Source: Octopus bimaculoides (taxonomy: Eukaryota). From it: DNA of 57,122 nucleotides. The notes beneath the pieces were generated by a model. The model had not been told where the DNA came from. It saw only the letters and a program-made list of their open reading frames with translations, and searched no databases. The stretch is taken from contig NC_068985.1 of NCBI RefSeq assembly GCF_001194135.2, forward strand, positions 51,021,821-51,078,942, in the 5' to 3' direction. Of this stretch, positions 1 to 57,122 are shown piece after piece. How positions within the stretch are numbered: the first letter of the stretch is position 1; every line of letters begins with the position of its first letter. A program made the position numbers and the translations under genes.

Positions 1-29
1 TATATATATATATATATATATATATATGC

Positions 30-230
30 AGGGGTCAAATAAGGACAGACAAAGGGATTAAGTTGATCACATCGGCCCTAGTGCATAACTAGTACTTATT
101 TAATCGACCCTGAAAAGGATGAAAGGCAAAGTTGATCTCAGCAGAATTTGAACTCAGAATGTAACGGCAGATGAAATATCGCTAAACATTTCGTCCGGGG
201 TGCTAACGGTGCTGCCAGCTCGCTGCCCTT
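30..230 (-). mobile_element. tRNA-derived SINE (family A)
   Basis: Reverse complement begins ggcagcgagctggcagcaccgttagc...ctgagttcaaattctgctgag (A/B-box-like). The same sequence recurs many times in the window. Confidence 0.8.
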
Positions 231-282
231 TTTTAGAGAGCCAACGAGGTAACAACTCACCCGTTATATATATATATATATA

Positions 283-1080
283 TCATTGTCATCATTGTTT
301 AACATCCGCTTTCAATATTGCCATGGGTTGGACGGTTTGAGTGAGGGCTCACAAGGCAGAAGGCTGCACCAGGCTCCAATCTGAATTGGCAAAGTTTCTA
401 CAGCTGGATGCCTCTTCCTGAAGCCAACCACCCTAAGAGTGTAGTCGGTGCTTTTTACATGCCACCAGAATGGGAACCAGTCAGGTGGAGCTGGCAATGA
501 CCACACTTGAATGGTGGTTTTTATGTTCCACCTTCACTGGAGCCAGTCAGGTGGCACTGGCATTGACCACACTTGAAAGGTGCTGTTTACGTGCCACCGG
601 CACAGGTGCCAATCAGGTGGTACTGTCATCGGGCACGACAATGACTTCACTTGACTCAACAGGTCTTCGCAAGCACAGTTTATTGGCCAATGATTGAAGG
701 GTACTCTTAAATGGGTTGGTTACGCTGCACCGGCATAGGCCATGGTTACCTCACTTGGCTTGCCGGGTCTTCTCAAGTGCAGCATATCTCCAAAGGTCTC
801 AATCACTTGTTATCACCTCCGTGAGGCTTAACGTTCGAAGGTCGTGCCTCACCACCTCATCCTGAGTCTACCTCTTTCACAGGTTCCCTCTACTGCCAGG
901 GTGTGACACTTTTTCACATAGCTGTACTCATCCATACGCAATACATGACCATACCAGCTCAGTTCTCTCTGTTGTGCACCACATCGGATGCTTTTTATGG
1001 CCAACTTGTCTCTCAGGGCGCTTACACTTTGTCCTGTATGCACACTGACATTACACATTCCAGCAGAGCATACTAGCTTA
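283..1080 (-). mobile_element. RTE-clade LINE, 5'-truncated (ORF C-terminus, 3' UTR and GAT-type tail)
   Basis: Translates MCNVSVH...LRDKL...WYGHVLRMDE...VEGTCERGR, as in the 9676-10020 copy. Shares the cagctggatgcc UTR and ends in a tcatcat tail. Confidence 0.88.
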
Positions 1081-1090
1081 TATATATGTA

Positions 1091-1154
<64 letters not shown>

Positions 1155-2002
1155 GTTTGTCAGTGGGCTAAGAGTGTATAGTTGTTAGATCTGGTTCAGA
1201 AGACCTACGTATGGTTAAGGGCATTCTAGTCATCATTATCCAGTCTGTCTTTTTCCAATTATCTAGGACAATATTATCCAATGTATTCCCTCCGCACACA
1301 CACACGCTCCAACAGAGCAATGCAATACGTTAATGTGAATAAATAAATCACTAATACAGATTAACCTACTGAAAATTTGACATATTGACAATGACATCTA
1401 ACATTAATCACCCGAAAATGATGATAGTGACGACCTTCTAAACACGACTATTTCAGTTTTCATTCATTTGTAAGATACAGAAAAATGAAATGTAACATCT
1501 GGCACGAGTGTTTTATATTTATAATAATAATATTCAATTTTTTTCACTCCTTCGACGTTGGTCCTAGAATACAATAAGATTGGGTGGCATTCAGACAAAT
1601 GATAACATTTTATTGAAGTGAAATTAGAGTGAAATCAAAACCAGCACGTACACTCGATTCACTCTCAAGTCCTACTTTTGCACTACCACGTCTCACATGC
1701 ATTTGTGTTAAACATTGAAAATAAGATAAAAGAAATTAGGTTTGAAATTTAAGCAAGTAATGTTGGTAACATACAGCAATCAGGAAGATAAAAAAAACAG
1801 AATCAAATTGTATTAGAGACACCCAAAGTTAATTTTTCTAAACATTTTTTTTTTCTTTCAGCTTACCGAAATTTTCAATTTATAAATATAACAAAAATGA
1901 CCCCTTCTATTTTTAAGAGATTGCAATTTCAGAAATGAATAGGTAAATTAAACATTTACAATTCATTTTTAAAGTTTTGCAACATAGATTTGGTATACTT
2001 AC

Positions 2003-2742
2003 TTAGCTCCGGATTCTTCGAAAAGCTTCGCCCATTCAGCAGGATTGAAAAACTCAGCCTTAAACATTGGTGCAAAATCGGTGTATCGGAAATCATGTGC
2101 ATAATTATTAGCCATATACCTTCGGACACTTCTGAAGTTAGCAATGTTGTGAGTCGAATCGTGACCATTTTCAGCAAGGTAGTACCAGAACCATTCGGCA
2201 AGTCCACCCTGGCCGACCTCGACGAAACTAGGCACAGAATAGACTCCCCAGTGAATGAATATTCCAATTTTCGCTTCATCGTACCATCTGGGAAGAGGAC
2301 GAGAATCTAAAGAGTCCCAATCAGCTTTATAAATTTTACCAGGGCGAGAGTTAACCTTTCCACTCACCTGAAAACCATGTTTTTGTACCCTGTTTTCTAA
2401 ATCATATGGCGAGTGTTTCTTTTGCTGCATACGGTCTAATAATTTAGATTTAGTATCTATTGTATCAGCGTTTCCAGCTCGTCCAATTTCAGAAGACTGA
2501 AGTGAAATGTGTACTGTTTCACCAGGGTAATTTTCGTTGTTCTGTTTTGGTTGCTTCATTTGAACCACCACATTGTTTTCGATGTTACGAAGGACGGGTT
2601 CATGCATATATCCTTCTTTGCGAACATTATTTGACGACCCCAGCATACAAGGGTAGAATATAAAGATTTCAGAAATGATGAACAGAGACTGAAATAGGAT
2701 AAAACCTGTCCGGGATATGAGAAAGGCTTTTAACCGAGGCAT
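2003..2742 (-). CDS. FUCA: Alpha-L-fucosidase (GH29), first coding exon; gene continues towards and beyond the window start
   Basis: ORF reads YKADWDSLDSRPLPRWYDEAKIGIFIHWGVYSVPSF...FKAEFFNPAEWAKLFEESGAK, the N-terminal GH29 signature. It has a hydrophobic N-terminus. Donor AA|GTAAGT at 2003/2002 (phase 2). Confidence 0.93.
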
Positions 2743-3823
2743 CTTTTTTTTTCTTGAATGGGTGATGGCGGTGTTTTTGATGTTTGTTGTTTGTTTATTT
2801 AATCATAAAAGAGAGGAAGTGGAGAAAGTGAAACAAGGTAAAGGGAGATAATTAAGTTTACCTGTAGATTATGGCTACATTTAAAACGAGGAAGCGTAAC
2901 AACTCACCTTAAGTAACAATAACTTACTTTGTTGAAACGGTACACATTTCATTGCGATACTTAATAATATCCAGTTATTATGTTGAAGTTTCCCGGGAAT
3001 AATTAGAAGAATTTTACTCTTTCTTTCATAAGCATGATTAGCTGGAATATCAAGTGTGCTGTACGAAATATTTTAGACTTGGTAGCGCCAAGTCCAAATG
3101 CTACGTCTTAAGTTATTTTATACCATCTGGGTCTATTAAAATAAATGCAACATGTATATAAGAGTCAGTGAAATTAACTATACCGCTCCTCCTCTCCAAA
3201 TTGATGGATTCTATCAATACATGACATTTTCTTTATGATAATACCGTTCCTGTAATAACGTATGAGCTAGTCGTTATTTGTTTTCAAATCTAATAATGCA
3301 TACGTAGTCTCAACTTTCTTTTTGGTTAGTCTAATCAATATTTGAAGAGTTACCTACTTTCTTCAAGTGCCAAATTTTCTGGGGATTAGGTTGCATTGCC
3401 AGTAGCGAACATTGGTACCTTAGGTAGCAAAAATGTGCTCCGCATCTCCATTGCTGTTAGAATTGGAATGCTGCATGTGGAGGAATGAAATGTCTATGTG
3501 CAAACCCCTCAATTCCGAATGTTTTCGTAGATTGTCATGTCAGCAGTGTGCTGGTCGTTTCGCTTACTACATACACTGAGCTAAATCGAACACGCTCTAG
3601 CCAGAGATAATATTCATTCAATTCTTAAGCCAATGAGATTTTTCAGGGATGAAAGAGACCCGACGGGCTTCTTTTTTTTACCTTTGTGGCACTACTGTTA
3701 GTGATTCTTTTGCTCCGTTTCACATCCCAAATGCTGCAGCAGAGGTGGGAGCCACTGCGACTAAGCCAAACAGAATTGGAGGCATTCGAAATGTTCGTTA
3801 AAATCGGGCCGCTGACAACGAGG

Positions 3824-3831
3824 TTTTATAT
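3824..3831 (-). promoter_or_regulatory. Candidate TATA box (TATAAAA) upstream of the fucosidase gene
   Basis: Minus-strand TATATAAAA in a locally CpG-richer, repeat-free segment ~1.1 kb upstream of the ATG. Motif match only. Confidence 0.2.
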
Positions 3832-4859
3832 AATCGCTAGGTGACACTCATAAATGAACTTGGCTGTTCCAGTGCCTCTCACTTCTTAATACACGGTATT
3901 ACAGTATTTGGGATTAAATTTTTTTATGAGAACATGCGAGTGAGTGTGTTTGTCCATTTTACTCGTTATTACTGTTCCCTTTCTTAGATTTGTTCCATGA
4001 ATTATATAGGGTGGGGGTTCAAAATGAGGTGTTTTTACTGCATTTTTGATTTTGGGGACAAAATTCATTTTTTGCAAATGTTCACTACCTTAAAAACCTA
4101 TATCAGCTAAGCAAATGGCCTTCCCTAAATCCATTATAACATAATTGGGTCACTATTTCAGAAAATTATTGTAGTTCTCTTTGAGCATATAAAAGACAAA
4201 TTTGGCTGGGACAAAATGAGTAAGCCAAGATAAGGTAAATTTGCCGCTTCAGTTCTCCAGAATACAGACTCATACACATTAATATCCATCCTTAGACATC
4301 AGAAAGATGAGAAATGCAAAAAAAAAAAAAAAAAAAAGGTTAAATGAAAGAGGGTCAGGGAAAAATGACACATGATATGAAATTAAGTAAACTCAACTAA
4401 ATAAATAAAAAAACTCAACATTAAATATTATCTCCAGCTGCTTGAAGATCGGTTGGAATGTCCTCTTCATGATATATTTACTCACCTTGCAGTGAAATAA
4501 CACATTACTCATTTTGCCCCCCCCCCTTTTTTTTTTGAAACTTGAAAAATTGACTTGGAATCTAACAGAGAAAAAATTATCTAGATACTGGTTGTAGCTT
4601 CATAGTCTCCATTGTAGCTGTCCATGTCATGTCATACGGCCTTTACAAGCTTTGAGCAGCATTCATGACATTGGCATTTTGATATCCAGTGTAAATCACC
4701 ATGATACAAATAAGTCTTCCAGTATTCAGATGTCTTTCAGTCCTTCATGTCAGCTAACTTTTTCTCAATTACGTGAATCTTTATGTTCTGTAACATCATT
4801 GATTGTTCACCAATACATTGAGCTATTCCTGAGAAAAAGGAGATGTGCAAAGCAATTTA

Positions 4860-6116
4860 TACAAGGGTTGGCTGAAAAGTTCGAGGCTGACCAAGATACT
4901 CTTAGAGAATGTGACCAAGAAAGTCTTTTTTTCCAATATAATTCCCCTTGCGGTCCACTTACCTCTCCCAATGGTGTTGCTTGGATTCTATTGGTGAAGA
5001 AGCTTTCATCCTGTTGGTCAAAGATGTCATCAGCAGTAGATATATCATCACTGTAATACTGGTTCCCAGCCAAGTGTTTATTCATGCTGGGGAACAGACT
5101 AGATGGGATCAAATCAAGAGAATAAGGGTGGCGGGTGATCAACCAGTTCAAAGCCAAGCACACACAGCGGCCATTGAAACCAAGGACTTACATGGAGTAT
5201 TGTCCTGACAAAACAAGATCCCTTTTGTCAGTTTTCCTGGGCATTTGGTCCTGATAGCCTTTTGTAACTGCCTCAGCAAGTTGGCATAGTACTCTTCATT
5301 GGTGATGTGGCTCTTTTGAAAATAGTCAATGAACACAATGCTTTTTGCATCCCAAAAAACTGAGATCATCACCTTCCTTGCAGATGAAACAGCCATCTTT
5401 GGAGCTGGTGAGGTAGTTTCCACTGCATGGATTGTCTCGTTGTCTGTGGCTCAAAGTGATGAATCCAACACTCATCCTAGTTGAGGAAATGTTCAAGGAA
5501 ACCAGCTGGATCTGCCTCAAACAACATCAGATTTTCTCGTGACATGATCAGCCTGGTGCGTTTTTGATCAGGTGTTAGAAGAGATGGCACCCACTGAGTA
5601 GAAACCTTCATCGTGCTAAGTTCATTGTGCAGAATATTCACAACTCTCACAGCATATTCTAATAATATTGGCTATTTAATTTAAATAACCACCTGTCATC
5701 TATCACCATATCATGAATACAATCAATGCTTCCCTTGGTGGTAGCAGTTGATGGACATCCGTCTTCACGATTCTCCCTTCCCCTCCAACATTCAGCTGCC
5801 CACTTTTGCCCCGTTGATAAAGCTGGAGCATCATTCCCTAATGTAGCAGCCATGTCAACATAAATGTTCTTGTGGGCTAAACCCTTTTTCCGCAAATATT
5901 CAACAACAATGTGATGCCAAATTTTGTTGATTTTTTAAGTGAAGTCACTACTAGTTACTTTTGAAGTATTCTTTGAGCAGTCAGATGTCAGCTTACCTAG
6001 CAAGAAACAATGTAATTATTAATAAGAAGAGTTGAAACTAATGCATGCAAGATTTCACAGCTCTAGCATCACCCTTTCATAGATGGCCTATGAACTTTTT
6101 TCCTCACCTTCATGTA
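4860..6116 (-). mobile_element. Decayed mariner transposon (irritans/Himar1-like), ~1.26 kb
   Basis: Fragmented transposase: KVMISVFWDAKSIVFIDY, ILFCQDN, HPYSLDLIPS (YSPDLAP motif), N-terminal KKGL...KWAAECWRGRENREDG. TIR TA|CAAGGGTTGGCTGAAAAGTTC at 4860, with a degenerate inverted copy ending ~6116. Multiple frameshifts and stops. Confidence 0.9.
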
Positions 6117-6159
6117 TATATATACACACATATATATTAAAGATAGTTATGGCCAATCC

Positions 6160-6224
6160 ATGGGGTTACCTTGGATTTCACGTCCATAAAGCGCTTAGCT
6201 TTACAGCGTTTCTTCAGACCTTAA
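6160..6224 (-). ncRNA. Degenerate type I hammerhead motif (inverted copy)
   Basis: Minus strand: taaggt CTGAAGA a acgctgtaaagc taagc gctttatggacgt GAAA tccaag GTA acccca. Core intact; stem I has 2 mismatches. Confidence 0.55.
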
Positions 6225-6640
6225 TGGCCGTGTGTACTTATATANNNNNNNNNNNNNNNNNNNNNNNNNNNNNNNNNNNNNNNNNNNNNNNNNNNNNNNN
6301 NNNNNNNNNNNNNNNNNNNNNNNNNNNNNNNNNNNNNNNNNNNNNNNNNNNNNNNNNNNNNNNNNNNNNNNNNNNNNNNNNNNNNNATATATATATATAT
6401 ATATACGCAGGCGCATACACACGTAAATGTATGTCTACCCAGTCAGCTGGCAGATCCATTAGGGCCTGACGAGACGTAACGTAAAACGCCTGGGACGCGC
6501 AAACTGACTGGATGGATTCCAGATCGTGGTCTAAGGGAGATAATCCCTTGCGCTTTACTTCTCTTCGTCTGTGCATTCAAAAACCAGCCACGGGACCTTT
6601 CCTCTTTCATTTTGAAGATAGGCTAAAAGCCACCGACCAT

Positions 6641-6704
6641 TAGGGTCTGACGAGATATATGTAAAGCTAAGCGCTTTATGGACGTGAAACCATGAGTAAC
6701 CCTA
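6641..6704 (+). ncRNA. Type I hammerhead ribozyme motif (best-preserved copy)
   Basis: TAGGGT (stem I) - CTGACGA - stem II containing TAAAGC/GCTTTA - GAAA - C catga G - TA (GUA cleavage triplet 6696-6698) - ACCCTA (perfect complement of stem I). Confidence 0.75.
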
Positions 6705-6856
6705 TGAACCGGCCATTACTATCTTTCTCTATATACTCTACTGTTCTACAACTTAGAGTGTGCTTCTCTTTCGGGTTTATGATTTACTTATGATATATAT
6801 ATATATAGATAGATGAATATATATAACTCAAATATTTACCTCTATTTAACCATTTC

Positions 6857-6914
6857 ACATCGTCTCTGCTGAAGGGATATCCGTAATATCCCAGAAACAT
6901 CTGTACGACTATAT
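6857..6914 (+). ncRNA. Degenerate type I hammerhead motif of a second family
   Basis: acatcgtct CTGCTGA a GGGATAT ccgta ATATCCC a GAAAC atct GTA cgactatat. Perfect 7-bp stem II, one core substitution (CTGCTGA for CTGATGA), partial stem I. Confidence 0.55.
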
Positions 6915-7014
6915 CTATATCTTTTCCCTTGTAAATGTCCTGAAAACTCACAGCCTTGGCTTTGTTATATCATTTTGTCTAATATATATATGTATATGTA
7001 TATATATATATGTT

Positions 7015-7050
<36 letters not shown>

Positions 7051-7534
7051 NNNNNNNNNNNNNNNNNNNNNNNNNNNNNNNNNNNNNNNNNNNNNNNNNN
7101 NNNNNNNNNNNNNNNNNNNNNNNNNNNNNNNNNNNNNNNNNNNNNNNNNNNNNNNNNNNNNNNNNNNNNNNNNNNNNNNNNNNNNNNNNNNNNNNNNNNN
7201 NNNNNNNNNNNNNNNNNNNNNNNNNNNNNNNNNNNNNNNNNNNNNNNNNNNNNNNNNNNNNNNNNNNNNNNNNNNNNNNNNNNNNNNNNNNNNNNNNNNN
7301 NNNNNNNNNNNNNNNNNNNNNNNNNNNNNNNNNNNNNNNNNAATAAAAAATAATAATAATAAGGCAGAATGCTAAACTGAAAGCATATTTTAATAGAGAT
7401 GTGTATAAGGAGGATTAAAAAGTATTTCTAACCGGTTTTCATTGCACGGCAAATTTTCAAGAAGAGGCAAAAGGAAAATAATGTTTTTTACAACAAAAAT
7501 TTAAAATATATAAAAAATAAACATACCAATACAT

Positions 7535-7570
<36 letters not shown>

Positions 7571-7579
7571 TATATATAT

Positions 7580-7865
7580 AGGTGTAGGCATGGTTGCATG
7601 GTGAGGAGTTTGCTTCCCAACCACATGGGCATGTGTTTTCTACTATGGCCCCAGGCTGACCAAACCCATATGAATGAACTTGTAAAAGAAAACTAAAAGC
7701 TCATCCTATCTACAGATATGTATATGTGTGTTTCTTTGTGTTTGTCCCTACCACATCACTTGACAAATGGTGTTGGTTTGTTTATGTCCCTGTAACTTAG
7801 CAATTCAGCATGAGTGAATGACAGAATAAATACTAGACTTAAAATGTTAAGTACTGGGGTCAATG
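7580..7865 (+). mobile_element. tRNA-derived SINE (family B)
   Basis: ggtgtaggcatggttgcatggtgaggagtttgcttcccaaccacatgg...actggggtc. Homologous copies at 22746-22910(-), 26997-27112(-), 45543-45700(+), 54790-54895(-), 56790-57000(-). Confidence 0.75.
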
Positions 7866-8509
7866 ATCGAAACAAGTAAAAGAATAATATGACCATTGCT
7901 TGTTAATGTGCTTGGTTGATGATGAGCAGTTTTTTTTACAACAGTGATCACAAAAGTCTGTTTTCAACTAAATGCAATGCTGAAAGCTTTTTTTTTTTTT
8001 TTTTAAATGTGTTTTAGGTCAGCCACCATACATGTATAACCCAAAGAGTACATTAAAGACTACACAATCTAAGAATAAATTTCTCAAAAGATATCAAGAA
8101 ATTAACACAGTTAAGTGTACCATCTGCGTTAATAAGCAATACCTGTGCATGGATATCTATAACGAAAAGAAGATATGGCTTGCACAGCACCACAGTCTTA
8201 CTTGGCCATATGTAAAATCACCAAAAAACAAAGCAATGCCGAGATCAAAAACACACTAAATAAAACATAAATAAAAAGTGGCACCCGCCAAATCAGAAAG
8301 ATCCCAGCTATGTATTTATTCTAGTAACCTTCTCTTAGACAAACTTCCTTTACCATGACTAAGGGGCGCAAATCTCCTCATCATTCAGGGAACTTACAGG
8401 GCAATCAGACACCATCTCTAATACTTCTAAGTGTCTGTACACTATTGCTGCATGACTATTGACTCTACACTGGGTTCATCTGTCTTTTGTCAAATTTTGT
8501 TGGAGATGT

Positions 8510-10560
8510 CACTATGAAAGGTTGCTAAATGAAGAGAATGAATAGGAGAAAGAGAGTCTGCCGAATGTTGATCCAACAGAGGGACCAGCTATCCAAATTG
8601 ACAGTACCTTGGTAGATAAAGCAATTAAGGGTATGAAGATTGGGAAAGCCCCTATCCCATCAGGAATCAGGGCAGAGATGCTTAAAATATCTGGTGGTGT
8701 TGGCTATAATCTAGTCACCCGTATAGTCAATCAGGTGATATATGAAGGAGTCATACCCAATGACTGGTGTAGCAGCATCATAGTCAACTGCTACAAAGGT
8801 AAAGGTGATGCATTAGACATGAATAATTGCAGAGGTATCCAGTTGTTGGATCAGGTAGTNNNNNNNNNNNNNNNNNNNNNNNNNNNNNNNNNNNNNNNNN
8901 NNNNNNNNNNNNNNNNNNNNNNNNNNNNNNNNNNNNNNNNNNNNNNNNNNNNNNNNNNNNNNNNNNNNNNNNNNNNNNNNNNNNNNNNNNNNNNNNNNNN
9001 NNNNNNNNNNNNNNNNNNNNNNNNNNNNNNNNNNNNNNNNNNNNNNNNNNNNNNNNNNNNNNNNNNNNNNNNNNNNNNNNNNNNNNNNNNNNNNNNNNNN
9101 NNNNNNNNNNNNNNNNNNNNNNNNNNNNNNNNNNNNNNNNNNNNNNNNNNNNNNNNNNNNNNNNNNNNNNNNNNNNNNNNNNNNNNNNNNNNNNNNNNNN
9201 NNNNNNNNNNNNNNNNNNNNNNNNNNNNNNNNNNNNNNNNNNNNNNNNNNNNNNNNNNNNNNNNNNNNNNNNNNNNNNNNNNNNNNNNNNNNNNNNNNNN
9301 NNNNNNNNNNNNNNNNNNNNNNNNNNNNNNNNNNNNNNNNNNNNNNNNNNNNNNNNNNNNNNNNNNNNNNNNNNNNNNNNNNNNNNNNNNNNNNNNNNNN
9401 NNNNNNNNNNNNNNNNNNNNNNNNNNNNNNNNNNNNNNNNNNNNNNNNNNNNNNNNNNNNNNNNNNNNNNNNNNNNNNNNNNNNNNNNNNNNNNNNNNNN
9501 NNNNNNNNNNNNNNNNNNNNNNNNNNNNNNNNNNNNNNNNNNNNNNNNNNNNNNNNNNNNNNNNNNNNNNNNNNNNNNNNNNNNNNNNNNNNNNNNNNNN
9601 NNNNNNNNNNNNNNNNNNNNNNNNNNNNNNNNNNNNNNNNNNNNNNNNNNNNNNNNNNNNNNNNNNNNNNNNNNNNTACATGGCAGTGAAACATGGGCCA
9701 TGACTGCTGAGAACATGTGTAAGCCTGCAAGGAATGAAGCTAGTATGCTTCGCTGGATGTGTAATGTTAGTGTGCATACACAACAGAGTGTAAGCACCCT
9801 GAGAGAAAAGTTGGACATAAGCATCAGATGTGGTGTGCAACAAAGACTGTGCTGGTATGGTCATGTGTTGCATATGGATGAGGACAGCTGTGTGAAAAAG
9901 AGTCATACCCTAGCAGTAGAGGGAACCTGTGGAAGAGGTAGACCCAGGAAGATCTGGGATGAGGTGGTGAAGCATGACCTTCGAATGTTGGGCCTCACGG
10001 AGGCGATAACAAGTGGCTGAGACCTTTGGAGATATGCTGTGCTTGAGAAGACTTGGAAAATCTAGTGGGACTGTAACCATGGCCTATGACAATGCAGCAT
10101 AACTGGCCCATTCAAGAGTACCCTTCAATCATTGGTCAATAAACTGTGCTTGCAAACACCTCTTGAGTAAAGTGAAGTCATTGTCATGGCCAATGACAAT
10201 ACCGCCTGATCGGCACCCATGCTGGTGGAATGTAAAAAGTACCATTCGAGTGTGATCATTGCCAGTACTGCCTAACTGGCTCCCATACCACTGGCTTGTA
10301 AAAAGCACCATTCAAGCACGGTCAGTGCCAGTGCTGGCCCCGTGATGGTGGCATGTAAAAAGCACCATTCAAGCATTGTCGTTGCCAGTGCCACCTGACT
10401 GGCTCTGACTCCTATGCTGGTGGGACGTAAAAAGCACCCATTACACTCTCGGAGTGGTTGGAGTTAGGAAGGGCATCCAGCTGTAGACACTTTGCCAAAT
10501 CAGATTGGAGTTTGGTGCAGCCTTCTGGCTTGCCAGCATGGATAGCAGATGATGATGATG
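8510..10560 (+). mobile_element. RTE-clade LINE, truncated (RT region, 3' UTR and GAT tail), spanning an N-gap
   Basis: KAIKGMKIGKAP...IPNDWCSSIIVNCYKGKGDALDMNNCRGIQLL before the gap. HGSETWAM...WYGHVLHMDE...GRGRPRKIWDEVVKHDL after the gap. Tail gatgatgatgatg at ~10548-10560. Confidence 0.92.
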
Positions 10561-10914
10561 TTCTACTAGATTTCTAGCACTCTCCTCATCAGGATAGCTT
10601 AGAGAAGTTGCTGATTTAGTCACCAATGACCCAACCATATAACAGGTTGTACTAGATTACATATTACCAATAGCATTTATATACATGTACCTACATATTT
10701 GTATGTGTGTGTGTGTGAACTGGACGGAACTATATATATATATATATATATATGCTCTTACTACTACTACTCTACTTTGCATTTTTTGATCTGGGACCTT
10801 TGACAAGGTACCACACTGTAATTTGTTAGGCACTAAGGAACTAGGTTTACATGAACTGCTTGTAAGAAGTGATGAATGTGTTAACAAGGAGTTTAAGTTA
10901 TGTAGTGTGTTCAG

Positions 10915-11060
10915 GAATGAATGTAATGTACAGGTCAGTGTTCTTCAGTGCTCAATCATCAAGCTTTTGTTATAGTTCTTGAGACAAATATTAAGTGGTT
11001 GTCATTGGTGAGTTTTGTATGTTGATGACCTGATTTTCATTGCAGAATCTAATGAAGTGA
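10915..11060 (+). mobile_element. Highly decayed RT fragment (RTE-like)
   Basis: Translates roughly VQVSVLQCSIIKLLL...GCHW*VLYVDDLIFIAES, matching the QGS...LYADDL RT motifs. Confidence 0.6.
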
Positions 11061-14000
11061 TTCCAAATCAAGAAGCACACTCAAATACCATTCTTTTTAA
11101 AAGTTAATCAGAGGAAGAGAAGTGATACCTCTCACCTGCTAAGCACCTCCCAAATTTGTGACAATCAGTTTAAATATCTGTGATTGAAATGTAGCCCGTG
11201 AGACTATTCCAGAAGATATCAGTGGATAAGAGTGATTGAGCAAAGTGTTTAATGCAGTACCTGGAAGGTGAAACAGTTAGAGTGACAAGAAGAGAGTGTT
11301 GGGTGACCCTGGGTGAAAATAAATGCAGCTAGGTAGTTCACATGATCAGAAATTACTCTTGTAGTGTGGAAGCAGCAGAGTATACAAACAGTATAACCAT
11401 GAGCAAATCGTCATCGCAGAATTTGGCAAGTGAATTTTTATGAATCAACCAATTTAATTTTTTAATGTGATCTATATGTCGTCATATATAACAGCAGTAC
11501 CATCTCCACCTAAACTGAAGATCGAAGTACAAATTTGTAGCAGAGAGCACAATATCCCAGTACTATAAGTTGATATGTAAGAAGAGAATTTGTAGAAACT
11601 TCATGTAATATACTCAATACAAAATTGATACAGAAAAGCTAGAGACATCTCTGGCAGACCAGTGAAGAAGCAGGATTTCAAATGTGATATATATGTAGTA
11701 ATTATATCACCAGGAGCTCACTAGACATAAAAAAACAGTTACTAAAGTTCGACACACTATAGTAATTAAAGTAAATTATTTGCTCTGGATGGTGAAGATG
11801 AATTACTGTTAAAAAAAATGCTGCTCCAATGATTTTTTTTTTTTTAAGATGGTCCTCAAGTATTACTATAAGGAGGAACTGAGAATGCAATGTATACCTT
11901 AAGAAGATAACAGTAGGAATCACTAGAATGGAGCATGGAGGTCTCAAGTGTTGGGAATATTAGATTGATTTAGGATCTCACCTCAGCAGGAGTGAACATT
12001 GAAATCTATGAGCTAAAGCTAGTAGCCAGAGATTCCCATACAATCCCCTTTGGAGATAAGATAGTCTCTCCCTATATTCATTTACTTCAGCATACTGTTA
12101 CACATTGAAACACTCCATCTTTGACACTACCAAAGTTCTTAGTAGCCATCTCAGTGTTATCTTGAAGTATCTTACTAGACATCATATTCTTACTTTCCTT
12201 CCTTCCAGAAAGCTGGTCAGTGACTTCTTGCTAAAAAGGGAATGATGATAAATTATTTTAAAAATCTTACTGATACGAGTTGAAATACTGTGAATGAAGT
12301 ATATGCTTGTCATTTCCTACAAAATAAATGTTTATTCTAGCTCAACATGGAGTTCAACTGTATCTGCCTACTCCCCAACTATAATCTGACTTCTTTGTAT
12401 TTTCTTACAGCAATGTATCTTTGCTTCATTCACACATTTTCAGTAGCATCCGTTCAGTAAGTTACCATTTCAGATGCAGACTTAGTTTTTCACATTATTG
12501 TCTAATGTCTAGTGAAGAAACAGCCAATCTACTACTGTTGACTGATGTACTTCTTCCAAATTGAACTTTATTGTAATTCTAAGGAATGCACAGCCAAACA
12601 GTTTTATTAATATAGCATAGTTTTCATCTAGTAATTTCTTTAGAATATTGTATTCATTTGTCTGATGAAACAGACAGCAATCAAGTAGATCTAGTATCAG
12701 ACTCTCAGCTCTTAAGATTTTGGTTCATATTGCATCACATGCATAGATCAAATAGATTTTAATAGAAATACTGCTAGAAAGCTACCAAATGTGAAATTTT
12801 AAATCAGGTTAAAATTTGTTGACAAGGGCATCCAGCTATAGAAACCATACCAAAACAGACAAGTGGAGCCTGGTGTGCAGGTCTTCAGTTTGCCAACATG
12901 GAAAACATAATGAGATTGTTTACTACTTTGGATTGTAATTTGCAAGAGATCTTCCAATATTCAGATTTATGTATGTGCACACTTTGAAAAGATTCATAGA
13001 CAAATCATTTTCTACTGAACACCGACATTATAAAAATAACAATGAAATGGTACTGGTTTCCATCTAACCAACAGAGTGACATACCTGTATCAGCAATATC
13101 AGTGGCATAATTTGAATTCATAACTATTTGTTTATCAACAACTATGCCATATGAAATATCAATACAAGGCATGATTATTAGTTCATACACTTTATTTAGA
13201 AAGGTACAGAATGTTCAAAAATGAAAATAAGGTATTTTATTAATTAAAAAAATAAAAATATAATCCAAAAACATTAATTCAAATTTTGGCAAAGAAAAAA
13301 AAAGACATATTAAACTTAAAAGCAACTCAAGATTCAATGTAAAAAATATATCATAGGACAGACAGCATATTTGATTATTTGAAGACATAATATGGATTTC
13401 ATATTTTGGCCCAAGGCCAGCAATTTAGGGAGAGTAAGTCAATTACATCGACACTAGTTTTCAACTGGTACTTATTATATCGACCCCAGCAGAAATTTGA
13501 AGACATAATATGGAACAACATACTGCTGGTTATCTTAAAACAATTTGGTGTGGGAGGGGGTAAATTTCTCATGATTGGTATGAAGTATATAAGATGGCTA
13601 TGATAGCCCTGTAGTATAGCATAACTTTAACACTGAACATTTGTAGCACAGCAGTAAAGTTGTAACAGCAAAGAAAAAAAAATTTCTTTTGATAAAAATA
13701 ATCAATTGTGCCACCCATCCTATGATATACGATGTTAACAGTAAAAAAGTGCGAGGACAAAATAACATTTTCTAAAATAACTCGGTAACTCTTTAACTAC
13801 AAAGAATATATCACAATAGTAGTATTTGAGTTTGATTATATTATTACAAAAACTGAACCAACAAATGAATGATTCAACGTACATTTCTAATTTTCTTTTT
13901 TACTCATAACCATTTACACATACAATCATCCATTCATGTACATACACACACAATAATATACAAAGGAATATAAAAATATGCACTTTTGTTCATAATTACA

Positions 14001-14452
14001 AGGTGAGCAGATTAGAGCAAATAATGAGCAGGTGACTTAGTTTTATATCTTCATTAAGGCAATTAGGAACAGCATGAACAGTAGAACACCATATAAAGTT
14101 CAACTTAGGTCCTTGTGTTGAAGTACTTTATTAGTTTTGAATTTTTAAGCTGTTTTGATGGTAATTTATAGATTGTAGCAGAAAAACTTTGCTTTATTCT
14201 TGAATTCACTTCAGTTCTGGAAACCAAGAAAGTATTCAAGCATGATAATTTTGATTTTCTTCAACCAAACACCTAAATGAGACCCCATTACAGAAGAGAT
14301 TTTTAATAAATCTCTACATGTAGGTAAAGATACAGCCCTTTGGTTCACTGTGCATTGTGTTAATACTTTAAGAAATGTCTTCTACTGCAACCTGTGGTTG
14401 ATCAATGCCTTGTGAGTGGATTTTGCTATACAGAAACTATGTGGAAGCCCAG

Positions 14453-14495
<43 letters not shown>

Positions 14496-17400
14496 TGATG
14501 GTGTCGCAATCCTTTATGTCAAAAGGTAACTCAGCAATTCAATTAAATAAGCATATGACTGAAAAACTGAAATTAGTAAGAAAGTAAAAGAATATTTAAA
14601 CTCATCAGCATCTACCACCACCATGAGAATGCACGTGTAGCTTTATTTTTGATTTACTGAGTAAGTGTGGGAATAAATGTGATTCAATAATACTAGTGGT
14701 GTGTCATGTTCATGATCAAAATGCTATTGCCAATTGTAAATTTGAAGTCACAAATCACAAGCCAAATATCTTACTCTTCTCAAATCATTTCACTATTGAA
14801 ATTTAAACTGCTAGCTAAAAAATTACATATTAACTGTTTATTGTGGAAGAAAAGAGAAATTAACAAAAGAAGCCTATGAGTGTATTAACTCTTCTGAAAT
14901 TAAATTTGCTGAGAGCATTGTCAACAGTGCAATAATAAACATAAAAAAAAAAATTTTGAATCAATATATTACAAAGATGCATGCAATCATTTAGTTAACT
15001 TCAGTTTACAAACGAATAAGAAATTAGTAGCAATAATGAAAGAAAAAATTAAATTTTAACATTGGTAATATAAAAACTTCAGACCCACATAGGTCTGATT
15101 TCCATGTTTAGTCCTGTTGTTGGAGAAAACGTTGCCAGTGTATGCCTATTAAGTAACACTTTGGCCATTAATAAAAATTATACACTCAAAATATAAAGAA
15201 GGAGAAAAGCTAAGAAAGGAAAAACACAAAAGCAAAAAGAAATAAAAGATTTGTATTTTAATCTCAAAAATATGATATCTGGTTTATTCACACTGAGCTG
15301 AATATGAGAGAAAAAAGTTCAAGAGATCAATAAGTGTAGAAAATATTAAACACTTAAAAAAAAAAAAGATTGAAAAATTTGAAAAAAAGAAACGAAAATG
15401 TAGATGAAAATAAAATGTATGTATGTATATGTAAAAAGTAAAATTAGAAAAGAACCAGAAATGGTAATAAAGTACAAATGGTTTGAAAAGTTAAAATGGT
15501 AACCATAAAACAAAATAGAAAAGTAAAAAATATTCAGTTGTTTGGCCAATAAGTTTTTAAAATAAACTGTAAATAAATAAATTGCAAAATACCCCCAACA
15601 ATCTCAATGAGAATAACAATGGCAAAATTTTTAACATCAATGGTAAAAACGTTAGCAAAGATGCTCAGGTAATAATAAATACAGACATCCCCTACATTAT
15701 AGAAGTGTGTACTTCAATATATTGCTATTAACATGAAATAAATTTTCCAGTGACTTCTATGTACATTGCTTTCAGAGTAACATAGAAGTCTATGGCAAAA
15801 TAGGTTTCATGTTACAGAACACGACACTTCTGTAATGTAGAGGAAGGCTGCTCGTATATATTTGTATGCATGTGTACGTGTGGTCATGTATGAGCCATAA
15901 CTTGGTTCATACAGGCACTACAAGACCACTAATCTTTTGAGTAGTGCTTCTAAAGCAAGCCAACTTGACAGAACCCATTCCATTTTCAGCAGGTCATTCC
16001 CATACAGTGTACAGTGTTTACAGAGTATTCTGTAACTGTACATTTTGTGTGTGTGTATACACACATACACACACACAATTGGTATGACATATTTGAAACT
16101 CAAGTGTATTAGGTTATAGAAATTGCACCTCACTAGTAATGAGATATAACCTGTAACCTTTTCATCTGCAATGTGAATCTATCAACTTGTGTACTAACAC
16201 ACATTAGCACAAAATTTAAAATTGTTCAAAGTGCTGAAGAAATAATCCACTTCCCACCCTCCAAAAACCTATCCCCACTTACAATTCTTCACCCATGATA
16301 AAGGGAGCAGTAAAATATCCCCATCACACAACTGTACGACACATACCCAACTCAAGATATCAGAAATTCTCAAAATTTACAAAACAATGTATAAATAAAT
16401 GTGCTGTGATGGTATAGCAGCTGGTTTTCCAACTGAACCAAGGAAGTTTCATCTCCATTGGTCTTTCTTTACATTGTTGATACTATCTGTTGGTTGACAC
16501 TAACCAGCCTATCAATCCACTAACCTGGACTGGTATTTTATTAATACTAAAAGTACAAAAAGCTAAGTTGACAACAGATAGATTTGAAGTCAACAGAGAG
16601 TTATAACAAATACCAGAAGGCATACTGCCCAATGTTCTAATGACCCTACCATTTCACTTACTGTGATGATAGTAAAACTTAAAACATTTTATCACATAAC
16701 ACTGGGAAATCATACAGATAGTAATAAATTCTAGTTACTGTAGTGCTAACTGGGTTTGACAATTCTTAACCTCATACTCTAGACAAAATATTTTGTTTTG
16801 TATGACTTTCCCTGATTACCCAACAGATAAGTAAACTGAAGCAGTGTAGAATAAAGTGTCTTGTCCCAAACACTATGAAAAGTTTGCAGCAGATTTTAAC
16901 TCACAAACTATAGGGAAGTAACCCAATACTTTATCTACTTAGCAATTTCACCTCTCTGCTAGCATTTGAAGTTAAGGAAAAAGATTTAAAAAAAAAAAAA
17001 AAAAAGACACCTTAATCTGAACAAAAGATGTTTCTTTATACATTTTTCTTAACTGATTCATATCAATAGAGGCTGAGTATCTACATATTTAATGAGAATT
17101 ATCATAATTTCCATAATTAAAGAACAAAACCATGACAAACAAAAAAATAGTAGTAGGGAATTGTAAATTATAAATCAAATGAATGCCATCATAATGTAGT
17201 GAGGAGAAAAAAAAACATTATTTCAGTGATTAATATTATTCTAATATCAATAACAATAATTTTTTATTAGGTATGAAGCGATAGTAATGCGCAGGAAGAA
17301 ATGCTGAGGTGTTCAAAACTGAACCCCATGCAATGGAAACACACATTTCCTTCTGGAAGACAGTCAGTTGAATATATTTGAGAGAAGAACTTAACAGGAC

Positions 17401-19165
17401 TTGAAATCAGTAGAGCAAGCCAAGAAGGCAGTATTGCAGCCTATTATAGCAGTGAACTACATTTACCTACATACCCACTTAGCATTAGATGAATTTGGTC
17501 ATCAAGTGTTAAGTGTATGTTGGTTATGAACACAACACAGGTGAAAGGTCATAACCCACAACTCTTCTGGCAAGTTGTCCATTAACTCTGCCTTTCAATG
17601 CTTTCTAATTATAATACAAGAGGAAGGACAGATTAAACATTGTATTTACTAAAGCTCAACCAAAATGTAAAAGAAAAAGCTTAATTAAAGCTTGTAACCT
17701 ACATAGAGTTATATATCTGATATATTTTTAGTTTTTTTTCATAGCTTGTTATATATATATATTATACACANNNNNNNNNNNNNNNNNNNNNNNNNNNNNN
17801 NNNNNNNNNNNNNNNNNNNNNNNNNNNNNNNNNNNNNNNNNNNNNNNNNNNNNNNNNNNNNNNNNNNNNNNNNNNNNNNNNNNNNNNNNNNNNNNNNNNN
17901 NNNNNNNNNNNNNNNNNNNNNNNNNNNNNNNNNNNNNNNNNNNNNNNNNNNNNNNNNNNNNNNNNNNNNNNNNNNNNNNNNNNNNNNNNNNNNNNNNNNN
18001 NNNNNNNNNNNNNNNNNNNNNNNNNNNNNNNNNNNNNNNNNNNNNNNNNNNNNNNNNNNNNNNNNNNNNNNNNNNNNNNNNATATATATATATATATAGA
18101 TGGATAGATGTCTTTAACAGACTGAAATGTTTTAACACAGTGTGTGAGACTAAATTTGCCCTCCTGAATGCTGCCATAAATTTAATTATTATGACCATTT
18201 TTTTTTTACTGATTTACAGTAATAAACATTTATTATACATGAAAACAATGCAAAGGGAAACAGAATTTCACAATGAAGATATTATATTACTATATCTAAT
18301 ACAATATACCAATTCTAAAAGTTTCCATCAACCATTACTTATATAAGCAAATCCCATTCTATTTCAGAAAATAGTCTGAATCTTCACCAGCCATTGTTTT
18401 AAGCCTCTTAAAATTTCTGATTTACAGTGCAATATTAACTGTTTACTTCCAACTTTAATTGTGAACTGTCGACTGTGTCACTAAGTAATTTTTAGGAAAT
18501 TAGAATGGTATATTTGACAAAGCAATTCTTCTTGGCATATAATCAGAGAATTTCCTTTCAGGTTAATGTTAATAGAGTACCCACAGATAATGTACGAAAA
18601 ACAATAAAAGACTAGATAGAAATTTACAAATTCCACATTTCAATAAAAAAAGAAAAAAAAAAATAGCTAATGAACTCATCAATAATCTAAAAATAAAATA
18701 CAACTAATTGGTCAAGAGAAAGAAAAAAACTAAAAAATAAGCAAAATATATTTGTAACGTGTTACAGTGTTCCCAATAACATTTTTAGCAACACACAGCT
18801 ACTCCTACAGCAAAAAATTTTTTTTACCCTTTCTACAGGGTAGATTGGTCACTACCCCTACTATAGTTTCAAAAGTCAGCTCTGACAATTATAATTTTAT
18901 TATGGTAAACACTGTATATATGACTTATGAAACAATTTCTATACTTAAAAAAATTATTACATAATAGTTTTACTCTATATTTTGACACCCACCCTTACAG
19001 TACTCTGAGGTTTCCTAATTAGAAAAACAGAACATGAATTGAAAAATAAACATAAAATAATTTTTAAAAATATATAAATACAGATAGAAGTTTTAAAAAT
19101 CTACATGTAGAACACTGATTTAACTGGGTACAATTGAAGCTAAAACTTCAAGAGTATTCAAACTG

Positions 19166-19205
<40 letters not shown>

Positions 19206-19738
19206 CTTTTAACATGCAGAGATGCCTATAATAGGACATCTACTCGCTAGAAATAGCAGCAAAAGACTACATACCACAAAAATTGCATTTTAAATGAATA
19301 GTACATAGTCTATTGACTGTTTTTTTACTCACGCTAGACCACTGGTGGTAAATAAAATTTCTAAAATTTTTTTTGCTACCCTATCATTTATTAATATATA
19401 TATATATATATGATTGAAATGCATATTGAGATCATTGCAATCATTTCTTTTTCTACTACTTCTTACAAAATTAAAAAAGAAAATTTACAAAATGAAAATA
19501 GTAAAAATTTCAAAGAAAATTCAAGTAAAAATCTATATATAAAACAAATATAAATGAAATAACTCAATAACAGCAAAGATGCCTTTCTTTTCTTTTTTAC
19601 AAAATATACAGTTACATCAACAGTTTACTTTTTTCTGATTCTTTTCCAGTTGTTATTAGTGCAGTTATTTTCAAAACTAGGAAGAAAATAAATTTTAAAA
19701 AAAATAAAAATAAACTAGAAGTTTGTATAATTAATCTT

Positions 19739-19860
19739 CTACTCTTCTTCCTCCTCCTCCAACTGGCTCCAAGCTTCTTCAGCCAAAGCATAATAATGAC
19801 AAGCCATTCTACCATTCATTGCTTCTGTTGCCGCATCAGCTGCTTCAGTGTATAAGTCCC
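19739..19860 (-). CDS. EEF2K: eEF2 kinase coding exon 11 (last): GDLYTEAADAATEAMNGRMACHYYALAEEAWSQLEEEEEE*
   Basis: Matches the human C-terminus DLYTQAAEAAMEAMKGRLANQYYQKAEEAW. Acceptor ttgtag, phase 1 consistent, TAG at 19741-19739. Confidence 0.95.
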
Positions 19861-20624
19861 CTACAAGGAGTAATAAAGAGAACGTTGTCAGATATATTGA
19901 TATTAAATCTGTTACTGAAAAGCCCATCAAAATAGTACATTCAAAGAGATTTAAAAAAAGGAGAGAAACAAAAGAAATATGAATTAATGTGCATCTCATC
20001 ATTTGAATCAGCTTACATTTACTTTCTAAACTGGCGTGGGTTGGATGAGTTATTACTTCTCTCCTATTTGGGACGAAAGGCTGCATCTCACTTGAACATT
20101 TCATTTTGGCTTGATTCTTACAGCTGGATGCCCTTTCTAATATCAAGCACTTTGCTGAATACAAAGTGTGCATTTTATTATGGCACCAACATCAGAGTGG
20201 TTATCATCTCTTCAACAAAACTGAAGGGTCCTCGCAACCTCAATACTTTATATAGCGTACTGGGAGCCTTTTATTATGACAACATCTCTGAGGAAGACTA
20301 CCATGTCCTTAACCCAACATCACTGCTTACCAACCACTTTATGGAATAGGTCTGCAGAGCATAAATATTAGTGAAGATACATAAAATTTAAGGCAATATA
20401 AATAATCGCAACTAAAAAGTCTGCAGATAAAATTCATCTTAAATACAAGCCTAAGGTATTCAGTGGAGAGTAAAGAGAGCATTGTGATGTTAATGATTTT
20501 GTTTTGTTTTTTTACCAAGGGTATGGGAAAATTAACATGAGACTTGATGTTCAATTCCCCCACTTGAGTTTACTCATATGCAACAATGTTGGTAATACTG
20601 TTAAATAGTGACAATATAAATTAC

Positions 20625-20803
20625 CTGCTTTCTGAGGGTCTTTCTCAACACCAAAACCACCAATGTTGTAGATGTTTGCTTGTGCAGCAAGTAACAAATG
20701 CAAAGGGCTATGCATAGTAGAATTAAACAATTCAGAAGTATCATTCATTAAACTGTGGATGGCTTTATCATACCAGTCTATTGCTTTTTCCCATGACTTG
20801 GTT
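20625..20803 (-). CDS. EEF2K: eEF2K coding exon 10 (SEL1-like region: TKSWEKAIDWY...GGFGVEKDPQKA)
   Basis: Homology to GGYGLEKDPQRS. AG/GT boundaries; phase 2 in, phase 1 out. Confidence 0.93.
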
Positions 20804-22295
20804 CTATCAAAGAAAATTTTCAGCATAAGGACAAAGGAAACACAAAAATAAACAAACACAAAATTATTATAAATAAATGATTAAGATGTTTGCTTTGCAA
20901 CTAAATGGTTCTCTATTTATACCAGTGAAGCAGCTTGGACAAGCATAGTCTTAATACCTAGTGAGCAATATATGGTAACCAGAAACTGTGAAGCTCATCA
21001 TTACACACAGAGATACAGATATATCCTTCTTTCTTTCCTTAAACTTTCAACTCTTTATAGAGTTGCAGAGGTGCTGTGATGACACAGTGTAAACTGGGCA
21101 TTTTAAACCTGGTGGGACCTATCTCTTTCCAAAATGTGTGCATGTATGTGTGTATCTAAATTAGTGTGATGACATTTAATAAATGGAGATTACTAAAATA
21201 ATTAACAGTCTAAAATCAGTACTGAAGTTCATATGATCCACTAAAAACCTTTGAACACAGTTTCTCATCATGGCCTTATTCAAATGATTGAAAACCATAA
21301 AAGGAATAAAAGTATATAAATCAATATCATGTTATAAGTTCCACTCTACACCCTACTATACACACACATTCAGGTACAAGTTGCTTGCTATTTTCTGTTT
21401 CTTTTACAACAGTGATCACTTAAAAACCTTTTTGTTTCTTTATCTTACTATTGTATATTTCCAGATTTTATATTCACCATTATACCAATGGCAGCCAAAC
21501 TGCATCTTATGAGCTATATGCAGCTGTAAATGTTACAAAGTTTCTCTGCACACCACTCCTGGGCAAACAGCTTATTCAATGAAATATTTAGATTCCCTCA
21601 TGCAAGCACAATGTACTGAACTGTTTGAGAATCATATTGGAAACATACTGTACAGCACCATGGATGTATGGTGCTTTGATAGGTTTACAGTGCCTAGGGT
21701 ACATGACAGTATCTTACAGCTCTGTTAGTTGTTGAGAGCCCCAAGGAAGGAAGAGTGTGTATGTGTGTGATCTACCCAAGTCACACTAACATGAATATAA
21801 CGTTTTTTTTTTTTTAAAGTTGTGACCATATAATACAGTAGGTTACAGCATTCACTATGAAACTGAAAAGTATGAACGAGTCCAAATGACTGGGATTCTT
21901 TTGTTAGATGTAAAGTTATGGAAGAAAAACACTGGACAAGTAAGGAAAAGTGAAAAAAGAAAAAAGAATAATGAGGCCCCATTAATGATAAATAAGAATG
22001 GGATGACAGTAGTGAACTCTGGACTAAATGATTTGCTGTTATAAAGCAGAAAACAACTGCACAGATCTGTCTGTAGATCAGGACTGCCTACTTTCTTGTA
22101 TAATAGGATAGAATACAAGGAATTTACCAAAGGAATCTGACAATGATTGCTTAAATTCGAAAACCAAGTTATGAGTTTGACCCCTTCATCATTTAACCAT
22201 ATCATCTCTCTGGAGGTAATATGGAAAAATTTTCTTAAATCTCCTTTCCAAAAATGTTACTTTTTGCTTTTAATGAACAGAAATGATTCTCTGAC

Positions 22296-22411
22296 CTGTA
22301 AGATCCCAGATTATTTCCAGTCTCATAAGCTTTTGCCATGTACAATACAGCATCACGATCTCCTCTTTCAGCAGCATTGCTCATATAATCAACACCTTTG
22401 TCTAAGTCAAC
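22296..22411 (-). CDS. EEF2K: eEF2K coding exon 9 (VDLDKGVDYMSNAAERGDRDAVLYMAKAYETGNNLGSY)
   Basis: Homology to KGFDYLLKAAEAGDRQSMILVARAFDSG. ttcag acceptor, GTCAGA donor; 116 nt. Confidence 0.92.
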
Positions 22412-22708
22412 CTGAAAGGACAGAAAAGCATATAATGTATCTCTTTGCTTTATGGTGTTTCCTAATTTATACAAGTAACGGAGCAAGAAAGAAAAAGTTA
22501 GCAAATTTATTAGAGCCATTGCTGCTAGCATCAGTTTGCCGGCATTATTCAACTTAAAATAAGAAAAGATCATTTTGTTGATCTAAAGTTAAGTATTACA
22601 GTGCATACAAGGAATTAGAGATTACATACATTTCTAACTCTGCTGAAGAAAAGTTGTAGTAACATACCAAAGTGATTAGAGAAATTCCATAAACATATGA
22701 AGGGGTAC

Positions 22709-22740
<32 letters not shown>

Positions 22741-22924
22741 CACATACGATGGGCTTCTTTCAGTTTCCATCTACCAAATCCACTCACAAGGCTTTGGTCA
22801 GCCTGAGGCTATAGTAGAAGACACTTGCCCAAGGTGCCATGCAGTCGGACTGAACTCGGAACCATGTGGTTGGTAAGCAAGCTACTTACCACACAGCCAC
22901 TCCTGCACCTATATTTAAAAAGTT

Positions 22925-23965
22925 AAATTGCAAAATCTATCTGATTTCCAAAGAGGACAAATTATTGGAGTGGAGATAGATGGAGCTTCAATCACTAAAA
23001 CTACAGAGTGTTTTGGTGTTTCAAAAGATAACTAAAATCATGTTGGTATTCCAAAACCAAGGTAAAACCAGCTTTGGCAAGCATAATTCTGAATGGAAGG
23101 CAATGCTCAGAGAGAGGAGCCACAAAAAAGTGAAACATGTATCTAAAAACCATCAAACTGTAGCAGTAAAGCTAAACCACCATGATGCCAACCCAGTGTC
23201 AACTAAAACTATTCATCGTGAGCTCTATAAAGTTGGATACCGTAGAAGGGATGCAACTGCTAAACCGCTCGTCTCACCATCAACAGTGACAAGCAGAAAA
23301 AATGGTGTCTAGACTATCAGAAATTGTCAATGGCTCAAAGGAACAATACCATCTTCTCTGATGAATTATCATTCATAATTTTTTATCCTTCCACACCAGA
23401 GTGAGCTTATATCTGAAGACAGCTGAAAGAAGCCTCAAACCTTCATCGTTAACCCTTACCGTGAAGCATGGATGTGGCTCTGTGAGGATTTGAGCAGCCA
23501 CATCACAGAATTTTCTTAACCCTTTAGTTATTCTACAAAGCAGAGTTAACTCCAAGGATTACCTAAGTATTTTGGCTGATCATACCCATCCAATGGTACA
23601 AATATTGTCCCTTGATAGTAGTGTAATCTTCCAGAGCAATAGTGTAGCAATTGATATAGCTAGTGATATTCAAAGTTAGCATTTGGATTGGCCCTAACAA
23701 TTCCCAAATCTTAATATTATTGAGCGGTTATGGTAAATTTTGGAGCAGTAAATGAGGAGCACTTTCACCTCCACCCTTGTTACTGTAAGTGCTAAACAGG
23801 TTTTACTTGAAGAATGGCTCAAAATTCCCTTAACTATTCAAAACTGATACAAGTCAACATGGTGATTGAAGCCAAAGGTGGTGATGGAAGCCAAAGGTGG
23901 ACCAACTCCATATTAATAAAAAAAACATTCACTTGACAAGGTATTTCCATTATTTTTCTGAAGTG
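22925..23965 (+). mobile_element. Decayed Tc1-family transposon
   Basis: Frameshifted transposase: LSDFQRGQIIG, VSKNHQT, PVSTKTIHREL, AKPL, FSDE, TVKHGCGSV, WP.QFPNLNIIE, AKGGPTPY* (stop 23914-23916). Confidence 0.9.
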
Positions 23966-24717
23966 TGTGTGTGNNNNNNNNNNNNNNNNNNNNNNNNNNN
24001 NNNNNNNNNNNNNNNNNNNNNNNNNNNNNNNNNNNNNNNNNNNNNNNNNNNNNNNNNNNNNNNNNNNNNNNNNNNNNNNNNNNNNNNNNNNNNNNNNNNN
24101 NNNNNNNNNNNNNNNNNNNNNNNNNNNNNNNNNNNNNNNNNNNNNNNNNNNNNNNNNNNNNNNNNNNNNNNNNNNNNNNNNNNNNNNNNNNNNNNNNNNN
24201 NNNNNNNNNNNNNNNNNNNNNNNNNNNNNNNNNNNNNNNNNNNNNNNNNNNNNNNNNNNNNNNNNNNNNNNNNNNNNNNNNNNNNNNNNNNNNNNNNNNN
24301 NNNNNNNNNNNNNNNNNNNNNNNNNNNNNNNNNNNNNNNNNNNNNNNNNNNNNNNNNNNNNNNNNNNNNNNNNNNNNNNNNNNNNNNNNNNNNNNNNNNN
24401 NNNNNNNNNNNNNNNNNNNNNNNNNNNNNNNNNNNNNNNNNNNNNNNNNNNNNNNNNNNNNNNNNNNNNNNNNNNNNNNNNNNNNNNNNNNNNNNNNNNN
24501 NNNNNNNNNNNNNNNNNNNNNNNNNNNNNNNNNNNNNNNNNNNNNNNNNNNNNNNNNNNNNNNNNNNNNNNNNNNNNNNNNNNNNNNNNNNNNNNNNNNN
24601 NNNNNNNNNNNNNNNNNNNNNNNNNNNNNNNNNNNNNNNNNNNNNNNNNNNNNNNNNNNNNNNNNNNNNNNNNNNNNNNNNNNNNNNNNNNNNNNNNNNN
24701 NNNNNNNNNNNNNNNNN

Positions 24718-24762
<45 letters not shown>

Positions 24763-24832
24763 CTAAGTACTTTTTGACAATAAAATATTGCCAATTATGA
24801 AATTTGTCTAAACAAAAAAAAAAATTGCTTAC

Positions 24833-25024
24833 ACTCATAGGACAGTCAACTAAAATATCCCTCTGGAGACCAAGGTAGATCCTGGCCAAAGAGGAAATAG
24901 CTTCCAGGTTGCCCAGTTGTGCTGCATGTCTTTCATGATACATAGCAGACTCCCAGTCAATTGGAGAATTAGCATCTTTCTTAAATCTTCCCAGTTCATA
25001 GTATTTAGCAATTTCATGGTGAAT
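24833..25024 (-). CDS. EEF2K: eEF2K coding exon 8 (IHHEIAKYYELGRF...AAQLGNLEAISSLARIYLGLQRDILVDCPMS)
   Basis: Homology to VHLAMVRYHEGGRF...HAANLGELEAIVGLG. ttcag acceptor, GTAAGC donor; 192 nt, phase 0/0. Confidence 0.93.
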
Positions 25025-27217
25025 CTGAAATATAGTTTGTCATTTATCAAGACATGAATATCTGGTAAAGAAATCACAGCAAACTTGTTCTCTTTTAAAA
25101 TAACTCTACAAATAACACCTTCATTGTGAAATATTTCCAAAATTAAAAGTGAACAAGAAATTGTATACCTTTCTTTTTTTTATATGGAATAGACAAACAC
25201 ATTTCTAAACATGCTAATCATTTGAAGACATATAGGTTTGAGTGCAAAATGTCAAAGTTAATTTCATTGGGGATTTAGATTTTTAGATATATGAGAAACT
25301 TGTATGTGATGCTATTTGTATGTGAGAATAATTTTCTCATAAATAGAGATTTACAGCACTCCAAAAGTCTTTTTGTATATCAAAACAAACTATTTTTAAT
25401 TTCTGGTCTACCATATTTAACCATCTATTCATTCTTTATGCATTGTACCCAATCCAATATTAATTTAAATCAATTTTAAACTAAACTATTTTTACTCAGC
25501 TCTTATAAAGGAAAGTCTTAAGTTCTTTACCCCTCAAGTAGATGTTGAACTATAAGATAGATAGTGTCCTTCATCTTCCCACCATCCCTCACATAGTAGT
25601 GAACACCTTTTACAGTAAGAATGTACCCAATTATGATATTACAATTCTTATTTATTCCCAAGAATATCTCTTCAAAAGCTTTTATGTATGCGTATACTGT
25701 TTCATTTTGTAGTTGTTTTTTTTTAAAGTCCATTAGAATGCATTATGATTTTATAACATGAAAGTCAATGGGAAAATTAATTTTGGCTGCAAGATTTTGT
25801 ATTACAAATTTTTTAGGAACACATTACTTTTGTAATGTGATTCATGCACTTTGCTCAAAGACATATGTCTACTGATCCATGAATTGAACCCATGACATCA
25901 GGATCATAACATCCTAACTGATATGTTAAAATATTTTATGTTTCACTTTTCCCGAAACAAATATAGGGCTTCCATCAGTAAAGACCGACTATGCATCTGA
26001 CATGTATGCACAGGCCAGGACAAGATTTTACAGTTGAAGGTGGTGACCCAGCATGGGTTGAGGGAATCCTTACTCCAAGATTTCAAACAAATTGGAGCTG
26101 ATTTGTGAAGTAGTGGATGAAAAAAAAATGTACACCAATATGCATGCATTCATGCAAGTCCTGGTAATTAAATGCATGCAATGTTAAAAATCAGTCATAT
26201 GGTTGAAGCAGGGCACAGTACATACAGCATGTATGTATCCTCTTTCTGCATAACAGTAATGTTTTTCCAAAGGAAAGGACATTGACTAAAATCAATACAT
26301 CTTGGCCTCATTGTCAGTGCATGGTATTATTGTGTGAACAGGAATTGGAACAGATAACACAAAGCATCTTGCCAAACCCTTAAACAGTTCTGCCAATATG
26401 TAGCCTTAGTACCATTTTATCAACTCAAAGAGTGGAAGAAAGTTGACCATGGCAGGTCATCTCAGAGCACAGAGATGATTCAACCTAGATACAGTTTTAT
26501 CTAAAGCAGAGAAGACTGCAGTTAAAAAAGAAAAAGAAACCAACATGCAAGCAGTGAGCTAGGTAGGAAACCAGTGACAATCACCAGGTATTTTACAGTT
26601 ACATTATAATTTTATAGTTAGTCTGATTATAGATGGACATCCTAATACATATGAAACCATGTCTGTATGTATGTGTGTGCTGTGTATTAGATCTAAGTTC
26701 AATCATTGTTTTATCATTAATTTTTCCATGCTTGCACGAGTCATATGAAATTTGTTGAAGCAAACTTTTATGGCCAGATGTTTTTCCCGATACCAACTCT
26801 CACCTACTTCCAAGCAAAATAATACTTTATCTAGTCCTTTGAATATGAACAAGAGAATTGCTGGCCATGTTTTCACTGAAGATTGCAAATAAATGACAGT
26901 GCTTGTCTGACACTATGCTTGTTTATAAAAAGTGCATAATATAAAAACAAGGAGATATGAACACACATATATAACCACATCTTATATCAAATCCATCTTT
27001 GGCTAACCTGGGACTATAGTAGATGCTTGCCAAGGCACCATTCAGTGGGACTGAACTCAAAATCACATGGCTGTGAAGTTATCTCCTTAACCATACAGTC
27101 ATCCCTGTGCCTATATAATAACCTACATAATGCAAGATCTTACTGCTAGTGTTATAGAAAATGTACTTTTGGTAGTTTTAACAAAATTTGCTTAATTTAA
27201 AAAAAAAAAAGAATTAC

Positions 27218-27343
27218 CATTCCAAGAATGTGCCAAGATTCTTCATAATAACTGTTGCATTTTTCAAGGCTTATTTTACCATTTACACATGAAGGACGAT
27301 GATTTCTACCAGCAATTTCATTAAAAGCAATTCTTTCTTCCTC
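27218..27343 (-). CDS. EEF2K: eEF2K coding exon 7 (EEERIAFNEIAGRNHRPSCVNGK...SWHILGM)
   Basis: Homology to HLPRASAV...SILGK. ctgcag acceptor, GTAATT donor; 126 nt. Confidence 0.88.
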
Positions 27344-27710
27344 CTGCAGAAAAATTAATAAGAAATAAAACAATGCTGCTTGAAATCTGGACATAAATGT
27401 ACAATCAACAACATTACTTAGTATAAAGAGAGTTCATTCAAATCACAATATATCTGCAATTCTGCTTCTTGATACTTTGGCTGCTAAATGATTAAAGTAG
27501 TGAGCCCTATGAAAGGACTTAAGACACTCCTGAAAATGTTGTATTTATATAGAGCATCTAGACTATGTGAGATTGGTAAAGTCCACGCTAATTAACTAAA
27601 ACTTATTACCAGACTGTACAAATATAAATTGTTACAGTAAAGTAGAATGAGTTTGATTATATATTTGTTCATTTAGGGTTAACCTGGAGTTACAGCAATA
27701 ATTAATTGGT

Positions 27711-28483
27711 AAGCATGATCTTCGAACTTTGAGCCTCACAAAGGCAATGACTGGTGACCAAGACCTTTGGCGATGTGCTGTGCTTGAGAAGACCCATTAA
27801 GCCAAGTGCACCCATGCTGGTGGCACATAAAGAACATCTTTTGAACATTAGGCCTCACGGAGACAAAGTGGCTGAGTTCCTCTCGAGCGTTGGACCTGAC
27901 TGAGTCAAAGTGGCTGAGCTTTCAAGCATTGGACCTCACAGAGGCAAAGTGGCTGAGTTCCTTTTGAGCGTTGGACTTCACGGAGGCAAAGTGGCTGAGT
28001 TCTTTTCAAGTGCTGGGCCTCACAGAGGCAAAGTGGCTGAGTTCCTTGAGTGCTGGGCCTCAGAGGCAAAGTGGCTGAGTTCCTTTTGAGCATTGGGCCT
28101 AACAGAAGCAAAGTGGCTGAGTTCCTTCCATGTGTTGGGCCTCATGGAGGCAATGACTAAGACCTTTGGCATTATGTCATGCTTGAGAAGAAGACCCATC
28201 AAGCCAAGCAAAATCACAGTTGTGACAGATACTGGTATCATGCAAATTAGCACCAATGCCAGTGGCATGTAAACATACCCCAGTGTCGTGCAAATAGCAC
28301 CTGTGCCTGTGGCACATAAAAGCACCCATTACACTCACAGAATGGTTGGTGTTAGGAAGGGCATCCAGCTGTAGAAAACCATACCAAATCAAACTGGAGT
28401 ATGGTGCAGCCTTCCAGCATGCTAACCCAGTCAAACCATTCAACCCATGCCAGCATGGACAATGGACGTTAAATGATGATGAT
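27711..28483 (+). mobile_element. RTE LINE 3' end with an internal minisatellite
   Basis: Starts at KHDLRTL (same ORF end as ~9970). Has the UTR agggcatccagctgtagaaa and the tail ggacgttaaatgatgatgat. Confidence 0.85.
27840..28150 (+). repeat. ~40-42-bp minisatellite, 7 copies
   Basis: Unit ggcctcacggaggcaaagtggctgagttccttttgagcgttg; the core aaagtggctgag was counted 7 times. Confidence 0.9.
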
Positions 28484-28934
28484 TTGCTTATTTTCTTATC
28501 ACCCTCAGAAAATATGAAATAAATGTTCCATAGAATTCTCCTGGATGTAATGGATATGTCACAATTGTCATACCAAACAATATTGAGAAAAAAATAAATA
28601 TATAATAAATATATATATTAAAGTGAAATGTATATTTTCACAAGACAGATTTGTCACAGATAATTTTTCCATTCACTCTAGGCATAAGAATAAGTCCTGG
28701 GGTTGATTTGCTCGACTAAAGGCAGTGCTCCAGCATGGCCAGAGTATTTCCAAAGAACAATAAAAGCAGAATTCCAAATATACAGATTTTATAAAGGACA
28801 ATTTATTGAGGGTGTTGTCAGGAGTGACACTGGAAAGCACAGCTTCATTGTTATTTCTTTTTATAAATCATTCGTTTCATTAACATTCAATCTTATATTC
28901 TGTTCATTTGACATTTTACAAAACAAATACATAC

Positions 28935-29258
28935 CTCTGTCATAGAATTTTCAGATTCACTAAAATAACGCATCCGTGAAACTCTGAAACATGGAATTGG
29001 ACTACCAAAAGACATTGGCTCTTCATCATTACTTAAACTGCTGTTCAAAGGAGAATGTCTTTCATTGCTGGACAAAGGAGAATGTCTTTCATTGCTGGAC
29101 AAAGGAGAATGTCTTTCATTGCTGAAGAAAGGAGAATGCCTTCCATTACTGCTCAAAGGAGAATGCATGCCCGAACTGAAGAAATCATGGATTTCAGCAG
29201 GTGATCCACATATTACTGACTCTTCAGTACCACGAACAACAGTCATGGGAGACTCAGT
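28935..29258 (-). CDS. EEF2K: eEF2K coding exon 6 (regulatory loop: TESPMTVVRGTEESVICGSP...repeats...SESENSMTE)
   Basis: Homology to AKTILRGTEEKCGSP. ttctag acceptor, GTATGT donor; 324 nt, phase 0/0. Confidence 0.92.
29047..29167 (-). repeat. 27-bp in-frame coding tandem repeat, ~4.5 copies
   Basis: Plus-strand unit aaaggagaatgtctttcattgctggac; copies 1 and 2 are identical. Encodes (E/G)RHSPLSSN. Confidence 0.95.
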
Positions 29259-29875
29259 CTAGAAATAATAAAATATATGGAAAACAAAAAACAGAAATCA
29301 GTGCTCTACACTAATACCAATACATAATATATACTAAAATAATGAATACATATGATTGTGTATGTGAGTGTATATCTTGGATACAACTGATGATGCTTAG
29401 AAAAGCAAATGACAATGATAAACTATAACAATTTCCAGCAATTTCTAACATTATCATCATTTTATGTCTATTTCCCCAAATTGTCATGATGTGGATGGGT
29501 CTTACAGTAACTCATCATTCAACTGCAATACCCCGATACACAGCAACAGAAAAAAAAATACTGTTTTTACTATTGTTTGTTTTTTGTCATGGTTTTTATA
29601 GCTGGGTGTCCTTCCTATCACTAATATTTTACAGCATGGACAGGGTGCATTTCATCATGCCAAAAGCACAACCCCACATTGATGCCACTAACCAAAATGT
29701 AATAATGATTTTCCAAATTGGTACAAAGGCCTAAATTTCTAGATAAAGGGTGAGCTGAATTGAGTCCAGTGTATAACTGGTATGTGATTGAACACAAAAG
29801 GGTAAAACTGATGGCTTGATTTTGAACTCAAAATATAAAAGGTTGGAAATAGATATTGAATGGGTTTTATTTAGT

Positions 29876-31803
29876 ACTAGCCTAAGTACCCAATGTTGCT
29901 CGGAAGTTTAAATAATGTTAAAGGAAATAAATTTATTTATTTTGATAAAAATATATTTTTAGAAAAATTCTATCAGATGACGTGAGTATAAACAAAGTTA
30001 TTAAAACAAATCCTGAAATCAATCGCAGTTTAATTTTGTAGAACTTCTAAATATACAATGTTTTCAGCGTGTCCTTTAATTGGGGTACAAATAAAAAGAG
30101 TTTTGAGACTTCCAACTCGCAAACATCCTACATATAATTGCCCATGAGAGAAGCAAGGTTAAGTCCAACAACCTTGAGAAATTGTCCTTGAGATTTGTTT
30201 ATGGACATAGCAAATGTAGTAAGAGTTTTCACCAGGTGTGCATCTGTATGAAGACCTTTCGTTATTTAGAAACCTTACAGTTTCTTTTTCTATTGAAAAT
30301 TACATAAGTTGTGTGTAACATCGAATTTTAAGTTTTACATTAAAGTAATCCCAATTCTTCACGGAGGCTCCCTGCGACTGCGAGGGTTGCATGGGCTTAG
30401 CACCGGCCCTGCTGTAAACAAATTTATGGTTTAAGGTTACAGTTAGGGGTAGTATTTAGTGAGTATGGTGTTATTGTAAATATTTACCAAATTTTTATCC
30501 AGTCACAATTATGTTTATCAGCAACCAACCTTTGTGTGAAAGCATTGGTGTGAATGCATGAGCAACAGGATGGTACACAGAAAAGTACTTCTTACATACT
30601 TTGCAATCAATTCATTGGATTAATCCCAACAAAATACATGTTTAGTCAGTGGCTCAGCATCTATGCTTGTATCCTTCATTCCAAAATAATAAAAACTTTA
30701 ACATACTTCCAAAATGGGGCTTCATCCATATGTATCTGTGCGCATATATGTGCAGGTGTCTGTGTATGAGTTTGTAGAGGGTTAAAGCACAAGAAAAACA
30801 TTTATGGAAATGTACTCATAAAAATTCTATTAAATTATCTTTATATGCTATGTTTGCAATTCTCTATATAAATGATAGCAAAGTGTGTATCAAATGAAAT
30901 TAAAATCCTGGTTCAGTAACAGATTGATCAAGTTAGTAAAGTTTTAATGTTTTCAGTAACAACACATTTTCTCTTCTAATTAGATATTGAAAAAGAGAGA
31001 AAATGCCACCCTTTCTTTTGTAAGAGAAATCAATTTTGGCAGTAAGGATTAAACCACTTGTTTCACTATCACAATTAAAAAGCATTTATCTTTACTTAAA
31101 AAAAAAAAAAGGTGAGGGTTGTAGACGTATGATGGAGAATTATTCAATATAGTGTTTGCTTCTATCAGAATCATTTAACTTTAAAACATAAAAACAAAAC
31201 CAGTGTATACAACGGGTATGTAAAACGTTTGTTTACTTTCTCTGTTCATTCACATAAGCTGTAGAAATTATTGTGCACATGCNNNNNNNNNNNNNNNNNN
31301 NNNNNNNNNNNNNNNNNNNNNNNNNNNNNNNNNNNNNNNNNNNNNNNNNNNNNNNNNNNNNNNNNNNNNNNNNNNNNNNNNNNNNNNNNNNNNNNNNNNN
31401 NNNNNNNNNNNNNNNNNNNNNNNNNNNNNNNNNNNNNNNNNNNNNNNNNNNNNNNNNNNNNNNNNNNNNNNNNNNNNNNNNNNNNNNNNNNNNNNNNNNN
31501 NNNNNNNNNNNNNNNNNNNNNNNNNNNNNNNNNNNNNNNNNNNNNNNNNNNNNNNNNNNNNNNNNNNNNNNNNNNNNNNNNNNNNNNNNNGTTTCTTTGC
31601 ATATTAGGAATCTGTCATCAAAAACATGGGAATCTGCTAAAAAAAAAAATTGGGTCTTGGTCAGGGACTACAGCCAAAATTTGATGCCCCTAGAAACTTC
31701 CCAGAGTAGTGAAAAACCTTTGTGGCAAACTTGGTACAGATTGATCCAGCAGTTTGGCTGTGCATAGGGACACATACACACAGTGAATTTTATATATTAA
31801 GAT
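29876..31803 (+). mobile_element. Possible Helitron/Helentron-like non-autonomous element (ends only recognisable)
   Basis: Left end ACTAGcctaagtACCCaatGTTGCTCGG. Right end ...gattgatccagcagtttggctgtgcatagggacacatacacacag...ttttatatattaagat. Both resemble termini of rolling-circle-derived MITEs. Linkage of the two ends is assumed across other repeats and a gap. Confidence 0.35.
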
Positions 31804-33483
31804 AATAATACAGTTTCTGCTATTTTCAACTATTATAGTCATTTGTGTGTGGGAAGAAGGTGAATAATTGCTTGCACAAGTCCTAAATTTGTAGGGAGGG
31901 TTATAATTAGTTGAATTGATCCAAATCTTTTTTTTGTTTTTGTGGTGTTTATTTGACTAACACCAAAGAAGTGAGAGGTAATTCCAGCAAGGTTAAAATT
32001 TGGGACCCTGAGGGATAAAATTCAATACTATAAGGTAGCACTTAATCTGGTGCTTCACCATTTGTGCCACTCCAGTGATAATGGTTTCTAAGTTTGGCAC
32101 AAAGTCATATATTTTGGAGTGGAAAGGAATTAAGTCAACTGAAATGATTCCAATTTTCAATTGGAACTTCATTGAACCTTGGGAAGGACAAAAGGTAAAG
32201 TTAATCTTAATAGAATTTGAACTCATGAATGTGTAAATGGCAAAACTAAATACTGTAAATCTTTAGGCCATTGGTTCTTGGGTAGTAGCACCTCCCCAGA
32301 GGCATTGTGAGCTCATAATGGAGCACTAGATGTTTAGAGCGGGCATGAAATTTTTTTATTAATAAAATATTAAAACCAGGTATAATACATATATTTTAAA
32401 AACACATTTTCAAGAAAACCTTCGTCAGAATTAAAATATAAAAGTATAGTATTATCAGAGAGAAGAAACATGACTGGTGATCACTATAATTTCATTATCT
32501 AAAAGTCATTCTGTCAAGGTTGACTTTGCCTTTCATCCTTTCAGGGTTGATAAAATAAGTACCAGTTGAGCATGGGGGAGTCAATGTAATCAACTTCTCC
32601 CTCTCCTCAAAATTGCTGGCCTTATGCTAAAATTAGAAAAAAATATCTAAGTTCTTGTTTTCTTTAGTAATTTCAATAAAACTTTAACACAGTGAGTACT
32701 AATACATGCAAATATCAGAAAAGCTTGATCAAAATGATTTTTTAAAATTTTTGTAAAACATCATTCCATGATAGGGGGTTTTGAATTATACATAGTCAAG
32801 GACCAATGCTTCACCTCATTCTCTTCACTTTACAGCTCCAATACAGCAATGCATACTCCCTATTTTGTATATCGGAACCAAATTTAGATATGCAGTAAAG
32901 GGTTACATTGTGTTACTTGATAGGCCAGAAACTGATTAATTTGTATTCAGCTTTTACAATTTGTTTCTGTCTCTTATTTTTATTTATGAAAAGGAGAGGT
33001 AACTTTGAAGACATAACTGCCAATTCAACACCATATTGCAACAGAGTGGATTCTATTAAAGACCCAAAAGATTCAGGTGGTAGAGTTAAACCTGTCAACA
33101 GATTACGTCAACCATCTAAGAATAAAAAGAATCTATCCAACAAGCTTCTTCAGTTTTTATCTTCCTTATTTCACTCACAAAGGTTAGATCAATTCAAGGC
33201 CAAGGAAGAAAACATTTACTAAGAGTGGTAGGCAATGAAATCAAACCTGGAACTCTGTGATTGCAGAGCAATCTTCTTAACCATGTACTTGTGTCCATTT
33301 ATTGGGCCCATCATGTATTTAGTTTAAACATTATTTTGAGCACATTCTAATTTATATACACAGTCTAGTTTATTTCTTACATATTCAGTTTATTTTACAT
33401 CTTATTCATAAGTAATCACCAGTTCTGAAGAACACAATCAACAATTCTGAAGAATAAAAAAAATAGAAAAGAACTGTACACAC

Positions 33484-33744
33484 CATAATATGGACAGGCA
33501 GATTTTGAATTCTTTTCTCCTCAGATGACAAATCAAATGGTGAAAGTTTCAGAGATTTGCATATTGAATTGCAGCGGTGTGAATGAAAAAACAGTGCCAT
33601 TCCCTTTGTACCCAAATTGCCATCACCATATTCACTGCCATCAGCTGTATGTATTTGAGGATCAGTATAAAGGTCTCCAACACCCTGAATATCAACCACA
33701 ATCATTTCATGGCCAGAACGCTCAAATGTAAAATGACTGAAAGC
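33484..33744 (-). CDS. EEF2K: eEF2K coding exon 5 (alpha-kinase C-lobe: [33 protein letters not shown]...GDGNLG...[11 protein letters not shown])
   Basis: Contains DIQG, GxGNLG and the HxCxxxC zinc motif. ctccag acceptor, GTGTGT donor; 261 nt. Confidence 0.97.
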
Positions 33745-35020
33745 CTGGAGAAAAAGAAAAATAAGTGTTAATCTCTATGAACTAAATGCAAAGCCAATTT
33801 ATTCAGAGATAAAATAAGCATTATATAGATTTGTGTCATATCAAAGACATAATTTAAATTCATTATGTACTGAGACTAAATACTATAAGGCTTTTAATCT
33901 GGTATGTTACTGTTTCAGTCAAATAGCAGGCCAAATATTTACTGCTTACATTTACATCAGGCTAGAAATTTATCAAATTTAGCTAATAGATCAATCCTAG
34001 AGTGCATGATCAGAACTTATTTTGTGAAGCCCAAAGAAGATTCGAGCAAGATCTGAACTCAGGACATACAAGTAGGTTGCACAAAACACTCATGTTATTA
34101 GTCAGTACTTGACCATTTTTTGCCACTCCACCACTTTCCTAATATTGCCATCAAATAAGAAATGTGTGTTTCTTACACAAACATTCAAAATGGTCTACAG
34201 AAACCGAAAGTTAGATAAAGCAATTAAAATACAAATAATAAAATAAAATAACAAAACTGTTCTTTGTACGCAACTTGGTAGCAAATACCAAGTTATTGCT
34301 GCTTTAGCTACCTATGTAATTGTAAGCAAACACAGACACCCTTTCAGCCCTCCCATCCTTACCTAGTGGAACACTGAAGGATGTAACAACTGGAGGGACA
34401 GAGTATTGCAGCAGCACTTGGCTGGAACTTGTTTTTAGCTGAGTAAGGTGGAGCAACACAAAATAAAATGCCTTGCTCTAGGACACAATGCCCCATCGAG
34501 ACCAGGAAGTGAACCCACGAACTTATGATTGAGTCCAACATCCTAACCTCTAAGTTGGAGTGTTGGACTCCCAATACCAGATACAAACTGAAATTAAATG
34601 ATTTTAAACCGAGTAAAAAAAAAATTCCTTTGCATGACACCTTTGAATTTGTATTGTTAAAAGGCTTAATCTTTTGCTTTGACATTCTCAGGAAATTCAG
34701 AGAAACTCTGCTAGTTAATGATAAAATATATATTACACAAAACAGGAAAATACACAAGTAATCCAAAAAGGGAAGGTAAACAATAAGTTAAAAATATCTT
34801 TAAGGAAGGGCATATTTAATAGTCAACTTCCATACAAACTATAAAAGTCTATTTTTAAAAAGAAAAAATTTGGTTTGACTATTCCCAACTTTTCTGCATT
34901 TATTTATTGACAAACCTGTCAAACAAAAATAGCAACATCTTATGTATTACAGACGATGCTCATGAAAAGATATACTTAACAAGTAGCTTTCTTCATGTTA
35001 ATATTTCTAGTGAGGAAAAA

Positions 35021-35232
35021 GGTGGTGAGCTTGCAGAATCATTAGCAAGCCAAGCAAAATGCTTAGTGGCATTTTGTCCATCTTTACATTCTGAATTCAA
35101 ATGCTGCCAAGGTCAACTTTGCCTTTCATCTTTTCAGGGTCAATAAAATAAGCACCAGTTGATTACTGGGGTCAATGTAAGCAACTTAACCCCTCTCCCC
35201 CGAAATTACTGGCCTTGTGCCAAAATTTAAAA
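35021..35232 (+). mobile_element. tRNA-derived SINE (family A)
   Basis: ggtggtgagcttgcagaatcattagc...ctgaattcaaatgctgcc. Other copies ~32500-32650(+), 36630-36778(-), 44625-44775(-), 54900-55060(-). Confidence 0.8.
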
Positions 35233-37175
35233 CTGATATATCTAATAAGGAAGTGACGGTGGGGTGGATATGACAGAAACAGTAAAAGGATATACAAAAT
35301 GACATGCATTATTTAGTCGCATATCTTCATGTTCTAGGTTCAAATGCTACTGAAATTAACTTTGTCTTTCATCGTGTTGATAAAATAAATATCAGTTGAG
35401 AACTGAAGTCCATCTAATCAACTATACTCATCTTGCAAATTTGAGGCATTATGCCTTGTACAAAATCAACATTAACAATAATAAGATGGTGGATTGCTTA
35501 GTTACATCCTTTTATGTCCTGAGTTCAAATCCCCTAAGTCAGAAAATAGATAAGAGTTACATGCTGAGAGTTGATTCTACAAACTTCAACTACTGGTAGA
35601 CAGTGCAAATGAACCATAGTCATTTAAGTCTCTAGATGTGCTGATACCAAGCAATATTAAGAAAAGAAATTCAGTTTGGTAGAGAGTATTAGGTGAAGTC
35701 AAAAATAATATATAAATAATATTCAAGGACACAAACAAAGTTGAAATATTTTGTTAGCAAGTTAAAGTACTTAAAATTTTTCTCTTGAGAATTCTGTTGG
35801 AATTATCACACAGACCTAAACCTACATATGCAACTACCAGTTATTTCTCTTCCCTTGCCTCATTCTTTATCAAAGTAACTTTACTAAATCAATTTAAATT
35901 GCTTCATACAAACTAGCCTACCTCCATTTTGTGTCACCGTTGTTCTTGTTACAATTTAAAATATATACATATTTAGTTTTGCTATTCTATTTATGAAGGC
36001 AGTGCTTTGGAATGGTAACAGTTCAATAACTCAAACCAGTGAAAGAATATATACTCTCTAAAATGTCTCAAACAAAACAACAATGGAATTTCAGAAATAA
36101 AACATACCTTATTAAATAAGAGACACTTCAGAATGCATACAGTAAAAAGAAAAAATTATTTACTCGATTAACAAACCTCATCTTACTGCAGGTTTTCAGA
36201 CACTGTCTTCTGGTGTTTTCAGTCATTTTGACAAATATTATAACATTTTACTCTTCAACATTGCCTGTTTTATCCAAATTACTTGAGTTTTACACTACCC
36301 CTGCTCTTCTCCCATATTTTTAAAAAGTGTATTCCCAATCCATCAAAGGATCTCATTCCTACCTTCAATCTTTCAATCAAACACTGCCCTTTTATCACTT
36401 TAAAAAATCAAAACAACTACACTGATTGTACTATCTGAGAGCTACAATTTGCTAAATTGATAGAATGTTAGGCTGTGAAGAACAGTATATATTGCCTTGG
36501 ATGCACAATTCCTGGTGGAGTTGTAGGGATGCTATCTTGACATATGGCATATATTGGTCCCTTTAAACTGAGTAAATTCCATAGCTCTCTAGGTCTTACT
36601 ACAGCTTACTTCTTCCAGAAAGACTGATCGAATATAGAAATGGGCAGTAGTTTACTGACCACAAAAGATTAAAGGCAAAGTTAACCGTGGCAGTATTTGA
36701 ACTCAGTGTGTAGAAAACTAGAACAAATATCACAAGGCATCTGTCCAATACTCTGATGACTGCCAATTCACCACCTAAAATAGCTCATATTTTATTCCTT
36801 GAATGATGCAAGCACTTAGTGAAGTATTTTATAATTCACAAGTGTTTCATTAGTTGGAAATGAACAACTATTTCATTAGCTGGCAGTACTGAGTTCTTGT
36901 ACAGCCTGAAGAAGGCAATTCGAAACCACTCCATGTATGTTCCCTGAAATTTCTGTAGGTGCTTCATAAACAGAGTCACTGAGAATCATCCTCGATTTAC
37001 TGGTGATCCTTAATCATGCATGCTTTGAAGACTCACAATAGTGATGATAATTAGCTTTATTTTCACATACAATAAAAAATAAATATGATCAAAAGCAAAT
37101 TTGAAATATTAATCATGACAGCTGCAACAATTCCAATATTCTAAAGATAGGAAATCTACAGAATTGAATTCTCAC

Positions 37176-37322
37176 CTGTGGGGTGGAACGTAAGTCTTCA
37201 ACAACATATCCCGAATTTGAATTATATTTGATGTAATCACCTTCGATGAAATGCTCAAGATGATAGAGAGGGTTTCCCTCACGTTCATGAAACTCAAGAA
37301 CATACATCTGGAAGATGTCTAC
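37176..37322 (-). CDS. EEF2K: eEF2K coding exon 4 (VDIFQMYVLEFHEREGNPLYHLEHFIEGDYIKYNSNSGYVVEDLRSTPQ)
   Basis: Alpha-kinase EHYIEGxYxKYNSNSG motif. ttgtag acceptor, GTGAGA donor; 147 nt. Confidence 0.97.
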
Positions 37323-37586
37323 CTACAAAATAATAAAGGTATGAAAAGAAATTTCAATTTGAAAAATTTTCTACATAAGCTGGTCGATCATTTCAGGTGT
37401 CATTATTATTGACACCTGAAAGAGAATTATGCTACTGTTTTTAAGACATCTGAAACTCAAACTAACAAAAATAAAATATAGATATTACACTTACACATAC
37501 AACTTTAAATTATACAAATAGAAAGTTTTATTACAATAATTCTTATGAGATATGCTGACTACAGATTTTAATTTCTTTTTTTAATA

Positions 37587-38851
37587 CCATAAAAATCCAT
37601 GTAATTTGCGCACCTGTGATTTTCAAGATAAAATTTGTTAAGAAAAAGCTTCTACTCATGTAAAATTCACACCCAAAAGTTTTCAGAATTGCTGATATAG
37701 CCAAGGGAAAAAGGTTTCCGATTTAGTCATATTTAGCATAATTTCACTTACTTATGATTAGATTTTATTAAAATTTCACTAAATAAAAATAATTTCTGTT
37801 TAACAAGTATCACATTGAAAGCTATTAAATTACAAAGTGTTTGTGTTGTTTATAATAAACTCTACTTTACATTTCTTGCCCACAAGAGAATGTCTGATCT
37901 TTAGCATACTGCTTGTATGTCTTTTCAAATCACAATCACAGGAAAAGATGTGGATAAGAATTACCAATAAAAACAAAGCTGATAAATACACACAGGTGTT
38001 GCAAATCAAGTTTAATTACTAATAAACATCAGCTTGGGTGACACTTTACTCAACCGACAGAGGAAGGTGATTAATCAAACTGATTATGTAAACAGAATTC
38101 TTTTCTGCCTATTCTTGTTGGAACCTTTGATATGGAGTATCAAAATTTTAATCTCTTTCACACTTATAAAATGTCAAGCAAACTTTAAAATTTGTCATTA
38201 CCATTATTGTCAGTAATGGGCAGAACTTATGAATCGTTTACTGCGAAGGTGAAATCAAATATGTTGAATATGCATTTGAACGTGGCAATAGAGCTGCTGG
38301 AAGGAATTTTAATATTAATGAAGCCAATGTTCGAAATTGGCATAAACAATACGACAAACTTAAAACTGAGCCCAGTAATAAACAGACAAAAATAAAAACA
38401 TACAATCAAGATTATCCATAGCATTACATTTTTTTTCACTCAGGAATATCCATATCACTATGTCAATGGTGCTCCATTGCGACAGGTAGAAACTCCAAGC
38501 AATTTAAAATATGACCCAGATCGTGTTTACCAGCATGAACATCAGACTTCAAAAAGTAGTTAACCATTTAATGGTTTTAGAAAATTTATACAGAAAAAGT
38601 ATGCATTATACTGTCCAGCATACATAAAAGTCAACTTCATTATATTTAAGCCATCATATTTTTCTGCAAAAACCTATTCTGACATTAAATAAGTCAACTT
38701 CCGATATGAATGTTTACGTTTTATACCTTTTTTTTCAACAAAAAAAATTTCATAAATTCTAGAAATGATCTACTCAATGTAATTTACACACTCGCTAAAG
38801 TTTATTTTTATTTTTGTGAAAAAAGTGCATAAATTGCATGGTTTTTTACAG
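37587..38851 (+). mobile_element. Decayed pogo-like (TcMar) DNA transposon, internally deleted
   Basis: Imperfect TIRs ccataaaaatccatgtaatttgcgcacct / aagtgcataaattgcatggttttttacag. Frameshifted MGRTYESFTAK..KYVEYAFERGNRAAGRNFNINEANVRNWHKQYDKL (38216-38375) resembles the Brinker-type HTH of POGK/pogo proteins. Confidence 0.7.
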
Positions 38852-39367
38852 AAATCAAAAATTTAGAAGGATTCAGTAAATCCTTATCATTGTTTTAATG
38901 TTCACGTTTCCAAATTGGCATGGGTCACTCATTGAGGCAGTTTTTCTACAGATGGATGCTCTTCTAGTCACCAGTCCTCACTGGTTTCCATGAAAGTGAT
39001 TACTCATCCTTTAAACAATGAACAGCTATGTAGCGGTGAAGCAAACTTCTTAACCAATATATTAAATAAATATTTGGAACAACCAAATTTTCTGATATAA
39101 AAATTTTAAGATTTAAAGTAAAATACAGTTTTGTATCATAGAACCAGGAGTGACCTTAAGTAGTTGGGTCTCAAAAATAGTTAAGGTACAATGTTATATT
39201 GCTTTAAAGTTAGTCATGATTTGGGTCAATTCTGGACAAAACTTCTCTAAATAACTATAGGACTTGAACTCTTGATAGTTAGTCCAGTATTTCATCTTTT
39301 TAAATCTTCAGTCAGCTTGCCCCAACATTTATAGCACAAAGTTAAATCAAGAGAGAGTTTTTCTTAC

Positions 39368-39539
39368 TTTTTTTGGTGGATTATGCCTGTTATATTCCTC
39401 TCCCCATAATTTAGCATCCATTTGCAGTTTGACATCTTCAAAATAAACACTCCTGTCAACATCTTCCAAATAACGCTTTGCAACATAGTTCTGAGCATGT
39501 TTCCAGTCACCATGATGAGTAAAATTGGAGAGCTTCTTC
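39368..39539 (-). CDS. EEF2K: eEF2K coding exon 3 (KKLSNFTHHGDWKHAQNYVAKRYLEDVDRSVYFEDVKLQMDAKLWGEEYNRHNPPKK)
   Basis: Read directly (not in the ORF track). Contains the invariant YVAKRY lysine. ttccag acceptor, GTAAGA donor; 172 nt. Confidence 0.97.
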
Positions 39540-40744
39540 CTGGAAGTTATTAAATTACAAATGATATTATCTATGTATGTAATACAATTAAAGCCAGCTG
39601 TTAAAACATCAGTCTCTCATATTGCACACAAGCATCCTTAAATGAAATAATGGAAATGAGCAAGAATTTATAACAAGTCTTGACTGTAGATTAGTCAAAA
39701 ATACAATCTCCAAAGAGAATCAGAACTGTAAAATATTGAATTACTACTGACATCCTTTGGACAAGAAAGGAACCATGTAAATATTCAGCAGCTAACTACC
39801 AATAACTTGCAGACATCAACTTGCATTTAATTGGAATCATGAAGTCAACAGTATCAGAAAATCAAGTAGAACAATAGCAATGATTGGAATAAATTTTGCT
39901 ATCACAGAAACTTGCATATTTTCCAAGGGGATGAGAGATGTTTGATAGTCAAAATTCTATTACAGAAGAGAAAGTTGCCTTTTAGCAAACTTAGTAGAGA
40001 TTAAAGCAAATATAAACATTTATCTTGCTCAACAAGTCAATGAAATTTTGAAATTTTTTATTTGAAGTGTTTCATGAAATCCTTTATGGCTGCATTTGCT
40101 AATGAAGTTAGAAATATTAATGTAGGTATGAATTAGAACATATGTAAACAAAATTAGAATAAGAAATATAAATTCAAATATGAAGGTAGTTTTATACAGT
40201 TTTGAGTAAAAAAAAAATTGAAATTTTTGCAAGTTCTTCAAGCAGAAACAAAAACATTCCATAGCTACCAGTTAAAGCTTAAAACTTCCAAAAGTATATC
40301 ATCATAAATATATTCTATGATCTGGAACTTTGAAAACATCTTCCAAAACTGATATACCAATCTTGTCTCTTTCAACAGCAAAACACAATCATTACTAATG
40401 TCAAGAAAACATTACCACACCACACCTACTTAAACATGAGTGACACATAACTACAGCCCTCATGACTACTCCAAATGGTGGATATCACAATCACCAAGGA
40501 TGTATCTAGGTGTAAACACATCCTTAGCATAGCTAGGACCACACATAGTGATTGAACAATCTCTTCAGGTTCAAAGAATACTTCTGCTTCCAGCAATTAT
40601 TGAAAAATACAAAGAGCAGTTAAGGTCTGTAAGTGAATATTTCTCTTAACATCTGAGACAGTGCTGTTGTTGCACACACAGACACCATAGACTGCATCCT
40701 GAAGAGCCCTCCCCAACAACTGAGTGGTATAAATTCACTCACAG

Positions 40745-41070
40745 ACACACTCTAGTCACTGTCTTTGCTTTATGCCTTTTCCACTGCAACTATAATGGTC
40801 TCTGTTCTTTGGAGTTGGCTGAAATTATACCATCTCCACTCAAACATCCCAACCAAACCCATTCATCTCTATTCCTTCTCCTCTTGCCCCACCCTGACTT
40901 GTGTTAAACACCCTAGATCCTGCACAAACCACGATGCTCAGTTCTTCATTCCCAGAGAGTCATCCCTCTGGAACTCCCTCTCTGCTCATATCTTTTCTGT
41001 AAGTGTTGACCTGCAATGCTTCAAGATGAACATTAATAGCATCAATCTCACTAGTCTCAGTGAGCTAGAG
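40745..41070 (+). mobile_element. Decayed jockey/I-group LINE ORF2 C-terminus
   Basis: YNGLCSLELAEIIPSP...HPRSCTNHDAQFFIPRESSLWNSLSAHIFSVSVDLQCFKMNIN matches the typical FIPRTSSLWNSLP LINE C-terminus. Confidence 0.65.
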
Positions 41071-41139
41071 AAGGCTATGGAAATTACCTCCTCCTTCAGA
41101 CCCAACAGAAAAAAAATCCAGCTTTGTTTCAGTTTTGGG

Positions 41140-41170
<31 letters not shown>

Positions 41171-41299
41171 TCATTTCCAACATCATTTTATCTGTTTAGC
41201 ATAATTGACTGAAAAATTTCTTTCATTTGCCTATTTTCCTGAATGCTAATACCAGTATCTATCATACACCATAATTACATACCAGAACCAATACAATGG

Positions 41300-41500
41300 T
41301 CTCTCTTACATATACTGACCCTTGGTTCAGATACTCAGATGTTGTCCTCACCTCACTTCTGATCAGTTTACCTTTCAAAACAACAATGTATATTCAACTA
41401 ATCAGACAGTCCTCTATGGTAGCCACAGATGCTTCATTTTTAACCGTTCATGTGTCACTGTTGTACACTATCACACTTCTAACATTCGTATCATGCTGTC
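41300..41500 (+). mobile_element. Possible Penelope-like RT remnant
   Basis: CPHLTSDQFTFQNNNVYSTNQTVLYGSH loosely resembles the PLE RT segment CLTSTYFTF...YEQxxGxAMGSP. Weak. Confidence 0.3.
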
Positions 41501-41542
41501 TACCTTATGGAGAAGGAGAGAAAGATGATAAAATAAACTCAC

Positions 41543-41580
41543 AGTCGGAAACACTGTCTCATAGCACCTCGATTGAATGA
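41543..41580 (-). CDS. EEF2K: eEF2K coding exon 2, 38-nt microexon (SFNRGAMRQCFRL)
   Basis: Homology to PFGRGAMRECFRT. ttgtag acceptor, GTGAGT donor; bridges phase 0 (exon 1) to phase 2 (exon 3). Confidence 0.95.
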
Positions 41581-42851
41581 CTACAAAATAGAAAATATCA
41601 GAAGGAAAAAAATAAGTTGGCTAGACAAATAAATAAACATAGTTAAATATCAAGTTTCTTATATGAATAATAAAAAATATCAGATTTTAGATCATTTTCC
41701 ACTCATGTTCAGCTAGTTTTACAGTTAATCACTAAATGAAATAAAGATCTATAAAACCAGTTTTCAAATCCAATTACTGTAGCAGTAAGCCGAGACACAC
41801 ATCTACAAGAACAATAGGACCACATCCCAATGACAAGCACTTTTCTTCAGTCCCCAACAATTATTATTACTATACAAAGTTCAGGTAAAACCTGCAATGG
41901 AATATTGCTCCTACAACTGGGGCAGTGTTGCTGCTGTACACACACACAACAGAGACTGCATTCAGAAAAGAGCAACTCAACTGATTATCTACTATAGATA
42001 ACTTTCCCACAAAAGTTTGATGTCTGCTCCTTACCAAGTCAATGAACTGAAGTAATGCAGTCAGCTACACCGTCTTGTAACTATAGATTTGAACTCGAAA
42101 TCAACGAGCTAACCAACATCTTCTCCACATTACTAGTTTTGTCTCTAAAGCTCACAGGAATAAATTACCTTTTCCCAAATGATCATACTTCAAAGTAAGA
42201 TTTTCTTTTTCTCATTAAACAGCACAAGATAAACCTTTGAAAATTAATTTTCAAAACATCCAAAAATAATTTTCTTTCTAAAGTATGTTAAAACTACATA
42301 AAGGAAATCTAAAAGGTTTTTTTTTTTTTTTTAATTAATTTTACTGCTTAACTGATGTATGTGTTCTACACCATTACTGAGAGATCTGATGATTTTCAAT
42401 TCATTTTAGGATTTCCTGATGAAAGTATCCTACTGTCTACTCAAGATCTTTTGTTAATCTACCTGCATGAAATTTTCAAAACATCTATTCACAGAACACA
42501 AACCAATCTTATTTTATGAATGTTATTAGGCCTGCAAGAATTTGGTTACTGCAGAATGGTTACAAAAATATAAAAGAAATAGATTAAGAAAGAAATACTA
42601 TTTTATGATTTCCTTTTTTTGACTTCACTGTTTACTATCACACTCATGTTTAATTTTTTTTTCAGCTGTTTTAATTTCTCTTATTTATTTTGTTTGATTT
42701 TTGTGTTTTGAAAACTATGTTTAGAAGACATATTAAATCTGAATATTCAGCATACAGGAAAAACAAAACAATAAAAACAAATGTGAACAAAAAATAAAGT
42801 TGCTCACATTTTAATATCATAATGCTCTAATTTCAATTGTTTCATAATTAC

Positions 42852-43241
42852 CTTATTATCAGCTTTCACTTGCACAACATCATCAGACCATCTTTTCTTC
42901 AATGCATTGTACCGATATCTTGTAACATTCTCAATTTTGAGATCTTCCAGGTGGAATTTAGCCCAAGGATCAGTGAGGTTCTTGATCTTTTGAAAAGCAG
43001 TGAACCAGTGGCGTTGAGCTTTACTCCGATATTTCTCAGGAGCAGCTTTCACCTTCAAATAATTAAGATTGAGGGTGCCATTAGCCTTCGATAGCCTTCG
43101 CTGTCGTAATGACATAAGAGCCTTTGGACGATCATCAATCTTTCTCTGAACATTGTTGCTGTTTTCATTATCAGATTCAGAATCGGAGATATCAGTTATT
43201 GGAAACAGGAAAAAATTGCTTTCACTCTCATACAATGGCAT
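42852..43241 (-). CDS. EEF2K: eEF2K coding exon 1 (MPLYESESNFFLFPITDISDSESD...RHWFTAFQKIKNLTDPWAKFHLEDL...RYRYNALKKRWSDDVVQVKADNK)
   Basis: Calmodulin-binding W and the DPWAxFHL and RYxYNA motifs are present. GTAATT donor. Candidate upstream acceptors lie at 43317 and 43413, so the exon probably includes 5' UTR. Confidence 0.93.
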
Positions 43242-43784
43242 CTTGGCAAAGGGATTCTTTGGTGATGATCTTTAGTATGTTATAAACGAACAATCAAAGT
43301 CATACTAGTTCAAAGCACTGTAAAATAGAGCCACTTATATAATCTGGGTAGAGGCTTACAGGTCATGTGATATTCAGAGTTATCTAACCTGTGACCGTGG
43401 AATATCATAGAGACTGAAACAGAAATAAAATACAAATTACTTTTTATTCATTTTATTTTTTGTTAAAAAAATCAAAATTACAATTACATTTTACCAGTAG
43501 AAACTTCTGGTTTTCAGCAAAGACGGGGTAAGCAGTTTCTTTTTGCAATGACCTACTTTTGATTTCTTTTTACATTTTCCCCATGGACCACATGTATATT
43601 TTTCTTACATATAAAAATATCCCCACATATCCCCCACCACCATTCCAGTCAATGGCAATTCTTAGGTAAGCAAAAGTTAAATAAATCAAGGCACAAAAGA
43701 CTATCTAAAAAGCCATCAACTGTTCAATAGTCCAAAAATACATTAAATTCAAAAACTTTGCAGAGAAAGATCCAAGGCCCACAA

Positions 43785-44015
43785 TGAATACCTCAGTGGT
43801 CCACTTGTAGCTGACCCCTGCTCTATGCAGTCATCTGACTTATTAGAGATAGTAGCCAGATCTCTCACAAATCACACTTTACCATCTTAAAAATGGGAAG
43901 ACCATGGATAATGTAGTCCTGAATAACCTTAGAAAGACAATATTGTCACAGTGGAAAGCTTTTGATTATATGTCTGCTTGATCAGGGCTCACCAGATCTA
44001 ATCAACATCAACAAC
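43785..44015 (+). mobile_element. Third short interspersed repeat family (SINE or LINE 3' end)
   Basis: tagagatagtagccagatctctcacaaatcacac...ggataatgtagtcc...gatcagggct...aacatcaacaac. Copies ~1180-1300(-), 45300-45400(-), 47545-47720(-), 48100-48340(-), 53380-53560(+). Confidence 0.7.
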
Positions 44016-46419
44016 TGGTTTGCAACTTTTGGTTAAAAAGGGACTATGTTGCACAATTTTGAGACCTACTTCAGTTGTTACTTTTTATCATAAATTCATA
44101 TCTTAATAAAGGATTAATGCTCACTGCACAGTGAAAATCAAGTAAAAAGAGCAATAAAAATTAACTAAGGTCTCAATATAATACTAACTGAGAGTTTGAA
44201 AATATCTCATCTGTGGATTATGAGTTTAACAATAAAACCATACACCCACAATATATATTCCATATATTCAAAGCCATCATAACAGTATTGTAGCCTCTTC
44301 CATCACCCCATAACTGGGATTATAGTGTTCATATATATTTATTCATTGACAGCAATAAATACATTATCACTCAGTTCCTAGACTGTAAAGCTCTCAGGCC
44401 AAGCGTAGTCATGCCATAGGATGATACTGAATATAATGGCATTAAAAGAATTCTCTTTGAGAAGCCGTACACATTTACATTATTGGTTTTCCAAGTACTC
44501 TTGATTATGTAATTAGATATTATACATAATATAGTGTACTTTATATGATTAAGTACACTATATTAGTTCACTTTTGGTAACCCCATTAAAAAATTTCTAC
44601 CATAAACACAATGCTAGGAATTTTAGAGACAGAAACACTCAATCATTAACACCTCCAAACTGGATTAGTAGTTTATTGATCCTGAAAAAACAAAAGATCA
44701 AGTTGGCTTGAAAAGTATTTGAACTCAGAACTTAAAAGAGCAAGATATCTTGTTTGATGCTTTAACAATTTTACCAATCCACTGCATTAAATAGCTATAT
44801 CAATAATACCCTTAAGTATACATGTCACTGAACAATTGAACAAAGATAGCATATTACTTCTAAGGGTTAATGTAATAAGTTCCACTCCATTCAAAGCAAA
44901 AACATCACAATCACAAAGTTGAAGGGACAGAGTTATCAACTCAACAGAATATCAGACGAGCCAACCAAACCAAAACATTCACAGCTCATATACTGTCAAC
45001 AGTATTACCCAATATACTGAACCTCTAAAATGATTTATCCTGTCTAGATAAGCAGTGCTGCTTTTCACTGTTGTAAGCAGTGGTAACATAATACAGTAGG
45101 TGAATGTGGTTTTAACATATGTCAGCATTGAATTCAAATCGTTCTTGTGCAGCTTTGAGAGGAATAAATAGGACCAGCTGACTTTCCCTGTATAATTCCA
45201 CCTGATACGAAATCTTTAAGTATTGTCCATACAATCCACAAGAATTCACATTTTATGCTAAACTAATGGTATTTAGATTAAAGACTATTTGCCAACATGA
45301 TGTGGCTGTCCTGGAATGGAAGATTGTTACTGCTGTTTAGCCCCAGGAAACATTGTTTCTAGCTGGCTATATGACAATATTTTTGAACAGGGAATCCAGC
45401 ACAAAGCAACATCTGTGGACCGGTTTTGGGGTTATTGCCCTTTATCAATACAGAGTAGCTGCTTGGTTAGGTGGCACTGCTGAATTCCCGTTCGAAAATA
45501 TATTGTTTTCAAAGTTTTCAGATTATTTTCTCAATTACCTATAGGCAAAGCAAGGCTGTGTGGTTACAAAATTTGCTCTGCAACTATATGGTTTCAAGTT
45601 TAAAATCCCACCACTCAAAATCTTAGGTGTCTTCAACCAGAACATCAAACTGATTAAAGCTTTGTGAGTATGGAGACTGTACATATGCCCAGTTTAAACA
45701 CCAACACCAAGCTCTTGGATGCCTTCAACAAAGATCACTCTACTGTAAGCTTCAGAGCCAAGACTTTGGTCTTACAATAAAATCCTCCCTTTGGTTTTCC
45801 ATTGTCATCAGTACCACACTCTTTCTGTCTCACCCATTAAAAAAGAAAATGCTTTGTGTTACTTTAATTTCCCAAAACTAGCCTTTGTAGCATCAATTCT
45901 CATATTTAGATATTAAACACAAATTATCTGATTCTCCTCAGTATTTCAGAGCTCTCCTAACTTATTTTTCTCAATATATTCTACTGTTAGAGGGTTAGAT
46001 CTTTCAATATCACAAAGTATTACAGTTATTAAATAATAACAAAATGACAAAAGCAATTCTAATGTTTTGTGTAGAATGTCAACTGCTTAGCAATCAGCAT
46101 CATACTTTGGCAGGGGCTCCCCACAATCTTTCTATTGGGGGTAGGTAGTCTACAGGTAGGTTGTCTGCAGGTAAGCTGAATTAAGTAATTTGCTTGAGAA
46201 AGATCCAGGAATTTGTTCTCTAAAATTTACCCAGTTCATTTTAGAAACAGAATTCAATATATTTATACCTGATAGTGGCAGTAATGATATTACTTCATAT
46301 TTTTTAACATTGTTGTTCTTTATGGTATTTTTGTACCACTGGTTGAAAATACCCAAGTGTCATTATGTATTTCCTAGATAACCATTTTAATTTTCACACC
46401 ATTCTGTATTCATTCACTA

Positions 46420-46580
46420 ATATTGTGTGCATGGATGTGTATGTGTATGCATAAGTGTGTGTGTATGCATAAGTGTGTGTGCGTGTGTGTGTAAGCATGA
46501 GTAGGTGGGTATATGCATGGGTGTGTGGGTGTGTGTATGCATGGGTGTGTGTGTATGCATATGTGTATGTGTGTGGCTGT
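46420..46580. repeat. Compound (GT/AT) micro/minisatellite
   Basis: Repeated gtgtgtatgcat-like units. Many other (TA)n, (CA)n and (GT)n tracts occur, often bordering N-gaps. Confidence 0.85.
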
Positions 46581-49500
46581 GTATCTCTGCTAATCATTTT
46601 AAATCTGGCTATACTGGTAAGACTGTTTCACTGATGAAATTAAGACTAAAAATACATCCAAGAGTTGTCACTGTACTACCAAAGATAATTCTCATTCCCT
46701 GCTATTTTTAATGTTTACTAATTTAAAATTTGTGGTTACCTCATCTGTTTTTCTGAACGATAATTATTAAGCTAATGGCTTTTGCTGCTCATGGGAGTAA
46801 ATGTGAATAACAGTTTCTTAGCTCACTAACAGTGAGCTCCAACTTTACAATATATTTATAAATGTCAAAGTTTAATGAGCTATTCAAAATGAGAATGACA
46901 AGCTAAACTTCTGACATCAATGTGCCAAACCACATAGTTGTTATAGTGTCAACAAATTAAAGGATCAGCATCCTAACTCAGTAACCAAATCAAGGGTAGC
47001 ACATGTGAAGTGTTTCTGTGACAACAATTAAATGATACATCATTAAAATTTCGCTTTAGACAATAAGAATTCAACACCTTAGACAAGCCAACTGAAACCT
47101 TGCATGTGTCTGTACATATGTGTAAATATTTGTACTTCTCCAGAAGCTACAAGCCATGATGCCATTTCTCTTGTCAACAAATCATCCACTGGATTTGCAT
47201 CTTCAAAGACATACAAAATTTAAAAAAACCCTTCCTTGAAAAAAAAAAGGATTAGTAACAGGAAGGACATTCAGCTGTAAAACAACGTCACAATAATATA
47301 GTTGTCTGATGCTTGCAGAGAAAAGAAAGGACATAAAACAAATCTAGATACCACAATGAAATAAGATCCTTCCCTTCAAAACTTAGTTCCATGGAGAAGC
47401 TTATGCTATTGTAGTCAAATAGTCTTCATGATGAATCGCAACAATCAAGACTAAATGTTCCAAGTTCCAATCCTTTGAACAACAGAGAGAATTAGGACTG
47501 GATAAAACAAAATTTAATTGAACCTGGGTATGTAATTTTTTTAGCTCAAAGTTGCCACTAAGTGAACAGAACTATGACCAGGAGTGCATTCTAGCCAGTC
47601 CTAGCAGACTGTATTTTTCAACACATCCAGTCTTACTTTTTTAAAACTGTAGGATGTAATCTGAGAAATATTTGGGCCACTATTTCTCGTACATTGAATG
47701 ACTACATAGAGGCTCCCTTACCAATTCAAGAGAAACGGAAAGTAAAATCAATTCTGGTGAGATCTGAACTGAAAACGTACAATACGAAAATCAATGCTGG
47801 CAAAGTATTTTAGGAGGACAAGAATTGGAGGACGAAGTGAGCAATTTACCCTCAAGTCTGTAAAATACAAATAAATAAAAACAGTTTAAACCGTAAGACC
47901 AAAGCAGCAATTTAATTTAAATTATATATCTTTGAATGTGAAGAATTAAACATTCATTATTTTAATCGCGGTAAATGCACCCGACAGATTCGTATACATT
48001 TGCAATTCTACCCCCAGTACTTAGGAAACGAAATCCTTTCTATGCAGTCAGCTAAAATATACTGAGCTGACAACAAATAGACAAAACAAAAAAATTTCTA
48101 TTTTATGACTGCGTGGGGCAATGGGCTCAGTAGTAGTTTAGTGCCAGATCAACCCTTAAGTCAAAAATATTCCAGCCGTGACCATCACATCTAACATTCC
48201 GGCACAGTGGATTTAATTACATTATCCAACGTGTTCTTCCTCTTTTTTATGGCAATAGGGTCTTATCTAAGGGAGATTTAGTTACCTTTTCTAACACCAC
48301 GCTAGAATTGTGGAGTGACCCACCTATGGCTCAATAATAGAATGTTGAATAGACTAAAATTGTTTACGTTTCTGAGTTTAAATCATGCGAAAATCGATTA
48401 GCTTTTTTAGCTGGGTAGAATCGATAAAATACGCATATGAAACATGCTGGAGTATAAATGTGGTGAATAACTAGACGAACATCTAAAGTCACGTGGATTT
48501 ATTGACCACACAACTAGTTTTTCAATAGAAGAGTTTTTTTTTTAAATTTGCTTTCTTATTCATTGTTAAGCAAGCAATTTAATAATAATAAAAGGGAAAA
48601 CAAGACAATGCCATGACCGATAACAAGAGTTCAAATGTTGCCAAATTCGATCTTGCCTTTCATTCTTCTGGAGTTCGGTAATGTAAAGTACGAGCGAAGT
48701 ACTAGGATTAGTGTAATCTTGGCAAGCATATACAGTTCACAAACCCTTGTCCACAAACTAGTCTAGGCTGATGTCCTAAATGGCTTATCCATATTTGCAG
48801 CCTTATGCCAATGTTGAAATCAATATTTATATGAAACCAATACTTCAAGCGGTCGATGCAAACAGACAAAAATCTCCACTAAATAACCAGATTATATAAT
48901 TGCATGCAGTATAATGCATGCAATTATAATCACATTCAAAATAAAGTAATTTATAATTATTATTGTTAATAATAAATTCATATTAATGATGCACAAAAAC
49001 CGTTTGACGATTTTAAAAAAATATTCTCTTAAAATTACTTACTATTCTTACTTAAAATTTGAATGCACGGAATAAATTAAAACCGAAATTAAACACGTGT
49101 CAGTTCCTTTTTACAGTGAACATTAAAAAAAAATTATTTTTGGTACTAATTTTATTGACTCCGCGCGAGGAAAATGAGATCATCTTTAGCAGAATCGGAA
49201 CACAGATGTGAAACAACGAACTAATGGAGTTCCTGTCAACTGACGTCTTCAACTCTCCTCCTGTTTACGACATAATACTGCACTTCAACATATGACACAT
49301 CAATATACGCAAGCAATATGTTATGATTAATGCACAGATTACGATTAACAACTTATTTCCCTTCATTCTTACTAGTCTTTTTTTTATTTTTTATTTTGTT
49401 AGGGTACATATTGGATCAAAAAATCTTGGCAAGCACATACAGTTCAAAACCTTGTCCACCAACTAGTCTTTACCATACTGACATTTATGAACTTAGGCTG

Positions 49501-50677
49501 ATGTCCTAAATCGCTTATCCAATGTGTATTAGAAGATGGATCCCCCCACACACACACCGAAAACCCTTCTAGCTTTGAAAACTGATATATATTCTAACAT
49601 AATGCATGTGTTGCTCCATTCTTTTATAATTATTTTTAAAAATTGCTTTTTATCATTTAAACGATGTATATAAATTAGCTCGTGGAAGCCACAATGCAGA
49701 ACATAAGGAACACAACATACCGTTTTCTATTTAACACATACAAACAAGTTAGTTAGCGAGTGCATGTAACTTTTGCAAGCCCTCCTGGAGTGATATAGCC
49801 AACTGCTCAGCAAGTTAAAAACAAAAGGAAGGGGTGGGGCACGGGAGGTGGCGCACCAGGATCGGGTGTGACTGCTTGTAGTTCGGTCCAGATGGACTAT
49901 ATGTAATCTGAACCTTTCCCCCCTTGTTTTATTTTATTTTTTTTACGGAATCCCACGTTTTAGGCTATGGAGATTCAGATTCTGAAAAATTTTTTTCAAA
50001 AATCTCNNNNNNNNNNNNNNNNNNNNNNNNNNNNNNNNNNNNNNNNNNNNNNNNNNNNNNNNNNNNNNNNNNNNNNNNNNNNNNNNNNNNNNNNNNNNNN
50101 NNNNNNNNNNNNNNNNNNNNNNNNNNNNNNNNNNNNNNNNNNNNNNNNNNNNNNNNNNNNNNNNNNNNNNNNNNNNNNNNNNNNNNNNNNNNNNNNNNNN
50201 NNNNNNNNNNNNNNNNNNNNNNNNNNNNNNNNNNNNNNNNNNNNNNNNNNNNNNNNNNNNNNNNNNNNNNNNNNNNNNNNNNNNNNNNNNNNNNNNNNNN
50301 NNNNNNNNNNNNNNNNNNNNNNNNNNNNNNNNNNNNNNNNNNNNNNNNNNNNNNNNNNNNNNNNNNNNNNNNNNNNNNNNNNNNNNNNNNNNNNNNNNNN
50401 NNNNNNNNNNNNNNNNNNNNNNNNNNNNNNNNNNNNNNNNNNNNNNNNNNNNNNNNNNNNNNNNNNNNNNNNNNNNNNNNNNNNNNNNNNNNNNNNNNNN
50501 NNNNNNNNNNNNNNNNNNNNNNNNNNNNNNNNNNNNNNNNNNNNNNNNNNNNNNNNNNNNNNNNNNNNNNNNNNNNNNNNNNNNNNNNNNNNNNNNNNNN
50601 NNNNNNNNNNNNNNNNNNNNNNNNNNNNNNNNNNNNNNNNNNNNNNNNNNNNNNNNNNNNACACACACACACACACA

Positions 50678-50891
50678 CGAGTGGCTGCTGAAAAGTTCCT
50701 GGCTTTAAGGGTGTCGCGAAAAGCCTGGTTGGCGGCCCAAACTTTCGAGCTCTTTTACAGTGCTTAGAAAAACTGAAGGACCGCTGCAATAAGTGTGTGA
50801 ATCATAGAGGAATATGTTCAATAAAATCATAATTAACTGATCCTCCCGTATTTTCTTTTACCCAAAGCCAGGAACTTTTCAGTATCCCTCG
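50678..50891 (+). mobile_element. Mariner-derived MITE (~214 bp)
   Basis: TIRs cgagtggctgctgaaaagttcctggcttt / aaagccaggaacttttcagtatccctcg. The interior retains the transposase C-terminus LEKLKDRCNKCVNHRG-YVQ* with one frameshift. Confidence 0.88.
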
Positions 50892-51940
50892 CGCGAGCGT
50901 GTGTAATTGTGAAGCAAAGACTAATTTCTTTAGTTTGGAAATAAAACATTTATGAAAGTGCTATAAGATGGGCTCGGGAGTAGGAGGACCGGAGAACATT
51001 GATACTACTCACCCCAGCCTTCGACATGTGGCGTCTACCAGCCAGTCAACACGGAAAAATACAAGCCGTTAAAAACTTTCTATTTACAATAACAAGTATT
51101 AAAAGATCTGGGTGGCAGCAGCCAGGATACATGCAGTTTTTATTTTCAGTAGACGAAAGGACTGGGGTGGGTGATGTCACGAAATAACAACAGAAAACCA
51201 GCTACAACTAACCGTCTATGTTTGTGTAATTATAAAAAAAAAACAACAACATAGAATTAAATATGTTTCTTCAATAGAGCAAAGTTGTAATCAAAGCGAC
51301 TATTCCTCAAAATATGTATGCCAGCAAACACACTCGTTTACGAACATATGCTTCACGTCCCTCCCACTACACAATTATAAGTATTAAAACTTAAATTCCT
51401 CTTCTCATGGCTCTGGGTTCACGACACTTATGATATATAATTCAAACTCCTAAGACACAAACAAAATTACTTATAGCGATGTGTAACGCACTGTTGTTGA
51501 TCCACATGGAAACTACAACTGAAGAAGTGAGCTATCTAAACACTAGTTTATTTAAATTGCCCTCCATTTAAAAACATCCAGAACGAGTTTTGTTGGGTTT
51601 TTTTAAAATCTAATTACTGCCATCAAATTGATACTTTCTACTTAAAGAGCAAAATAAAAATAATAGTTAGTTTAGGCAATAATCCAAATATCTGCTAAAT
51701 GATCACATCAAAACCAAACAACCTGACTTGTATTTTGTTCTGAGAATAAAAAGAAAACATCTTTGCAAAAAAAAGAAAAAAAAAGTGATGATACAATCTA
51801 ATATTATGCCTTAGCTACAAGACACGGGGAAGTTGTGGTGTTCATACCTTCCTCAACAACAAATCCAACAAGTAAATGCTATTTGTGAAACTTAAGTATG
51901 TAATGGTATTTGGCAACAGTTCTGCACCAAAAATACTCAC

Positions 51941-52095
51941 CACTTTACTTGTCAGCAGAAGATCTGAAGTAAATAAACAGTGTCGGAGACAGCTCGAGGG
52001 AAATGCAGCGATACGTGTGAAAATGTTTTCTAACCATATAAAGCGAACTGAGTAGTTAGCTGACGGGTAGTAGCAAGTAGACACACGTGCTTGAC
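51941..52095 (-). other. Candidate non-coding first exon of eEF2K
   Basis: Minus-strand donor GTG|GTGAGTA at 51941/51940 (alternative AAG|GTATGA at ~51848). Lies in a CpG-richer unique segment with an E-box (CACGTG ~52083). No transcript evidence. Confidence 0.3.
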
Positions 52096-54720
52096 AAATC
52101 AATATGCAGACACAGATTGTATACAAAGTGCATAACAGAACAAAACAAATCGTCACTACGAACTCTACTCGCAATATCAGTGAACCATAAGATATTATTT
52201 TGTACTTATGTATCAACTTTCGTTTGTCCGGGAGCAGTTACAGCCTGGTGGAGCCATACATCTTTTGCAAAGAAGGAACGTGTTAGATACATTGAAATAA
52301 AGACAGGATAGCCATGATTGGAATATTTTTCGATCATAGGTTTGCTTACTGGAATCTATGACTGGCTAAACAGCAACGAATAAAAGTTGTGTAAGAATGA
52401 AGCTAAATAATAACAGAAGTTGTGCAGGAGTAGAGCAAAACAACAGATACAAGTTGTGTGCATCAATTAACTTTAAAGCATAATGAGCACTGTTGTTGAT
52501 TCACAATATCTAAAATTCCCCACAAATAGTTTCAATACAGTTTTGACAAAGATTTGGAAGAATAAGATGAAAGTTCTCCGGTAATGCTTGTTAATTAAAA
52601 AAATTGTCAGCCAAACCCCATAAAATATCTAAGCAGCTTATTAAATTGTCCTCAGTTTAAGCCTTGAAAGCGAGTTTTTATATTTTTAAAATTTTAATTA
52701 CCATCATCAAATTGATGCTTTCTGCTTAATGATCATAAATAATACATATAAAGTTGATTCAGGCAATCGCCCAAAAATCCGTTGAATAATCAAAATCCAA
52801 TGTCGAATAATTAGATAAACAATAGCAACTCTCCCCACCTTCCTCATATTCAAAATTGTCTAAATTTGTCGTAACTAAACGCATCTAATCTGATCAACAA
52901 TTTACTTTTTTCGCAATAAGTAGGTGGAAGAAATAATAACTAAATAACAACACGTGTGTTTCCTAAGGACAATATATGTATAATTTCATTTTATTTGCAA
53001 TCGCTTCTTAAAGCTAAATGAAGAAATGACCAAACAATGCCTTTTAAAACTTCTGTAAAATTAATATGGAAAAGGAAAAAAAAATCAACAAAAAAAAACA
53101 AAAACGATCTAGCATGAATTAGAGATACTGCTTTCAAAACAGCAATGAAAGTATCTTTTGACATATTTGTACTTTGGCTCTCAATGAAAATATTTATGAG
53201 TAGCAAAACAAAGTGGGTGGGCAACGTGATTGGTATCTAAATAATTGCAACCATGAAGATTAACGTTTGCAATTAATTAAAAACAGAATTAGCAACCAAG
53301 TTAGTTATTAATCGATAGAATTCGACGCAAATTATATTGCACTTGTAATCGTTTCGGGTACTAGCATGGCAAAGATTGAAAACATGAGCCAGCAAGGCAA
53401 CCTCTAAATGATCGCTCAACCCTGCTAGAAATATTAGCCAAACTCCCTTAAATCACTTCCCTACTGTTCTAAAAGAAAATGGCTTATACAATATAGTCCT
53501 AAAATGATGAGATGGTCACGGTTGGAACGCACTGTCGTCCACCGATTCAATTATAGCTGTCCTGCAGCAAAACAATTACAAAGTTATGTTTATTATAATG
53601 TAAATTATTGCATCATTGAAAAAAAAAATCATTATTATATTGATGTTTATAGTATCACATTTCCAAAGACTAAGTCTTTAGATTTACTGATGTAATATTC
53701 TAAGAAATAATTTCATAATGTCTATTCAGACCTTTAACTGGGTTGAGTTTGTTTTACCAACATCAGCTAGTAAAAACAGACCCAAAAAACCGTCCCTTCT
53801 CCAGATGACATAATGAATGAAGGGTGTTAATGGTCTCACCAAACCAAATAAATGTTGCATAAGGAATAAATTTGCATTTTATTCTAGGTGGTTGAACTAT
53901 TCTGAACAAAGAGAAATTGCAAAGCATGTCGATTATATATATATATATATATATATGACATGACCAAACAAGAGAATTCATTCATAACTGAACAGCAAAA
54001 CAGATTTTGGTTTCTTATTACGTCGTAAGATTAGACGGAATGAAAGATGCTGACGAACAAACATTTTTTTTTTAACATTACATACTTTGTTTATTAAACA
54101 ACAAAATTCATTTTCTGAGAAATTAGTAGGGCTATTTAAATCAAATTCAGTATTTACCAGTAATCATCAGCAATAATGTTGTTGTTGTTATTACTACTAC
54201 TACTACTACTGTTATCACTCAAGGAACAATGGAAACAGCATTTGAAATCGACGTGAAGTGAACTCAAAATAAGTTAAGATGAAATATCTTAGGCATTTCT
54301 CCTCGAAGACACCTCACTGGACTGAAAGTTCACAAACCCGATTTAAAAGAAAAAAAAGGTTTACGAAAAAGAAAATTTTAAAATTGTATTAACCAAATTG
54401 GTCAGTCCTGGATCTGCTTTCTATGATGCGAGGAATTTATATTCAGTAGAAACAGGTGGAGATAATACAATAATCGAGTATAAATAATGTTATGAAAGGA
54501 ATAAAGGTAGTGTGGTTTTCGTGCACAAAATTTGATATACAACACACACGTATGCTTCTCAATCTGATTGAGTGAGCGAACGTATTCATCTCTGAGGTTC
54601 CAAACCTTTGGACTACAGGTCTAAAAGCCCTTAACCGCCTACTTACCCGACCCAATAACCTAATAGGTAAGTAGGCAAATGACTAGAAAAACAGTTTTGT
54701 TTTAGTTAACCCCAGTAAGG

Positions 54721-54734
54721 GTTGTTATGGAAAC
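54721..54734. promoter_or_regulatory. RFX X-box motif GTTGTTATGGAAAC
   Basis: Exact match to the GTHNYY-AT-RRNAAC consensus in a CpG-richer unique region. Confidence 0.4.
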
Positions 54735-55489
54735 GACAAACTTCCTGGCGGTTTCCATTAACTGAATTTTATTATGTATTTGTCAATCCCAAGCAATAGT
54801 AGAAAGCACTTGCCTAGGGTTTCATGCAGTAGGATCGAACCCGTAACCACGTATTTGCTAAGCGAGCTTTTTAACAACACAGCTATGCGAATACCTGCAC
54901 GAAATGTTTTCCAACATTATTTCATAACGAATCTCTGGCACAAAGCCAGAAATTTTCGGAACAGTTTAATTGATTACCTCAACCGCTGTACTAGACTATC
55001 ACTTTATTTTATCGACCCCGGAAAGATGAAAGATAAAACTGATCTCAGCAGGATTTGAACATAACAAAACATGACACTTACGAATGGAGTCCTAAACGCA
55101 GCCGCAGGAGAAATCACTAGCAGTAGCCTTGAATAGGAAGTTAAATGATGTCCTTAAAATGATTTTCTCTTTTATTTCTTGCTAAGTAAACAGTTTTTCG
55201 GATATTGAAGAGGTCGACCTTGATATTACGATCGGAAGATTTGTACAATACTATTTTTGATTAACAACAAAATCCTCGAAGTTGATTAATGTCAAGGACG
55301 AACAGAAAATAATTGTGTCGTTTTCCTTTCTTTTCTTTTGTATTTAAAAATTTTTTTAATAATAACAACAAAGAGTGGAAGAAAAACCGTTCCTGGTGTC
55401 TACAGACACAATATCGAAGACTTCACGACAATCAAAACTCTGGCTGGTTTGCTATTTTTCTCTGCGAAGGTCTCGACTTGAAGCAGTGT

Positions 55490-55860
55490 TGCGCCCATAG
55501 CCTGCTTGATATATAAACTGCTTGCTTGCCAGCCAAAAAGTAGGCGGGGACACCAATCTTGTATGCTTGTTATGGTTACGTCCTTTTTAAAAATAGTCTC
55601 TTTTCAAAGATGAAGGAATTATTTTGTTTTCAGGAAGCTCTGAAATTCCTTTCGACTGTAGTAGCAATAGAATACGCTGATATCGTCCCATCAGTGAGAA
55701 AGGACGAGAGAGATAAAAGAGCTGTTTGTAAGCACGGAGTAGCGACATGAAATCTGGGTAGCGACGAAGTAAAGGCGTCGTGTTGAAATAGGCGAGATAG
55801 CTGACCAACGGAAGCACAAGTTAATACTTTGGGAATCCACAAGCTGAAAATTGCTTGTGT
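55490..55860. promoter_or_regulatory. Promoter-like CpG-richer segment
   Basis: TATATAAA ~55511, GGCGGGA immediately followed by CCAAT (~55544-55557), CGGAAG ~55809, and many CpGs relative to the flanks. Confidence 0.35.
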
Positions 55861-56049
55861 TTTCCCTGAATGAAAAGTTACTACTGACTCTCTAGACTGA
55901 ATAATATTTGTATAAATTTCTACTTCAGCAAATATTATTTCGTAAAGCAGGAAATATTTCCAAAGACACGTACACTTCCGAACACCATATATATATATAT
56001 ACAGCTATATAAACATGAGCATGCGCATCAGTTTAAAGATATAACAACA

Positions 56050-56390
56050 ACACCCCTCTCTCTCTCTCACATAGTTTCACACCCAATTTCTCTCTCTCTC
56101 TCACCCTTCCTCTTTCTCGATCTTTCTAGATCCTTCTCTCTCTCACCCTTCCTCTTTCTCGATCTTTCTCTCTCTTCTTTCTTTCTTTCTCTTTCCATCC
56201 GCCTCTATTCATCACTACTCACACTCTTTGTTTGTTGTTCCCTCATACTCTGTGTTCTCTCTCTCTCTCTCTCTCTGTATCATTCTTTTTCTTCTTTCAC
56301 TACTGTTTTTTCCATTTGATACTCTTTGTTGTTACCTTTCTCTCTCTCCCTCTCTCCCTCTGCCTCTTCTTTGTCTCATCTTTCACTTAC
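56050..56390. repeat. CT-rich polypyrimidine tract with an internal ~38-bp duplication
   Basis: ttctctctctctcacccttcctctttctcgatctttct occurs twice (~56089 and ~56133). Confidence 0.85.
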
Positions 56391-57023
56391 ACTAACACAT
56401 GGTACAAACAAGCGGACATTTATAATACATCAACGATCACGTTCTTTCTGTCATACTATTTATCAATTAAATATAAATTAGCAAAGAGAAATAACTCAGA
56501 GTAGTTAATGGTATGTATATGGACAACAAAAACAAACAAGAGTAAGCAAAAATTTTATCTTGTATATGATTTAATAAACCCTTATTCATTATAGTTGTTC
56601 AAACATATGCAAATATATGCTCCTGATTTATTTCTCTTAGCTCCTTTACTTTGCATTTATGCAAATTTCTCAGGTCATTATTGTGTTCTCTCTTTTCATT
56701 AGTCTAAGTATCTCATCTGCTGAGAAAGGTAGGAAAATTATTGTGCTACTGGCACCATTTGGAGACAAGTACACGTAAACACCTGTCCTCTTATTTTTAC
56801 TAGTTTCAGCCATTAACCTGCGGCCATGCTGGGTCACTTCCTTGAAGAATTTTAGTCAAACGACTGGACCCCAGTACGTTTTTTTCTTTTTTAAAGCCTG
56901 ATACTTCTTGTATTGGCTCTCTTTGCCGAACCGCTATGTTACAGAGACGTGAACACGCTACACTTGCTATCAAGTGGTGGTGATGGACAAACACAGACAC
57001 AAAGACACTCGCATATAGATATA

Positions 57024-57122
57024 TACGTGGTCTGATCAATAAGTATCTGGACTGTTGCCATAGTAACGAAGCTAAAGCACGCAGAGTAAAGCTGCATGGC
57101 ACAGATTGACCTTGAACTCTGC
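57024..57122 (+). mobile_element. Left end of a mariner-type element running off the window
   Basis: TA|CGTGGTCTGATCAATAAGTATCTGGACT is a mariner-like TIR inserted after a TA dinucleotide. Confidence 0.65.

Follow-up and report, generated by a model that had tools for sequence, protein, structure and literature searches.

The eEF2K gene and its repeat exon

The window, a 57,122-nucleotide stretch of the Octopus bimaculoides genome, carries on its minus strand the gene of eEF2K. The minus-strand translation matches the O. bimaculoides eEF2K protein (XP_014779788.1; P0001) at 688 of 688 residues over 11 coding exons, and tblastn agrees with this placement of the exons. The initial annotation had named the gene as eEF2K and the repeat-bearing exon as exon 6, and both assignments are upheld: in addition to the exact protein match, the kinase domain is recognized by Pfam Alpha_kinase (PF02816; E=3e-58; 197 bits, the cut-off being 21.3), and the repeat lies within the sixth coding exon of the minus-strand gene. 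The octopus protein aligns with the human eEF2K structure 7SHQ over residues 77-355 (414 bits), while residues 481-684 align with the C-terminal domain of 7SHQ and with 6NX4 and 5KS5. The C-terminal region is helical in the AlphaFold2 model (pLDDT ~90) and gives a weak Pfam Sel1 match; the SEL1-like helical repeats and the eEF2-binding tail of an eEF2K are both present. The N-terminal calmodulin-targeting region aligns with those of other eEF2Ks, W79 being nearly invariant. On the opposite strand of the locus, the plus-strand open reading frames are short repeat-derived frames only, and no Rfam families were found between 27000 and 34000. The window has many N gaps, and contigs built at k=31 are interrupted by the array.

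Within coding exon 6 lies an in-frame 27-bp coding minisatellite. Tandem Repeats Finder (TRF) reported it at 29039-29165, with a period of 27, 4.7 copies, 90% matches, no indels and a score of 191. The minus-strand translation of the array reads GMHSPLSSN-GRHSPFFSN-ERHSPLSSN-ERHSPLSSN-ERHSPLNSS, preceded by TESPMTVVRGTEESVICGSP, and the translation of the whole exon consists of TESPMTVVRGTEESVICGSPAEIHDFFSS, then the five units, then LSNDEEPMSFGSPIPCFRVSRMRYFSESENSMTE. The units thus lie head to tail and in frame, with a period that is a multiple of three, 4.7-5 copies and 90% identity. Units 3 and 4 are the same at 27 of 27 nucleotides, which is far beyond chance, and the HSP codons are CAT TCT CCT in all five units. 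The repeat sequence had been given correctly in the initial annotation, together with the DNA identity of two units, which TRF, the translation and the unit comparison all reproduce; its coordinates, 29040-29175, are right to about 4 nucleotides when the units are read in register (Table 1).

Table 1. Features of the eEF2K gene, its repeat exon and the regulatory loop (window coordinates)
Feature	Position	Strand	Evidence
eEF2K coding span	19742..43241	-	688-residue exact match, tblastn, Pfam, 7SHQ/6NX4
Coding exons 1-4	43241-42852, 41580-41542, 39538-39365, 37319-37176	-	XP_014779788.1 match
Coding exon 5, alpha-kinase domain (C-terminal part), joined directly to the repeat exon by splicing	33484..33744	-	protein match, RNA reads, Pfam
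Coding exon 6 (324 nt, phase 0-0) for residues 337-444, which open the regulatory loop and include the repeat	28935..29258	-	RNA depth edges
Exon 6 splice sites	acceptor AG 29260-29259; donor GT 28934-28933	-	
T342-V-V-R-G-T347, equivalents of human T348 (primary activating autophosphorylation site) and T353	29226..29243	-	phmmer to 7SHQ
C353-G-S355-P356, equivalent of human inhibitory S359-Pro	29199..29210	-	alignments
Five-unit array, residues 366-410	29037..29171	-	TRF, in-register translation
Unit 1, GMHSPLSSN	29145-29171	-	in-register translation
Unit 2, GRHSPFFSN	29118-29144	-	in-register translation
Unit 3, ERHSPLSSN	29091-29117	-	DNA identical to unit 4
Unit 4, ERHSPLSSN	29064-29090	-	DNA identical to unit 3
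Unit 5, ERHSPLNSS	29037-29063	-	in-register translation
Candidate phospho-acceptor serines of the array: S369, S378, S387, S396, S405			
Tryptic peptides of the array: HSPLSSNER, HSPFFSNER, HSPLNSSLSNDEEPMSFGSPIPCFR			
F420-G-S422-P, conserved Ser-Pro after the acidic block (D/E)(D/E)EPMS	28998..29009	-	kept across molluscs
R431-M-R-Y-F-S436, RxRxxS motif	28959..28976	-	inspection; kept in cuttlefish, gastropods, bivalves
Coding exon 7 (EEERIAF...SWHILGM), joined directly to the repeat exon by splicing	27218..27343	-	protein match, junction reads
Coding exons 8-11	25024-24830, 22408-22295, 20802-20623, 19858-19742	-	XP_014779788.1 match

The array in transcripts and genomic reads

Transcription of the array was assessed in three 2026 RNA-seq runs with 150-nt reads. 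The RNA depth is even across the array and begins and ends at the edges of exon 6, and no internal joints, 27-nt indels or base differences were found in the array in any of the three runs. At one end of the exon, 28 reads from 29259 continue into the end of exon 5 (...NLPVHIM/TESPM, the slash marking the junction); at the other, 20 reads and one contig with loose ends at the exon 7 acceptor (27345) read on into the last bases of exon 6, with an agreement of 1.0. Skipping from exon 5 to exon 7 was not seen in the RNA runs examined, exon 6 being included in every junction-spanning read, so that the possibility raised at the outset, of a repeat skipped or spliced out of the transcripts, falls away. 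RNA editing of the repeat was also considered and rejected, with no T>C or other differences in exons 6 and 7 at the >=10% level in the three RNA runs.

The genomic reads tell the same. No differences, indels or joints were found in the array in the raw DNA reads of run X37, and the Logan contigs of five further DNA runs support its sequence. Five DNA runs (at least four samples) contain the same four k=31 unitigs, and the depth ratio of the 35-nt unitig, which represents the junction of units 3 and 4, to the shared 52-nt unitig is 0.46-0.54 across the five. Two identical units should give a ratio of 0.50 and three a ratio of 0.67, and heterozygotes of the 2/3 and 1/2 kinds should give 0.60 and 0.33, respectively. 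In run X25, a raised flank-normalised depth had pointed to a longer allele; the internal 35-mer/52-mer ratio of this run, at 0.52, agrees with the reference allele, and the longer one was rejected. Taken together, the unitig ratios and the clean raw reads indicate that the array is genuine, transcribed and without visible length polymorphism in the available samples. The suggestion of the initial annotation that it might be length-polymorphic thus finds no support in this material: the raw reads of four runs (X20-22 and X37) contain no indel, and neither they nor the five DNA runs reveal any copy-number polymorphism, in what is a small sample that leaves room for rare alleles.

The five-fold nine-residue Ser-Pro repeat in the regulatory loop of octopus eEF2K is therefore confirmed as real and expressed. 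An artefact, be it the duplication in the assembly that had been named as a possible refutation or intronic or skipped sequence, retains a negligible probability, given that 150-nt RNA reads cross the full array with flat depth and no joints, that both exon 6 junctions are confirmed by reads, that gap-free single contigs of two sister species span the array, that the unitig depths agree with the reference copy number, and that the chromosome-level annotation encodes the array.

The array lies in the regulatory loop

The human residue numbers used here derive from the peptides L342LQSAKT348ILRGT353EEK and T364LS366GSRPPLLR (PMC3286862). In the phmmer alignment, TVVRGTEE of the octopus protein corresponds to human TILRGTEE, and PMTVVRGTEESVICGS to human AKTILRGTEEK-CG, so that octopus T342, T347 and S355-P are the equivalents of human T348, T353 and S359-P, respectively. 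T342 and G346 are invariant among 42 aligned eEF2Ks, and the proline-directed S359-type site is present, C-G-S355-P aligning with human C-G-S359-P at the sequence level. The alignment to 7SHQ and to the published peptides thereby bears out the earlier placement of the repeat in the regulatory loop, after MTVVRGTEE..CGSP. The repeat starts ten residues past the S359 equivalent, inside the counterpart of human 359-489, the stretch exchanged for six glycines by crystallographers (PMC9258954), and the array is flanked by the T348/T353/S359-type sites on one side and by the conserved (D/E)(D/E)EPMS-x-x-SP block on the other.

In the AlphaFold2 model, built on a 42-sequence alignment, residues 339-442 have a pLDDT below 50, and residues 362-443 are left without secondary structure; the array thus lies within a loop segment predicted to be disordered. 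This segment contains a cluster of S/T-P sites, with the five HSP motifs joined by S339-P, S355-P and S422-P within residues 339-423. The RxRxxS motif at S436 is, on inspection of the protein, the sole basophilic AGC-type consensus that remains in the octopus loop.

The human and octopus loops share the protein context, the domain order, the disordered and Ser/Ser-Pro-rich character and the conserved T348, T353 and S359-Pro. The octopus array fills the slot of human S366. The human sites, which are T348, T353, S359, S366, S377, S396 and S398, are however single and non-repetitive, with S366 in the basophilic S6K/RSK context R-T-L-S, whereas the octopus slot holds five tandem R/x-H-S-P motifs and no RxxS. 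In human eEF2K, the R-loop sites S359, S366 (a p70S6K/p90RSK site), S396 and S398 regulate the kinase (PMC3286862, PMC9258954, PMC12509998). S359 is an inhibitory, nutrient-sensitive, proline-directed site of p38delta/SAPK4 and Cdc2 (PMC3286862, PMC12509998), and the human linker has been proposed to work by changing how the kinase domain is coupled to the C-terminal domain (PMC3286862, PMC12509998, PMC9258954). When residues 359-489 of human eEF2K are replaced by six glycines, calmodulin still activates the enzyme and eEF2 is still phosphorylated in cells, which implies that the slot occupied by the array is not needed for catalysis (PMC9258954).

The repeat is confined to octopods among the taxa sampled

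The arrays of O. vulgaris and O. sinensis read GMHSPLSSN-GGHSPFFSN-GRHSPLSSN-ERHSPMSSN-ERHSPLNSS, the rebuilt contigs agreeing exactly with the annotated proteins. The two related-species contigs cross the whole exon without gaps and differ from O. bimaculoides by substitutions only. Five units are accordingly found in three of three Octopus species, and H-S-P is invariant in 15 of 15 units. In O. vulgaris and O. sinensis, two positions separate unit 3 from unit 4. With five units fixed in three species and this divergence in the sister species, the sharing of one DNA sequence by units 3 and 4 of O. bimaculoides is no evidence for a very recent duplication. When O. bimaculoides is compared with O. 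vulgaris/sinensis, the changes in the array are 3 non-synonymous against 1-2 synonymous, and those in the remainder of the exon 1 against 3, which suggests relaxed constraint on the array, though these counts are tiny. As the Octopus units are alike at synonymous positions too, their likeness reflects shared descent or homogenisation and amounts to no demonstrable selection on H-S-P.

In Argonauta hians (P0002; locus L001), the same exon structure encloses a longer, degenerate array of about ten units, GMNSPLISN-KQFPFNNN-GRQSPFENN-RREYPINNN-ERHFPFNNN-DRQSPFTHE-RRTHISFG-EKHSPSSSA-ERPSPSNSY-ERHSPLSSY, in which TRF still detects the period of 27. S-P is kept in 6 of these 10 units and replaced by F/Y-P in three, the remaining one being degenerate. 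Octopus units 1, 2 and 5 have their counterparts in the first, the GR.SPF-type and the last of these units, and the shared edge and GR.SPF-type units imply that at least three unit types already existed in the common ancestor of Octopus and Argonauta. The initial annotation had read the identical units as a sign of recent expansion; this reading is not supported, given that three Octopus species share their five units and that Argonauta has a degenerate 27-nt array, and only the ERHSPLSSN subfamily looks young.

Outside the octopods, cuttlefish of the Sepia/Acanthosepion cluster and another decapodiform, whose sequence is 84% identical to that of Sepia, have no repeat and carry a single LLARS[KR]SSHS[SG]S[NA]STDDE. 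The molluscan orthologues of Aplysia californica (P0044), Batillaria (P0006) and the Sepia cluster (P0003/P0127), which are 50-60% identical to the octopus protein, share its flanking motifs (..SP, (D/E)(D/E)EPMS-x-x-SP, RxRxxSESE and MTEEEE) but possess one L-[AG]-R-[HS]-[HK]-S and no tandem repeat. When 87 sequences with a parseable loop (the hits plus Octopus cluster members) were scored, a strong tandem repeat was detected in Octopus sequences only, with scores of 18.5 (O. bimaculoides) and 12.5, as against at most 5 elsewhere, the molluscan orthologues included. The lineage specificity that had been proposed for the repeat thus holds: it occurs in Octopus and Argonauta and is absent from the two decapodiforms, gastropods, bivalves and other phyla. 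The cuttlefish, the second decapodiform and 90 further parseable animal eEF2Ks, 92 in total, are without it. Among the taxa sampled so far, in which Argonauta and three species of Octopus represent the octopods, the repeat is confined to this group. A 259-residue loop-centred protein search for further octopods returned none, only distant fragments, and the exon 6 peptide by itself did not recover even its own annotated protein, short or low-complexity queries apparently being poorly served by the word index. As for homologues of the exon 6 peptide, the four inspected of 23 hits (P0136, P0137, P0139 and P0149) proved to be unrelated proteins with periodic or compositional matches, and were rejected.

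The array replaces the S366-type motif

We defined the slot as the segment that lies after the S359-type SP and before the conserved acidic (D/E)(D/E)EPMS block. An R-x-x-S/T motif is present in the slot of 40 of the 42 aligned eEF2Ks, the exceptions being Octopus and Argonauta. A regular-expression search over 96 parseable hits found R-x-x-S/T in 92; two hits were mis-parsed and the other two were the octopods, so that 92 of 94 correctly parsed sequences contain the motif. Neither the Octopus nor the Argonauta slot has an R..[ST], and the earlier remark that the RxxS366 context is not evident in the octopus repeat is thus confirmed by both the 42-sequence alignment and the pattern search.

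The usual form of the slot is ...D[IL]T..[LF]L.R[QH][RH]S, as in LGRHHS of Aplysia and LDRQRS of oyster relatives, while Saccoglossus has TRQRTLS and human eEF2K has VRTLS366 (R363-T-L-S366, the p70S6K/p90RSK site). S366 was previously scored as not conserved in Aplysia or Saccoglossus (PMC3286862, Table 2); in contrast, our alignment places R-H-H-S (Aplysia) and R-Q-R-T-L-S (Saccoglossus) at the S366 position. S/T-P is also common in the slot, occurring in 33 of 42 sequences with up to five per slot, which makes proline-directed sites an ancestral theme of this segment. The slot is 23 residues long in both decapodiforms, has a median of 35 among the 42 eEF2Ks, and reaches 57 in Octopus and 97 in Argonauta.

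In alignment, the octopod unit x-R-H-S-P-L-S-S-N pairs with A-R-H-H-S-S/N... of gastropods and A-R-S-K-S-S-H-S-S-S-N of cuttlefish. Judging by this residue pattern and by the position in the slot, the repeat most plausibly descends from an ancestral S366-type site, in which R-x-x-S was followed by a run of serines. On such a path, one residue would have been lost between Arg and Ser, moving Arg from -3 to -2, and Pro gained at +1, converting R-x-x-S into R-x-S-P; the remodelled unit would then have been multiplied by slippage or unequal crossing-over, and at least three unit types in the Octopus-Argonauta ancestor would have given rise to five units in Octopus and about ten degenerate ones in Argonauta.

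Possible functions of the array

To our knowledge, eEF2K is the only kinase that switches off eEF2. Its disordered loop is a convergence point of nutrient, growth-factor, stress and cell-cycle signals, and its control of eEF2 matters for synaptic plasticity in Aplysia and mammals. In Aplysia neurons, the phosphorylation of eEF2 is under rapamycin-sensitive regulation (cited in PMC3418764).

The proposal that we favor, although we give it somewhat less than even weight, is that the five HSP serines act as extra proline-directed phospho-acceptors that add to the inhibition by the S359-type site, the S6K/RSK input having been lost. The R/x-H-S-P serines would accept phosphate from CMGC kinases of the MAPK, CDK or DYRK type and would supplement the conserved inhibitory site, so that inhibition would scale with the number of serines phosphorylated. 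AGC kinases disfavor Pro at +1, and, if this applies here, the S6K/RSK-type input at the slot has probably been lost, while the downstream conserved RxRxxS (S436) would remain. The unit, with Arg at -2 and Pro at +1, fits the reported specificity of DYRK1A, which favors Arg at P-2 to P-4 with Pro or a small hydrophobic residue following at P+1 (PMC3677093). The optimal determinants of MAPK (Pro at -2, PxSP) and CDK (Lys/Arg at +3, SPxK/R) are, on inspection, absent from the units. The three F/Y-P units and the one degenerate unit of Argonauta count against such a module and imply that individual serines of the array are dispensable. It also counts against the module that the loops of other animals, which have no repeat, contain as many as 5-8 S/T-P sites. 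Full-text searching of the paper library returned no octopus or other cephalopod phosphoproteome, no mutant data and no phosphorylation data for a cephalopod eEF2K. The observation of the array is solid, and the phospho-rheostat put forward in the initial annotation is a reasonable and plausible hypothesis.

A multisite phosphorylation module and a near-neutral low-complexity expansion are about equally likely. In the latter case, for which the prospects are appreciable if a shade doubtful, a slippage-prone 27-bp unit would have expanded in a tolerant disordered linker and carried Ser-Pro along with no specific regulatory role. The predicted disorder of the loop, the tolerance of human eEF2K to the replacement of 359-489 by six glycines without loss of activation (PMC9258954), and the drift of the Argonauta units, including Ser to Phe/Tyr changes at the supposed acceptor, are all consistent with such an origin. 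Copy number and unit content vary between genera, the identity of the units reaches synonymous sites, and the ratio of non-synonymous to synonymous changes seems higher for the array than for the remaining exon sequence. Such units also arise readily, since nine-residue repeats of the xRHSPxxx/xQHSPxxx kind are found in unrelated proteins: the four inspected above contain SEERHQPLI, NNQHSPGST, NTRHSPKAE and RDSPLYLNI. On the other hand, the frame is kept in both Octopus and Argonauta, and the edge units are as conserved as the flanks; three Octopus species have five copies each, with no polymorphism in the samples examined; and H-S-P is invariant in every Octopus unit, while S-P survives in most of the Argonauta units. 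Moreover, the array replaces a motif kept in 92 of 94 eEF2Ks, whose loss without compensation would be surprising.

A stronger form of the phospho-acceptor proposal, which we consider unlikely, is that the S366-type R-x-x-S was turned into R-x-S-P, disfavored by AGC kinases, and amplified to 5-10 sites read by CMGC kinases, thereby rewiring the main growth-signal input of this brake on elongation. The array would then be read by MAPK, CDK or DYRK, or by mTORC1 directly. Were this so, elongation control in octopus cells, neurons included, would be switch-like and differently wired.

It is still less probable that the repeat serves chiefly to restore linker length. According to this explanation, the ancestral cephalopod slot was short, and the repeat re-established the spacing of the kinase domain from the C-terminal helical-repeat domain, its sequence being secondary. 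The succession of slot lengths, from the decapodiforms through the median to Octopus and Argonauta, and the proposed coupling of the two domains through the linker (PMC3286862) would suit this explanation; however, decapodiforms manage with their 23 residues, human eEF2K tolerates the loss of the entire segment (PMC9258954), and no set length is maintained, since Octopus and Argonauta differ by 40 residues.

Of marginally lower probability again is multivalent docking, in which pSer-Pro or R-x-[SFY]-P-[LF] units would bind a partner of the WW/Pin1 type or an F-box phosphodegron reader. Argonauta keeps Pro and the next hydrophobic residue where Ser is lost (FPF, YPI, FPF), as would suit a docking unit, and human eEF2K bears a degron in the same loop. 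Inspection nevertheless found no known short linear motif that fits: 14-3-3 mode I/II binding calls for Pro at +2 together with Arg at -3 or -4, a beta-TrCP degron needs DSGxxS, and a GSK3 priming relay, which needs Ser at -4, was rejected in view of Asn at -4 of each HSP serine.

Significance and related repeats

The octopods are the sole lineage among about 94 animal eEF2Ks that lacks R-x-x-S in the loop, and they have a tandem Ser-Pro array instead. If the array is phosphorylated, it would represent a natural experiment in changing the class of upstream kinase and in converting a single site into a multisite module; if it is not, a conserved regulatory motif has been lost and overwritten by minisatellite expansion with the enzyme left unbroken. 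Phosphorylation of eEF2 at Thr56 offers a simple read-out of eEF2K function. The publicly annotated protein already includes the repeat, and our searches of the paper library found no discussion of it; what is new is that the array overwrites a conserved basophilic site, and does so in octopods only among the taxa sampled.

Longer Ser-Pro arrays occur in the KSP repeats of neurofilament-H and the heptads of the RNA polymerase II CTD, which have tens of units with documented phosphorylation and readers. These repeats resemble the octopus array in being short Ser-Pro tandem units in disordered segments with lineage-variable copy number. They differ from it in size, with tens of units as against 5-10 in a kinase regulatory linker, and have no homology to the octopus array. 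With coding minisatellites, the array shares the in-frame 27-nt period, edges stabler than the interior and a turnover of units between genera; it departs from them in that no within-species length polymorphism was detected and the copy number is the same in three species.

Basophilic motifs in the regulatory loop

The human eEF2K regulatory loop carries an R-x-x-S site at S366, where octopods bear the Ser-Pro array. In alignments A1 and A2 of eEF2K homologues, an R-x-x-S/T motif occupies the S366-type position in 40 of the 42 aligned proteins. PMC3286862 (Table 2) does not count S366 as conserved in either Aplysia or Saccoglossus; at this position we find R-H-H-S in the former and R-Q-R-T-L-S in the latter. 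Judging from these alignments, conservation of the site beyond vertebrates may be under-appreciated. Downstream of the array, a second basophilic motif (R431-S436) is immediately followed by an acidic SESE.S run, and falls near human S470/S474 when aligned. It is kept in cephalopods, gastropods, bivalves, an annelid and a hemichordate (alignment A1), and is a candidate for a conserved AGC-kinase input of invertebrate eEF2K.

Features of the eEF2K gene and its surroundings
Feature	Position	Strand	Details
R431-M-R-Y-F-S436, perfect RxRxxS	28959-28976	minus	alignment A1
High-RNA-depth short intronic segments	28290-28489, 28690-28889, 32490-32689		introns either side of exon 6
Tandem repeat	28009-28142		exon 6-exon 7 intron; 40-42-nt unit, ~3 copies, 81-87% matches
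Exon 10 plus read-through	20554-20880	minus
Mariner/Mos1-type transposase remnant	4810-5934	minus	broken across several frames
ORF matching N-terminal part of Alpha_L_fucos	2002-2802	minus	Pfam E=1.5e-33

Nonapeptide repeats outside eEF2K

Long 9-residue tandem repeats of a flavour like that of the octopus array were found in the unrelated proteins P0139, P0137, P0136 and P0149, with units such as NTRHSPKAE (~12 times), NNQHSPGST (~13 times) and SEERHQPLI (~11 times). Their HMMER match to exon 6 reflects periodicity alone, and homology was rejected. Nonapeptide H-S-P repeats thus have independent origins.

Introns, C-terminal end and neighbouring sequence

RNA read depth is raised hundreds-fold over the three short segments in the introns either side of exon 6. 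Since ~98% of these reads continue into dissimilar sequence, the segments appear to be strongly transcribed dispersed repeats, SINE/TE-like in nature; no Rfam family was matched in 27000-34000. Minus-strand ORFs over the intronic tandem repeat encode recurring 'SATLLL/QPLCLCEAQ'-type peptides.

Translation past the exon 10 donor ends ...DPQKAGNLYCHYLTVLPTLLHMSKLKWGN at a stop codon, almost matching the C-terminus of the O. sinensis eEF2K isoform X2 (P0123), ...GNLYCHYLTVLATLLRMSRLKWGN. The read-through form may represent a conserved intron-retention isoform without the final eEF2-binding helices. Exon 10 also encodes NSTMHSPLHLL, in which the MHSPL of repeat unit 1 recurs (~20700-20720; residues 616-620 of the 688-residue eEF2K, P0001). 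This second copy sits in the structured C-terminal domain and is kept in cuttlefish, and as MHSPM in Argonauta; the recurrence is probably a coincidence.

The mariner/Mos1-type remnant matches Pfam Transposase_1 at 5151-5450 (E=1e-15) and HTH_48 only weakly (5662-5934). The Alpha_L_fucos ORF is probably an exon of the next gene downstream of eEF2K.
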